Positions 1 to 64,000 of a stretch of DNA of 64,000 bases are shown here, piece after piece. Location: assembly GCA_029721355.1 (NCBI GenBank), contig CM056607.1, positions 8,403,309 through 8,467,308 on the forward strand, in the 5' to 3' direction. The notes under the pieces were generated by a model that was not told the DNA's origin, ran no database searches, and was given only the letters and a program-made list of their open reading frames with translations. How positions within the stretch are numbered: the first letter of the stretch is position 1; the number at the start of each line of letters is the position of its first letter. The stretch comes from Tegillarca granosa (Eukaryota). Both the position numbers and the translations under genes were made by a program.

Positions 1-840
1 TACATGCCAATACAAAAAGTTAATAGTTTCCAAGATAATTAACAATTTCAGTCTTTTTATGCACCTATGACATTGACCTTTGAATGTATGACCTTGAGTC
101 ATATATCAAAATGTTCGTCGTGTCAATACCTACAATATTCTAAAATACATGCCTATACAAAAAGTTTATAGTTTTCAAGCTAACGCACAATTTTAGTCTT
201 TTTTAGCAAAAAAATAACATTTCAGGGGCAACAACTCCTACAAGCATTAACATACAGTTACGAAACTTTGTACCTTTTTACATTTTGTCCTGCTAAACAT
301 TTTAACAATGTTTTAATATTATATATCTCTTATAATTTGGAAGAAAAAAGCCTAAAACTGCACAAATTACAAACTAGGTCATGACCTTGAACTTTGACCT
401 TGACCCCATTTTGAAGGTTATTTCAAGAAAAAGTCAAAACTGAAAACCCCATGTCAATATCTATTCATATAGTCAAGTTATAATAATTTGAAGCCATTTT
501 ACGAAATTTTCAAAATTTAACACAAAAACGCGTAACCTAATTTTTTTACCAAATTTCACGAAATAAACAACTTATAAGCCTAAGACCCTAGAGAAGCCAA
601 ATATCACATCAGATTTTTTCTCCCATCATCGCTTTTGGAGAAGAAGATTTTTTAAGTTTTTTGGAACCATGGGTCACCTTGACCTAGTTTTGGGAGCCAT
701 GACAACGTCACGAACAAATCTGAATTGCACTGACCCATATATGCATCCGACAAAGTTTCATTGAAATCTACCTCATAGTTTCAGACAAGAAGTCGAAAAT
801 GTAAAAGTTTAGGCCGCGGACACCGCCGCCGCCGACGACA

Positions 841-878
<38 letters not shown>

Positions 879-900
879 TTCAGGTGAGCTAAAAAACTCT
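1..900. repeat. Degenerate satellite-like repetitive region. It has an internal ~145-bp duplication (1-60 vs 145-205) and a 3' tail hairpin motif.
   Basis: The motifs tacatgccaatacaaaaagttaatagtttccaag and atacatgcctatacaaaaagtttatagttttcaagc are repeated. GACC-rich motifs such as ggtcatgaccttgaactttgaccttgacc resemble the 145-bp satellite unit. The terminal agctcacttgagccttcggttcaggtgagctaaaaa (860-895) is shared with 17476-17513. Confidence 0.45.
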
Positions 901-1071
901 TTTAAAAAGTAAGACATTGTTTCAAACACAATAGGTATAATTGCCTACGATAATTAGAAACCTTCCAAGTAAATCCAAACCAAACCAGTCTTGCTATCAT
1001 GCCACATCAATATTCTGTATTAAATTTGTGAATGATATGGGACATTTACAAGTTTTTTAAGGTGGAGGGGC

Positions 1072-1073
<2 letters not shown>

Positions 1074-1149
<76 letters not shown>
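1074..1149. repeat. (GA)n microsatellite, about 37 units with one interruption.
   Basis: Direct reading of the sequence. Confidence 0.95.
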
Positions 1150-1151
<2 letters not shown>

Positions 1152-1241
1152 AAATGGAAATTTCCAATTCATTTCAAGATAAGGTCATTTACAATATATG
1201 TTAACATTTATAATATGATCTATGAAATTGTAAAAACTAAC

Positions 1242-1398
1242 TTGTACTCTGTGCCTCCAGCCTTCTTGAAACATTCTATCATCTGTGGAATTTCATGTTC
1301 TACAACGGCAGGCAGCTGTCCATCACCTACACCATCACGATACACAATAATCCTTTCTGGTAGTATACCATTAACCTCATGGTATTTCTCTAAAGCAC
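1242..1398 (-). CDS. piwil1: piwi PIWI-domain exon 15 ([52 protein letters not shown]+aa). It contains the RDG catalytic-Asp motif.
   Basis: Acceptor is ttctaattgtag|GTGCTT and donor is TACAA|GTTAGT. It matches PIWIL1 [53 protein letters not shown]. Confidence 0.85.
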
Positions 1399-4300
1399 CT
1401 ACAATTAGAAACTTACTATTGAATTCCAAAATCAATATGATACGCATAAAATAAACAATCAGTATGATGCATAAAAGGGACCATGCCATGTCCAATTGAA
1501 AATCTTTTGGTAAATCTCAGTAATCTCAGGAATAATGCTGTGTTGTACCAAACTCTTAACATTTATACTGAGGTGTACAGTTCTTGGATGGTAGAAGAAA
1601 CTAGTGCGTCAAGAAAACTACCAAATTTCAAAAGCAAACTGACAATCTTAAATTATGATTAGCCAGAGTGAGATTAGAACCTAGGTGACGAGAGGCAGTG
1701 TAATCTGTAAGCACACTCTAAAAACCACCCAGCCTTTGAGGCCCCTCAGATATTGGGATCAATTATGTAAATACAACTTGCTTCAAATTACAATTCACTA
1801 CAATGATGTTCTGTACCTTCTTAACCATACATTGTGTTAATGACAATTTAAACTAGAATGTATACTTGCGAGCAAGTATATGTCTGCGTATCAGCTCTCT
1901 AAAGTGGTGCTCCAAACAGCAGAGGAAATTCCAAGAAAGAAAGAACTCTCTGGAATTCCATGGTTTTAACCGGATTTCTCTGAAGTTCTTCCGAATTCTG
2001 AAAAACGGTAAAGCGACCTGCCAATGGTCAATCCCTACCAATTGACAAAATTTCAACCTGATCGGATAAGAAATATAGGAGATGTCTCTGAAAAAATCTG
2101 TCAGAAACGAGGAACAATAATTATAATAATAAAGATTATGAGTAACAACAAGATGTCTGCTGATACGTAGACATAATTATTTGCTGTAACTAACCAGAAA
2201 CACATAAAATTATTTTAAATGGTGACATTTGTTTTGCCATATAGTAAAATTTAATGATTCAAATAAGCACCTTTTAACCTGTACATTATAGAGGCTTCTG
2301 TAGGACCAAGGTATTAAACTAGTTTTCAAGGACTTACCTCGGAGTTTGATTGTCATGTTGTCTACTAGTTCTCCTCCACTCATGTGGAATGCAGTACTAG
2401 AATAATACCTAGTTAAACTTTTGTTCATGCTAGCTACTATACCTCCAACGGAGCGGCCTTTCTTAGCCGAATCGTGATAAGTATCAATTCCTACCACCAT
2501 CAAATTTTTAAGCTGTTAAAAACAAAGGCAATTTCTTTCAATATAAAATGCAATTTCTTTTTCTTTTTGTATTAATACATAAAATACTTATTGATTGATA
2601 GTTCAAAAGAAAGATTCACTTTGGTAATCCACCAAATATATAAATCATCATTTCATCCTAACATACATTAATATTTGTCAGTAAATGTTAGTAAGCTAAA
2701 AGTGTTAGTTAAAATGACATACATGCAAGATAATCTAATTCCACAAAAACTGTAAAATCCCTATTCTAAGAAAACTTTTATTCCTGTGAAAACTGGACTA
2801 CTGAGTCCTGATTAATTACTTCATTTCTAAAGGTAGAATCCTTTGTAAACCTGGTTCTGAAAATTTTGAAAACCAGACAAATTTTGTCATCTGGATTACA
2901 TAAAACCAATATAAATTTACTTTTGTAAAGTTCACAAATAGAACAGTGTGAACAGGAAATAGTAACCACCTCCAAACCAATGCAACAAGTCAATAAAATT
3001 AGGTATTTTATATTTTAAAATTCTGATTTAAAGGATTAAACTCCATTAAATTAAAATAATTTTGCTTTAACAGTGCAGGCTGTCGGCCCTTCTAATTTAA
3101 AAGGGGTTATTATGTCAACTAAATGTTTGAAAACATTTTTGGTTGTGTCCCCACCCACTACATAACTGGGCTGACTAATGGTGTGTTTTTGCTTGTACAA
3201 GCAAGCTATGATAATATTTTAACTTTTTGACAAAAACATTTCTAATTTCTGAAAAAAATTACGGAAATGCCTTATATCACTATACAGTTAGTAGCTACAC
3301 ACAGAGTAACAGATTAAAGCTGAAAAAATTGTGTTATAAGAAAATTAAAGCAAAATAAACTAAATATACATGAAGACACTTTTCAAAAGCTAAATACATG
3401 TATATTGTTGCATATTAGTATGCATAATGAATTGAAAATTGCTTAAAATATCAATGCAAGATTTTATAAGCTGGAATACAATGTTTTTAGTAAAGCAAAA
3501 GAAAATTAAACCAAGCAAAGCAGACTGAACTGAAATAAAAAGCAGTTAATATCAACACAACAAACATGCCATAGCTGCAGACACAGAAAACACTGAAAAT
3601 GACAACATGAGTGCAACAACTGAGAACTGAAAAAACAATTACAAACACTGAAACAACAAACAACAAAATCTAATAAAATTCTTAACAAGCTATAAAATAT
3701 ATAATTGAAGCATGCATATAAATGAATGAATGAATGAATGAAATGATACAAATATGACAGTGAAAATTCTGCCCGAAAAATATGCAACTCAAGATGAAAT
3801 TTTGAGTTATCCAACCAAATGAACCAGCAGTAGAAACTGATACCTACCATCACAACTGAAACCTATGCATTTCTCAATTTTGACAACAAAAGTTAATACA
3901 ATAAGTTATGACAAGAAAACAATGTTATTTGTATAAAATATCCATAATGGTAGGTACTAGATAAAGTGTAGGGGATGGTGTCCAAGTTGAATCATTGTTC
4001 AAAAACACACAACAATAAAGCTGAAGCTAAAATTGAGAAGTAAACTAACTACTTAATCAGCAACACTATCACTTGGTTACCAAGCATGACAGAAAGGAAC
4101 AAGTATAAATGAATGAATTACAAATAATTTATCTTTTGTTTTACAAAGTTCAAAATTTATCAAGGGAACCCAAACCTTTCATGCAAACTTTAAGACCATC
4201 CAGTAATTCCTGCATATTATGTTGGAAGGTACATCTTGAATAGTAACGTGTCAAAGCTGTATTCATACTGGCAATGACGCCACCAACAGAACGACCTTTC

Positions 4301-7300
4301 TTCGAGGAATCATGATAGGAATCAATACCAACAACCATGATATTCTTTAGCTGTGATGATAATAAAAATGGAAGATAAAAGTACATGAAAAAAAATAAAG
4401 GTATGAATAGGGAGAATGAAATTCTATACAAGAAGAAATAAATTTTCACAATTTAGAATCAATGACTTGATGATTGTGGCATTACATCTGTACCATGAAA
4501 ATGCACAAAGATAACATAATTGAAAACACACAAATTTAATAATACATGCTAATAAAAATCAAGAAATGTTTTGGTTAAACATTTAAAAATAAAAGAAATA
4601 TCCACACTTCTATTAATCTGTGAATAAGACCACTGCACACATATTTTTGCACTTAAATGAACTATATATATATTTTTTAATTTATAAGCACTTAAATTAA
4701 TAGTAACAATTATACATAGCAGTTTAAAGTAAATACATAAAAAGAAAGTTACACTTTGTTTTATTTTTACAGACAAAATTTTTTATAAATTTTATATAGA
4801 CTTGTTGAAGATTGTTCACCTAGTAAAGAAGAGCTGTTGTAATATCAATCAACTATAACAAGTAAAATCAATATATCAGCATTTGGTCAATTTGTTGAAA
4901 ATTTCTTGCATTGTAAGAGTGAAATGTAACATGATTAAGACTGATTGCTTTAACAAGTAGCCTAGTGGGTTCTTTAACACTTTAACTGGCACTGCAGACA
5001 TCTCAACAAGGATCCGTTTTACCACATTTGGATCTATCTGACCTGGTGTTTTCAGAGTTAAAAAAATAAGCTTGAATAACGCAATATTTTTTATAAACCA
5101 TGAAAATGTGTTGATAGGAAATTTGTTTTATTTGTTAAGTGACAATTTTTCCTTCTATATTTCAAACTTTATCCATATTTGTTCACAAATATATCTTCAA
5201 CAGCTATTTGAAATGTATCTAGTTTTAATTATTATTAATATTTATAGTAAATGTAGCCATTTAAGAGTTTGACAGATATGCAATTTTTTTAACTCGCTGA
5301 AAACCAAGGATTTTCTTCACCAAATTTGGTTCTATTTTGCCTAGTGATTTCAGAGGAAAAGGCCTCAGCTGACTATAGCTTATTTTACTGAACTTAAATG
5401 AACCCAATACCAAATTTATACTCTATTTGAATTTAACTTTTTCCTCTGTGGATAAGATTTTTATTAAGACTGACAAACAATTCTCAGTTTTAATCAAAGT
5501 ATTTACAAAATGTCATCATAGATATTTGTTTTATTTCTAGACTAGAACTCGGCGTATACAGGCTTGTTATGTTTGCATCACTATGTAGTCCCATTGTATA
5601 GACTGCAACAAAATTATTATTCAAACACAACACACCAGTGGATTATTCATATCAATAACTGTAAATATAAGCACAATTCTACAGTATTCTAAGGGCTTGG
5701 TTGTTCAAAATTCTTAGCTTTTCCACTTTTTTGATAAAATTAATATTTCATTAAACTTCTTACTTAATTTTACATTTCAGATAGAAAATGTCTTTCCCCC
5801 ATCTTCTTCTATAACTTTGTTGAAACACAAATTTTCATTAACCAACTGTTTATCTAAGCCAAGACAATTTGAATAACTTGCCCCAGGTGTAACAATCCAA
5901 TGTAATACACACTTCACATAAGGCATTAAGTGATCACTTATATAAATATATACTAACCGGAATCTCGAGTGCCCAAACTTCACCACCCATTTTACAGTTC
6001 AGTTGTATACAGATCTTTGTTGCTACAGACATTAACATCTGTTTCTTTGCTAGTGTTCTTCCAACAATCACTTGACTTGGAACTGAAAGGGAAAGAAACA
6101 AAATTTTCTTTATATGATTTGAACATTAATTTACACCCAACTTTGACAATATTTTAAGACCTTGATGCCATAAAGAACACAAAAGGGCATTTAAAATTCA
6201 TATTTCAGTCAAATACTAGACATATGTAAAATTAAAATATTGAACAGCTACTTTACTATATGTTAAAGTAAAATATTGAACAGCTACTTTACTATATGTT
6301 AAAGTAAAATTTTGAACAGCTACTTTACTATATATTAAAGTAAAATATTGAACAGCTACTTTACTACAAATTAAAGTAAAATATTGAACAGCTAATTTAC
6401 TACAAATTAAAGTAAAATATTGAACAGCTACTTTACTACAAATTAAAGTAAAATATTGAACAGCTACTTTACTATATATTAGAGTAAAATATTGAACAGC
6501 TACTTTACTATATAATAAAGTTAAATATTGAACAGCTACTTTACTATATATTAGAGTAAAATATTAAACAGCTACTTTACTATATAATAAAGTTAAATAT
6601 TGAACAGCTACTTTACTATATATTAGAGTAAAATATTTAACAGCTACTTTACTATATATTAGAGTAAAATATTAAACAGCTACTTTACTATATATTAGAG
6701 TAAAATATTGAACAGCTACTTTACTATATATTAGAGTAAAATATTAAACAGCTACTTTACTATATATTAGAGTAAAATATTGAACAGCTACTTTACTATA
6801 TATTAAAGTAAAATATTAAACAGCTACTTTACTATATATTAGAGTAAAATATTGAACAGCTACTTTACTACAAATTAAAGTAAAATATTGAACAGCTACT
6901 TTACTATATAATAAAGTTAAATATTGAACAGCTACTTTACTATATATTAGAGTAAAATATTAAACAGCTTCTTTACTATATATTAGAGTAAAATATTGAA
7001 CAGCTACTTTACTATATATTAGAGTAAAATATTGAACAGCTACTTTACTATATACTAGAGTAAAATATTAAACAGCTACTTTACTATATACTAGAGTAAA
7101 ATATTGAAAAGCTACTTTACTATATACTAGAGTAAAATATTGAACAGCTACTTTACTATATACTAGAGTAAAATATTGAACAGCTACTTTACTATATACT
7201 AGAGTAAAATATTAAACAGCTACTTTACTATATACTAGAGTAAAATATTAAACAGCTACTTTACTATATACTAGAGTAAAATATTGAAAAGCTACTTTAC

Positions 7301-10300
7301 TATATACTAGAGTAAAATATTGAACAGCTACTTTACTATATACTAGAGTAAAATATTGAACAGCTACTTTACTATATATTAGAGTAAAATATTGAACAGC
7401 TACTTTACTATATACTAGAGTAAAATATTGAACAGCTACTTTACTATATATTAGAGTAAAATATTGAACAGCTACTTTACTATATATTAGAGTAAAATAT
7501 TGAACAGCTACTTTACTATATACTAGAGTAAAATATTGAACAGCTACTTTACTATACATTAGAGTAAAATATTGAACAGCTACTTTACTATACATTAGAG
7601 TAAAATATTGAACAGCTACTTTACTATATATTAGAGTAAAATATTTAACAGCTACTTTACTATATACCAGAGTAAAATATTGAACAGCTACTTTACTATA
7701 TACTAGAGTAAAATATTGAACAGCTACTTTACTATATACTAGAGTAAAATATTGAACAGCTACTTTACTATATATTAGAGTAAAATATTGAACAGCTACT
7801 TTACTATATAATAAAGTTAAATATTGAACAGCTACTTTACTCAATATGTACAATTTGTAATAATAATGTAACTTATAATTTTCCTTAAAACCAAAGTTTT
7901 TTTCCCACATTTCAGTCTTCAGCCAACAATCTTTGCTACCAGATAAAATTATAATACACCAACAACTTTTAAGCCACTTTTAATTTTCATTCTTGAAGCT
8001 AGATTTCTTCTTTACTGAAACCAACTTGGAAAGTAGTCACTATCTGCCAAGTTACCAATTTGCGACACAAGTATTTAATATTTAACTAAAACTCTTTGTG
8101 TCATCCTGCACCCCATGCATGAAAAAATAGGTTATATTTTGTTTTTTTGGAAAGTAGAGAGTGGGTCAATCTAGAATGAAAATTAGTCCTACCTGGATGG
8201 TCAACACAACAGAATTTTTTTATTGCATCATAGCGATCTTTCCTATTACTTGGCAAGATACACACTACCATCTGTGTATTTGGTTCTATATTCTGCCGTA
8301 AAGCTGCCAAATACATATCGTTACTGTCTCTTTCTATCTGTATTCTACAAAAGAACATGAAACTTTTAAAACCAGTTTCACTGTAAATCTTAAATTTGCC
8401 ATTTATCATGTTAATTTTTTTTTTCATTTGGGCCCTATGGCCATGATTTGGGGAAATTACAACTTATCAAATAGATACCACAAAAATATCTTATGCATAG
8501 CTCTTCTACATTTGTCAAAAATGATTTTCCTTAATTAGGGCCCAATAGTCAAAATTAAATTTAATATTACTTGTCCCAAGGCTGTTACACCTGATATATC
8601 ATCAAAGATCGAACTTTTATATTAAATGTCAGATATCGTATGAATTTTAAGTTTATTGAGCATTTCCCTATTTGAGCTCCAATGCACATGTAAATAAAAT
8701 ACATTATTATCAAAGTTAAAATGACATATTTTTACAACTTTTAAACCAGATTCAACATCAACATAGTCAATAAGCCAAAAATGTGCTAATGTTAAAAAAG
8801 ACTTGTAAAGCAAGAACCTCATTATCATATCTTGATTTAATCATTCACGTATATTCATTTAATCTCTATCATTGTATTTCTTCATAACTTACGGAGCTGG
8901 TCCGTTTATTCTCATGCCCATTGGAGGTCCAACACGTTTTAATGTTTGTGAAAAATCTTCTGCCATAGAACAGTTTCTGTTTGTGAAAATAAGTACCCAT
9001 CTGTCTAAACTAACTGGTGTTACAAGTTCTTTTCCTCTCATTTCTCTGGACCAGTCAGCTTCATCCTTGTTGCCCAACTAAAAGAGAAGAATGCTTAGTT
9101 TAGAACCTTTGGTTAAAGTGTTGTCTCTGGTTAACAGCATCAAACAACTGAAATTGTACATCAAAGATTGGTTCATCAGTGACCTTGCCCCTTTAGAATT
9201 TTTAATGAACCTTGATGACCAACAAGTCTATATGTAAATTGCACATTTACAGATAATTTGTCTGTAATGCATATACAAATACTAAATACAATCTAAAATA
9301 ATGAAACATGTAAACCGATTTATCTTTATCCTTTTACGAATTTATGTCATAATGGTGCTGTTGTGTCTTTTAACACAAAACTCACTTTTTAAGGACTGAA
9401 CTGGCAAAATGATAATGCTACAGCTTGGCAACTCCATATAATGTAACTGTTAATTCATTAATACAGCATTTATATCTACAAACTCTCTTTGATATAATTG
9501 GAATATCTAGCAACAAAATATTGTCCTACCTCACAATTTTTCTGGTAGATCTTTTCTTTTGGCAGTACCCTGGCATTCAGTGTTAACAAGGCATCAGAGA
9601 ATCTCAATCTCCAACCAGCCATTTCTTGTCTTACTTGTTGATTTCTGAAATAAATGAGAGGTGTGTAACATTTAACACAAGAAAGTTAGACTACATCAAA
9701 TAATTTATAGATTTTTTAAAATAAAAGTTTCTTCGGGTGTATCATTTAAAACAGAGTTTAAATTGTCAGATGATTTCAGGATATCATTTTAGGATTTCAT
9801 GTATCTGATTAGTAATTATTTTCACATGCTATATGTTTGGCAAATCTATTGAAAAAATTTTGCATTACCCTGAAAAAAAAATCACCAGAACCTGTCCTAG
9901 TAGATAGTGTAGATTTACAATCCTCATGTTGCAGAAATTCCCAACAATTTAGACATAATTTAGTCACCATTTTTCCTCCTGAGTGAAAAGGGTAACACCT
10001 GCCTCTAAAAACAATATTTAATCATCAAGTCCAGTAAATAATCTAAACCCTAAATTTACTGATAATGTTGTATGTGATTTACTATGCAATCAAGAAGATT
10101 TAGATATTATTCATTGCCTAAACCCTATACATAAAACCTACGATATACATGTATGTATATGCAGTCTTGATCATAACATGAGCTTTCAGAAAAGTATGGT
10201 GTCTAGTCCATTTATTTAACTTATTAATGTTGAATGACCATGACGACATCAATGCCAGAGTATGACAAACTTTTCCGAGGACAACTTACGTATTGATCTG

Positions 10301-13300
10301 TTTAATGAATTCTGTCAGTGTTGTTGATCTTCCTTCTGGAGCAACTCTTGTGTGTGTGGCAACATCTTTCATCACATTGAAATCTGCTCTTGCTTCATCT
10401 GAAAGGCCTGAAGAAGGGATTAATGTATACTAATTACTGAATCAAACTTACCTTATTAATGCCAAAATCAAAGCAAAAATGTATAAAGAATTCAAGTTGC
10501 ATGGTTCCCTTTCCATCTTCTGTTCAATTTTAATTCAGGGCTATTCAATTAAAACATATAAGGCACCCGGGGACGGCAATTTAATAAAAATATATGCCAG
10601 GCTGGTCAGAATGGAAAAACAAATCTATCGTATGTTGTGTTGAACATAAAAAACATCTATGGGTGGTTGATCTAACATAATCTCTCCAAAAACATTAAAT
10701 ATAAGTCTATGGGTTCGCCGGTAATTTTATCGTTAAAATTTTGGTAATTTCTAGTGTTCCATATCGTAGTAAAACAGTCATTTCCGAATGGACGAAATCT
10801 GTGTCAATTTGCCCTGGACACACTTTCGCTGGCCCCGAGTATGTTCAACCTACATCCGTTCAGAAAATAACTGATTGTTAAGGACAATAGTTTGAAGTCT
10901 TCTCTGCATTTTAAAATAAGATACGTCTTGAAAAAAATCAACTTATTGATAACGGAATAAAACCATATTAAAAGTAGGGCGAATGAATCCAGGACGAAAC
11001 GTGAATCAGGCAAAGTATATTTTAGGACGAATAGACCCGATAATCGAAAGTACGAGTAACTGCCCTTGTTTTCAGTTTTGTTCTGCATCGTGACTGACAC
11101 CAATAACGACTAATGGTATTTTGTGCAAAAACATTCGGCAGATGAAGTTTCAAGTTTATATATCCATTTATGCCATATGAGGATGTAAGAGTTTTGGGAT
11201 AAATAAAATCTTGTGATTAAAAAAAAAAATGAATAAATAAATTCTGTGGGGGGCTGTAAATTGCAGAAAATTGCATATATGGGTGGTCATAAGAATTTGT
11301 AAATCTCTTCTATGGGTGGTTACCCAAAATCAAAAGTGCCTTCCCCGGGTACCTCATATGTTTTAATAGAACAGCCCTCAGTTTAAGTGACATAAAATCC
11401 CTGAAATTAAGACTAATTTTCTTTCAAAGAATATTTATTAATCTTAGTTGTTCAACATCACAGAGACCTATAAAGCTGGCCATCATAGGCACACGCAAGC
11501 TTACATATGAACCTTTCCAGTTCCTCCTGTCATTATATCAAAATTTCAACATATCAAACTTTGCATTTTAAACCTTACCAGTAAGAAGGCATAATTCTGG
11601 TATAAGATAAATAGGATCTGCAGATTGTCCCGGTTTCAGATCTTTCTTCTTTGGTCTACTGACCAATAATGGCTGTTCAGGATCCTTTATTTGTATACCA
11701 TAAGCCTGAAACAAGACAACAAACATGAACAGCAATTCTAACCCCAATTAGACATCATTTTGTTGTATAGTGTGTATGACTAGACAACATTCTGTTATAT
11801 AGTGTGTATGACTAGATTGTGTGATGACCTAATATGGTTTATACACTCAGGCCTTTTACAGGCCCAGATATGAAATTTATTGACCCTATATAAACCCAAA
11901 AAGTCACCATTTACAGAAATCCCTCAAAATTTTTTTCCATGTTACAAATTTCAATAAAATCGTTTAAAAAATTAACCAGTAATGACCATTTGAAGGTTTT
12001 TACTATTTATTGTTTACTGCAGCTATTTTGGATTTCAGATGGACTTTTAAGGATAAAATTTTGAATCATTACCACCCAAGGATCATCCATATCAAATTTT
12101 CTTGTAATTGGTCGTGTGTATATATAGAATAATCCATGGCAAAATCCATATCATATGCCATATCAGACCGAGGGCTTTAGCCCGAGGTCTGATATTGGTC
12201 GAGGTCTGATATGGCATATGATATAGATTTTGCCATGTTTTATTCTGTTTATCATTTACTTAAAATTTCAACATGTAGAACAGATGCTATATTACATACA
12301 GAATGTAAAAAATATTAACTTGCATAAATGTGATGAAAAGTGCATTCCTAAAAACAATTTTAACTCAAAGAAATTTTTTTAATACCAGAAAGCTCTATTA
12401 AAATGGTACGTCTGTAGTTAATTTATTAGATTTCTAGACATCGTGTAAAAACGTTGGACATCAAGAGATTTGTTAATCAAAATATGACAAACATACGTTG
12501 AGGCAGACCTTGTTTATGATTTTGGGCCCCTTTACAGCTTTATCTGTCATGAAAAAGGTTGCCAAATGGATGTCAAGTTCAGGGGCGCTGAGATCTTCGA
12601 TGTTTCTGGTCTCTTTCCTTGATTTTAACCATGTACTAAATTTGTTCACATCAGAGTTTGTCTTTCAAACAGTGTTAAGATTCCTAATTTTCTCCACAAT
12701 CTCATGTGTAGCTGTAGATTCATCTCTTTCTCGATTCCTCCTTTCAATCATATGGTCCAAATCCATAATTCGATAAGCCAATGAATACATTACTTTTAGA
12801 TAGACAGTTTGTTTACAAACAAAACCACTGCCTTCTGGATATTCCTCCTCAGCTGGGCGAACCTTTGTAAGAACAAACGATGCCATCCGAGGAGTTTCGA
12901 AAGCATAAATATACATATGGATAAGATCCGTTTGTTCCAAGTAGCCGGTCTGATATCGATATCAGACCGGTGATACAGCTTTTCCGACCAGACACGTGCG
13001 GTTGGTGATATGGATCACATGATTTTAGCTGTATCCAAGCATACAGAAATTACATATTCAGTACTAAGTATATGATAAATTATATTATTATTGCGAAAAA
13101 AAATATTGTACAGAAAAACCTGTTACACTTTTTTTTTTTGTTTGTTTCAAAATTAGCCCAAAACTGAAATTGCAATGGCCATTAATAAATGTAGGTTTTT
13201 CTATCAATAGTAACATGAGCCATTGTGGATTTCTGACAGAAATAAAGGATAATTTTTTTTATTTTTACAATTTTATCAATCAAGGACCTTCCATACCAAA

Positions 13301-16300
13301 TTTCATTTGAATTGGCTCATTAGTTTCAGAGAAGAGTAAAGTTTATAGATGCACACATGCATGCGTGCTATTCCATGCTGTAAGCTCACCCTGGCTAAGC
13401 CAGGTAAGCTTAAATCTCAAGTCAAACAGGAAGTCCTAACCTTGACCTCATTTTGATAGACATCTCAATACAACATCAAATCTGAAGACCTCACGTCATT
13501 ATCTTTGATAAATAAGAAAGTGATCCAAGAACCACAAATATTTCTCCTTTTCTCAACAGCTTACCTGTTGATAATAATCACCATAGGAAACATCTTGATC
13601 TCTCTTCCTGAATGTGTGTGTTGGATGTTTCTCCCAATCAATGTCATCAACACGGTATGTTTTGTTGTTATACCTGAAATATCAACAAAACATTAACACA
13701 ATATCTGTAAAGTTCTACAGTCAAGTAAGTAACAAAATTGTACAGAAATATGTTAAAATTGTTACTAAAACAAGGCATCACAAAAACCCTTGTAACAGAG
13801 TATTGTATAATACTGTTTTTTAAAGAATCAGCTATATTTAGCTGCTAATTTGTACATTGTGATAACATGCAAATGAAAAAGTTGACAAAAAATCAGTTAT
13901 ATATATGTTAAATGAAAAGGGATCTATATTGTCAACACCAAATTTCAACAAATAACAAGTATGCAATGTTCATTTTTTCTGTTTTCTTTATCTATAGTAA
14001 CATTCACCATTATAGATTTAGGATCGGGCTAAAACACTAACTCGTCAGAGATATTACCATAATAAACCCAAATATGAGGTTTCATGAAATTCTGTTGAGA
14101 AATAAACTTGTTAGATTGCTGTGCTATATTACCATAATAAATCAATATATACAGTTTCATGAAATTCCATTGAGAGTGGAGTGGAGTTATAGTGTTTTAC
14201 ACCCCAGTCCAGAATCTTTCACTTATTTAGAGGCAGTCAATTGATGGAGGAAACCAGAGTGCCCAGAGAAAACCACCGACCTTTGGCAAGCAAACTGACA
14301 AACTTTCTCACACTAGAGTCTGTCCTGAGTGGGATTCGAACCCAGGCGATGAGAGAAGCTGTGATACGTAAGCATGAGCTTTAGACCACTTGGTTACAAA
14401 GGCCCCAAATTCTTTGAAAAATAAACTTTTTAAAGCACTGACAAAGAAAGTGTAACATTATATTAATATTACATTTCTGATTTGTTGATAGTCTATACTG
14501 TCACCCCGAGAAATTTCTTTGTCAACAAAGGTGGTCTATGAGCATTTTTTTCAAAAATAATATACACAGTATATACAATATTTTCTCCATGGGAAAATGG
14601 TAATAGTTCCCAACTTATCCATGGTTTGAGATAAAAAGATTTTTTGAACAGCATTAAAAATGGGACGGAATGGCATTATTAGAACACTTTCTGAAAATGA
14701 GCAACTATATAACTTCCATCATCTCCGAGGCCTCGGTGGCCGAGTGTTCTAAAGTGTGCCTCTCACCACCTGGGTTCGAATCCCACTTGGGACAGATCCT
14801 AGTGTGAGAAAGTTTGTCATTTTGCTTGCCAAAGGTCAATGGTTTTCTCCAGGCACTCCAGTTTCCTCCACCATCCCAGAACTGACTGCCTCGAAATAAG
14901 TGAAAGATTCTTGACTGGGGCGTAAAACACTATTACTCCACTCCACTATCTCCATTACAGATTTTTTTTTTCAACAGTCTGTCAATTTTCAAAACTTTAC
15001 TATTTTGCTGTCAAACAAATCATTCCACTTTTGTGTCAATTCTGATAAAATATAACACTTTTAAAGCTCCAGAAGCAATATGGTTTAACAAGTCATGTTT
15101 AACTTGGCAGTAATTGAAGCCATGACTTTTTAATCCAAATAATTGTTTTTTTATGCCAGGAACAGGAATTAACAGATTTTGGAATCCATGAAGACAAGTC
15201 TGGATAAAATTACTATAGTTATCATACAAACATGTTGAACTCCAGATTTAAGGAATTATTAAGTTTTCTCAAATAGGTATTGCAGTTTATCAACTTAAGA
15301 TGACCAAGTAAGTTAAAAAATTAACTTTCACTCACAGGACCTTCAAAATCATTTGAGATACTAAGAGTTTACGATAACCATATTATTCAATCTTACATTT
15401 ATCATGGAATATTGGACACCTGTCTGGAATCTACATGTTGTTTAATTCAACCATCTACATGCAAAATATGAGCACTATACTAATTTTATTTCTACGTATT
15501 ACATAACAGAACTGCTGAATGTTACACATTTTTACTAACCTTGTCATCACTATTGAACCAACCAATTTCTTAAACATGTCACTATAAAAATTATCTGTAC
15601 TTCTACTGCTGTTGTAAGCTTCATACATGATTTCGAGAACTGTATCACTGCGCAAGATTTTGTGAGAAATATCTGCACACAACAAGGTTTCAGATTCATA
15701 CTTCATAATGGATGTTATAAACCCTGGCATTACTGTTAACCTGTAGAGAATAGAATGCTTATCACTTAACAAAACCATTAATATACATGTATCTAAATAT
15801 CAAAATTTACTCTTTTAAAAATAAATTGCTAAATATTTTCAATTACAATATGCTGATATCTATACATTAATGTCTTGAGGAATAAATATAACAAGAGTGC
15901 CATGAAGGCCCTTGACGCTCACCTGCAAATGATGTACACTCAGCTTGATTTTGGCAAACTGGAGCTTCTATTCTTAAAAGAGATTTTTTCCTATATTTCG
16001 AGCTAGTGACCTACTTATTGACACAAAATGACCTATATATTAACTTGAGCTAGCTTTTGTCAAGAGCATCATTCTGAGACAGTTTGATAAGATTGGTCCA
16101 AAATGGATCCCCTCATATGTGTTAACAAGGTTTTTATATAATTCGACTTAGTGACCTAATTATTGACCCAACATAGCCCATATACAAACTCGAGCTAGCT
16201 TTTGTCAAGAGCATCATTCTGACTAAGTTTGATGAAGATTGGACTAAAATTGGGGCCCCAGGAGTGTAAGCAAGGTTTTCTTACAATTTGACTTAGTGAC

Positions 16301-19300
16301 CTACTTATTGACCCCACATGACCCATATACGAACTTGAGCTAGCTTTTGTCAAGAGCATCATTCTGACTAAGTTTGATGAAGACTGGACTAAAATTGAGG
16401 CCTCAGGAGTGTTAACAAGGTTTTTTTACAATTTGACCTAGTGACCTACTTATTGACCCAACATGGCCCATATACAATCTTGAGCTAGCTTTTGTCAAGA
16501 GCATCATTCTGACTAAGTTTGATGAAGATTGGACTAAAATTAAGTCCTCAGGAGTGTTAACAAGGTTTCTCTACAATTTGACCTAGTGACCTAGATATTG
16601 ACCCAACATGGCCTATATACGAACTTGAGCTAGCTTTTGTCAAGAAGATCATTCTGACTAAGTTTGATGAAGATTGAACTAAAATTGGATCTTCAGGAGT
16701 GTTAACAAGGTTTTTCTACAATTTGACCTAGTGACCTAGATATTGACCTAACATGGCCCATATACGAACTTGAGCTAGCTTTTGTCAAGAGCATCATTCT
16801 GACTAAGTTTGATGAAGATTGGACTAAATTTGAGTCCTCAGGAGTGTTAACAAGGTTTTTCTACAATTTGACCTAGTGACCTACTTATTGACCCAACATG
16901 GCCCAAATACGAACTTGAACTAGTTTTTGTCAAGAGCATCATTCTGACTAAGTTTGATGAAGATTGGACTAAAATTGGGGCCTCAGGAGTGTTAACAAGG
17001 TTTTTCTACAATTTGACCTAGTGACCTACTTATTGACCCAACATGGCCCATATACGAACTTGAGCTAGTTTTTGTCAAGAGCATCATTCTGACTAAGTTT
17101 GATGAAGATTGGACTAAAATTGGGGCCTCAGGAGTGTTAACAAGGTTTTTCTACAATTTGACCTAGTGACCTAGATATTGACCCAACATGGCCAATATAC
17201 GAACTTGAGCTAGCTTTTGTCAAGATGATCATTCTAAGTTTGATGAAGATTCGTCTGAAATCAGGTCCTCAGGAGTGTTAACAAGGTTTTTCTACAATTT
17301 GACCTAGTGACCTAGATATTGACCCAACATGGCCCATATACGAACTTGAGCTAGCTTTTGTCAAGAGGATCATTCTGAGAAAGTTTGATTAAGATTGCAC
17401 TTAAATTTTGGCCTCAGGAGTGTTAACAATCAAAAGTTGACGCACGACGCACACCGGACAATGACCCACCACAATAGCTCACTTGAGCACTTTGTGCTCA
17501 GGTGAGCTAAAAATAAAAGCCTGTCTCAGTAAAGCATCTGCTAGAGAGAGAAATGTTCCAAGTTCCAATTCCTTGCTTGGTCATATGACTTTAAAATTTG
17601 ATAACTGCTTCCATGCTAGGTGCTCATCTTTATGACAGCATATAGACTGGATCAGCCAGTGCCAAGATCATGGGATTGGAGGAAGTTTTTGCCTTTGGCA
17701 TTCTGAATAGGTGATCTTGAAAAAAATAACCCCAAGTGTGAGCTAGAAGAAGGCAGACCATCATTCACACTTGTACATTTTAACACATGCATAAACTTGT
17801 TCACTGATTCTTAACGATTAAACTTTTCAATAGCCGAAAAATTACTGATGTAATGTTAAAACAACATTACAACCAACAAAATTAAACTTACTTGTGTTGT
17901 GGAATATTTTGTGCTAGTTTTGGGTTAAAATAATTGCGTCCAATCTGCTGCATTTCAATCATGGCTAATACTCTATAAATAAACAAATAAATTATTTTCA
18001 TGAATAAATTATTTTACATTGTCATAAGAGAGAATCAACAAGAAATGATCTATTCTTACAAGTATACAGAAGCTGTCCAGGTAAGCATGGATTAAGCTTC
18101 CAAAAGGTTTGAAATTGCATTTGAGACTGAATGGCAAATGTTTGTTTGTTACAAAAGCTTTCTATTTTCTTGTATTATCACAATATAAATGGTCAAATGG
18201 TTGATAATTTTCACTGCCATTCACAGAAAATACAATTGCCGCAATGGTTAAATACGTATTTCTAACGTAAAATTGCAATTTACAAGTAACATTTTCAGTA
18301 TCTCAGATGACACATGAAAACAAATTCTTATATATTGTTAAAATGAATGAAATACTATCTTATGAACTGAAAGTGGTACCTTCTAAAAATGATGTTATAG
18401 ACCTGAATACACTGTGGTGAGGTAGGTGGAAGCTCATTGGTCAGAGTGATGGTAATCCTTATCTGTTCATTGTCTCTTCTAGCTGTGGAATACACTTCGG
18501 TTACCTATAATATTTGATTCAAAAGTGTACTGAATAAAGATCATTATTTAAAAGGGGATAATTTTTCATTGTTTTCATGGTTAATGTTAGTCTTGCCAAG
18601 GACTTTTTTTTTTTTTTAAATTTTTAACTTTTTACCGCACAAAATTTAATTTCAACATTACATTATATCTGTATATGATAAAACATTTCCATTTATACAT
18701 AAACCATTGAAGTCTCTCAAGAGATAATTAGCTTTTGGTGACAGATTTCACTTCATGACTTTTAACCTTTAACCTACACACCTTAATTTGGTATGCAACA
18801 AATTGTGTAATGTTTGTATATTGTGCCAAGTTTGATGAAAGTTCTTCCAACAGATATTAAGAGCAGACCCAATACTAAGACAGACTAGACAGCAAGTTTC
18901 CTATAAACTCCCCTTAACATTGTTGGGGGATTGGTCTAATTACTGCATCTACTCCTGAATAACAACACATGTACTATCACTTCAAAACCAAAGGATGATC
19001 TCTTAAATTCAAACCATCCATCATAGGCAGACTTATCAAACTTGGGCATATACACTTTTTACATTCAAATACATGTACATCAAAGCAATACTTTATTCAA
19101 ACTGTTAACAACTTAAATAGAATGTATTCATGCTTACATCTTGTTGAAGTCTCCGAGGCAAAAACAACACCATGCCATCAAAAGCACGAGTTGTACCCAA
19201 TAGCTCTTTATGGTCTGCCAGCAGTCCAACTCTCAACTTTCTTGAAATCACTGGTGGATTAAATTCAACATGATACTGGTAAAGATGCCAGTCTGGTGCA

Positions 19301-19379
19301 CACTCTAATTTGAAATAATTTGTTTGTACAGCAATTGTTTTACCAGAAGTTCCTGAAAAACAGAAATAATACATTTTTC

Positions 19380-19428
<49 letters not shown>

Positions 19429-21251
19429 CATTTGTGCTAAGAAATCCAAATAAGGTGACCAAACCTTATTGCTTAAAAATACATTGGTTGAAAATATTTA
19501 TACACAAAATCAACCCTTATATTATAAAAACTTGCAAATGTGAGTGTTTTACTCGCAATGTACAGTCCTGTATGTAAATTTCAAGAATGTTTAGTACCAA
19601 TGTTAACTTTTAAACCTAATTGTCCAATTTGCCAAGCACCACCAGTGATTTTGCTATGGTTTTTAAAAACTACCTTCCACCTTTCAGATTGGGAAAATTT
19701 GGACCCTTTTTATGTCGCATATTACCCTCAGAATTTTGAAATTCATTGCAGATTTTATATTGTGACAATATCTAACATTTTTTGTCTGTCATAACAGTTT
19801 TGGACAACTGGATTTAACTTAAACTATTTGATTGTGTGTCACTGTTGCCTTTGGGGAATTTTAGTTGTCAAATTGGGAAATTTTAGTCTTATTTCTCAAG
19901 GGGAAACTACCTTTATTCAGTAGTAATTTTAGGCAAACAAAACCACTGACCAGAAAGTATTTATTTGTTCCCTTATAATATTACATGTTGATACAGAACT
20001 TTGTGTTAAAATGCTGTTATTTATTTTCTTTTTTAATTTTGTTTTGCTTTGATTTTGTTGTTTCTTTTGGTTTTTTGTTTTTTTTAGTCTCCTAAATCCA
20101 TAGTAAAACTTTCTTTTCCAGGTTGTTACATTTCAAGTAATTGTTTAAGTGGAAATAATTGCTATTAATTTAACGGGTTGGGCAGATACATTTTTTACAT
20201 GCAAAAAGTTATTTTCAGTTTGCATTGTCCTTGACCAGCAAAACTTACTGACTTCAAAAAATGTTACATCTCTTACCCTTTTTGTCCATAATGTGCGCTG
20301 GTCTAGTAGTTAATTCTGTGTACCGGAAATCTGACCGTTTCCTGCCAACATCTCTAGCATCTCCAGTTCCTATCTTCAACTTTTCAATTTCTTCTACAGG
20401 AACTTTAGCATCTCCACTTGCCATTCCTGGCCTTTCTTTAGTTGCCCCTCCTCTATAGCTAGCTCTTCCACTTGCAGCTGGAGGACCAGCAGCTGGTGCT
20501 GGGGCAGGCGAAGCTGCTGATGGTGCCTGTGGGGCCTGATAAAATAATAATTTTTCTTTGGTTTTTTTTTTTAGCAAATCAAAGGGTCTTTTTAAAGAAC
20601 CATTAACATTACCAATAAGTAGGCTTCTCCCCAATTTGTCTGCAAAAATCTGCATAACAAACACTTCAAAATAATATTAGAAATCTCAACTTGGGATTGA
20701 TTTACTTACAATACTGTGCAAGAAATTGTAACCTGGAAGGAAACACTTTTAAACTTTTTCTCTAAAGTTGCATCTCTTATCAAGATTTTTTTTCACAAAT
20801 AATGTCAGTTTTTTGTTTTTTTTTGTTTGTTTGTTTTTTGTTTTTTTTTTGAAAGCGATGAAAAGCTGAGTGCCAAGTGATAATCAGTAACACTGATCTT
20901 CAAATGAACCAAAATACTTTTCTACAGTCATTCCAAATATTGTACTTAGTTTTAACATGGCATTGAGACTAGAACCAATAGCTTACATGTTAACTTTAAA
21001 ATACAAGGACAAACGTTTTCCATTAAAAAATAATCATGAAAAGCTTTTTTATCATCTCCATGTTCAAGTGAAATTAGACATCATAATTAAATTTTTTAAT
21101 ATACACATGGAAAAAAATAAAATACAGACCAAGATAAAACCATATAAATTGATGAATACCACACCTGTTGACTTTCACCAGGTCGTCTTGCCTGGTCATC
21201 CTGCTGACCCCTTGCACGTCCCCTGGCTCGCCCTCTGGCTCTGCCCGACAT
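1242..21251 (-). CDS. piwil1: Piwi-subfamily Argonaute gene (PIWIL1/Piwi1-like). At least 15 coding exons in the window. The 3'-terminal exon(s) encoding the PIWI C-terminus lie beyond the window start.
   Basis: The spliced conceptual product aligns collinearly with remembered human PIWIL1. The N-terminus has RG/RA repeats ([15 protein letters not shown]). Further matches include [56 protein letters not shown] and [11 protein letters not shown]. The PAZ region contains [11 protein letters not shown]...[23 protein letters not shown], and the MID region contains [20 protein letters not shown]. The PIWI region contains [10 protein letters not shown] and [14 protein letters not shown]. Every exon is bounded by AG acceptors and GT donors with mutually consistent phases. 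Confidence 0.85.
1660..1747 (-). mobile_element. Fragment of the tRNA-derived SINE head (same family as 14175-14406).
   Basis: The reverse complement ggggcctcaaaggctgggtggtttttagagtgtgcttacagattacactgcctctcgtcacctaggttctaatc parallels the SINE head ggggcctttgtaaccaagtggtctaaagc...cctgggttcgaatc. Confidence 0.45.
2338..2512 (-). CDS. piwil1: piwi PIWI-domain exon 14b, a tandem paralogue of exon 14a ([58 protein letters not shown]+g). Candidate alternative or mutually exclusive exon.
   Basis: Acceptor is ttttaacag|CTTAAA and the donor is a consensus CGAG|GTAAGT. Length (175 nt) and phases are identical to exon 14a. The C-terminal half of the encoded segment is more diverged from PIWIL1. Confidence 0.65.
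4176..4350 (-). CDS. piwil1: piwi PIWI-domain exon 14a ([58 protein letters not shown]+g). It carries the first catalytic Asp.
   Basis: Acceptor is tcatcacag|CTAAAG and the donor is a weak AAAG|GTTTGG. It matches PIWIL1 LKLVMIVGIDCYHD...[20 protein letters not shown] closely. It is 175 nt long, entering in phase 0 and leaving in phase 1, which fits the next exon at 1398. Confidence 0.8.
5958..6082 (-). CDS. piwil1: piwi coding exon 13 ([42 protein letters not shown]).
   Basis: Acceptor is cctttcag|TTCCAAG and donor is ATTCCG|GTTAGT. It matches PIWIL1 [42 protein letters not shown]. Confidence 0.8.
6225..7842. repeat. 36-bp tandem satellite, about 45 copies (unit approximately agtaaaatattgaacagctactttactatatattag), in piwi intron 12.
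   Basis: The period between successive gaacagctac motifs is a constant 36 bp (6242, 6278, 6314 and onwards). The six-frame ORF 7248-7910 is an artefact of this array. Confidence 0.95.
8193..8344 (-). CDS. piwil1: piwi coding exon 12, MID domain ([51 protein letters not shown]+g).
   Basis: Acceptor is ttcttttgtag|AATACA and donor is CATCCAG|GTAGGA. It matches PIWIL1 [28 protein letters not shown]. Confidence 0.85.
8893..9077 (-). CDS. piwil1: piwi coding exon 11 ([61 protein letters not shown]+cc).
   Basis: Acceptor is ctcttttag|TTGGGC and donor is GCTCC|GTAAGT. It matches PIWIL1 [53 protein letters not shown]. Confidence 0.8.
9530..9644 (-). CDS. piwil1: piwi coding exon 10 ([39 protein letters not shown]).
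   Basis: Acceptor is ttatttcag|AAATCA and donor is TGTGAG|GTAGGA. It matches PIWIL1 [40 protein letters not shown]. Confidence 0.75.
10290..10407 (-). CDS. piwil1: piwi coding exon 9 ([39 protein letters not shown]+ac).
   Basis: Acceptor is cttcttcag|GCCTTT and donor is AATAC|GTAAGT. It matches PIWIL1 [41 protein letters not shown]. Confidence 0.8.
10561..11354. mobile_element. Non-autonomous TIR element (MITE-like) in a piwi intron.
   Basis: Terminal inverted repeats are aggcacccggggacggca at 10561 and tgccttccccgggtacct at 11337 (about 15 of 17 bases match). Internal CTATGGGTGG-type direct repeats occur at 10657, 10709, 11280 and 11313. Confidence 0.45.
11579..11705 (-). CDS. piwil1: piwi coding exon 8 ([42 protein letters not shown]+g).
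   Basis: Acceptor is ttcag|GCTTAT and donor is ACTG|GTAAGG. It matches PIWIL1 [23 protein letters not shown]...AMLIPELCYLTGL. Confidence 0.8.
12135..13030. mobile_element. Foldback/TIR element with GGTCTGATAT subterminal repeats in a piwi intron.
   Basis: There is a 35-bp perfect hairpin: catggcaaaatccatatcatatgccatatcagacc (12135-12169) against ggtctgatatggcatatgatatagattttgccatg (12204-12237). A perfect palindrome ccggtctgatatcgatatcagaccgg lies at 12945-12970. A diverged right-arm copy ggttggtgatatggatcacatgattttagctg lies at 13000-13031. Confidence 0.4.
13565..13673 (-). CDS. piwil1: piwi coding exon 7, PAZ ([37 protein letters not shown]).
   Basis: Acceptor is atttcag|GTATAAC and donor is CAACAG|GTAAGC. 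It matches PIWIL1 [39 protein letters not shown]. Confidence 0.85.
14175..14406 (-). mobile_element. tRNA-derived SINE copy A (head at 14406, body with a CORE/MIR-like central domain).
   Basis: The reverse-complement head ggggcctttgtaaccaagtggtctaaagctcatgcttacg...cgcctgggttcgaatcccactcaggacag carries D-arm-like and B-box (GGTTCGAATCC) motifs. The body tgtcagtttgcttgccaaaggtcgg...ggtttcctcc...aaataagtgaaagattct is about 90% identical to copy B. Confidence 0.7.
14727..14953 (+). mobile_element. tRNA-derived SINE copy B, inverted relative to copy A.
   Basis: The head gaggcctcggtggccgagtgttctaaagtgtgcctctcaccacctgggttcgaatcccacttgggacag is followed by the same body as copy A. The tail is ...tattactccactccactatctcc. 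Confidence 0.7.
15540..15740 (-). CDS. piwil1: piwi coding exon 6, N-terminal part of PAZ ([45 protein letters not shown]...[11 protein letters not shown]+ag).
   Basis: Acceptor is ctctacag|GTTAAC and donor is ACAAG|GTTAGT. It matches PIWIL1 [38 protein letters not shown]...ELIGLVVLT. Confidence 0.85.
15990..17428. repeat. 145-bp tandem satellite, about 10 copies, in piwi intron 5.
   Basis: The period between tattgaccca motifs is 145 bp (16161, 16306, 16451, 16596 and onwards). The unit is approximately ttgacccaacatggcccatatacgaacttgagctagcttttgtcaagagcatcattctgactaagtttgatgaagattggactaaaattggggcctcaggagtgttaacaaggtttttctacaatttgacctagtgacctact. Confidence 0.95.
17429..17520 (+). other. Conserved hairpin-containing tail following the 145-bp satellite (agctcacttgagc-actttgt-gctcaggtgagct then A-rich). 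It may be the terminus of a non-autonomous Helitron/Helentron-like carrier.
   Basis: A 12/13 inverted repeat spans 17476-17508. The same tail motif recurs in the same orientation at 860-895. Confidence 0.3.
17892..17972 (-). CDS. piwil1: piwi coding exon 5 ([27 protein letters not shown]+aa).
   Basis: Acceptor is ttatag|AGTATT and donor is CACAA|GTAAGT. It matches PIWIL1 [27 protein letters not shown]. Confidence 0.8.
18380..18504 (-). CDS. piwil1: piwi coding exon 4 ([41 protein letters not shown]+ag).
   Basis: Acceptor is ttatag|GTAACC and donor is AGAAG|GTACCA. It matches PIWIL1 [42 protein letters not shown]. Confidence 0.85.
19138..19352 (-). CDS. piwil1: piwi coding exon 3 ([72 protein letters not shown]).
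   Basis: Acceptor is ttttcag|GAACTT and donor is CAAGAT|GTAAGC. There is a near-colinear match to PIWIL1 SSGIIVRLSTNHF...WALYQYHIDYNP...AFDGTILFLPKRLQQ. Confidence 0.85.
19385..19424. repeat. (GA)n microsatellite.
   Basis: Direct reading of the sequence. Confidence 0.95.
20277..20535 (-). CDS. piwil1: piwi coding exon 2 ([19 protein letters not shown]...[23 protein letters not shown]+g). Phase 0 in, phase 1 out.
   Basis: Acceptor is ttattttatcag|GCCCCA and donor is AAAAAGG|GTAAGA. It is in frame with exon 1. The ..RRDFHDLGVNTRQN.. region resembles PIWIL1. Confidence 0.7.
21165..21251 (-). CDS. piwil1: piwi coding exon 1 (start codon at 21251-21249). Encodes [29 protein letters not shown]. 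Donor is CAG|GTGTGG.
   Basis: The ATG is followed by an Arg-Gly/Arg-Ala repeat typical of Piwi N-termini. An AG acceptor (ttatcaacag) lies 22 nt upstream of the ATG, suggesting a separate 5'UTR exon. The donor is moderately weak, so the exon end is less certain. Confidence 0.65.
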
Positions 21252-21688
21252 TTTTATTTAAGCTTATTCTAATCTGTTGATAACAAAATAAGAATTCATC
21301 AGAAAATTTTTTTTGGTACACACACTGCTTCAAATGGGTATGACTACTTTCATTTTCTATGTGAATCAATTTGTTTTCACAGAAACAACCTATTTGTCTT
21401 TCAGTACATTTTAAAATTTTAGTGGATATAACCTTCACACTCCAACAAAATTGCATTTTTGTCTACAAACATTACTCTGAATTCAAATTTTGTTTTGCTG
21501 ATATACATGACTAGATCATTAAATGGTTTTCTATTATTTTGTCTTGTGCTAAATAAGTCATCATTGTTTTTGTCAAATTCACAATTTGCTCATCAGTTAC
21601 TTAAGCTAATCAGTTAAAATCAAGCGAGTTTAAATCAATAATTTATGTGCATATCGCATGAGGATGTACAGGGTGTGCTTAAGAAAAC

Positions 21689-21702
21689 CAGGGTTCACAC
21701 TG
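21689..21702 (+). repeat. hAT left TIR.
   Basis: CAGGGTTCACACTG. Confidence 0.75.
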
Positions 21703-22211
21703 CTGTTCGCTTTTTCGCAAAATGCGAAAAAAAATTAAATTTGGCGAATAAATATGCTATTTGGCGATAAAACATTTTCAGAAATTTTGAGTGACAACGA
21801 TGGTCTTCCCGACATTTTCTGCAGTAGGTACAAAGATCCGAAAAATTAGAGTTCCGAATGGAAGTTTACAAATGCAGTCAACCATTGCGGAAGCCATACT
21901 GACAGCCACGTGTACACAATAATTGTGTTAAAACAGTATATTACCGACTTCTTAAGAAAATCCAATTAAAATGATTACCGATAAATAGTAATCAACCAAT
22001 TATCAGGATGGTGATTACAGAGATGGTGTACCGTCGCTTTGTGTAGTCCAAGCCCATTGACACGTGCCGAGATGTGGTGTAATTACAGGTGAGTCGGCAT
22101 TCGTTTGAATTAAACATAAAAACAATGTTTAAGCAAAACATACTTTAATATACCGACAGTACTAGCATATAAAACGATGTTCATTTACAGATCAGATCAG
22201 TACACCTCAAA

Positions 22212-22476
22212 ATGGTGAAGCGTAAACTTTCGGACAACATGAACATGGGCAATTTGGCCAAAGCCCCCAAGTTGTCGTCATTTGGCTGTAATACACCCAC
22301 CAAAACTAAAGAAAGTGGGGAAGATTTTAAAGTTTCTAAAACTCCCAAAATTGAGATTAGATCATTTAAAGAGACATGGAAATTCAATCGTCCATGGTTA
22401 CGATATGATGCTAAATCCAAATCTATGTTTTGTGATATCTGCATAAATGCACAAGTTTGCAACACATTTACAGTGG
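22212..22476 (+). CDS. hAT transposase 5' coding exon (TTF/ZMYM-type zinc finger: FKETWKFNRPWLRYDAKSKSMFCDICINAQVCNTFT). The 3' splice junction is unresolved.
   Basis: The W..W.RPWL.Y..(n)C..C pattern matches the TTF-type zinc finger of ZMYM1-like hAT transposases. The end of the exon is uncertain because no good phase-1 donor is seen. Confidence 0.45.
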
Positions 22477-22966
22477 TCGCGCTGTCGGTCGCCAACGTCG
22501 CAAATTGCGATTTTTTATGATTTTTGGCGATAAAAATCGGCGCCTGGCGATTTTTTTGGCGATTACAAAAATTATCCCACAGTGGTCCCCAAATAAAAGA
22601 GTCTTATCGGCACGTGTCGAAAAAATACAGTGTATACAGACGACAGGTATTAACAAAGGATTTACTTGGAAGCCATGTAGAAAGATGTGTTAAAGATGGC
22701 AATTAAAGTGATTAGGTAGTATGAAAGAGTTAATTATACTTTTAATTTGTTACTGTTATTAATTAGTTTACGACCTAGTTAGTGGTCGTGTGTCTTTAAT
22801 GTTCTCTTGTGTATCCAAGCGCACTGTATATAAAGAATCTGTGAACTATGTCGGCAAAATTTTCGAAAAATAAACATTGTAAAAATCACAAAGATCCGAC
22901 AACACTTAAAATGGACAGCAAAATGACGAGTTTTTACATACTTAAAAAAATCTTTCACCCGTTATC

Positions 22967-23087
22967 ATGGGTAAACGTAAATTGGACTTTACCGCAACCC
23001 AACAATCTAAAATTGCAAAATTATTGTCCTTTGGTTTTGGTTCTGATAGCAATGTTATTGAAAATGTGCAGATGCAACAAACACCAG

Positions 23088-23148
<61 letters not shown>

Positions 23149-23345
23149 CGGATAAGTTGTTCATACTTCTAAAACGCCTTAGTACACGTAAATTTATGGA
23201 CACTTGGAAATTTGGATGTTCATGGCTTAGGTACGATCACAAAACAAAACTTATGTACTGTGATATTTGTATTACAGCTCAAGTCTGCAACTCGTTTACA
23301 ACTGGATGTGATGTCTTGAAAAAGGAAAGCGTTATAAATTTTTCT
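22967..23345 (+). pseudogene. Internally duplicated second copy of the hAT 5' exon (MGKRKLDF... then FMDTWKFGCSWLRYDHKTKLMYCDICITAQVCNSFTTGCDVLKKES). It is split and frameshifted by a poly(A)-rich tract.
   Basis: It is a paralogue of 22212-22476. A run of about 58 bp of (A)n/(AAAG) at 23094-23152 separates the two halves in different frames. A degenerate TIR-like motif cagtggtcgcgctgtcggtcgc at 22477, plus GGCGATAAAA repeats, precedes it. Confidence 0.4.
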
Positions 23346-23815
23346 TCTTAATAACCAGACCGATTAAAATAACGTATGCAAATTTTATTCATGATCGTGA
23401 GGTCAGATCCGGGTCAGAGTGAAGGACTAACTAAATGAATGTGGGTCAAGGGCAATTGTTGCAGCAAATCACGATTTATTTTTTAAATATAAATGGTAAA
23501 AAATTTCACTAATGCCATCTTTTACGTATTTGGTGTTAATATTGATTTTTTTGTTGTATGTAAGGTTAAACTAGCAGTCAATCAGAACTGTCGTATCATG
23601 ATGTAATATTGGATCTAAATATAGAAAAATGCGTTACTGTATTTTTAACTTCATTTGGCGATTCAAATATCATTGTTATTATTATTTAGATTATTTTCGG
23701 AAAGTCAGCGTAAATAAATCTGATAATTCAGAATATTTTAGTGCTTTCCATTTTAATTTCACACATGATTAATATTTTCAGGTGACAATAGTCATAGTTT
23801 TGCCGTTAACGTTTC

Positions 23816-23817
<2 letters not shown>

Positions 23818-23870
<53 letters not shown>
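23818..23870. repeat. Poly(A) tract of about 52 nt inside the hAT element.
   Basis: Direct reading of the sequence. Confidence 0.9.
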
Positions 23871-23873
<3 letters not shown>

Positions 23874-24362
23874 AGACTTTTAAATGATAAATAATTCGTG
23901 ATTTAAATTTAAACGGGGAGCATTGGAAGCCTGTGCATGCATCTGTTTTTGCATTTTTCCTGAAAGATTGATGGGGGTTGTTTAAAATTTCAGTGCATGC
24001 ATTTTATTCTGTCAGGTAGTGATAAATAAACAAATAAATACAAATTAAATTGCGTTTTTATTCTTCATTTTACAAACAAGTTGCAATTAAAATGCTAAAT
24101 AGAATCTGGTACTGAACAGATGCCGATGGTGAATCATTTTATCTTCTGGCTCCAGTTTCCAAAAACTGGCGACAAAAATCCACAACTGGCGATTTTTTTT
24201 GGAACCTGTTTTTTAGGAGCCAGAGCAACCCCTGATTTACCATCGGTTGCACAATTTTGAAAAAAGAATCAGTTGTGAAACATACAGAAGGCAAAGGTAA
24301 TTAATTATATATATTAAACTTTGTATTGGATAATTAAAATTTATTCCTTCTCAGAATTAATT

Positions 24363-24418
24363 TAATGATAAGCTGTGTGTGTGTGTATGTGTGTGTGTTA
24401 GAGAGAGAGAGAGAGAGA
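24363..24418. repeat. Compound (GT)n(GA)n microsatellite inside a hAT intron.
   Basis: Direct reading of the sequence. Confidence 0.9.
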
Positions 24419-24597
24419 TTAAATTATTTATCCACAAAAATCTATATTATGAAATGAGTGTAGCAAGTATAATGCAAGATTGATTATAAATAGGGATCAT
24501 TTATATATATACTAGAACTGTGCATGTAAAACAAGAATTCTTTGAAAAATAGCAGTTTATTTCAATATATTGTTTCATTTCATTTTTTCTATTTCAG

Positions 24598-24785
24598 GTC
24601 TTAATAGCCATGCCCTTGCACTTGAGATTTCCAAACAAACTAATTGTATGGGTGCTGCCCGTGAAGTAGCCTTGTCCAAAAACAAACATGCCATAGTTTC
24701 TGCCTTACGCAATGTTTACTTTGCAGCTGTTAATGACTTATCAAACAGTACTGTTTCAAAACTTCATGAATTATGCATAGAACAG
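24598..24785 (+). CDS. hAT transposase internal exon (GLNSHALALEISKQTNCMGAAREVALSKNKHAIVSALRNVYFAAVNDLSNSTVSKLHELCIEQ).
   Basis: Acceptor is tttctatttcag|GTCTTA and donor is GAACAG|GTAAAG. It joins the next exon in phase 0. Confidence 0.6.
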
Positions 24786-24987
24786 GTAAAGAATATTTCT
24801 CTTTAAATAATTTAAAGACATCACCTTCTTATCATCTTTCAGAACATTATTTGAATTAAACAAGAATTTTCAGTGAAATTTTTGTTAATCGTTAACAATA
24901 CACCTCATTCAAAAGTATTTCACTTATTACATGTACTAAGTACTATAGTATTGTCATTATTAAACATGAACCTCTTATTCATTCCAG

Positions 24988-26568
24988 GGTGCCACACAAC
25001 TTAAAGACCTGGCAGTTGATGATCATACCTCTTATGCACATAATCAGAGTATTCAGGAGTTTCAGGCAGCTATAAGTAAGGTATTAGAGGATAAGTTGTT
25101 GGCTAAGGTTGAGGCTAGTAAGGAGTTCAGTATAATGATAGATGAGTCAACTGATGTATCAGTTCATCAGAATTTGTTGGTATATATCAGGATAGTTGAG
25201 GAAATAGGTGCTAGGTGGGAACCCAGGTCATACTTTTTAGGTGTCAGGCAGTTAGCTAGTGCTACTGCAGATAGTATTACTAGGGAAGTGTTAGATGTTC
25301 TCACTAGTAATGGTTTAGATGTAGGTGATATGGTAGGGATATCCACTGATGGAGCAGCAGTGATGGTAGGGTCAAAGTCAGGTGTTGTGACTAGACTGAG
25401 AGATTCTTCCCCCAGTTTGCTTGCTACACATTGTATTGCCCACAGGTTAGCTTTAGGTTGTGGTTCTGGTGCTGATAAAGTTCCATATCTGGTAAAGTTT
25501 CAGGAAATTTTGAATTCTATTTACAAGTATTTTAGTTTTTCTCCAAAACATATGGCAGCTCTTGAGAGTATTCAGGAAGTTATTGAAGGTGTTGAAAAGA
25601 GTAGGTTCAAACAAGTGTTTACTACAAGGTGGCTTAGTTTTGAGGGTAGTGTCCATGCTGTAGTAAGGAATTATTCATCACTGATTTCTGTGTTTCTTGA
25701 GGAGAATTCAGCTAAGGCTTTAAGCTTGTACAAGCCAGTGTCTACATACAAGTTTTTGTTCTGTGCACACTTTCTGTCAGATGTTTTGAAACAGTTGTGT
25801 TTTCTGAGTAAGATGTATCAGAAGTCTGATTTAGATTTTTCACAGGTGAACCCACTGTTAAGTTCCACTATTGTAGTTTTGGAGAATCTTAGGGACTCTA
25901 AGTGCAGTAGTGTTTTGGCTGAATTTCTTAGTGTTGTTCCATCTGAGCCAATGTTAGACAGTGACGGTTTATACACTTTTCAGTTTAAAGGTCACACAAT
26001 TAGAGATAGTGCCCAACAGAGAAAGGAGACTGTGTCTTCATGCGAGGCTTTTGTAGATCATACAGTGTCAAATCTTAAGGAAAGGTTCAGTGATGGTAAG
26101 GATGCTAAGATCATGTCAGCTATGTGTGCAGTTTTGAACCCTAGTTTAGATGGCCAGTTGAGTAGTGATGATGTTAAGACAGTTGGTGACTATTTGAGTA
26201 GTTGTGGTATTAAGGATTCAGCATGTTTTGCTCAGGAGTTATCTAGTTTTAATGGTTATGTCAAAGTTCAAGTTAATAAGAATAGTGAAAGTGTAAATTC
26301 TGTGAAGGATGTGGCACAGTTGGGCTTGAAATTGCTAGATATTTTTCCTGTGGTAGGGATTATGTGCAAGAGGTTTCTGACACTGCCAGTTTCTACAGTG
26401 GATTGTGAAAGAGGATTTTCAAGACAGAATCTGATTAAAACCTGTCAGAGAAACAGATTGAAAGAAAAGACTTTAGATAATTTATTTAGAATTTCAATGG
26501 ATGGCCAAAGAGAAAATATTGACTTTGATAATGTGTTTAAAGTTTGGGCAGGAGTAAAACCAAGATGA
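24988..26568 (+). CDS. hAT transposase main 3' exon (DESTD / DUF4371-like region plus hAT C-terminal dimerisation domain). Stop codon at 26566-26568.
   Basis: Acceptor is cattccag|GGTGCC. The open frame continues from 24988 through the annotated ORF 25096-26568. Motifs include IMIDESTDVSVHQNLLVYIRIVEE, ATHCIAHRLALG and the C-terminal FLTLPVSTVDCERGFSRQNLIKTCQRNRLKEKTLDNLFRI (hATC). Confidence 0.8.
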   Translation, partial: GATQLKDLAVDDHTSYAHNQSIQEFQAAISKVLEDKLLAKVEASKEFSIMIDESTDVSVHQNLLVYIRIVEEIGARWEPRSYFLGVRQLASATADSITREVLDVLTSNGLDVGDMVGISTDGAAVMVGSKSGVVTRLRDSSPSLLATHCIAHRLALGCGSGADKVPYLVKFQEILNSIYKYFSFSPKHMAALESIQEVIEGVEKSRFKQVFTTRWLSFEGSVHAVVRNYSSLISVFLEENSAKALSLYKPVSTYKFLFCAHFLSDVLKQLCFLSKMYQKSDLDFSQVNPLLSSTIVVLENLRDSKCSSVLAEFLSVVPSEPMLDSDGLYTFQFKGHTIRDSAQQRKETVSSCEAFVDHTVSNLKERFSDGKDAKIMSAMCAVLNPSLDGQLSSDDVKTVGDYLSSCGIKDSACFAQELSSFNGYVKVQVNKNSESVNSVKDVAQLGLKLLDIFPVVGIMCKRFLTLPVSTVDCERGFSRQNLIKTCQRNRLKEKTLDNLFRISMDGQRENIDFDNVFKVWAGVKPR

Positions 26569-27034
26569 ATTTTAAATTAATGAGATTAACTTTAATTGAT
26601 AAATAAAAGTAAATATTAAAATAGAGATTATAGAAGCGGCAAAAGATGACTTTAGTGCTTTGTAAATAGAGACAGAATGTATATATGTTTAAGTTATTAT
26701 ATGTGCGATTCAGGTCCTAGTGCTTTGTATTTTTAGTATTAAATAAATTTTTTATTTTAAAAAAACAGCATGATTTTTTTTATTATCATAATATTCACTG
26801 GTCATTTACATAGACTTCTATATATATATATCTTAATTCTGCAAATGATCATGATTATATACAAGTAACTATCATGGCCAAAAAGCTCATATGTCATGGG
26901 AAATTTTTTTTCTTCAAACTCCTCGCAAGTATTCACTATCGAAATTTGGAGATTTGCTTGGCCCAAAACAATTTGATTTGGCGAAAAAAAAAAAAAGAAT
27001 CTGGCGAAAATTTTGCAGAAAAGAAATTTGAAGC

Positions 27035-27048
27035 CAGTGTGAACCCTG
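27035..27048 (-). repeat. hAT right TIR.
   Basis: Reverse complement is CAGGGTTCACACTG. Confidence 0.75.
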
Positions 27049-29738
27049 AAAACACTTCCTACATTACAAAATGTCTAGTATATGTTTTTCCACATACAAA
27101 AGTTTTAATATGTTTATAACAATTAAACACTTCTTCAGCCTCTTCATTTAAAGCAGCTTAAATGGTAATGGCCTTATTTGGCCTCAAAACACAAACATTA
27201 TTCACCAATGCACAGCACTGTACCTCAAAGTGTGCAGGACTAATAGAATCTATCATATGCATCAGTGGTAGATAGAGGTATCCCACCCGAGTGGGCAGAT
27301 TTTGTGTCTGGAACGAGGCTATGCCGAGGCTACCACTGACACATGATTGATTCTTTTTCTCCCATCCCCGGCATTAACAATTTCTGGCTAATTTAACCCA
27401 AAACACGAATGGCTGATAGAAATTCCTATCTCTTAAATAACTGTCTAAATCAGAAAAAGAATACCACCATTAAAAAGACCGACTTCGAATCTTAGCATAC
27501 CGCAAAAAAAAACAAAAAAAAACAGGAATTCTTACATAATCACTTTAAAAAGGGAAAAAAACAATTGTGAAATCTACATGTAATGATCAGCTGTCGGGGA
27601 GTATTTTTAGAAAAAGTATTACTCACAGCTTGACCTATATAAGATATAGCTATACTTAAAAGTACATCTTATTCCACAAGTAGTATGTAGTGCATAAATG
27701 ACATGAAAATTAGCTTGGCTGCCACATGAAAACAGGAAAAATTATAACAGAAAAACATTTTAATAATATTATTGAAATAAATTGTGATTAAACTTGCTCC
27801 TGTCAGTGGAGGAAGTTACGAGAAGTTAAAAAAGTAATTCCGGCAGCACGAAGAGTGAGGATAAACAGCACGAGGAGGTGAAGTTAGAAATTTCTATTTT
27901 TTACCACCTTTTCTTCCATTGGAAATTATTATCTCAAACTTAGGGGGATGGGAGAAAATTATTTCTATGGCAATGAAAGTGATGTTTCCTGTAATAAAGA
28001 TGGTTTATGGAATATTTTTTTTTAATTAAAACATCATCCATTTCATTTTACTCAACTCAAAGAAGTATTAGTCATATGGTGGGCTGGGTTTTTACTGAAA
28101 ACATTAAATTGTTTTTGCTGTAGATAGTTCATAGATTTCACTCGAGAGGGAAATAAAAAAGATGTGATGTTGATATTGACTTGAATTGATATGAAATCTG
28201 AATGTTTAGACTACCAAGATGAACTTGTAAATTTTGATAAACTGCTCACGTTTACAAGAGACTAATAATTATTTATCAGTGATTTTATTTGAAGAGATAA
28301 AGTAATGTAAAGTAGACTACTATCTCACAGTGTATTACAGTAACTAACAATTAAAAAAAAAACACATAAATTTGGGTTTATTTTTTTGGTCTGACAATTT
28401 TTTTAGTTTTGTCAGACCAAATGTCAGACGGCAATGTCAGACACCTTTTTAACTTTCGGAAAGTCTGGACATCATAATATTAAGTCATCTTACATTGGTT
28501 TCACTCACTATTTCCGAAAAAAAAATAGAATTTACTCAATTTTAAATTTCCAATTCACAGTTACATTATTCATTTTCATTACATATAACTTGCAGTGTCA
28601 GGTAATAACCTTATAACAAGGATATCCTCATAAAAATTTCAAATGTGTCACACTCTTCCCTGTACCACTTACACCAAGATATCCAATTTTAGAACTCCTT
28701 CGATATACGTTAAAATAAATTTATAGTAAACAATCGGTTAAAAAGTCGATCGCGTACTATGACAACACAAGGAAAAACCCATGATCTATTTACCGAAAAT
28801 GTCCAACTTCTGTTATGAAACATGACACCGTCAGCTTTATTATTACACCTAAATTTTACAATGTTCAAAAATCCAATAGTCAAAAATTAAGATTGAACTT
28901 AGAATCGGATAAATAACAAATACACTTCTGTCACTAAAGCAATGTTATTTCTATTGGATAATCCATTGACAGTGACCTAGAAAGACTTGGGATTTTTTAA
29001 AAATCAACACAGAGCATTTTAGACGAAGCCCTCGTAGGTTAAAAAATTATGTCTTCCATTTAAATATAAAATGCATTTAAACTTAAAATTTTTAGGTTTA
29101 ATTTATAATGCATGAGAAATTGTCGTTATTTTTGGAACTTTAATATGCCACGCGGTTCGATATGTTCAATATGGTGTCCGTTGCTAGAGCAGAAGTTTCG
29201 ACACAGCTTGTGAAATTTCGCCTTTTTACAACTTTAAAAGATACATAAGAAACGTTTTGATGATATAAGAAATCGATTTATAATTATACATATTAATCGA
29301 ATAAAATTTCTTCAATAATTGGCGAAAATAATGTACAACAGTTGAATTTATCTAGTACCTTTTTTCTCAGATTCTTTCTCTCTACGCCATTACTTTCTGT
29401 GAAAGTCACGTGACCTGAAAATCGCGCCAAATACTACTACCTGTAGTTTCTACTTATTAAAGAGCACTTTACGAGTCTCAGATATACTGGTATATATAAA
29501 ATATATAAAAAATTACTAGTATGGTTTATTTTATCGGGTGAATTTTCCATTTGTCTACTCGAGGTCAATCGAATCAAGTCCCATGAGAGAGTGGCATAGC
29601 AAACTTCGGAATTTATGTCATATTTTTATTTCTTTTTTCCCCTATGCAAAAATTTTTGGGGAAATATGTCAGGGGTACTTAGCATGGACTCGGAGCTCCT
29701 TCTAAACTTAAATCCTGACATTGATTTATCGATATTAT

Positions 29739-31063
29739 TGTGGTAGCGTGATTTTAAGTATTTTATGTTTTATAATTGCATGCATATGCACGTCACTATC
29801 TTTAGATTTTAGATTTTAGTTTTCCTTTCTGGAGCCTCTACTTTACCATACTTATATCTATTATACTTACCTTATGCGCAGCGACATCTATAACTGTCAA
29901 TTCGTAGGATTTCATTGGTTGGGATATACCTGGTTTATATCATATTTAGATTGATATATATATATAAAGGTTGATTGGATGCCATCTTGTTTTGGACAGT
30001 GTTGAAGAAATTGTTAGAAATATCTCTAGTGTTTTGAATAAGGTCGTCTTTTTGAAAAGTAAGTACAGTTGTCAGTTTTGTCAAACTAAGCTTTTATTGC
30101 TCATGCCTGTTTATAAAGGTATTTCTCACATACTTACCCTTTCTTCCGTCATGTATCCAAACACTACATATAATATCCTTTCAAAATATCCATCTGTCAT
30201 AAACACTTTTATATTTATAAAACCTTACTTCTTTTTTAAAATGTGTAATCCAATAGTTCAATAATATAAACACCGTGCCGGTGATTGAACATTCACTGTG
30301 CAGGTAAAGGTCAAAATGCGTGTATATAGTGTATAAATAGAACTGTTGTGTTACACGGTGTTATACACTAATACTGTGAAGTATATATATATCGTATACC
30401 TAAAAAGCGTTTATGTTGTTATTGTGTTTTATATAGTTTTATTTGTATTGGTTGTAGATGTTCTGTAACATATTGTTAACACAAGTGGTATAAACAAGAA
30501 CCATCTAAGCAGGACTCTGTTCCACAAACAGGTATACATGCAATTTGATTGTTTTAATAATTTATTTGTGTTTGTTTAGAAAATGTCGGTTTTAGTTCTA
30601 GATACATTGGTATGAGTGCATAAAGGATGTTATCAAGGATTATGTCCCTTGACTAACCTGAATATTATTCGGCATAAGTATACATGCCAAATGTAGTTTG
30701 ATACATATATAAATCAGTAGTTGATAAATGTGAATACGATAACGGTTAAAATTGAATGATTTGATTTAATCTAAAATTACTACAAAGAACTGTAATTCAG
30801 TACTTTGTTGAATTGTATTAAACACCAAGTTATTTCCAGAACTTGCACTCAAAGATATTTGTATTATTTTAACCGAGAATATTTTATTGTATAGCTTCTT
30901 ACAATTGTTATATTGTTTCTTTGATAGGGTTGTGATTAGAATAGAACTAAATAGAATCGAATTGAGTTGAATTGACTGAATTGTATCGGAGATGTGAATT
31001 GAAATAAACAGAACCCTAGAGTAAATCGTGTGGTTATTTGTTGTGTACAGTAACCCTATTACA
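29739..31063 (+). repeat. 5' LTR (1325 bp).
   Basis: Identical to 37315-38639. Termini are TG...CA. Confidence 0.95.
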
Positions 31064-31066
31064 AAA

Positions 31067-31084
31067 TGGCGCCCAACGTGGGGC
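31067..31084 (+). other. Primer-binding site TGGCGCCCAACGTGGGGC, complementary to the 3' end of tRNA-Lys(CTT).
   Basis: Its complement GCCCCACGTTGGGCGCCA equals the conserved 3' end (...GAGCCCCACGTTGGGCGCCA) of metazoan tRNA-Lys-CTT. Confidence 0.8.
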
Positions 31085-31554
31085 AAAATTACAGATGGTT
31101 CAGCTTAACAACACAGATATCATAACATTTTCAAGACAGTTAGAACTTAGATTTCACTAGACAACATACGGCAGATTACAACATGGGTTCCGCGACTTCG
31201 TGACTTTTGAATTTGAGCTCTCTTAAATTTTGTATAATTATGAAATAAAGTGCACACTGAAATTGACTGTGAATAAACTTACCTGCAGGTTATATGGTGA
31301 TGTAGAATATAAGAGGTATTGAACTCACTGGTTAGTATTACGATGTATGTTTAGATAATTTTGTTTGAAGTTTATTTTGTTTTTTTTTTCTTGGTTAATT
31401 TTCATTTATTTATTTATTTTATTTTACATTTTAATTTTAAATCTATTTTTGCTTATTTTATTTTATTTTATTTTTCTTAGTAATTATTTAATCCAACATT
31501 ATTAATTCATCAAATTTATCCTTTTGTTTTCTTTTTGTTCTCAATTCTTTATAA

Positions 31555-31555
<1 letters not shown>

Positions 31556-31590
<35 letters not shown>
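31556..31590. repeat. (TA)n microsatellite in the retrotransposon leader.
   Basis: Direct reading of the sequence. Confidence 0.9.
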
Positions 31591-31593
<3 letters not shown>

Positions 31594-32571
31594 TCCTTTT
31601 TCATTTTGTTTTACATTTATTTTTGTTTGAAAAAGAATTTTTGAGGGTAACATACAGGTGCATGGTTAACCAACGTCTAACACATTGTTATTTGTGAATC
31701 AAATTGTGTAATTTAATTTTGGTTATCACAAGTGTTACAATTTTGGTACAGTATTATCAAGTGCGTGTGTAATGTATGTTTGTACGCACTACGGGTAAAG
31801 TGTAATTAAGTTTTAATTAAGATGTAATTAAGATCCTAGTGACAAGTGTAAAAGTGCACATCCAAAAAAAATCTACCCCTAACAGGTTGGCTTATACATA
31901 TACACATATTTATTATTACATTCCCTTCTCTTATACAATTGAACAACTATCGTTCTCGCCATACACATTTAAGGTGCTGAAAATTGTGGTTGTTACTTTG
32001 GTGTTGTTGAAGTGCATTTCCAGATATTATTGTTGTTATCTTAAGGGTATAATACTTTTACTTTCTGCATTGCTTCTTACCTTGTCTCTATGCTTAATAG
32101 GCTTCTTTTATCTTTATATCTGTACTGTTCTATCTTTTGCTTTTATTAACACCTTTAGCACTATACTTTCATTATATTGTTAGGTCCATGTTTAACTGGG
32201 GTATATTTTGATAGTACTCACATTGTACCCTAGCATATGTTTTATTTCAGAGTAGATGTAGTTCTACACCATATTATGGCACCATCTCCAGCTTACTTAA
32301 AGGTAAGTGAATAGTAACTAAGTTCAGTTCTAAACAGTTTTAAGAAGTAAAACTAAGAGGTACATATCAGGTAAGTATCTGTATATACTGAGGTTTAAAG
32401 GTAAGTAATCAGTAATAATAGCCATATAACTTTACAAAAGTAGGTATCAACAGTATAGAGATTTAAAAGCGATGTGATACATATAAATGTATACATATAG
32501 TGCTCATTTCAATAAGCAATCGGAGTAGGAGTCACAATTAATTCAGTTTTGTATTAACGCCAATAACAATA

Positions 32572-35500
32572 ATGGAACTTACAGAACGGGATCGGCGTAT
32601 AATTAAGGAGCTTAAGAAAGTAGTCCAGAAGTTAAACACAGAAATTGAATGCTTAAAAGAACAACTTGGTATGAGTCAAGTGTCAGCTCAAACAACCAAT
32701 TACTTACATTACAATGCTAATGAGTGGGCCACAACACAGACAACCTTTGATCAAAGTGAAGAATCATCATCATATTGTCAACAAAGAGAAGTCCAATGCT
32801 TTAGGTGTGGCCAGTATGGGCATCTCTCCTTTAGTTGTCGAGTGAGAATGGATCATAGGAGGGGACCTTTTAATTTTAGTGGACAACCACCTCCACCGAA
32901 GGACAGTAAGCAAAAGCCTTTAGATGGTATAGTCGGTTGTTCAAATGAAGTAACAATTACAATCAATGGTATTCACACAAAAGCACTTCTGGATACCGGA
33001 TCGACCGTATCCACCATCAGTCAGGATTTTTACAACAAACATCTGCAGTCGATACCGATCAGTCCAATAAATGATTTCCTGAATATTGAATGCGCAGACG
33101 GCCAGTCACTTCCATATGCCGGGTATATCGCCGCAGATGTTCAACTAGAAATTTTACCATCAGATCACACAAGTTGTCTTTTCCTAGTTGTTCCTGACAG
33201 TAATTACAACTCAACGGTCCCCATACTTATTGGAACCAATATTCTACAGGAAGTTATGACAGAGACCAGGAATCAGCACGGAGTTCGCTTTCTACAAGAA
33301 GCACAGTTAGAGTCACCTTGGTATATGGCATTTAGAACCATAACACTACAGGAGAAAGAACTCGAGAAACAAGGGCACAGACTAGCTTTGGTTAAAAGTG
33401 CTGCCAAGCAACGAATTATAATCCCACCTAACAAAGACGTCGTGGTCGAGTGTTACTTGGACAAGGAGCTACCATATAGGCCCATGTGTGCCATGGTACA
33501 TTCATCACCTGAATCAAACATTAATAATCTAGATGTTTCACCATCGTTGGTTAACTACAGGTATCATCGAACGGGCAGAATTCCAGTTTACCTTAGCAAC
33601 GTCACAACACAAACAATAGTTATTAATCCGAAAGCTGTTATTTGTGAGCTCCAGCCGGTGAATGTACTACAAGACCAATCAACAGCAAGTACACAGGACA
33701 ATGATATATTAAGTCAGGTAAAAATATCCGCAGACACCATAACCCAAGAACAGTTAAGAGTAGGACAAGTATTATTGAAAGAATACCAAGATATCTTTTC
33801 AACCTCTGATACTGATATTGGACATACTGATCAAGTCAGGCATAGGATCGACCTTTTTGACGACCGTCCTTTTAAGCAACGTCATCGCAGGATTCCTCCG
33901 GCAATGTTTCAGGAAGTTCGTGATCATCTTCAGCAATTGTTAGCAGCAGGTGTTATACGAAGATCACACTCACCTTGGGCTTCAAATATAGTACTAGTCA
34001 GGAAGAAATCAGGACAACTGCGTATGTGCGTAGATTACCGCCAGCTTAACCAGAGGACAAAGAAGGACTCCTACGCCTTACCACGCATTGATGAGATCTT
34101 GGATTCACTTGCAGGAAACAGATATTTTTCAGTCTTGGACATGAAGAGTGGCTATCACCAGATAGAAATAGAGGAGTGTCATAAAGAGAGAACTGCATTT
34201 ACTGTCGGTCCTTTAGGATTCTTCGAGTATGTTTCAATGCCATTTGGTCTCGCAAATAGTCCAGCGACATACCAACGGTTGATGGAAGATATTTTTAGCG
34301 ACATGAACCTAGACATCTGCTTAATTTATTTAGATGATATAATCATTTTTGCAAACACGTATGAGGAACATCTAGAGAGGTTAGAACGAGTATTTCAGCG
34401 TATTAGGGAATCTGGTCTAAAATTATCACCTTCAAAGTGTACATTTTTCACGGAAAAGGTAAAGTATGTCGGCCACATTGTGTCATCAGCGGGGATAGAG
34501 CCTGATCCGGAAAAGGTTGAAAAGGTAAGTAACTGGCCAGTGCCGAAGTCACCAGAAGAGGTTCGACAATTCCTTGGATTTATCGGTTACTACCGGAAGT
34601 TTATTAAAAACTTTTCAAAGATTGCTAGACCTTTAACAGATATGATGCCAGCTCCTAAGAAAAAGAAAAGGAAACATCAACAAATAGTTGCTCAAATGCC
34701 ATGGATTTGGGGAGAGGAACAGGAAGAAGCTTTTAAGATACTTAAGAATCAGTTATCTTTGCCCCCTATTTTGGCATATCCAGATTTCAGCCTTCCTTTT
34801 GAATTGCATACTGATGCTAGCATAAAGGGATTGGGAGCAGTGCTGTATCAGAAACAACAGGGACAGGACAGAGTAATAGCGTATGCCAGTAGGGGTTTAA
34901 ACAAAGCAGAAAGAAATTACCCGGTTCACAAACTCGAGTTCCTTGCACTCAAATGGGCCGTCACGGAAAAGTTCCATGATTACCTTTATGGACACAAATT
35001 CACCGTTGTGACTGACAACAACCCCCTTACATACGTGCTCACATCAGCTAAGTTGGATGCAACAGGACATCGTTGGATAGCAGCTCTAGCCTCATTTAAC
35101 TTCGATATTATATACAGACCAGGACGGAAAAATGCAGACGCCGATAGTTTATCAAGGCTACCGAGTACCACTCAAGATGACACAGCGACAGATATTATAA
35201 CGTTGGAATCTGTATCCGCTATTTGCAATTCAATGAATGGGACACCATATGTTGAATGTTTAGCTGTGTCCGTTGAAACTACAGAGGGACTATTAGATCC
35301 AAGAGATATCATCAATGAGGTAAATATAAGGAAGGAACAACAAGCTGACCCTTCGTTAAAATTTTGGATCGATTGTTTAAAGGATGGAATACGACCTTTG
35401 AAAACGCAGTTACCATATGGACAAATACATTCTCTTCTTTATAAGAATTTTAACCGCTTATTTTTGATTGATGATGTGTTATACAGAAAAGTTTTCATCA

Positions 35501-37275
35501 ACGAGGATTCCAAAAACCAGCTTATTCTTCCATCATCACTAGTTACAACTGTGTTATACGAACTGCATAATAGAATGGGACATCCTGGACGAGATCGAAC
35601 AACGTCACTTGTAAAGGACAGATTCTTCTGGTATGGTATGACTAAGGATTTAGAAGAATGGATACAAGGTTGTCACAGATGTATAAAAAGAAAGGCTCCA
35701 ACCAATCAGCGAGCTCCGCTTATAAACATTCAGACCTTTCAGCCGTTAGAATTAGTTTGCATGGACTTTCTTACCTTGGAGGCATCAAAGGGTGGTTTTC
35801 AACATCTACTTGTTATCACAGATCACTTTACGAGATATGCCGTTGCAGTACCAACAAAGAACATGCATGCCAAAACCACAGCAGAAGCATTTATAAATAA
35901 CTTCGTTTTGCATTACGGTTTGCCTCAGAGGATCCATTCTGACCAGGGAGCTAACTTCGAAAGTCGACTTATCCAAGAGCTTTGTTCCATAACTGGTATC
36001 AAGAAATCCCGCACTACGCCATACCATCCGATGGGCAATGGTCTCTGTGAAAGGTTTAATCGGACTCTTCTAGGGATGCTTGGAACATTGGAGCCACATC
36101 AAAAGCCAGACTGGAAGGCTCATGTAGGCGCCATGGTGCACGCATACAATTGCACTCGCCAAGAGACAACTGGATACTCTCCGTATTTTCTTATGTTTGG
36201 TCGAGAGCCTCGTCTACCAATTGACTTAGCTTTTGGACTAAATCCATCTTCTAAACAGCCAACAACAAAGTATGTCGATCAACTAAGAGAAAGATTAAGA
36301 AAGTCCTATGAGTTAGCATCATCAGCAGCTAAAGATTCACAAGCCAGACAGAAGTTACAGTATGACCTGAAGACCAGAGGAGCCACACTATTACCAGGAG
36401 ATAGAGTTCTCGTTAAAGTTGTAGCATTTGACGGTAAACACAAAATTGCTGATAGGTGGGAAGACGAACCATATATCATACTTAAGCAGCCAAATATAGA
36501 TATCCCTGTTTTCAGTGTCAGGAAAGAGAACAATGAAGGAAGAATAAGGACACTCCATCGAAATTTACTGCTACCAATTGGACATTTACCATCGTTTGAT
36601 AACCCAAAACCAACACCGAGGCCAAGACAAGCGAAAAGGAAACAAAATTTATCAGAGGCTAAAGTTGAAGATGATCACACAGTCACTGTAGTTGACCACA
36701 ATGACGATAGTGATGATTCAGATACAGAAGTTTTAATTGTATCCCGGGATTCGATGGACAACACCATTCCTGCAATGGTAGTCAATGAGGATATAGAAAT
36801 GGAAGAGATCCCCAGTGTGACGGGTGACGACTGCGGTTCAACTGGTGGAGTTCTAGAACCTGAATTAGAGAAGGACGCTTCTCATCCTGAAAGTGTAACA
36901 GGAGATTCAGTAAGTTCTGGAAATAATGTAGATGAGTACGAAGAAACTGATGCTAAAGTATTCGTGGAGCCAGTACTCCGAGATGAAGCAACAAGTGGAG
37001 ACATATCAGTGCAATCTTTAGAACATCAGTCAGATGAAGATAAGGATCAAGAAGTTGAGGATATTGGTGTTGGAGTAAGAAGATCGAGGTCAGGTAGAGT
37101 AATAAAAACACCAGTCAGGTTTAAGGATTTTATACAAGTACAACAGCCTCTGAAATCAGATTGGAAAGACAGAGCTGAGTATCTCCAGTCTGTCATAACA
37201 AAAGGTATATTAAATGGATTTGAAAAGGAAGCGTCGAAAACTCTTTTAAATATAATTCAAGGGGATATTAGGTAA
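32572..37275 (+). CDS. Gag-Pol polyprotein (1567 aa) with zinc knuckle, aspartic protease, reverse transcriptase, RNase H and integrase. The C-terminal tail is acidic and Ser/Asp-rich.
   Basis: CCHC knuckle CFRCGQYGHLSFSC at 32797-32838. Protease LLDTGS at about 32992. RT motifs LDMKSGYHQ and YLDD (34327-34338). Integrase HHCC (HNRMGHPGRDRT...CHRC) at about 35560-35700. DDE core (MDFLTL..ITDHFTRY..HSDQGANFES) and GPY/F-like DEPYIILK. No internal stop codons. Confidence 0.95.
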   Translation: MELTERDRRIIKELKKVVQKLNTEIECLKEQLGMSQVSAQTTNYLHYNANEWATTQTTFDQSEESSSYCQQREVQCFRCGQYGHLSFSCRVRMDHRRGPFNFSGQPPPPKDSKQKPLDGIVGCSNEVTITINGIHTKALLDTGSTVSTISQDFYNKHLQSIPISPINDFLNIECADGQSLPYAGYIAADVQLEILPSDHTSCLFLVVPDSNYNSTVPILIGTNILQEVMTETRNQHGVRFLQEAQLESPWYMAFRTITLQEKELEKQGHRLALVKSAAKQRIIIPPNKDVVVECYLDKELPYRPMCAMVHSSPESNINNLDVSPSLVNYRYHRTGRIPVYLSNVTTQTIVINPKAVICELQPVNVLQDQSTASTQDNDILSQVKISADTITQEQLRVGQVLLKEYQDIFSTSDTDIGHTDQVRHRIDLFDDRPFKQRHRRIPPAMFQEVRDHLQQLLAAGVIRRSHSPWASNIVLVRKKSGQLRMCVDYRQLNQRTKKDSYALPRIDEILDSLAGNRYFSVLDMKSGYHQIEIEECHKERTAFTVGPLGFFEYVSMPFGLANSPATYQRLMEDIFSDMNLDICLIYLDDIIIFANTYEEHLERLERVFQRIRESGLKLSPSKCTFFTEKVKYVGHIVSSAGIEPDPEKVEKVSNWPVPKSPEEVRQFLGFIGYYRKFIKNFSKIARPLTDMMPAPKKKKRKHQQIVAQMPWIWGEEQEEAFKILKNQLSLPPILAYPDFSLPFELHTDASIKGLGAVLYQKQQGQDRVIAYASRGLNKAERNYPVHKLEFLALKWAVTEKFHDYLYGHKFTVVTDNNPLTYVLTSAKLDATGHRWIAALASFNFDIIYRPGRKNADADSLSRLPSTTQDDTATDIITLESVSAICNSMNGTPYVECLAVSVETTEGLLDPRDIINEVNIRKEQQADPSLKFWIDCLKDGIRPLKTQLPYGQIHSLLYKNFNRLFLIDDVLYRKVFINEDSKNQLILPSSLVTTVLYELHNRMGHPGRDRTTSLVKDRFFWYGMTKDLEEWIQGCHRCIKRKAPTNQRAPLINIQTFQPLELVCMDFLTLEASKGGFQHLLVITDHFTRYAVAVPTKNMHAKTTAEAFINNFVLHYGLPQRIHSDQGANFESRLIQELCSITGIKKSRTTPYHPMGNGLCERFNRTLLGMLGTLEPHQKPDWKAHVGAMVHAYNCTRQETTGYSPYFLMFGREPRLPIDLAFGLNPSSKQPTTKYVDQLRERLRKSYELASSAAKDSQARQKLQYDLKTRGATLLPGDRVLVKVVAFDGKHKIADRWEDEPYIILKQPNIDIPVFSVRKENNEGRIRTLHRNLLLPIGHLPSFDNPKPTPRPRQAKRKQNLSEAKVEDDHTVTVVDHNDDSDDSDTEVLIVSRDSMDNTIPAMVVNEDIEMEEIPSVTGDDCGSTGGVLEPELEKDASHPESVTGDSVSSGNNVDEYEETDAKVFVEPVLRDEATSGDISVQSLEHQSDEDKDQEVEDIGVGVRRSRSGRVIKTPVRFKDFIQVQQPLKSDWKDRAEYLQSVITKGILNGFEKEASKTLLNIIQGDIR

Positions 37276-37301
37276 GTGAATGACGAGGACGTCATTTTCG
37301 C

Positions 37302-37314
37302 AGGAGGGGAAGAA
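37302..37314 (+). other. Polypurine tract AGGAGGGGAAGAA immediately 5' of the 3' LTR.
   Basis: Direct reading of the sequence. Confidence 0.8.
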
Positions 37315-38639
37315 TGTGGTAGCGTGATTTTAAGTATTTTATGTTTTATAATTGCATGCATATGCACGTCACTATCTTTAGATTTTAGATTTTAGTTTTC
37401 CTTTCTGGAGCCTCTACTTTACCATACTTATATCTATTATACTTACCTTATGCGCAGCGACATCTATAACTGTCAATTCGTAGGATTTCATTGGTTGGGA
37501 TATACCTGGTTTATATCATATTTAGATTGATATATATATATAAAGGTTGATTGGATGCCATCTTGTTTTGGACAGTGTTGAAGAAATTGTTAGAAATATC
37601 TCTAGTGTTTTGAATAAGGTCGTCTTTTTGAAAAGTAAGTACAGTTGTCAGTTTTGTCAAACTAAGCTTTTATTGCTCATGCCTGTTTATAAAGGTATTT
37701 CTCACATACTTACCCTTTCTTCCGTCATGTATCCAAACACTACATATAATATCCTTTCAAAATATCCATCTGTCATAAACACTTTTATATTTATAAAACC
37801 TTACTTCTTTTTTAAAATGTGTAATCCAATAGTTCAATAATATAAACACCGTGCCGGTGATTGAACATTCACTGTGCAGGTAAAGGTCAAAATGCGTGTA
37901 TATAGTGTATAAATAGAACTGTTGTGTTACACGGTGTTATACACTAATACTGTGAAGTATATATATATCGTATACCTAAAAAGCGTTTATGTTGTTATTG
38001 TGTTTTATATAGTTTTATTTGTATTGGTTGTAGATGTTCTGTAACATATTGTTAACACAAGTGGTATAAACAAGAACCATCTAAGCAGGACTCTGTTCCA
38101 CAAACAGGTATACATGCAATTTGATTGTTTTAATAATTTATTTGTGTTTGTTTAGAAAATGTCGGTTTTAGTTCTAGATACATTGGTATGAGTGCATAAA
38201 GGATGTTATCAAGGATTATGTCCCTTGACTAACCTGAATATTATTCGGCATAAGTATACATGCCAAATGTAGTTTGATACATATATAAATCAGTAGTTGA
38301 TAAATGTGAATACGATAACGGTTAAAATTGAATGATTTGATTTAATCTAAAATTACTACAAAGAACTGTAATTCAGTACTTTGTTGAATTGTATTAAACA
38401 CCAAGTTATTTCCAGAACTTGCACTCAAAGATATTTGTATTATTTTAACCGAGAATATTTTATTGTATAGCTTCTTACAATTGTTATATTGTTTCTTTGA
38501 TAGGGTTGTGATTAGAATAGAACTAAATAGAATCGAATTGAGTTGAATTGACTGAATTGTATCGGAGATGTGAATTGAAATAAACAGAACCCTAGAGTAA
38601 ATCGTGTGGTTATTTGTTGTGTACAGTAACCCTATTACA
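37315..38639 (+). repeat. 3' LTR (1325 bp).
   Basis: Identical to 29739-31063. Confidence 0.95.
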
Positions 38640-39054
38640 TTATTACCCAACAAAAAGCCTTTCGGCTAATATGTAATAATTACAAAATATAGTAATCAGA
38701 TGAATAGAAAAATACTATGTATAGTAAGTTATATACATCAAGATCACTCCTAATTAATTCATAGGAGGAGGACAAGCACAAAGTAAAGACCTCGAAGAAC
38801 TGGTAACTGGTAACAAAGAAATCTGTCATACACTACTTGTCCCGCATGATACCAGCATGGTGTACTGAGAAACTTGCTGAAATTCCGAAATTTCAATTTT
38901 TCTTTCTCCTCCTTTACCAAATAGCTCTTGGGTGTAGAGATTCTAATTCTGATTTGCATCATTTGCATCATTTGAAACAGTTTATTTACATTCGAACATT
39001 AGTATTGACTGGTAACAAATTGGAAAATTAGAAGATGAATTTTTCATACTAGGA

Positions 39055-39128
<74 letters not shown>
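39055..39128. repeat. (TA)n microsatellite, about 36 units.
   Basis: Direct reading of the sequence. Confidence 0.95.
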
Positions 39129-39133
<5 letters not shown>

Positions 39134-39310
39134 TACATGTATTACCACGCGTAATAAATTTTTATTTTTATTGAAATAAAATTAATATTTCTGTTTTTGT
39201 AGAATTAATCATGATAGGTCATGACATTATTCAATATAAACTGACACAGATAACACACTTTCAATGTGCAATAGAATACTGTTGTGTCTTAAGATAACGT
39301 ACGGTGGATC

Positions 39311-39395
39311 GAAGTTTCAAATTAACTTATTCGATTATTCGAACCCCCCGATTATTCGAACCTAAAATAAAGACCCTTCAACTTCGAATAATCGA
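39311..39395. repeat. Imperfect palindrome (cgaagtttcaaattaacttattcgattattcgaac ... cttcgaataatcgaagtttgac).
   Basis: Inverted arms attcgattattcgaa and ttcgaataatcgaagttt. Confidence 0.5.
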
Positions 39396-41272
39396 AGTTT
39401 GACTGTATATGCAGATTTAGACATTCAGTTTCAAGAGTGTATTACACTTCTGGAAACGTGAAAGGAGTAAAAATCTACTGGGTCACAGATATAAATAACA
39501 CAACTTCGGCGATTTACTTTAATCCCATAATTCCGGTTAAATAATGCGTGTCCGTCCATAGAAGTCACAGTTTGGTAGTCAAAACAGTCTTTGATGTAGA
39601 AGAATGTTCTATGTGTATTAATTGAAACAAAGGGTTATTTCCATCAAAATGTTCGTATTTTATGGAAGTACATGTATACGGAATGCTGAATTCTAAAATG
39701 TATGTTTCAACACATAACGTAATGTTTTATAAAGTTTTAATATTCAAAATCGTTTCGTTTTGGCGCAAAACTTTGCATCTTTTTGGATGTTTCAAGTTAA
39801 AATTCCATTGTAACAAATTTTGAATTCTATAGGCGGATGCCTCGACTTATATTGAGAATCATTTGATCTCAACCGGTTTCCGGTTTGAAATATTGTGACT
39901 TTTTTCTGAAACACTAAAATTAACAGATCTATATCATCATCCTGGGTATCTAGACTTTAGATGTATATTGTTTGTGAAATACCTGAAATATATAAAGTAA
40001 TATAAAATCAACTTGCATTATACTAGTATTCTTTTTTGAAATACCTCAATTTTGATGACACTTCTTGATCCCTTCGTAGTCTCCACAATAGTGACGTTTT
40101 TTTGTTTTTTTTTTTTGTATTCAAAAATCTTTCTTGCCGGGGGTAAAGTTTACGATCACATGACCACCTGCTGGGTAAGGACACAGACCGGTTTGGACCT
40201 TTAATCTTTCAACAATAATAAATTACTGAATAAAAGAAGCCGATTATGATCCCAGATAAAGATGACTTGACATTTATACCCAACAAGTTTACTCAACGAT
40301 TATCACAAAATAAAAACATTATTTGAACATCAAATTGATGGTTTTTGTCTCCATTGAAAAAGAACGAGGCATTTACAGAAACAGCAGTCATGCTGTCGTG
40401 AACGTCGACAACATTAGTGCAAAATTTGGTTAAGGTTTTTTGAAATGTAAATTTTGGAATTTTAATTGGAAAAATTATATGATGTTAATTTGGTGATGAA
40501 CTAAAAATTCGGAAAGATTTTGGAAAATGTTTATTGTCAAAAAGAAACATAAATCTACCACAGTCCATGTTTAAATCACAATCCCAAAAGCAAACGGTAA
40601 AAACTATGAACACTGGCAAATAAAGTTACAAACGTGAACTTCCACCAGGGAAGTGAGACCGGGTGCTACGGAAGAGTAAGCGCCTCCTGTTAGGTAGCTA
40701 TACCCGCTACGTCGAGAATGAAAAGAACATGAAACTATGGGACGCCAAATTAAGCAATGGAACTTTGGATACAGCAACGTCATACTTCTCAAGAACATTG
40801 TGATGACGGTCATAAAAAATTTCGGGTCTTGATAAACCAGGCTAGCAATACCCCTTAGCCAACAATTTATTTGTAGGCAGCTTGTTTCGTGCATGTACAT
40901 TATGTTTCCTAAGTGTGAAAAAGCTCTATCATACCGTATTGACTGTGAAACAAATACAACACAAAAATTCAGGGAAAATAGCAACTTGAAAGGAAAGAGT
41001 CAAGATGTTAAGAAAATACTATTTTAATATAATTATATCTTTTTGAGATATTGTATATATTATATATTTTAACCATTATAAAGTTATTAAACATATGTAA
41101 CGGGTTTTGAATGATTTTGCGTGCATGGTACACTGAAAAATCTGGTTTTGGAAAATACTTTCACAATTGTTTTTAGATATTCATTTAAAAATTGAATAAA
41201 TCTTCTTCTACATTTACATTTGTTATGGGATTTAAATGATGTTACATGCTTCACTTAATTCTGGGTGAAAAG

Positions 41273-41383
<111 letters not shown>

Positions 41384-41987
41384 AGAAAATGCTGTGACAT
41401 TTATTATTTATTTCAGTTATTCATTTAAAAATTAATAATATCATCCTGTAACATGGTTCTTCCCTATTTTATTATGAAATGTTACCATCTAAAGGAATTT
41501 CATTATTTGACTGAAGTAGTTTTTGATTTATTTTAAAGTTAAGTTATTTTATTTTTAAATTATTTTTTTTAAATGTAGAAATGACAAACATAGAAAATAT
41601 TTTTATTTTAATTTCAGAAAAAATGGAAAACAATCGGACTTAGAAAACATCTTAAATGAGTTAATAGTACTTTTGTTTGAAATCATAATCAGAGAAATTC
41701 ACTTCAAACATTATTGAAGGAAATAAGAAGAAATCAGCATAAAATAGATACTTAACAGTCGCGTATAGATAAGATTTAAATTGGTATGTCCAACTTTATT
41801 TTAAATAGACTTCTATGAAATGCAAACAAATTGATTTAATAATGGCAACCTCACTGGTCAGTCTTTATTTATTCTGGTCAAAGCTACTACAGAATAATTA
41901 ATAATAATCAAGTTCGATGTAGATAACGTGAATGTAATTTTGTTAAATTTGTCGTGAAATATTTTCTCTTTAATCACATGTTTCGAT

Positions 41988-42776
41988 ATGTTGTCTGCAC
42001 AGCACCATAGCAAGATCGGACAACAGGTAAAATTAACATTGTAAAACTCGGTATGATTGTTGTGTTGTCTGTACAAATACCCGAGACAGATCGGACAACA
42101 GGTAAAATTGACATTGTAAAACTCGGTATGATTGTTGTGTTGTCCGTACAAATACCCGAGACAGATCGGTCAACAGGTAAAACTGACATTGTAAAACTCG
42201 GTATGATTGTTGTGTTGTCCGTACAAATACCCGAGACAGGTCGGACAACAGGTAAAATTAACATTGTAAAACTCGGTATGATTGTTGTGTTGTCCGTACA
42301 AATACCCGAGACAGGTCGGACAACAGGTAAAATTAACATTGTAAAACTCGGTATGATTGTTGTGTTGTCCGTACAAATACCCGAGACAGGTCGGACAACA
42401 GGTAAAATTAACATTGTAAAACTCGGTATGATTGTTGTGTTGTCCGTACAAATACCCGAGACAGATCGGACAACAGGTAAAATTGACATTGTAAAACTCG
42501 GTATGATTGTTGTGTTGTCCGTACAAATACCCGAGACAGAACGGACAACAGGTAAAATTAACATTGTAAAACTCGGTATGATTGTTGTGTTGTCCGTACA
42601 AATACCTGAGACAGATCGGACAACAGGTAAAATTGACATTGTAAAACTCGGTATGATTGTTGTTTTGTCCGTACAAATACCTCAGACAGATCGGACAACG
42701 CATAAAATTGAAATTGTAAATCTTGGTATGATCGTAACGTTGTCTGTACAAATACCTGAGACTGATCGGACAACAT
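41988..42776. repeat. 75-bp minisatellite, about 10.5 copies.
   Basis: The ggtaaaatt motif recurs at 42026, 42101, 42176 and onwards (period 75). The unit is approximately ggtaaaattaacattgtaaaactcggtatgattgttgtgttgtccgtacaaatacccgagacagatcggacaaca. Because 75 = 25 codons, long spurious ORFs appear on both strands. Confidence 0.95.
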
Positions 42777-43054
42777 TCGCGAATTTTCGAAACAAATTGT
42801 AATTACTAACTTGTTATTCCGTTGTTGTTTATTATTGGGGTGTTTTATATATATGTTCTATGTTGTGAAATAATAAAGGCTTTCTTGACAGCATCTGACT
42901 AGATGTGTTCTTGTCATTTTTAGAAAATGGTAACGAGGTGTTAAGAGTTAAACCACAATAACGCATAACCAAAAGTCCAACTATGAAATAAATTTTAAAC
43001 CACCCAAACTACATAATAACAACAAAACTAAACAAGTTAAAAAAAACTAAATGG

Positions 43055-45197
43055 ATGGACAAAGATTGTTTCACCTTGCGTAAAGAATTTAGAATGCTAG
43101 CAAAAAAGATACAGAAATTTCCAAATAATTTCCCCCTTAAACAAACTTTTGATAAAATAAGCAAAGAATACAAGATACTGAAAAGGGTCAAAAGAAAATC
43201 TTTTTTAAAAGATATTACTTCCTGGTTTGATAATTTTCATAAAATATTTGATAACCTTAGTGCAAGTACTAAATCATCCAATAATAATATCTCTTTCACA
43301 GAATGGACACCGTACTTTAAATCTCTATACAATGAAGATAAATCTATAAACACAAGTAATATCAATAAAACACCTCTGAATTTTAATGACGAGTCATACC
43401 ATGAAATAGAAAATCAAGATTTAGACTTTCCTTTTACTTGTAAAGAAATAAAACAAAAATTAAAACAGCTACAAAATAATAGAAGAGAAGGTTTTGATCA
43501 AATAACAAATGAAATGTTAAAATATGGTAGCTCAATCTTGCTTCTACCAATCGCAAAACTTTTTAATGCAGTTTTATATAGTGGTCATTTCCCAGATTGT
43601 TGGAATTATTCTCTTTTATCTGTCATACATGAAAAAGGTGATGTTAGAGATTGTAACAATTATAGGGGTAAAAGTTTGGGCAGTTCACTAGGAAAGTTAT
43701 TTACTGCACTGTTACAACAGAGATTATATCAATATTTAGACAGTAAACACTTTTTTAGTCCATTTCAAGCAGGATTTAGACCAGATCATAGAACGACAGA
43801 TCACAATTACACTCTCAAAACTATCATAAACAAATTTATTTCTAAACTTAAAAAGCCACTCTTCTGTTGTTTTATTGATTCTTCAAAAGCATTTGACTCA
43901 GTCTGGGGAGAAGGATTAATTCATAAACTGAAAACTGCAGGAGTTTCTGGTAAATTTTTGAATTGTAATACCTGGAAACTTCAAGTTAACATTGATAAGA
44001 GTAAGGAAATGATTTTCAGTAAGCAGTGTCTCAAATATGACAAATTTAGCTTTACATTTGGTACTCAAAAGTTACAGATTGTGGATAGCTACAAATATCT
44101 TGGAGTAGATTTTCACTTTAATGGAAACCTTAAACATGCAGCCATAAATTTATCTGACAAAGGTACCAAGGCATTTTTTTCATTACGTAGCAAACTAAAA
44201 GAACTCCCAGATTTGCCAATAAATATACAGATGAAATTATTTGATACACTTATAAAGCCTATTGGCACATATGCTGGGGAAATTTGGATCTCAGATTACA
44301 ATTGCAAGTTGCTACAAGACACAATGGCTTTTGAAAGCTACATTTAAAAGCTTGTAAATTTATATTAGGTGTTCATAGCAGAACTTCTAACCTAGGTTGT
44401 AAGTGTGAATTGGGTAGATTACCATTACTATTAGATATATTGTATAGTATGTTTAAATACAACCAATGTTATGTGACATGCCACAGGACAGACTTCTATA
44501 CCATATTTTCCAAAATGACAAAGGTTTATTTTCAGAGGGTTTTACTTCATGGTATGGTAGTCTACAACATTTCTTAAAACAAATCAAAATTCCAAAATTA
44601 ATCTCAGCTGATATAGTCACATTTAGGGAAGAATTAAGAAATTTTTATATCAATAAAATAAAGCTCATGTTTTAAAAATATAAAAGTAACTGGTGAAGGA
44701 AAACTATTTCTCTATAGTTTTATTTTTAATAATTTTCAAGTTCCATATTATTTAAATAAACCTTTACCAAAACAAGAGAGGATGTTGATTACAAAATTTA
44801 GGATAAGTGCTCACTCTTTACATATAGATACTGGTAGATATACCAAGATTGAACGTTCAAAAAGAATCTGTAAATTTTGTTCAAATTCAGTTGATGACGA
44901 AAGTCACTTCATACTATTTTGTAATAAATATATATACATTTACGTCAGAAATACATAGTGAATAATATTAAGAATAACCCTTTTACAAATAGTATTCTGT
45001 TAACTGCTGGCATTTTGAACCCACAAAGTTATGTAGATACGATCCATATAACTTCTTACCTGAACCATGCTATGGACCTAAGAAACAGTTAGTTTTGTGT
45101 TTCTTTATGTTGATGGAGAACACTATTGTAACATATATGTACTATGTACTTTTATGTAACATGGTATTCCAATAAATAAATAAATAAATAAATAAAT
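43055..45197 (+). mobile_element. Degraded non-LTR retrotransposon (LINE) fragment. It has an RT domain with an internal deletion, a C-terminal Cys-rich motif and an (AAAT)n tail, and is CR1/L2-like.
   Basis: ORF 43055-44347 has RT motifs NYRGKSLGSSLGKLFTALLQQRL, QAGFRPDHRTTD and FIDSSKAFDSV but lacks the YxDD block. The downstream frame-shifted pieces (44760-44940) encode ...RISAHSLHIDTGRY..RICKFC....DESHFILFCNKY, typical of CR1/L2/Rex1-type C-termini. An (AAAT)6 microsatellite tail lies at 45172-45197. Confidence 0.55.
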
Positions 45198-45515
45198 ATG
45201 ATAAAATATAAAATAAAATGGATTCAGAAAACGACAGTTGATTAAATAAAACTGTATTTGCAAATATAACAGTGGTGCAAATACAACATCTGGCCCCGGT
45301 TTCACAATCATTCCTTAACTAAGATTTTCCTTAATTTATATTTAGTAAAATTTGGTCATCCCCTTTTTAGGTATTAAAGGTATTGGGGTTTGATTTGAAT
45401 TTGGCGAAAAACTGTAATTACATGTAATATAAATAAATTGTTAGTTTATATTTTGAAAAAAAAAAATAACGGATTTCAATGCCGCTTAAAACTGTGCAAC
45501 ATACTTCTACCGAGA

Positions 45516-45516
<1 letters not shown>

Positions 45517-45565
<49 letters not shown>
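45517..45565. repeat. (CA)n microsatellite.
   Basis: Direct reading of the sequence. Confidence 0.95.
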
Positions 45566-45566
<1 letters not shown>

Positions 45567-45599
45567 ATGGGCGGATTCAGAATTTTATGATTGGGGGAG

Positions 45600-45860
45600 G
45601 GAATTTTATCATGCAAGCGCCGAAGGTTCAAGCACCCAGCAGTGAGGGGTGGCAGAGGCAGCTAAACCCAAAAGTGTCTTTATCGCCCAGGTTCGCGGAC
45701 CGCACTCGGACAGATTCTAGTGTTAGAATGTTTGTCAGTTTGCTTGCCGAAGGTCGGTAGTTTTCTCCAGAAACCCCGGTTTCCTCTTTCATCTTATAAC
45801 TAACCGCCTTGAAATAAGTAAAATATTCTTAATGGGGACATAAAATATCATTATTCTAAA
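45600..45860 (+). mobile_element. SINE-related copy sharing the CORE/MIR-like central domain with the 14175-14953 SINEs.
   Basis: ctagtgttagaatgtttgtcagtttgcttgccgaaggtcggtagttttctccagaaaccccggtttcctctttcatcttataac...gccttgaaataagtaaaatattcttaatgggga parallels the body of the SINE pair. It also resembles MIR ...cagtttcctcatctgtaaaatgggg. Confidence 0.4.
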
Positions 45861-46277
45861 CTGACATTTGGATATTTAAATTAATGACAGTCAATAAAAC
45901 TTAACTATGAGAACAACTAGATCTAGCATGTAAACAAAATGTTTCGTATCATAGATCAAACCCTAGATAACCTGTTTAACAATGTTCTGAAAAAAAAAAA
46001 ACTAAAATGATAAACTGCAGGTGGGTACAGTTTATATTAATAAAATCGCGCACATGACAAGTAATGAAGAGCATAGATCTACACTTTTCGTGTATTTCTA
46101 CATGGTTTAACTTCAACTTGACCTTATCTATAGATCATGCTGATACTGTATAAATTAGCCCACAATAACAATCGTGTTTAATGTGTAACACAGACGCTTT
46201 TGTATTGAAATGAAATTTAATATGTGTATACATCAACATTTATTTCAACAAGATTGTAATCAAACTGAAAGGGGAGA

Positions 46278-46770
46278 GTTTGTACGAAAACGTATAGGGG
46301 ACAATGATGTAAATTTTTAAAATCTGCCATGTGACAAATGGTGGGTAAAAAACTTATTCACCATAGCGGATTAATAATGGCAGATTTGTAATTCGTCGTG
46401 ACAGAATACACAGGGGCTTGGTGTCAGGATTTCGGTATTTTTGTTTTTAAGATTATTCATTGGTGTTTTTATTACATGCTAGGTTGGTACTAGTTCATAC
46501 AAAATTCCGAAATATATAACATGTTTTTTAATGTTATACATTTCGGAATTTTGTGATGTTTGTTAAAAATGGATTTCAGGCAAAGTTATCGATATGTATG
46601 AACTAGTACCAACCTCGCATGTAATAAAAACACCAATGAATAATCTTAAAAACAAAAATACCGAAATCCTGACACCAAGCCCCTGTGACAGAATACTCAT
46701 TCGCCATGGAGGATTAATAATCGGTTTTATCTAATAAAAATTTACAATGTCCCCTATACGTTTTCGTAGG
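46278..46770. repeat. Long foldback palindrome of about 490 bp, with nested inverted repeats.
   Basis: Outer arms are tgtacgaaaacgtataggggacaatg (46278) and caatgtcccctatacgttttcgtag (46745). Inner arms of about 105 bp are near-perfect (gacagaatacacaggggcttggtgtcaggatttcggtatttttg...tagttcatac at 46391-46495, with its reverse complement at 46595-46700). The loop is itself palindromic (aaaattccgaaatatataacat...atgttatacatttcggaatttt). Confidence 0.8.
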
Positions 46771-47055
46771 TTTGTATGACACATTTAAAACGAAAGCTCA
46801 GTTTGCCTGTATATTTTAATTAACATTGAATTTCCAGCTGTTTTCACTGGTACTTGGGAACAGGAGTGATTTATTTAATTAATTTTCAACAGTCTTCACC
46901 TATAAGAATACATTAATCAACCAGAATAATAATAATAATAATAATAATAAAAATAAATAAAAATAAAAGTTAAAAATACCCTCTACCTATATATTGAAGC
47001 AATTAAATTTAATTTTGACCAGTGTATAAGTACTTTTCTGCAATAAATGTAGGTC

Positions 47056-47146
47056 TTAATTACTCCTATTTAATAAGAGTCCGAGACGCTGGCAAGACGT
47101 TTTTGATATTGTGCCAACGTCGGACTCTTATTTAATAGGAGTAGGT
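47056..47146. repeat. Hairpin palindrome with about 25-bp arms and a 30-bp spacer.
   Basis: actcctatttaataagagtccgagacgctggcaa ... ttgtgccaacgtcggactcttatttaataggagt. Confidence 0.7.
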
Positions 47147-48295
47147 CTTTATGTGTTTTAAATTATCAACTTTTTTATATTATCTTAACAGTTTACTTTC
47201 ATGTGATATCAGATATACAAACCAAGAATTTTAACAAACTATTTTCAGTAACTAATAACTATAAAGTTATTATTTATTTTCCATCTTTTGAAAAAAATCA
47301 TACGCTAAGTAGCAAGGATTGATTACTTGGTGAAGTGCCACCGATCATGATTAGCGAAAAAAGTAAAATTACGTGTTCAACATCTTCTTATTAATAGTGA
47401 AATGACTGGATTTTAAGTTTAGAATATTTAGCAATTTTCTATTTTAATTTTAATTTTTTTTTTTTTTTTTTTTTGAAAAAAACTTTACACACACTTTTAA
47501 TATTCCGCGTTTTAGTCATCATTTACTATTAAAAAAAAACAAGAAGTTATGGCCGGATTAACTGAATATTCGTGATTTGTGAAAAACCTTTTCAATTAGT
47601 TTACATACGCCTTTCCGATTCCAAGCAAATAAAATACTATCTAGTCTTAAATTTAAACAGCAAGGAAGCAAAAACTACATTAAACAATGTTATAGAATAA
47701 AGAAGACTTACCGAAAATTCTCCTTTTAAAACCTACTTTTCCGTGCGAGACAAGTTACTTGATATGTAACTTCATACGTTGAAACCAGGGACGTATATAG
47801 CTAGAGTTATAAGTCCCTGGTTGAAACAATAGATTTTAGCGGATCAGTGACAGTACAAACCAAATTAGGAGATAGAACATCTGGATAAAAACACACGTAT
47901 TACCAAATGCGTAGTAATGCCATTTTGTAAACTATAAAAAATTACTAAACTCGTTTTCAAAAACGAGATAGACTCTACGAAGTCATTTAAACAGAATGAC
48001 GCTACGTATTTGATTCTGGTGGTAACAATTACAATGATGACCACTCACGGAGTTCAGAATGATTCTAACCTGGTTGAATCTGTCATTTAGAAGAGACGAC
48101 TTTTCAAAGAATTAATGTAACATTATTTGGTTGGTAAATAAAGGAACTGGACTCCGTGGTAAAATTTCATGATGTTTATTCCACATAATAAAGGTGCTGG
48201 TATCAGTCTAAGGGGTATAGTGTGGTGGTGTAAAGGAGTGGAGCATGCTGCGTCACCACAGCTTCTTGGAAGGCTAAGTGCTACATCCTTCAGAG

Positions 48296-48470
48296 CCTCT
48301 CTCTTGTTCTCTCTCTCTTCTTCCTCTAAAGTAATTGTCCTGAGTATTTATGTATGTTTGTATGCATCTGAGGCAATATCAGTTGTTCTCTTGTTCTCTC
48401 TCTCTTCTTCCTCTAAAGTAATTGTCCTGAGTATTTATGTATGTTTGTATGCATCTGAGGCAATATCAGT
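48296..48470. repeat. Tandem direct duplication of about 86 bp (2 copies).
   Basis: tctcttgttctctctctcttcttcctctaaagtaattgtcctgagtatttatgtatgtttgtatgcatctgaggcaatatcagttgt is repeated. Confidence 0.9.
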
Positions 48471-50399
48471 TGTATGTATCTGTATGCCTTGTATGGATAT
48501 TACACAAGCGATAATAGAATTACAAAGAAATCATGTAAATGGTCAATTAATAATGATAGCATCTATGTATCAAATACTGTAACTAAGATCAACTGAGATC
48601 ATACATTGGCCGGCTATATGTATTAACATTATCCCACATTATCTAATCAGAATCTGCTGTACGTTATTAAACACCATACAGTAAATGGTTGTTAAAGCAG
48701 CATGAGGTAATTTACCATACTACTCAAAGCTTGATATGCAATAATTGATACATTACAAGATAACTTATGACCTTTGTCCGAATTATCCAGAACTAAAGAT
48801 TTATAAAACTTTCCAAATTTTTGAAATTTCTATAACGATACTACCGGTATATATATCGTTACATTTGACTTAAATATATAGCTCTTTAAATTTTAGCCCA
48901 ATTTGCTATAACCTGCTAAGATTGTGCATGGCCAAGCATGCACCCGTACGTTCATTTCATTAATTTTTAAGCATTTTCTCAGGTAATAAAAACAAGGTAT
49001 TATCTTAAGCCAGTTCTTTGACAATCTTTTCCTCTGAAAGCAGCAGGCAGAATAAAACCAAATTTGGATTTAGGAAGGCTATCTCAGACAATTGTTAAGT
49101 TTGCCTTTCTTACAAAAGTCGGTACTATTAACCATAGATGCTGAAAAGAAAAATAAAGTTTACTGACTGACGTATGCACCGACAAATCCACACTTTGCCA
49201 TGTCATAAGCTCAGTTAGCAATAGTCAAACCATGTTGTTTTTGTCGAGCCTGGCATCGCCATTAGGCGAGACTTAAGTGTTACTTTTCCGGAGTCGGTGG
49301 CGCCGTGTCAAAATGTGAAAGTTTATGTTAAAGTAATGAAATTTCTACTCGAACAAAAACTAACATTTAAATCCGAAAATTAATTTTAAAAGGTACCAGT
49401 AAGCAAGGGAAAGACACACAAAAAATATATACATGTAGTAACAAAATTTTTCGGCTTGAAATGGCCAATAATAGCCTTACGCTAAAACTTGACCGGTTTT
49501 CCTTATCCTAGGCTTGTTTGACGATAACCTGGCTAAATACCTGATCTTAAAACAAAGATTTTTATTATTAAACCAAGTGACCTATTTATTGAAAACATGA
49601 CCGTGTATGAATTCGACTTTGCTTTTGTGAACAGTACCACTCAGCAAGTTTGATAAGAATTGAGCAAACATTGTTACTACTTGTATGTGAACAAGGTTTT
49701 TCTTTGATTTAAACTAGTGACCTACATATCTTAACCCTTACACTTTTTTACCAAGCTTTTGTCAAGAGAAATACTTTAGACAGGTTTGAGAAGACTTAAA
49801 GTGTGCAGAATCATATACTGATATATACTGATACTCCATGCATGACACACAAAAACTGACATGTATATCACTCAATCATGTTGTACTCAGGTCAGCTACT
49901 AACCAAAAATAGTCAATGTTTATGATGATCACTACTTCACTGACAATATTTGACATCCCAAAGTCAAAATACAGACACTTTTAAATTAACTAACAAAATA
50001 ATATGGCCATTATACAATAAATAAAAAACACTTATATTTTATAATTTAAAACATAATTTATTTATTTCAATACATGAACATTTATTCTGCATAACTTGAA
50101 GAATATAAACAAATATTTTGTGTTTATTGCTTTTATCATTTTTAAACAGAACACATCTTAATATCTCTATAACAGTACTTGGGACTATTATCACAGGAAC
50201 TTAAAAATCATTATGTCAAACTTCATCCAAAACTTAAAATACTAGCGAATTATGCATGCATAGATCAGAATATGTACACATGTATATATAAAATAAAAAT
50301 TTCTGATGTTATACAAACATTTTCTATGATATCATTTCAAATTCCAAATTTCAGATTTTTATGCTTATATTGGGTTTACTCAGATGCTTATGTTAATTT

Positions 50400-51700
50400 A
50401 CTAAGATGTTAATCTTGGCTTACTTAGATGTTTACCTCAGATTTCTACCGGTATGTTAGTTTACTCTGTTTATTTTGGTTACCTCAGATTTTAACATGGT
50501 GTAACTTTGATACTTATGTTGCTTTATCTAGATACTTAATTGGTTTACCCATGTGCTTACATTATTTTATTAAGATGCGTTTGTTGGTTTACCTAGACAC
50601 TTAACTTGGTTTACCCCTGTGGTTACATTATTTTATTAAGATGATTTTGTTGGTTTACCTAGATACTTAACTTGGTTTACCCATGTGCTTACATTATTTT
50701 ATGAAGATGCTTTTGTTGGTTTACCTAGACACTTAACTTGGTTTACCCATGTGCTTACATTATTTTTATTAAGATGCTTTTGTTGGTTTACCTAGATACT
50801 TCACTTGGTTTACCCATGTGCTTACATTATTTTATTAAGATGCTTTTGTTGGTTTACCTAGATACTTAATTGGTTTACCCATGTGCTTACATTATTTTAT
50901 TAAGATGCTTTTGTTGGTTTACCTAGATACTTAATTGGTTTACCCATGTGCTTACATTATTTTATTAAGATGCTTTTGTTGGTTTACCTAGATACTTAAC
51001 TTGGTTTACCCATGTGCTTACATTATTTTATTAAGATGCTTTTGTTGGTTTACCTAGATACTTCACTTGGTTTACCCATGTGCTTACATTATTTTATTAA
51101 GATGCTTTTGTTGGTTTACCTAGATACTTAACTTGGTTTACCCATGTGCTTACATTATTTTATAAAGATGCTTTTGTTGGTTTACCTAGATACTTCACTT
51201 GGTTTACCCATGTGCTTACATTTTTAATTATTTAGATGATTTTGTTGGTTTACCTAGATACTTAACTTGGTTTACCCATGTGTTTCATTATTTTATTAAG
51301 ATGCTTTTGTTGGTTTACTCAGAGTCTTACATTAGTTTCCTTTGATGCTTTTACTGGTTCACTTAGTTTACATTGTTTTTCCTAGATGTGTTTTTCTAGT
51401 TTACATTGTTTTTCCTAGATATGTTTTTCCCAGATGCTTAAATTAGTTTCCAAGAAGCCTACATTAGTTTACTTTGATGTTTACTCATATGCTTACCTTG
51501 GTTTACTCAGATGCCTAAATTAGTTTACTCAGATGCTTACATTGGTTTACTCGTATGCTTACCTTGGTTTACTCATATGTTACATTAAGTTACTTATATG
51601 CCTACATTAGTTTATTCAGATCCTCATGTTGATTTTTTCATATGCTTACTTACATTGGTTGAATCAGATGCTTACCTTGGTTTACCTAGCTGGCTGTATG
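50400..51700. repeat. Minisatellite of about 66 bp. The core has about 12 well-conserved copies between 50520 and 51300, with diverged flanking copies.
   Basis: ggtttaccc motif at 50542, 50608 and 50674 (period 66). The unit is approximately ttggtttacccatgtgcttacattattttattaagatgcttttgttggtttacctagatacttaac. Confidence 0.9.
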
Positions 51701-52851
51701 TTAATGGTAGTTACTTTTGAAATTGTCGGGTCTACAGGGAAAAACTAAAACTGATTCAAATTTTCAATTTTTAAAAACAAATGTTTTCTATTAAAATTAC
51801 ACTTGCTCTCTACCAATTTTTAATAGAAGATGCTTAATTTGGATTGTGCCATTAAGTCCTAGTACAAATTTAATCAGTTACAAGGGTTTTTACTGTTTGT
51901 GTCTGTTCATTTGCGACATTGAATTAAGCAAAATATTCACAGAAAATTTAAAAAACTTGAAAAAAGTTTGGTATTTTTCACTAACTTGAGTCTAGTCATA
52001 ATAAGAAATTGCTATGCACATCTGTGATTAACAAAAAAATATTTCTGTTCAAAGAAACTTTTTGCTGCTATGGGGATGCAACATGTTCAAAAATGGTGAT
52101 GTATATGTCGGAAGTTATGTTTATATGAAGAATCCACTATTTGCCTTATTTCTAATTAACTGTGTAAAATCTCTGTAGCAGCAGCAATTTCCCGTCGACC
52201 GAAATATTTTATGGTAATCATAGATGTACATACTGTATGTACATAGTGATTTTCAGTTACAACTAGACTCAAGAAAGTAATTTTGAATAATATCAAACTG
52301 AATTAAAGTTTATTAGATTTTCTATGAAAGTTTTGCATAATTCACTGTCACAAACACAGCGACACAAACAGTGGTGAATTTCTTGATTTGTTTTCATTGA
52401 TATTCTGAACGATAGTAGTTTAAACAGATTTTACTGTGCATATCCTGGTAAGTCCAACATATAAATCTTCATTGGTATTCTGAACGATAGTAGTTTAAAC
52501 AGCTTTTACTGTGCATATCCTGTTAAGTCCAACATATATATCTAAAGTTTCAACATAAGATTAAATTCATTATTTAAATTTTGGTATACATGTATTTCAT
52601 ATTATAAATCTTTACAAACAACTGGAATATAAATGACCATTTTTTATTCAATAACTAAGTACAATGCAATATCTCATATGTACCAACTTTGAAATTTTAA
52701 CAAAATTATCACATTTTTTTAACCCTGACAAAAACATCAACATATTACAGAAAAAAAATTATTGATGTGGGACATAAATCTATATGTATAAGGGGCAGGT
52801 AAGTTTTGCCACAAAAAGACACAAACTCAAGTTTCTGGGGCCTAAGGTTTA

Positions 52852-52856
<5 letters not shown>

Positions 52857-52902
<46 letters not shown>
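52857..52902. repeat. (AC)n microsatellite.
   Basis: Direct reading of the sequence. Confidence 0.95.
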
Positions 52903-52904
<2 letters not shown>

Positions 52905-55059
52905 GGCTGACATGATCTGTTGTTGATATCTATAGATCAGAGTCGAGTTCAAAGGTCAAAACATTACAATACTGAAGTAAATCATGATTCTTGGGTTGAT
53001 ATATATAGACCAGAAAAGTTAAACAACATACAAACAAAAGTTACTAAGGTTAAAGTTCACAATTTTACAATGTTGACAAGGTCACATGTTGATGATTAAA
53101 TATCAAAAATAAGCAGCAAGATACAACTAATCTTTGCAATCCATCCAGCTGCCAGATTAATGAGTGCAATTAAATATACTAGGGTTAACCTTGTGATAGA
53201 CTTATCTCCCATTAAAAGTATTGTATTCATGTCTCTGAAATCAGGATAAGCACCAACTTGATGAGCCTAAAGGCTTTCAACAGACTATCTTTAATTGTGT
53301 AGTTATGACTAGTATCTGACCTTGACCTCAGATAATGACATCATATAAAAGAATACAATAACTTACAATCTGAAACCCTTAAATGATCATCTTCATTAAT
53401 ACACGAAATAATGACCTCTTTACACTGATGGCTAAGGTCAAGGACAACAAATTTACATATTTCATTTTGAAACTCATAGTAACACTAATGAGAAAAAAAA
53501 TTATTATTTCAAGTTTCATTTTATTACAAATGTATTACTGGTATTAATACTATTGGAGTAGTTAGGTTTTTTTAAAAAAAAACTTGAATCAAAATAAAAT
53601 AAGCTTACAACAAAGATGATTATTACACTGTCTACCACATAACTGATACATTATTTTATACAAAAATGGGACTATGGTAATATGATTGTCAAGGAATGCA
53701 TCTATTCCTGAGAATGTCTTTTCCTATACTGATATGTTATTATAATGATACAGATAAGACACATTGGTCCGATTATAGGTGCAATATGAAATACATGTAC
53801 TCTGTAATTTACATTTTATGTCCTTTTCACGAGTACATGTACTGCAATTTTTTTCATAAGGTTTTTATAATACAAACAGTACGAAATATCCTACAGGTAA
53901 TATACATAATATCAAAGTAGGAGTATACATACTAACAAAACACTTAAAAATAGATAATAATAAATAGAAAGACAGTGGTGGATAGAACCTTTAAACAATG
54001 GAGTCTAAAAAATTAGGGGACTCAAATTTAAAAAAGTGAGGTATTTTCAAGCGGTTTACATGTAATGCATTTGCTAATCTCATTTTCTGTAAGCCAATAC
54101 ATGTATGCATGTATATTATGTATTTTATTAAATGTAAAAGAAAAAAGTACTATTGCATATTAATATTATTAAGCAAAATCCAAATCTTTTATCTAATGTC
54201 TCTAATTATTTTTAAGATGTCAAACTAGTCAGTCAATAAAATATCTTGTAACCTGACTTAGTACAAGAAGTAACTATGTAATTATTTAGATGTCTAGAAA
54301 TTGCTATATCTTCTATTGCCATGGGAAGCAAACATAATAATATGCATTGTGCCAATAAATGATGTCATATGTATAAGTCTATGCAACAAAAATTCAAGTC
54401 ACATGACAATGGTAATTATAGTTCATATTAATACATCTGTTCTAAAAATGAGTTTTATACAGAAATATAAGGTAATTAGAAATACATGTACCAACAATTT
54501 GTTTAGAGACCTTCAGATTGACCAAACAAGTCAAAAATCAAATTTAAAAAGAAGACTTAGATAATCAAAGACATTGAAATCACTGTGCTCAATTTGATCT
54601 TTAGTGATTTTCCTAATACATGTATGTTTCAGTTTGTGGTACATTTGTACATGTATTTTTTTAAAATTTAAATGGTAGCTAAAAATAACACACACATATA
54701 AGACTCTATAATATGCCTACAGCAGCACATGGTGTGATGGTAAAAATCACATTGATGCACTTACAGATTATTTAAATAAAGTGTGGGATAATAAAATTTC
54801 ATACAGTAATAAAAAAACAAGAAATCATATGGATTTGAAATCAAGAAAAATTTTATATTGGAAAATAGTTCATAGTCATAAATAAAATTGTTGCAAAATT
54901 AAAATGATTTAAGGTTCCATTTTAAAAAAAATTATGAAAGTATAAAATTAATATTTTCAACATAATCAAGGAAATATAAAATGTATATAAAAATAAAATT
55001 GTGAAAAATACTAAGTTCTTAAAAATCAACTATGGTAAAATATAACTAATAACAATGTT

Positions 55060-55332
55060 TCAATCTGTGAAACGCCTCTGATATATCTTATAAAAGACTC
55101 TAAATGCACCTCTAACCATCAGACATAACCAATATATCTGTAATACCAGAATACTCAGACAACCAATATTACACTTGATTGGTATGGCACTCGGGACTCT
55201 CCATACTGATATGTTAGAAAATTGTGCGTACTTCCAGTAAAGATATGGGAATATAAAAACTCTTGATATCGCAAATGTGACAATCATACACAGTCCGCAG
55301 ATAATGTATGCTGATGTATGCTTTAGGTTTAA
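55060..55332 (-). CDS. TLC (TRAM/LAG1/CLN8) domain membrane-protein gene, terminal coding exon (LNLKHTSAYIICGLCMIVTFAISRVFIFPYLYWKYAQ...LSILVLQIYWLCLMVRGAFRVFYKIYQRRFTD*).
   Basis: Acceptor is tttttttacag|TTAAAC. The C-terminal LxxLVLQxYWxxLxxR motif and the RVFIFPYLYW pattern match the conserved C-terminal signature of Lag1/CerS/TLCD proteins. Confidence 0.5.
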   Translation of the reverse strand, partial: LNLKHTSAYIICGLCMIVTFAISRVFIFPYLYWKYAQFSNISVWRVPSAIPIKCNIGCLSILVLQIYWLCLMVRGAFRVFYKIYQRRFTD

Positions 55333-55450
55333 CTGTAAAAAAAATGTACATAAAATGTTAGTAAAGTAAAACCTGAACATAACAATAGGCTCAAAAGGCC
55401 TAAGCGGTCACCTGAGGCCATGAAGTACTGTAGCTCACAAAAAAGGATTA

Positions 55451-55488
55451 AATTTCTATCTTGTTTTTTTTTTTTTTTTTTTTTTTTG
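55451..55488. repeat. Poly(T) tract.
   Basis: Direct reading of the sequence. Confidence 0.9.
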
Positions 55489-55867
55489 TATCAAAATAGA
55501 AATGGTTTACTGTTTACTGTGACCTTGAATGATGGTCAAAGTCAACAAGCTTCGCAAATTTGGTAGTACTTAGTGTCCTGATGCCATATGATGTTTCAAG
55601 CTTCTAGGCCATTTGGTTCACGACAATAAGATGTTTAAAGTTTTTTTTAAGGATTTTTATTGAAGTTAGTGCTTGCTCAAGGTAAGCAATATGCAGCAAC
55701 AATAAATATCCAAGTTAATATTATTCTGTACATTATCTAAAACAGGACTGAATTTCAAATGACTGTGTGTGTAGTGTGTGCATCATGCTGATATTTTTAT
55801 CTGCTCTGTTTATTTTTCCATGCTGTTTAAGTGGTAAGATTGGCATATTTTATTAACAATTTCTTAC

Positions 55868-55963
55868 CTGCACAAGAACATTTCTGACGGCTATAAATGG
55901 GACAGCAAGTTCAACTTGGTAAAATAAGCCCACGAAATAATCACCAATACCTTTTCTAAAAAA
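55868..55963 (-). CDS. TLC-domain gene internal exon (FFRKGIGDYFVGLFYQVELAVPFIAVRNVLVQ).
   Basis: Acceptor is tttttacag|TTTTTTAG and donor is GTGCAG|GTAAGA. It is in phase 0 on both sides and joins the neighbouring exons in frame. Confidence 0.5.
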
Positions 55964-56479
55964 CTGTAAAAAGAAAAGAAGTCTACGATAGAAATAATTC
56001 AAACTGTTCTTATATCAAAACATTACATATTGGCAACCAAATACAAAAGTCTGTAAATTTGGGGTTTTGTCCCAGTTAGTTTAGTATTGGTTACTTTTTT
56101 TGGTATATTGAAATGTTATGAGCAAAAATGCAGTTAATCTTTAAAAAGAACTTATAGCAATGAGCATTTTAAATGTTCTATTTGTCCTATGATATGGGAT
56201 ACCACTTTACTAAGACTAATTTGAGAAACCTATGATATTAAAAATCGTAACCAAAACAATGTTATACATAGTACAGGAACTGTTTTTGAAAGTAATATGA
56301 TAAAAATAATAATTTAGTTGTTTCCATTTACAAGAATTAACTTAAAAAAAAATTAAATAAATAAATAAAATAAAATAAATAAATAATTAAAGAGTGCTAA
56401 GGGAGATAATCTCCAATATTTTTCAGGTCCACCTGTTCAATTATAGAAGTTTATGTGCATATAACTAGCTACCACTTAC

Positions 56480-56684
56480 TATTATTACTGGAAATATGGC
56501 ATTTGGTAATACAATATGATGAATCATCATGGCTTTATCCTGTAGAACAAACTTCTTGATACCATAGTAATGACCTTTGGAATGGAATTGTGGGTGGCTG
56601 TGCCAATAAGACATATACTTTGCCCAAGTGTCATAGTAAAAATATGGCATGGCAAAGCAGGCATATGTATTTGTTAACCAGTGC
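56480..56684 (-). CDS. TLC-domain gene internal exon (HWLTNTYACFAMPYFYYDTWAKYMSYWHSHPQFHSKGHYYGIKKFVLQDKAMMIHHIVLPNAIFPVII).
   Basis: Acceptor is ttttgcag|GCACTGG and donor is ATAATA|GTAAGT. The YFxYD and IHHxV motifs are reminiscent of the TLC/Lag1p motif. Upstream exons are not located. Confidence 0.45.
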
Positions 56685-58437
56685 CTGCAAAATAGAAAAA
56701 ATCATGATATGAAACTAAACTATCAGTAGAGTATTTTATTTTTTATGGTAAACTATCTAAACTTCCGAACCCTGTTGCATCATTTTTTCATCTTTTTTGG
56801 CCCATATAGGTAGGGCAAAATAGGTTACCAGCACCATATTTTGTTGTTCACTGCATTGAGTAGTTTCTAGGGGATATGGTACAATAGATGGAGAAGGGAT
56901 TGATAATAACACCATTTGCTTCATGGAAAAAGGTGAGACTATTCAAAGCTATCAGAAGATGTGTGTAGTTTGCCTACATCCTAGTACAACAAATTCAATT
57001 GATAAGATAGACAACTGGTAAATCCTTCAATTCATGCAATCAATGGAAATTTTAATTTTAATTTTTATACTTGATGAGCTATGCTCTGTAACAATACAAG
57101 GGGCACCACAAGGTACCATTTTCCATTCTACAAGTTGCAATTTTTCCCTGGAGTGTCCTAGGCTCTTTTTCATTCTGATGTACACTTTAGTGTGCATGTG
57201 TCCCTTGTAAACTGATTTCTGAAACTGACAACACTGATAGCTAAAGGGGTTGGGAGGATAAGGGTCGATTTCGGCCCCATCTCTAATTTCATTAATATTT
57301 TAATATTTCTAAAGACCACTTATTACTTTAATCAAAAACAGTTCATTTCAAATATTATGACGTCATGGAGGATAATCGCGGGGCTCTAAAAGGGGGCACT
57401 TATTTACTGCAAAAAACAGATTTTCCCCCTTGTTTAATCGTTAAATAAGAAAGAAATACAATAGAAACGTAAGCAAATTGTTACCAGAATAATACTGTAG
57501 ATTGCTAAAATTTATTTGTTTACTTTCAGTTTTAATATTTTTCTAATATTAGTGAAGAAGTGTTTTGTCAATTGTGATCAGTAAAAAGGACAAGTCTCAA
57601 TTGAGGGAGGGAGGGACTTGAAAAAAATTTGGGTGGGTAAATGTTCTAGATTCTAACTCTATAAGTTATTTTCACGCATCTGAAGATGCATTCATTTTTT
57701 CCTTTGTATTAGCGATCGATTCATTGATTGAAATTAAAGTTGGTTTGTCGATATTTCAGCAGCTTTCGATGAAATATCATAAATAGAAAATAGAATGAAA
57801 TAGACTCTAAAAAGGTTTCGTTTAGAAATTATAATACCATTGTTTCAAATGAGAAGGGGAGCTGTTGATGTAACGTTATACAGGTCGAATAAAAAAATGC
57901 CGCAACGGAAGATATTGATCCTTTAGAAAATGAATGATTTTGTGATAACTTTATTGCAAAATTGATCGACAGCTTCCTGTGCTATTTTGAATTATAATAT
58001 TTCATAAAAATTCAAAAGAAGTATATGACAGCAGGTTGAATAACACAGAAATTAAGAAAATTGCAGCTGGAGAAACTGTACTTAAAAATCAAGCTACAAA
58101 TTCCACACTGAACAACAAATGGCTTTAACATTAAACGGTAATCGTGTTTGTTAAGACCACCAATTACAAGAATGTTTACTTTAGACGAAAACTGGAAAAA
58201 TGACAATCGTGTCCAGTTGCATGGTTTATTGGTGCTGTTGGTTGAATATGTAATGCTTTACACTCCATGAGCAGTCAAATTAATTTCACTTAAATTGATA
58301 AATTCATTTGAGAGATAAATGAGAAAACTTAGTTATCCGGAGAAAACCGACGAACTTTGACAGCAAACTTTAGCAAAATCATACGATAAAAAGAGAGATT
58401 CAAACCCAGCCGGTAAGAATTCGGCGTTTGAACAGTG

Positions 58438-58729
58438 AATTGAATTAAGTAATTTTGTTTAACGTCCCAAGTCAAGATTATTTTACTTATATCAAGACGT
58501 CGCCAGCTATAGGCGAAAGTGCAGAAATTTTACCTGTGCGTTGCGCTGACGGCATTACACAGCAAGGTTCTTTATTGTGCCACGCCTACCGTAACACGGG
58601 ACCTCGTTAATTTTTAGTTTCATTTCGTAATGCCGAGTGCTTGGCGAAAGAACAGTCACTACCCACTTTCGAATCTTGGGTCAGTCTCGGTCGGGGTTCG
58701 AACCAACGATCTCCCACTTACGGGGCGAG
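58438..58729 (-). mobile_element. tRNA-derived SINE copy flanked by a 13-bp direct repeat (candidate TSD GTTTGAACAGTGA).
   Basis: The minus-strand head ...ccccgtaagtgggagatcgttggttcgaaccccgaccgagac carries a B-box-like GGTTCGAACC. GTTTGAACAGTGA occurs at 58425-58437 and 58730-58742. Confidence 0.45.
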
Positions 58730-59563
58730 TTTGAACAGTGAGCCTGTCTATGAGATCACTGGACCTCCTTTTAGTGTTAATGAACACTTAAAATATTATA
58801 ATGGCAACATATTGTTCAGTATTGTTGTTTAGCTGGTAGGTTTTAAAAAATGGAGCTTTACGGTCCTTTTAATACTCAACTTTTATCAAGACTGTCATTT
58901 TTTTTTGGATGGGGTGGGGGGATGATGCTTTATGTTCATTATGTGCACAGTCGAACTTGCCTTAAAGACTACCTCTCATTTAAAGATCACCTGCATGAAA
59001 AGCCCAGGGACATTTAATTTCATGTCAAGTCTGATTATTTAACCTGTATGTGAAGACCATCTGTTAATAAAGACAGATTCAACAAGTTCTCTTTAGTGGT
59101 CGTTATAGACAGTTTGAATGTATAAACAATGATAAACACTTCCTGTGGCTGTTAACGAATGAAATTAAAAAAAAAAAAAACATTTCTAAAGTTTATGTAA
59201 GATAATATATATTTCTAGGCTGGTACTGATTTGCTCCTGTATGAAACAGTGAACGTCCAGGAAAAATAACAAAAAATATTCATGCTTATAGATAATCAGA
59301 CAAAAATATGACACACAAAACCCTGATACTAAACTCTTTTGACAGATTTTGAATTGAAAACTTCAGACTGTACAGAAATAATTTAGTGACTAAAATCTCT
59401 TTATCGCATTACGTTACTAGTCACTATATACACATGAAATAATAAAAATCATCAAGTAGTCATTTGTTTTAATTAAGGTCAGTTTGATTTAAATGCGTTT
59501 CTGCACACAAATAAACAACTATTATCAGTTACTATATTTATGTAGATATGCAGTGTATTAGGT

Positions 59564-61744
59564 TTATTCTTCTGTAACTATGTCATTGTCGTCACTGGCA
59601 TCTATTGGCTCCACTTCTTGTAAATCTCGTGCATCAGCAACAAAGTCACCCCACTGTTTTGTAGTATACTTTATTTTATCTGTATGTCTTGCCAATCCTA
59701 GGAACCATAGATCAGAAGCAATGTGGGAACATGTGCCTACTACCCTTGACCCAGCTCTACAATTGCAATACCATGACAGAACTGTAATTTCGTTGAATTG
59801 AATCCATGCGTTGTAACATTTTGATCCTACATGGCGACTTTGAAATTTCACACGGATAATGTCTGTCTGATCATCGTTTATATGAACTTCATATTCACCC
59901 GAGTCATTTAAATGTTCACTTGTATAAGAACTTGCCAATTTCAGTTGATAAACACCAAGTGTCATTGTGCGGAGTTCTTCTTCTGACAACACTGGGAAAT
60001 TAGGAACTACTTGTATATTGCTAGCTTCCACTTTTTTCCATTTGACACTCATTTTATCAAGACCTTCATTCTGGATTTTCTCCATCAAAGTATTACTCTC
60101 CTTTGACAAGTAAAGCATCCTAGCTGCAATTGTCTGGTCTTCTTGTGCATCTCCTGTGCTTAACGGTGGAAAGTACTTGTTTAACAGCGCGCATATGAAT
60201 CTTAGATCATTACCAATATTCGGTATTTGCGTATTTGGTAAAACACGATCAAAATAACGCCATTGCTTGATTTTACCGTTCACAGATTCAACCACCCATC
60301 TGACTTTAGTTACAAGTCTTGTTGCATTTGCTTCTGATGTTGAATGCTGCTTTTGACCTTTGGACAAGAAGTGTGGCATTTTAGCTTTAATTCCAATATT
60401 CTCCAGCATATCCAACGAATCCCTGAAACCCCGATCCACAACAAAGATATCATCTTCCTGTATCCACTTCTTTATTTCTTCGACGTTGTTCCATATCATA
60501 TGTTTCAAAATTGCAGAGTCGTTGTTTTTACAGTCACTATAGTATGGTCCGAGAATGCTGACTATATATCCTGTTGTCGATACAACTACCATTGCCTTCA
60601 GTAACGGCCTGTGCTTATGCATAGAGAATGATTTTCTCTGAAATTGGAATTGATTACTCTTTTGAATATATATATACGTTCCATCTAAAACTAAAATTGC
60701 AGGTGATTCTGCAACACTGCAAAATAATGTTTGCGCCAGTGTACGAGTATGCTTCTGAATAATATCTAATCTTTTAATATGATTAAACCCAACGTTATCA
60801 TTGACAAAAAATTCCTGGAGAGCTTTTCTTGCAGATGTAACAGCACGTTTGACAGCATCTTTACTGATATTAAAAAGTGTCGAAAGGACTTTGTTTGACA
60901 TTCCACCTTTCAATTTCGTTAAAAATATTCCTAGGCATGTTCGAATTGTTCTAACTTTGGTGTCTCTAATTGTTTTCAAATGGCTGCAAAGATCGTTGAA
61001 TTGTTCTGATGTAAGACCGGTTAGGTTTCTGTATTCATGTTTCTGTAGGCCTTGTGGGTTATCAAAATCTATTCTTGTCTGGGCGTTTCTGAGTGCGATG
61101 TCTCTGATAGACTTAATGAGATCAAGAATTCCTGTGCGATTAAAATTGGAATAATCTCTGGTGTCTGATATTTTGTCATACGATTCTGGTGTAAACGTAT
61201 CATCTTCAATATGACCGGGACAGCATCTAGAACCAGCAGGAATAACTATCATTTTCTCCAAAAATAAATTGTATCGGCAATTAATTGATACCACTATTAA
61301 CTTTGGACCTCTTCTTTTACAAACAAAACACTGTGAGTGGCCTCCTCCTACTGACTGAATTGGGAGAGCAATGGATGGTGGCGATCCCACTTCTGATTTT
61401 CTTTTCTTTGTAGTAGGTGGTAGGTACGTAGGATCACTGGAATCACCATTATCATCAGGCTTACTTCTTTCAATCTTGTTTTCTAAGAGACGTTTTCGAT
61501 CATCAGTATAATATAACTGTCTACATTTGTTGCATAGAACATGAGATTCATTCACACTAATGCAAAATGTCTTATATAAATACTTTCTGATATTTTCATT
61601 TTTAGCTCCATGTAATTTCCTTCTATCATTTGGCTTTGTTCTTTTAGAACATAATACACAGCAGTATGCCTTTACAGCTTCCATCTGATCTAAAGCAAAA
61701 AAAAAAAGAAAAAGAAACAGAATCACATTATTTACCTGTTTCAA
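59564..61744 (-). CDS. PIF/Harbinger-superfamily-like transposase (DDE_Tnp_4-type motifs). It has an N-terminal CxxC...CxxH zinc-finger-like segment and a C-terminal SWIM-like CxCx9CxH motif. The true start is probably Met at about 61684 (MEAVKAYCC...).
   Basis: Single intronless ORF. Harbinger core motifs are present: LVLDGTYIYIQKS (first D), FQRKSFSMHKHRPLL..VVVSTTGYIVSILGPYYSDCKNND (RKG.HS / PGS.HD analogue, second D), IFVVDRGFRD, and ANATRLVTKVRWVVESVNGKIKQWRYFDR (R..VE..FG.LK.RFR analogue, catalytic E). The C-terminus has SWYCNCRAGSRVVGTCSHIASDLW. The N-terminus has CFVCKRRG...(35 aa)...CCPGH. No TIRs were identified by eye. Confidence 0.55.
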   Translation of the reverse strand: MKQVNNVILFLFLFFFALDQMEAVKAYCCVLCSKRTKPNDRRKLHGAKNENIRKYLYKTFCISVNESHVLCNKCRQLYYTDDRKRLLENKIERSKPDDNGDSSDPTYLPPTTKKRKSEVGSPPSIALPIQSVGGGHSQCFVCKRRGPKLIVVSINCRYNLFLEKMIVIPAGSRCCPGHIEDDTFTPESYDKISDTRDYSNFNRTGILDLIKSIRDIALRNAQTRIDFDNPQGLQKHEYRNLTGLTSEQFNDLCSHLKTIRDTKVRTIRTCLGIFLTKLKGGMSNKVLSTLFNISKDAVKRAVTSARKALQEFFVNDNVGFNHIKRLDIIQKHTRTLAQTLFCSVAESPAILVLDGTYIYIQKSNQFQFQRKSFSMHKHRPLLKAMVVVSTTGYIVSILGPYYSDCKNNDSAILKHMIWNNVEEIKKWIQEDDIFVVDRGFRDSLDMLENIGIKAKMPHFLSKGQKQHSTSEANATRLVTKVRWVVESVNGKIKQWRYFDRVLPNTQIPNIGNDLRFICALLNKYFPPLSTGDAQEDQTIAARMLYLSKESNTLMEKIQNEGLDKMSVKWKKVEASNIQVVPNFPVLSEEELRTMTLGVYQLKLASSYTSEHLNDSGEYEVHINDDQTDIIRVKFQSRHVGSKCYNAWIQFNEITVLSWYCNCRAGSRVVGTCSHIASDLWFLGLARHTDKIKYTTKQWGDFVADARDLQEVEPIDASDDNDIVTEE

Positions 61745-62519
61745 ACTTCATTAGAGATTAAGCGGTCAAATAGGAGATGTCTGAAAGTCATAAGTTCTAC
61801 ATCAAATTCGTACAGTAAAAGGACATTTTGTCAATCACGAGACTAGTCAGCTCAATATACGTTTAATTTAGTAACCATTTTGTTAAAAATAAATGTTAAT
61901 CTGCGATCGTGAATCCAAATGCAATCACTTTAAAGTCATCATAATATTTGATTTTCCCTTTGCTTAAGTTAATACGACTGTATCATTGATAAGTAACACA
62001 CTTCCTTTGATTTGAGTGGATTCCGTGACTTAACATAACGCAGTGCGTGAACTTACAAAGCGAACTGGAATTTTTAAAAATAACGAAATTTCACTTATGT
62101 CAAATGTGTATGTTATTTAAACTTGCTAAACACACTACCATTCATTAAGTTAATAAACTTTAGTAGAAAACATGCAATAACATTGTCATGTGATAATTTT
62201 ATGAAATAAAGCGCTAGTTTTCATAAATTAGCACTACAACATAATCACATAATCGTGTTATATTGGACACTACAACTGTAATATTACGTTTATTTTACAT
62301 GGAGATTGATATTAATTGTAATTAAAATAAAAACTGCAAATAACCATTGATTCTAAAGTCTCATAAAACCCATAGACTTTAAACACTCAGATCTTACATG
62401 ATTCAGTTGGTTGATTGTTGTAATGTTGTGTAACGTCGCATGAGCAATTTTTCAGCTTTTCACAACGAGCAAGTTTTATTAATCTTAAGAACAAGTTTGC
62501 GTATGCGTGAGATGTGCGT

Positions 62520-62815
62520 GTGTATATTATGATCTGCCTTGTACTAGCGCGCACTCAGGGCGTCTTTTTGTTAAGGTTGTTAGCTCACCGAGTCAGTAAT
62601 GCCGGAGACAAGCATACCACTCCATCAAGAACATTATCCTGGTACCAGGTGAACCAGTCAATACCCTGTCCTCTAAATGCAGAGCGCCAGACCAAGAAGA
62701 AGTATCTCAAACTTTAAAGTCTTATGTATGACCCGGCCGGGAGTTCAAACCCACGACCTCCCGCTCTCGAGGCGAACGCTCTACCACTGAGCCACCAGGG
62801 CGGTCTAATTCTATT
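62520..62815 (-). mobile_element. tRNA-derived SINE copy (tRNA-like head at 62735-62810). It is not a functional tRNA.
   Basis: The reverse-complement head ccgccctggtggctcagtggtagagcgttcgcctcgagagcgggaggtcgtgggtttgaactcccggccgggtc has D-loop-like and T-loop-like motifs, but the acceptor stem does not pair. It is similar to the head of the 58438-58729 SINE. Confidence 0.45.
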
Positions 62816-63876
62816 GGAGTTACTGTTCTACAACCGTACACATTATTTGTAGATAAAATGTGATCAGCGGTGACAAAAAATGTTTATCTAGTTCTTTTGG
62901 GTTTTCGAATTATGAAAGGTACATCTGTCCTGTTTAATTATATGATATTTTTTTTTCATATCAATCACATTTCATTAGTATAACAGAACATCTGCATTTT
63001 AAAGACTCATGTCGCGGGTTAATGTACAATCCCGATCACGTCTGACCATACTTGAAATTGATGCATGTTCTAATGCAAAGTGTTCAGTATTTTTGAAAAC
63101 TTTGCCAAGACGTATCAGTATTTTTGAAAACTTGGCAAGGACGTAACCGCACTGTAGAAAAGAACTAACTAAGGTATTTGTTATATATTTACTAACGATA
63201 AAGCTCGAATAAATATAGATAAATTTTCCATCGAGATGTAGACCTTCAGGTTCTACATTTTAGAACATGTAATAAAAAAAAAGATCATGTAAACGCAAAT
63301 TAAAAACCGGTGGAATACGATAAATTAATCACAGAATTTTATTAAATTTGTCAATTGTGACGTTGTAATGGATAAATAATATCATTGCAAATTCATTTGG
63401 ATATTAATAACGGACAAGTAATGTAATTTATATCATGGTTTCCCATTGATTTATTGAGTCTCTGTCCATAAGTGCGCATATGCTCCAAGCTAATAATAAT
63501 CCTCGTTAAATATGAACACGTTAGAGGATTCCATTTATTTACAGCCAATAGGGCATGGAATTCTAGAAATCTCACGGATCGTAATTAGTAGTTATCTATT
63601 TTTTATTTACAAAAAAATATTTTTAGAAAATAGAAAAAAATTCAGAAAATTAAAAAATTTATTGCAGCTTTGTTGTTCTGGAAAAAATGCAACTGGTCAA
63701 GTGTTTGAAAGCTATCCATGTCTTTCCCAGTCAAAGACAAACAAGGAATTTCTAATGTAAAATGGAACATTTAAAAAAATTATCCAGTCGTGATATTAAT
63801 TGTTTTTTTTCTTCTATGCATCCATGTACTACTAAAACCAAAATAATTAAATTTAATAAAAATTAAAAAAAAAAAA

Positions 63877-63965
63877 AAAAAAAAAGCACCAGGTGGGATT
63901 CGAACCCAATCATACGACAAGGTAACCATTGCAGGCGCACTTGCGTGCGACCGCGGCTAACCAAG
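63877..63965 (-). ncRNA. tRNA-like 3' half (..TGGGTTCGAATCCCACCTGGTGC) followed by a long T run (Pol III terminator-like). Probably a SINE or tRNA-pseudogene fragment.
   Basis: The T-arm consensus GGTTCGAATCC is followed by (T)>20 on the minus strand. No canonical cloverleaf could be folded by eye. Confidence 0.25.
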
Positions 63966-64000
63966 ACTGCATATTTACTTATCCGAAACAGTGTATAATA

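Follow-up and report, generated by a model that had tools for sequence, protein, structure and literature searches.

The stretch of DNA analyzed here (64,000 nt from Tegillarca granosa, hereafter the window) carries on its minus strand a gene for PIWIL1 (piwi-like protein 1), the host gene of the two exons under study. Its C-terminal exons lie past coordinate 1, and the C-terminal third of the protein is outside the window. In the protein assembled from the remaining exons, Pfam recognizes the Piwi_N, ArgoN, PAZ and Piwi domains. The best 120 matches listed were all PIWI proteins, nearly all of those named by their source being called piwi-like protein 1 or Piwi; the top named ones were bivalve piwi-like protein 1 sequences (oysters, Mya, Mactra and Dreissena) at 62-68% identity, and the closest solved structures are those of PIWIL1 and PIWIL2. 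By its N, PAZ, MID, PIWI architecture and its best similarity to PIWIL1, the predicted product belongs to the PIWI-clade Argonautes and qualifies as the PIWIL1 orthologue.

Table 1. Features of the PIWIL1 locus in the window
Feature	Coordinates	Strand	Details
PIWIL1 gene, part within the window	1..20466	-	tblastn with Haliotis and other PIWIL1 proteins
Further PIWIL1 exons (approximate), I	20275-20466, 19132-19353, 18376-18501, 17891-17990	-	tblastn
Further PIWIL1 exons (approximate), II	15539-15745, 13565-13675, 11577-11708, 10292-10411	-	tblastn
Further PIWIL1 exons (approximate), III	9527-9658, 8892-9068, 8194-8343	-	tblastn
Upstream constitutive PIWI-domain exon	5958..6082	-	exit phase 0; donor GTTAGT at 5957-5952
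Exon A	4176..4350	-	175 nt; acceptor cacAG, AG at 4352-4351; weak donor GTTTGG at 4175-4170
Conserved intronic block	3705..3770	-	83% over 66 nt against L001; surrounding intron 58-68%
A-B intron	2513..4175	-	1663 nt
Exon B	2338..2512	-	175 nt; acceptor aacAG, AG at 2514-2513; consensus donor GTAAGT at 2337-2332
Downstream constitutive exon, with the second catalytic Asp	1242..1398	-	donor GTTAGT from 1241

Two homologous exons in one slot

Read along the minus strand, the upstream constitutive exon is followed by exon A, exon B and the downstream constitutive exon, so that two exons occupy a single slot (Table 1). The upstream exon, which is 81-86% identical to its counterpart in other bivalve loci, is bounded at 6082 because the G at 6083 is part of the acceptor AG. 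Exons A and B each comprise 58 codons plus one base without a stop codon and are entered in phase 0; the downstream exon requires one base from the exon before it. The first-pass annotation had described A and B as phase-identical exons of exactly the same length, with nearly identical acceptor contexts, a weak donor on A and a consensus donor on B. All of this is borne out by the sequence, from the AG...GT borders to the one-base exit.

The encoded segments align without gaps (BLASTP E 2e-27), with 35 of the 58 residues identical (60%) and 47 similar. At the DNA level the copies are ~65% identical, synonymous differences are saturated, and the similarity ends a few bases from the splice sites, the flanking introns not being alignable. 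A tblastn search of the window with PIWI proteins matched exactly A and B in this role, with no third copy of the exon. Two similar segments separated by 1.7 kb could in principle reflect faulty assembly, or a recent segmental duplication with no part in splicing. Nothing else recommends such an explanation; it is at odds with the degree of divergence, the saturated synonymous sites and the unrelated introns. Moreover, the arrangement recurs in independent assemblies from at least six other species (one of them, L001, represented by exon A), and this explanation is effectively refuted already, with next to no probability left to it.

Inclusion of either exon alone (up+A+down or up+B+down) leaves the reading frame open. 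As the first-pass annotation had anticipated, inclusion of both breaks it: the product of up+A+B+down ends ...KVCMKA*, a stop coming as early as codon 2 of B. If both exons are skipped the product ends ...EIPVL*, translation stopping at codon 3 of the downstream exon. Since 175 nt is not a multiple of three and both double and zero inclusion run into stops, only single inclusion yields a full-length protein. In length, phase and homology the pair has the properties by which mutually exclusive exons are predicted. Messages that contain both exons or neither would presumably be removed by nonsense-mediated decay.

The same slot in other bivalves

The comparison of orthologous loci that had been proposed in the first-pass annotation recovered the same pair in the same order in an oyster contig (L010), in Mactra antiquata (L012) and in three other bivalve genomes (L002/L003, L004 and L006). 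In the close relative represented by L001, exon A is present and the sequence stops ~1.3 kb after it. The A-B intron of the other species measures 1363-3396 nt where it lies within a single locus and ~14 kb in the L002/L003 species. No B-type open reading frame closer to the window's exon B was found in the protein collection searched. A scallop and a limpet have a single exon in the slot, and the scallop case suggests that bivalves can lose the pair.

For this gene, RefSeq has two isoforms of equal length in each of Saccostrea echinata, Crassostrea gigas, C. angulata, C. virginica and Ostrea edulis. These isoforms are computational models, of a kind that normally has RNA-seq backing. The residue-by-residue comparison covered four of the pairs (S. 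echinata, C. gigas, C. virginica and O. edulis); the X1/X2 pair of C. angulata shares its sequence entries with that of C. gigas (XP_034338425 and XP_034338427). In all four the differences are confined to the 58-aa exon; the S. echinata X1 and X2 proteins, for example, are 871 aa each and differ at 18 positions, every one within it. Full-length oyster mRNAs from Logan each contain one copy of the exon, and a spliced mactrid-like mRNA (L005) reads up-B-down, again with a single copy. Among assembled oyster mRNAs the B-type is commoner than the A-type; 8 contigs encode the exact oyster A-type protein.

Several public gene models are wrong at this locus. Older oyster models join both exons, and the Mactra model leaves out an intact exon A and uses the exon B copy. 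In Mya arenaria, both models carry the A-type exon only.

The cross-species comparison thus supports the mutually exclusive reading put forward in the first-pass annotation, and conservation of the pair suggests that T. granosa uses both exons. We consider it very likely that A and B are a mutually exclusive pair derived from an ancient tandem exon duplication in bivalve PIWIL1, and that each mRNA would carry either A or B.

Two versions of the slicer segment

The catalytic Asp (exon position 10), His13, Ser21 and the glutamate finger, Glu48, are present in both A and B. Of the DEDH tetrad, either exon therefore supplies the first Asp and the Glu, and exon 1242-1398 the second Asp, while the His lies past the window edge. 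The spacing agrees with that of D670/E708/D740 in Siwi and with the counterparts of H600/S610 in hAgo2. The two proteins would differ at 23 of the 58 residues and be otherwise identical. It had been claimed that switching between the exons would alter the segment around the first catalytic Asp. The exon does encode that segment; the residues around the Asp, however, are the same in both copies, and what varies is the glutamate-finger loop, which belongs to the same exon, and the helix that follows it, with B diverging mainly at positions 39-58. Exon B keeps the core residues D10, H13, S21, N30, T34-S38, F42, E48 and L49, and the Pfam Piwi model scores the two exons about equally (139.5 bits for A, 134.9 for B). 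We infer that A and B specify two cleavage-competent forms of PIWIL1 that differ in the dynamics of the catalytic site or in contacts with partners.

The two copies have evolved at different speeds. Identity of exon A to other bivalve A exons is 84-93%, and to the PIWIL1 exon of annelid, starfish and sea anemone 76-81%; exon B is 64-74% identical to the B exons of other bivalves. The view that A is the more PIWIL1-like copy and B the more diverged one is confirmed by this comparison, by which exon A is the slow-evolving copy and resembles the ancestral exon. Exon B evolves ~3 times faster than A and is the faster copy in all lineages, which could partly reflect relaxed constraint. Exon A differs from its L001 counterpart by 8 synonymous changes and no non-synonymous one. 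Between distant species pS is saturated (0.72-1.0), whereas pN lies at 0.07-0.12 among A exons and at 0.06-0.24 among B exons, a pattern suggesting that both copies are under purifying selection.

Four positions (11, 40, 46 and 54) distinguish every A exon from every B exon in nine species. In the tree, all A exons form one group, and none joins the B exon of its own species. With 58 residues and long B branches the tree resolves little, and its bootstrap value for a single B clade is low (3%). The duplication that gave rise to A and B was probably a single, ancient event, which may predate the divergence of oysters and heterodont clams.

The window's exon B has six residues absent from every other bivalve exon, among them Ser at 39, where all others have Arg, and Gly at 47, adjoining the glutamate finger. 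Could exon B then be a decaying pseudo-exon in T. granosa, a relic of the duplication, with A alone spliced in? The greater divergence of B, the R39S change at an otherwise invariant site, the faster rate of B in all lineages and the apparent loss of one copy in a scallop would fit such decay. Against this, B has an open frame of exactly the required length, a good polypyrimidine tract before its acceptor AG and a perfect donor; it retains every catalytic and core residue, and it scores as well as A with Pfam. Compared with other B exons, it has a pN of just 0.22-0.24 despite saturated synonymous sites. Moreover, the Mactra exon B, with a similar count of unique residues (7), is the copy in the deposited Mactra gene model, the L005 mRNA carries the B-type, and B predominates over A in the oyster assemblies. 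We regard decay of exon B as improbable.

Choice between the exons

Of the 9 positions of the U1 consensus, the donor of the window's exon A matches 5, having T at +3 and +4. The asymmetry between the donors holds in every species in which both could be compared, A matching at 4-5 and B at 5-8 of the 9 positions. The donor of exon A is weak throughout the species examined, and the exon hence probably needs activation; exon B, with the stronger donor, looks like the default. If GTTTGG were too weak to function at all, A would go unused in T. granosa and B would in effect be constitutive, in keeping with the dominance of B-type sequences among assembled oyster transcripts. The lack of any non-synonymous change in A relative to L001, while the adjacent intron is only 58-68% identical, argues otherwise, as does the fact that A is the most conserved version of the exon across bivalves. 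Indeed, oysters share the GTTTG donor, yet RefSeq has A-type isoforms for them and the exact A-type protein occurs on the 8 contigs noted above. An unused exon A is thus unlikely, and mutually exclusive use of A and B remains the preferred reading.

Several known routes to exclusivity were considered. Steric exclusion was ruled out, the A-B intron being far too long. Incompatibility of U2- and U12-type sites was also rejected: the donors are GTTTGG, GTAAGT and GTTAGT, the acceptors are all YAG with pyrimidine tracts, and there are no U12-type signals. A scan of 1241-6083 (4.8 kb) for inverted repeats that might form docking/selector pairs gave only AT-rich repeats, mostly 71-89% complementary. 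One pair, 2503-2526 with 4135-4158, which brings together the B acceptor and sequence just past the A donor, is 75% complementary and was judged to be due to chance. For the conserved intronic block, the best duplex with the rest of the pre-mRNA (-26.5 kcal/mol) equals the mean for shuffled sequences (-26.5, SD 2.4). Neither a docking/selector RNA structure nor another regulatory element was found at the locus. Introns elsewhere in bivalves have diverged beyond the point where covariation in such pairing could be assessed. The choice between A and B would be set by splice-site strength together with trans-acting factors.

Relation to known systems

The splicing pattern is of a textbook kind, and this instance of it is annotated in oysters by RefSeq. 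We found no description of the exon pair in the literature, and for PIWI proteins an ancient slicer-site segment in alternative versions seems to be undescribed. Part of an active site, comprising the Asp, the His and Ser that stabilize it and the glutamate finger, which is mobile, would exist in two versions chosen by splicing and kept across deep bivalve divergence. More tentatively, bivalves may have retained a splicing switch between two slicer-competent PIWIL1 proteins, one with the ancestral and one with a rapidly evolving glutamate-finger loop; the two might differ in kinetics, cofactors or tissue use (germline versus soma), or serve as the two partners in what looks like homotypic ping-pong. 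PIWI proteins usually diversify through gene duplication; if this idea, which we hold to be possible though doubtful, is true, one gene does the work of two PIWI paralogues. Mollusc piRNA studies that count one Piwil1, or that use isoform-blind qPCR or antibodies, may merge two functional entities, and the pair would allow the influence of the glutamate-finger loop on slicing to be studied in a natural experiment. Apparently homotypic Piwil1-Piwil1 ping-pong is reported for oyster muscle (PMC6128900).

The exon pair resembles FGFR2 IIIb/IIIc and similar two-exon clusters in that adjacent homologous exons are productive only when included singly. Decay of the aberrant FGFR2 forms has been shown experimentally, whereas at the PIWIL1 pair it is a prediction. 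FGFR2 belongs to another protein family, and competing RNA structures are not detectable at the PIWIL1 locus. Two-exon mutually exclusive clusters, FGFR2 IIIb/IIIc among them, arose by tandem exon duplication; background on them is given in PMC6071210 and its references.

Within molluscs, PIWIL1 has also been diversified by duplication of the whole Piwil1 gene, which PMC6128900 describes for Lymnaea, Radix and Bathymodiolus. There, entire genes were doubled; here, a single active-site exon was doubled and would be chosen by splicing. The same paper regards C. gigas as lacking a Piwil1 duplication, and its passages that mention isoforms, exons or alternative splicing include none about Piwil1 isoforms.

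In a study of Drosophila Piwi (DVDK), slicer competence was found to be decided by the His at Asp+3, the Ser at Asp+11 and the glutamate finger (PMC7015924), all of which lie within the segment that A and B encode. In Drosophila Piwi these residues are replaced and slicing is lost; A and B both keep them, and neither predicted isoform therefore looks catalytically dead.

The oyster piwi-like protein 1 X1/X2 isoforms match the window in gene orthology, slot, A and B types and the order A then B, and the oyster exon A likewise has a weak GTTTG donor although its A-type isoforms are annotated by RefSeq. Overall, the PIWIL1 proteins of oysters and the window are about 65-68% identical; the window's exon A is 90-93% identical to oyster A, and its exon B only 66-71% identical to oyster B.

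The exon pair and its gene

The first-pass annotation had proposed that two exons of a minus-strand piwi gene, here A and B, are used alternatively, and its account of the pair proved correct in all details, except that the neighbouring exons were shifted by one base. The translations of A and B are identical at 35 of 58 residues with no gaps (E 2e-27), and their DNA similarity stops a few bases past the exon borders. A tblastn search of the window with PIWI proteins matched A and B and found no third copy. Joined in silico, the upstream exon, either A or B, and the downstream exon give an open frame. When both exons are included the reading runs ...KVCMKA and then meets a stop; when both are skipped it runs ...EIPVL, again followed by a stop.

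Guided by PIWIL1 of Haliotis and by another species' spliced mRNA, we placed 11 additional exons; the gene continues past coordinate 1, so its C-terminal exons are outside the window. In the assembled protein of 718 residues, Piwi_N, ArgoN, PAZ and Piwi domains are present. The named proteins that match it best are oyster piwi-like protein 1 sequences (Saccostrea, Crassostrea, Ostrea; 65-68%), followed by those of Mya, Mactra and Dreissena (62-66%) and then scallops and gastropods. These domains and relatives mark the gene, by sequence, as bivalve PIWIL1. Two large minisatellites lie in its introns, and another lies elsewhere in the window together with several transposon ORFs. The Ty3/gypsy-type ORF is uninterrupted and seemingly intact.

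Coordinates of features in the window and in contigs of other species
Feature	Position	Strand	Details
Exon A	4350..4176	minus	175 nt, stop-free; AG immediately before, GT immediately after
Exon B	2512..2338	minus	175 nt, stop-free; AG immediately before, GT immediately after
Upstream exon	5958-6082	minus	final codon complete (...ALEIP)
Downstream exon	1242-1398	minus	begins GT GCT; one base taken from preceding exon
Additional piwi exons	~20466 to 8194	minus	11 exons
Conserved intronic block	3705-3770	minus	in A-B intron
Minisatellite, piwi intron	6233-7841		36-nt unit x ~45; just upstream of exon 5958-6082
Minisatellite, piwi intron	15995-17429		145-nt unit x ~10
Minisatellite	42013-42775		75-nt unit x ~10
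hAT-family transposase remnant	25096-26568	plus	
Ty3/gypsy-type retrotransposon ORF	32572-37275	plus	1567 aa; protease, reverse transcriptase, RNase H, integrase; ~12 kb upstream of piwi gene start
Reverse-transcriptase fragment	43055-44347	plus	
DDE_Tnp_4 (Harbinger/PIF-like) transposase	59564-61744	minus	726 aa
Oyster contig L010	2204-2329, 2734-2908, 4272-4446		upstream, A-type, B-type
Mactra antiquata contig L012 (GCA_047288015.1)	13237-13362, 13802-13978, 15947-16123, 18063-18221		upstream, A, B, downstream
Three further bivalve genomes (contigs L004; L006; L002/L003)			conserved exon order
Close relative of the window species, contig L001			exon A present
piggyBac-type transposase gene	L002 14472-16226 / L003 225-1979		584 aa; in A-B intron
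Mizuhopecten yessoensis single exon	L011 16109-16285		apparently mixed type

The pair in other bivalves

Genomic contigs of other bivalves carry the same order of upstream, A-type, B-type and downstream exons. In the species with a transposase gene in the A-B intron, A and B stand ~14 kb apart, each intact. Mizuhopecten (scallop) and Patella (limpet) have a single exon apiece in this slot. That of Mizuhopecten is B-like in its first half (DTYHDS..GGVVCS) and A-like in its second (RCTFQH..GLKVCVK), and could represent an undivided ancestral state, a fusion, or loss followed by drift.

In RefSeq, piwi-like protein 1 comes as a pair of equal-length isoforms in five oysters: Saccostrea echinata, Crassostrea gigas, C. 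angulata, C. virginica and Ostrea edulis. We compared all but the C. angulata pair position by position; each of the four differs at 17-18 positions, every one inside the 58-residue exon, with one isoform of A type and the other of B type. Each full-length protein derived from mRNA in assembled sequencing runs contains one exon copy, and among the listed run-derived cluster members spanning the exon, 10 of 10 carry B. The exact C. gigas B-type protein occurs on 82 contigs, against 8 for the exact A type, which roughly suggests that B is the more frequent form in the material sampled. A mactrid-like spliced mRNA with a 3' UTR (contig L005) likewise joins upstream, B-type and downstream exons. 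Older oyster models of 885-925 aa that join both exons via moved splice sites (UniProt K1QVJ8 [P0413], A0A8W8KK17 [P0414] and S. echinata XP_061163363 [P0434]) appear to be prediction errors typical of such loci. Deposited models also vary in the copy they contain: the intact A-type exon of Mactra antiquata is missing from KAL4223114.1, which has the B type, and both Mya arenaria gene models have the A type alone. A third C. virginica isoform, X1 (P0295 / P0427, 876 aa), has an extra KGAL directly before the B-type exon, which suggests that this junction also has a further alternative acceptor or a micro-exon.

Between distant species the synonymous sites of A and B are saturated (pS 0.72-1.0), with non-synonymous divergence of 0.07-0.12 for A and 0.06-0.24 for B. 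Compared with L001, exon A shows eight synonymous and no non-synonymous changes, and the adjoining intron is only 58-68% identical. Nine species have both exons; in all 36 comparisons among them the divergence of B is about three times that of A, and four positions split every A from every B: 11 (S in A, T in B), 40 (C; T or V), 46 (M; other residues) and 54 (K or R; L, M, T or V). In a neighbour-joining tree the bivalve A exons form one group (49% bootstrap), no A exon pairs with its own species' B, and the B exons are long, poorly resolved branches. Because A shares 76-81% of its residues with the matching annelid, starfish and sea anemone exon, it is, as judged from these alignments, the copy resembling the ancestral exon. 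The simplest reading, which gives a relative date only, would be a single duplication before the divergence of oysters and heterodont clams, then loss or fusion in scallops.

Predicted protein consequences and probable use of both exons

Solved structures of PIWIL1, PIWIL2, sponge Piwi and silkworm Siwi align with this exon in their PIWI domain. Catalysis in Siwi depends on the tetrad D670/E708/D740/H874, and human Ago2 uses His600 and Ser610 to keep the glutamate finger, located on a flexible loop, in active position (PMC7015924). Spacing assigns the Asp, His, Ser and glutamate finger to exon positions 10, 13, 21 and 48; the second catalytic Asp falls in the downstream exon. A and B both retain all four residues and have similar Pfam Piwi model scores, 139.5 bits for A and 134.9 bits for B. 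Positions 1-38 are nearly identical; the differences cluster at 39-47, in the loop that precedes the glutamate finger, and at 49-58, where the next helix begins. The first-pass annotation had placed the switch around the first aspartate. That wording needs amending: the context of this residue is unchanged, and what the two copies exchange is the active site's mobile half. The two isoforms may differ in function.

In the window species A and B are, with high probability, both used. Two alternatives share the small remainder, that A is unused and that B is a relic. Six residues of the window B are absent from every other bivalve exon, among them Ser39, where all others have Arg, and Gly47, adjoining the glutamate finger, as might be expected of a relic; yet B has an open frame, the exact length and a consensus donor and shows low non-synonymous divergence, all of which argue against decay, and Mactra B, with seven unique residues, is still the copy chosen in that species' deposited gene model.

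Probable splicing choice and known systems

Since the A-B intron is 1663 nt long, steric exclusion is ruled out, as is U2/U12 incompatibility, because every splice site is an ordinary GT-AG. The A donors are weak in 6/6 readable genomes (GTTTGG, GTTTGC, GTTTGA, GTCTTG, GTTCAT, GTGCCC), matching 4-5 of 9 U1 consensus positions; B donors are stronger (GTAAGT, GTCAGT, GTATGA, GTAGGG, GTATTA; 5-8 of 9). The GTTTG donor of the window A is very likely functional, because oysters share it and RefSeq annotates their A-type isoforms. We propose that B would be the default exon and that A would require the help of a splicing activator. The sequence itself establishes the frame logic, by which inclusion of A or B alone keeps the frame open; double-inclusion and double-skip forms would be removed by nonsense-mediated decay, as aberrant forms are in known cases such as FGFR2. 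Background on FGFR2-like mutually exclusive exons is given in PMC6071210. A search for competing RNA structures around the exon pair found nothing above chance. In the intronic block conserved with L001, a core of ~35 nt is nearly identical, against 58-68% identity in the surrounding intron; the search found no pairing partner for this block.

The exon pair is already in RefSeq, as X1/X2 isoforms in five oyster species. In the literature searched, on piwi together with mutually exclusive or tandemly duplicated exons and with oysters or bivalves, we found no paper describing it. The principal mollusc PIWI gene study treats C. gigas as without a Piwil1 duplication and records homotypic Piwil1 ping-pong in muscle, unexplained by expression levels (PMC6128900). 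The finding is solid and the mechanism ordinary; its moderate interest comes from where in the PIWI protein the swap falls and from its long retention. It belongs to a well-known kind of feature, the mutually exclusive cluster of two exons produced via tandem exon duplication.

Follow-up and report, generated by a model that had tools for sequence, protein, structure and literature searches.

Two papers (PMC12730594, PMC9004415), both citing Kapitonov & Jurka 2007 in Repbase Reports, describe the hAT5 group as defined by 5-bp TSDs, reported from invertebrates and placed within an animal hAT lineage. The element that begins at position 21689 and ends at position 27048 of a 64-kb stretch of Tegillarca granosa DNA (the whole of the DNA analysed, hereafter the window) can be regarded as hAT5-like, since it matches that group in TSD length, TIRs and hAT transposase domains. 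As in hAT5, the transposase domains are of hAT type and the TIRs are short and CAG-initiated, and 5-bp TSDs flank both of the window's insertions as well as the relatives in Mya and Mercenaria. Unlike hAT5, single relatives in Ostrea and Mytilus have homologous termini but other TSD lengths (6 and 8 bp, respectively).

Buster/ZBED5-FAM200-related transposases, together with ZNF862, KIAA1586 and C17orf113 (PF27073, PF25431 and PF14291), have the same domain set as the transposase described here. The likeness is one of domains alone: (i) a zinc finger of the C17orf113 type, (ii) a DUF4371/FAM200-ZBED5 RNase-H-like core and (iii) a hAT dimerisation domain. In vertebrates, ZNF862, KIAA1586 and C17orf113 are single-copy host genes that lack TIRs and do not move, whereas the Tegillarca element keeps its TIRs, subterminal repeats and TSDs. 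A further comparison is with Ac/Ds, the autonomous and non-autonomous hAT pairs in which an internally deleted derivative relies on transposase supplied in trans. As in Ac/Ds, one element is inserted in another at our locus, and the nested one keeps only its ends and a remnant of the 5′ part of its gene. It belongs to a sister lineage, however, rather than being a deletion derivative of its host, and its termini are ~80% identical to those of an element in Ostrea.

Our reading of the interval, to which we assign a probability of about 85%, is that it combines two class II elements from a single bivalve hAT clade, a hAT5-like host and a later, defective insert nested within it. The anatomy is read from a single copy each of the host and the nested element.

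Ends and target site of the host element

The host element is bounded by a perfect inverted pair of CAGGGTTCACACTG, with the left TIR at 21689–21702 on the plus strand and the right TIR at 27035–27048 on the minus strand. These are the only two copies in the window, where ~0.21 matches to CAGGGTTCACACTG at ≤2 mismatches would be expected by chance. Both TIRs fit the 5′-YARNG start of short hAT TIRs and have homologous counterparts in four related elements; for the left one, an alignment is possible with the corresponding ends in Mya, Mytilus and Ostrea and in the nested element. Subterminal repeats lie inside each TIR. The left set (21703–21775, plus strand) comprises TCGC, TGCGA and two TGGCGA motifs, at 21742 and 21762, and was defined by motif positions and conserved spacing; the right set (26969–27034, plus strand), defined by motif positions and the alignment of the ends, has TGGCGA at 26979 and 27002. 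The perfect 14-bp TIRs and the subterminal repeats described in an earlier note on this DNA are thus both present. The window has 21 TGGCGA/TCGCCA motifs, 11 of them within the 5.36-kb element, and the subterminal repeats are presumably binding sites for the transposase.

Comparison of the flanks reveals a 5-bp TSD, AAAAC, at 21684–21688 and 27049–27053, with the junctions ...TTAAGAAAAC/CAGGG on the left and CCCTG/AAAACACTTC on the right. The earlier note had expected the 8-bp TSD that is canonical for hAT elements, but the flanks AAGAAAAC and AAAACACT share only AAAAC as a duplication. We also asked whether an original 8-bp TSD had lost 3 bp at the right junction. This would require an identical deletion to have occurred independently at two insertions, whereas the 5-bp model repairs exon 1 of the transposase gene in frame, as described below, and so exact a repair leaves no room for an 8-bp TSD that was later shortened. 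The host element measures 3,591 bp once the nested insert is subtracted, and its relatives in Mya, Mytilus and Mercenaria measure 3,352–3,950 bp.

The piwi1 neighbour

The gene that diverges from the element is piwi-like 1. Its ATG exon (21172–21251, minus strand) is followed by the donor GTGTGG and was placed by its ORF and by alignment with the N-terminus of Saccostrea Piwi1. Measured from the ATG at 21251, the left TIR is 438 bp away (21689−21251) and the far end of the element 5797 bp away (27048−21251), in agreement with the distances of 438 bp and 5.8 kb given earlier for a divergent piwi gene. Several observations identify a Piwi1 orthologue: Piwi_N is detected with E = 3.6e-14, Piwi domain matches fall on five downstream minus-strand exons, the N-terminus carries RG repeats, and the best matches are bivalve piwi-like protein 1 sequences with the same N-terminus, at 59–63% identity over 97–100% of the query. 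No arcid Piwi1 was found with a longer piwi1 query, and an N-terminal 229-aa Piwi query gave short fragments only. In a related species, the piwi1 fragment found spans only three internal exons and does not reach the promoter.

The host element would have arrived by cut-and-paste insertion at a 5-bp staggered cut (TSD AAAAC), in the opposite orientation to piwi1 and 438 bp upstream of its ATG. One alternative to a simple insertion is that the defective copy has been co-opted, either as a promoter or enhancer of piwi1 or, lying antisense within a 5′UTR intron, as a source of antisense hAT RNA for piRNA production. The short distance between the left TIR and the ATG and the antisense orientation of the element are in keeping with this idea. 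In addition, a good splice-acceptor-like site at ~21272/21273, 21 nt upstream of the ATG (ttcttattttgttatcaacag/ATT), suggests an upstream non-coding exon and is compatible with a 5′UTR intron that could contain the element. However, the 43 kb upstream of piwi1 are packed with other TEs, among them an LTR element whose LTRs are 100% identical, and the proximity of a hAT to piwi1 is therefore expected by chance in the T. granosa genome. The placement, which the earlier note had singled out as notable, becomes ordinary in a region so dense in TEs and is less remarkable than at first look. We consider co-option very improbable. The proposal that a defective hAT lying antisense in the piwi1 5′UTR intron or core promoter would give rise to antisense hAT RNA, with the piwi1 locus acting as a piRNA trap or being subject to TE-silencing feedback, strikes us as very improbable; if it were true, piwi1 primary transcripts or divergent promoter activity would yield antisense RNA against a hAT family that is still mobile.

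The transposase gene and the nested element

The transposase gene lies on the plus strand and has three coding exons, preceded by a putative 5′UTR intron (22089–22190, CAG/GTGAGT ... TTTACAG/AT) that is predicted from sequence alone. The first part of exon 1 (22212–22470) runs from the ATG to ...MFCDICINAQVCNTFT and encodes the CxxC half of the zinc finger, as judged from the ORF and its translation, tblastn and the Pfam zf-C17orf113 match to the repaired protein. The rest of exon 1 (24240–24296), in the frame that results from removing the nested element, reads ..IGCTILKKESVVKHTEGK and ends at the donor GTAATT. Exon 2 (24598–24785) was placed by its reading frame and splice sites, and its junction with exon 3 is contiguous in a sequence with 76–81% nucleotide identity to the element. 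That sequence might be taken for a spliced transcript, an interpretation that we rejected: it comes from the genome of a diverged relative (77% amino-acid identity), as a contig in which intron 1 is kept and intron 2 is absent, and therefore backs the reading frame rather than the splicing. Exon 3 (24988–26568), the long open last exon of the earlier note, consists of 526 codons and a stop and was assigned the catalytic core and the dimerisation domain from its open frame, Pfam matches and motifs.

Together these exons specify a C17orf113/BED-like zinc finger, a DDE RNase-H-like core and a hAT dimerisation domain. The Pfam match to Dimer_Tnp_hAT (PF05699) scores 29.9–30.1 bits against a cut-off of 21.4 (E = 4–5e-7) and spans ~26341–26487, which corresponds to residues 620–668 of the repaired protein; zf-C17orf113 scores 33 bits on the repaired protein against a cut-off of 29.5. 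Every one of the hAT core motifs DESTD, STDGA, HCIAH (CxxH), RW and CERGFS can be recognised and aligned with its counterpart in homologues, as expected for a DDE RNase-H-like core. Homologues at 45–97% identity carry PF14291 and PF27073, and the DUF4371 match to the window protein itself falls below the Pfam cut-off (18.4 vs 32.1 bits). A PDB sequence search with the transposase returned nothing significant. The repaired protein has 694 aa, and its alignment with full-length homologues (725–814 aa) extends from end to end.

The repair is necessary because exon 1 is split at 22470/22471, where a nested non-autonomous hAT of 1,764 bp (22471–24234, plus strand) separates the CxxC half of the zinc finger from its H...H half. 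The nested element has its own TIRs (left, CAGTGGTCGCGCTG; right, CAGGGGTTGCTCTG in reverse complement), TGGCGA repeats at both ends and a 5-bp TSD, ATTTA, at 22466–22470 and 24235–24239. It holds two poly(A) runs and a diverged, truncated N-terminal/zinc-finger exon (~22967–23340) that is ~49% identical in amino acids to the Ostrea edulis element; comparison of the nested element's ends with those of the same Ostrea element gives identities of 81.5% over 92 bp and 78.7% over 89 bp. A separate MITE at 24123–24246, prompted by an inverted repeat there, was considered and discarded, since the right end of the nested element can be aligned base for base with its Ostrea counterpart. Excision of the nested element with one TSD copy restores exon 1 in frame (...NTFTIGCTILKKESVVKHTEGK), and the zinc-finger exon is contiguous by tblastn in the Ostrea, Mya and Mytilus relatives. 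An internally deleted 1,764-bp element of a sister lineage, most like that of Ostrea edulis, would thus have entered exon 1 of the host at a later time (TSD ATTTA) and cut the zinc finger in two.

The opposing view is that the locus is an autonomous, currently active hAT in which 22471–24234 is an intron of the transposase gene, which requires an mRNA from the locus that encodes ...CDICINAQVCNTFTIGCTILKKESVVKH... The perfect TIRs, the open 526-codon exon for the catalytic and dimerisation regions with its conserved motifs, and a 97%-identical T. granosa protein would all fit such an element. An intron, however, does not account for a segment with its own TIRs, subterminal repeats, 5-bp TSD and second, diverged zinc-finger exon, and the exon is uninterrupted in relatives. 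Moreover, an in-frame TGA at 24233–24235 and the lack of an AG before 24247 prevent rescue by splicing, and the finger is lost in every one of the 16 open-frame GT-AG combinations that splice around the insert. This reading is already contradicted and we hold it to be highly improbable. The earlier note was accordingly right to place the transposon near piwi in the hAT superfamily, but its description of the element as apparently autonomous fails: the transposase ORF is interrupted, which the note itself had named as grounds for refutation.

With exon 1 split by the nested element, the host copy cannot encode a full transposase that includes the DNA-binding zinc finger and is not autonomous. 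A zinc-finger-less transposase from M24648 is a putative product that it may still make. If, as we infer, the zinc finger binds the TGGCGA repeats, this copy would make no working transposase. The defective host copy could nevertheless be mobilised in trans by an intact family member, because both of its ends are intact.

Relatives in bivalves and their implications

The T. granosa protein KUTeg_018771 is 97% identical to the transposase, and the subfamily thus has other copies. Exact-sequence look-up of four ORFs from the window gave no identical entry in the protein collection. Nine T. granosa proteins are among the homologue matches, with many diverged copies per genome; within the 64-kb window, self-BLAST of the element gave low-complexity matches only and no other copies. 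Mean column identity of the left ends is 74% across five aligned elements, the right ends could also be aligned, and the spacing of the subterminal motifs is conserved in five elements from four bivalve orders. The TSDs are 5 bp, as in hAT5, for the host (AAAAC), the nested element (ATTTA), a Mya copy (L005, AAGGT) and a Mercenaria copy (L007, CATCT), and in the wider clade one Ostrea copy has 6 bp and one Mytilus copy 8 bp. TSD length is therefore not uniform in the clade, and a '5-bp family' rests on four insertions. Neither the Mercenaria copy L006 nor L009 yielded TIRs, and L008 lacks a left flank because its sequence starts exactly at the TIR. These elements would constitute a single clade of bivalve hATs, whose termini can be aligned and whose transposases are 45–55% identical, and would provide a natural series of TSD lengths of 5, 6 and 8 bp; this conclusion is better supported than the piRNA trap.

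A domesticated, hAT-derived host gene like ZNF862, KIAA1586 or C17orf113 is highly improbable: although the ORF is well conserved and strongly CpG-depleted and homologues are named 'zinc finger protein 862-like' or 'E3 SUMO-protein ligase KIAA1586-like', those database names are automatic transfers from the vertebrate domesticates, TIRs and TSDs are retained rather than lost here and in Mya, Mercenaria, Ostrea and Mytilus, multiple diverged copies take the place of single-copy syntenic orthologues (nine T. granosa proteins among the matches), and the gene is disrupted at the present locus.

For annotation, masking should treat the interval as a pair of hAT5-like elements, one nested in the other, and bivalve genes of this kind named 'ZNF862-like' or 'KIAA1586-like' are TE transposases. 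The region upstream of piwi1 in T. granosa is TE-dense, and the insertion would matter more if it were polymorphic and altered piwi1 expression or yielded piRNAs. Conserved subterminal architecture combined with variable TSD length over bivalve orders should be useful for understanding hAT end recognition and target-cut spacing, and the series of TSD lengths in bivalve hATs could help to reveal what determines the stagger of the target cut.

Ends and coding content of the host element

The hAT transposon upstream of piwi1 extends from 21689 to 27048 on the plus strand, and the earlier note placed it correctly, both in its coordinates and in its divergent orientation 438 bp (left TIR) and 5.8 kb (right TIR) from the piwi1 ATG. 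The perfect 14-bp TIRs described there are exact and inverted. The 14-mer CAGGGTTCACACTG has exactly two perfect copies in the 64-kb window (21689–21702 and 27035–27048), where about 0.2 matches would be expected by chance at up to two mismatches, and the same pair was recovered as I14 in the inverted-repeat listing of the window. The subterminal repeats are also present: a motif search places TGGCGA just inside both the left end (21742 and 21762) and the right end (26979 and 27002), and the 5.36-kb interval as a whole contains 11 of the 21 TGGCGA/TCGCCA motifs present in the window.

The transposase gene lies on the plus strand, with an ATG at 22212 opening exon 1, which reads ...FKETWKFNRPWLRYDAKSKSMFCDICINAQVCNTFT as far as 22470, followed by exon 2 (24598–24785) and exon 3 (24988–26568). 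As had been claimed, the last exon is open (526 codons plus stop) and its frame scores over the curated Pfam cut-off for Dimer_Tnp_hAT. Exon 3 contains only 2 CpG dinucleotides in 1,581 bp (observed/expected 0.04); the ratio is 0.56 for the window overall, 1.2 for the host 5′ end and 1.18 for the nested element described below. The ORFs of related elements are also depleted (0.13–0.44), and a candidate cause is that the coding part is methylated in the germline.

A nested hAT in the first transposase exon

Autonomy is the part of the earlier description that fails. Exon 1 is broken at 22470/22471 by a second hAT left end, CAGTGGTCGCGCTGTCGGTCGCC...TGGCGA...TGGCGA...TGGCGA, and the matching right end, ...TGGCGA...TGGCGA...GCCAGAGCAACCCCTG, finishes at 24234 and is followed by ATTTACCATCGGTTGCACAATTTTGAAAAAAGAA. 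ATTTA is found on either side of this nested element (22466–22470 and 24235–24239). Removal of 22471–24234 and one ATTTA yields ...AAC ACA TTT ACC ATC GGT TGC ACA..., with the translation NTFTIGCTILKKESVVKHTEGK, and the repaired exon 1 stays in frame and terminates at a GTAATT donor. Joined to exons 2 and 3, it gives a 694-aa protein that aligns end to end with full-length Mytilus and Nymphon homologues (protein alignment A1) and exceeds the cut-off for Pfam zf-C17orf113. In the window, the insertion parts the CxxC pair from the KH...H portion of this zinc finger. Relatives from Ostrea edulis (L004), Mya arenaria (L005) and Mytilus edulis (L003) encode the finger in one unbroken exon. Without the nested element, the host measures 3,591 bp, as against 3,352–3,950 bp for the related elements of Mya, Mytilus and Mercenaria.

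Splicing cannot mend the split exon, because an in-frame TGA lies at 24233–24235, no AG acceptor is present between it and GGT 24245–24247, where the conserved GC residues start again, and exhaustive GT–AG pairing at exon 1 gave 16 open combinations, all of which lose the finger. The coding capacity left in this copy consists of a 102-aa N-terminal fragment (ORF 22212–22520) and fingerless frames, such as the open 572-aa frame starting at M24648; at most two products, the fragment and a fingerless protein, are predicted, and this host copy is defective.

Inside the nested element is a diverged, truncated version of the host N-terminal exon, MGKRKLDF...WKFGCSWLRYDHKTKLMYCDICITAQVCNSFTTGCDVLKKESV, followed by a stop. 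Its terminal segments (22471–22562 and 24146–24234) are 81.5% and 78.7% identical to 3989–4080 and 8223–8310 of the Ostrea element, and the two also share their left/right TIR asymmetry. Based on the truncated exon copy and the Ostrea-like termini and asymmetry, the nested element belongs to a sister lineage, as a non-autonomous form with an internal deletion. Identity of ~80% between clam and Ostrea edulis over ~90 bp of non-coding end sequence implies either that the ends are strongly constrained or that they were transferred horizontally.

We also note poly(A) runs of 44 nt (23090–23133) and 56 nt (23817–23872) in the nested element, the first of which falls in its remnant coding exon and reads as a lysine run. 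In addition, the 12-mer CCGATGGTGAAT (24123–24134) in its right part is an 11/12 inverted copy of host exon sequence ATTTACCATCGG (24235–24246), located directly beyond the nested right end; the pair belongs to inverted repeat I2. This likeness may be coincidence, and its GGTG part also occurs in the Ostrea element.

A search for other copies of the family returned, as the closest database match, the Tegillarca granosa protein KUTeg_018771 (97% identity) and eight further T. granosa proteins at 39–68% identity. KUTeg_018771 represents a copy other than that in the window, because it carries exon 2 substitutions and its gene model omits the dimerisation region. Exact-sequence comparison of four window ORFs with the protein collection gave no identical entry. 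The subfamily is sufficiently young for copies to be 97% identical, and the nested event shows that activity in a related lineage postdates the host insertion, but the present copy is defective. By analogy with established hAT biology, the N-terminal zinc finger would bind the subterminal TGGCGA-type repeats, the C-terminal hAT domain would drive oligomerisation, and the DDE core would cleave at the CAG...CTG ends, with integration at a 5-bp stagger. Since both host ends are intact, mobilisation of this copy in trans is possible.

Target-site duplication length

The host flanks do not carry the 8-bp duplication that the earlier note anticipated; AAGAAAAC and AAAACACT differ over 8 bp and share only AAAAC, the 5 bp directly abutting the TIRs. 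The unoccupied target site expected for the host insertion is ...TGTGCTTAAGAAAACACTTCCTACA.... The nested TSD (ATTTA) is also 5 bp. An 8-bp TSD with subsequent deletion is ruled out at the nested element because the 5-bp duplication restores exon 1 exactly in frame.

Single copies of the related elements have TSDs of 5 bp in Mya arenaria (AAGGT; TIR CAGGGTTCCCGCTGG) and Mercenaria mercenaria (CATCT), 6 bp in Ostrea edulis (AGATAC) and 8 bp in Mytilus edulis (CTTTGTTT). With one copy per lineage, and with 5 bp in both window elements, Mya and Mercenaria, TSD length varies (5, 6 and 8 bp) among elements that have alignable termini and 45–55% identical transposases. The left ends of five of them (host, nested, Ostrea, Mya and Mytilus) can be aligned, and their TCGC, TGCGA and TGGCGA blocks are conserved and evenly placed from element to element (left-end alignment A2). 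Members of the hAT superfamily whose TSDs measure 5 bp and 6 bp have been described as hAT5 and hAT6 (Kapitonov & Jurka 2007, via PMC12730594; PMC9004415). Because such families are already known, the absence of an 8-bp TSD does not count against transposition; it classifies the host element.

piwi1 and the surrounding repeats

The piwi1 ATG exon is a minus-strand ORF beginning at 21251, with Piwi_N and Piwi domains on minus-strand exons downstream. The joined exons match bivalve 'piwi-like protein 1' at 59–63% identity over 97–100% of the length, with no arcid Piwi1 among the protein matches, and the N-terminus corresponds to Saccostrea Piwi1. On the minus strand, 21 nt upstream of the ATG, ttcttattttgttatcaacag|ATTAGAATAAGCTTAAATAAAAATG resembles a strong splice acceptor, so the ATG exon may not be the first and the host element could reside inside a 5′UTR intron.

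The PIWI-domain exon is present in two tandem minus-strand versions, 4153–4452 (...KVCMK) and 2213–2515 (...IKLR), that match one to one the sole region in which isoforms X1 and X2 of Saccostrea echinata piwi-like 1 differ, a correspondence indicative of a mutually exclusive exon pair conserved between arcid clams and oysters. Introns of piwi1 hold tandem arrays with periods of 36 bp (6078–7700) and 145 bp (15974–17429).

Upstream of the host element, and ~8.5 kb from the piwi1 ATG, is a Ty3/gypsy-type LTR retrotransposon (29739–38639) with 100% identical LTRs of 1,325 bp (29739–31063 and 37315–38639) and an intact 1,567-aa Gag-Pol ORF (32572–37275) whose domains are protease, RT, RNase H and integrase. 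This retrotransposon is probably younger than the hAT and likelier to be active. The region also contains a 430-aa non-LTR reverse-transcriptase fragment (43055–44347, plus strand), a 706-aa PIF/Harbinger-type DDE_Tnp_4 ORF (59564–61744, minus strand) and several satellite arrays, among them arrays with periods of 75 bp (41854–42903) and 66/22 bp (50373–51595). Because other transposable elements and satellites fill this region, the genomic context argues against special significance of a hAT near piwi1. The biological notability attributed to its position beside a piRNA-pathway gene is weakened accordingly.

We read the locus as a genuine hAT insertion adjoining piwi1, in the form of a nested, non-autonomous composite of the hAT5-like type. 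That the insertion might regulate piwi1 or feed piRNA production is a candidate reading of low probability; beside it, the other reading of higher interest is the series of TSD lengths within this clade of elements.
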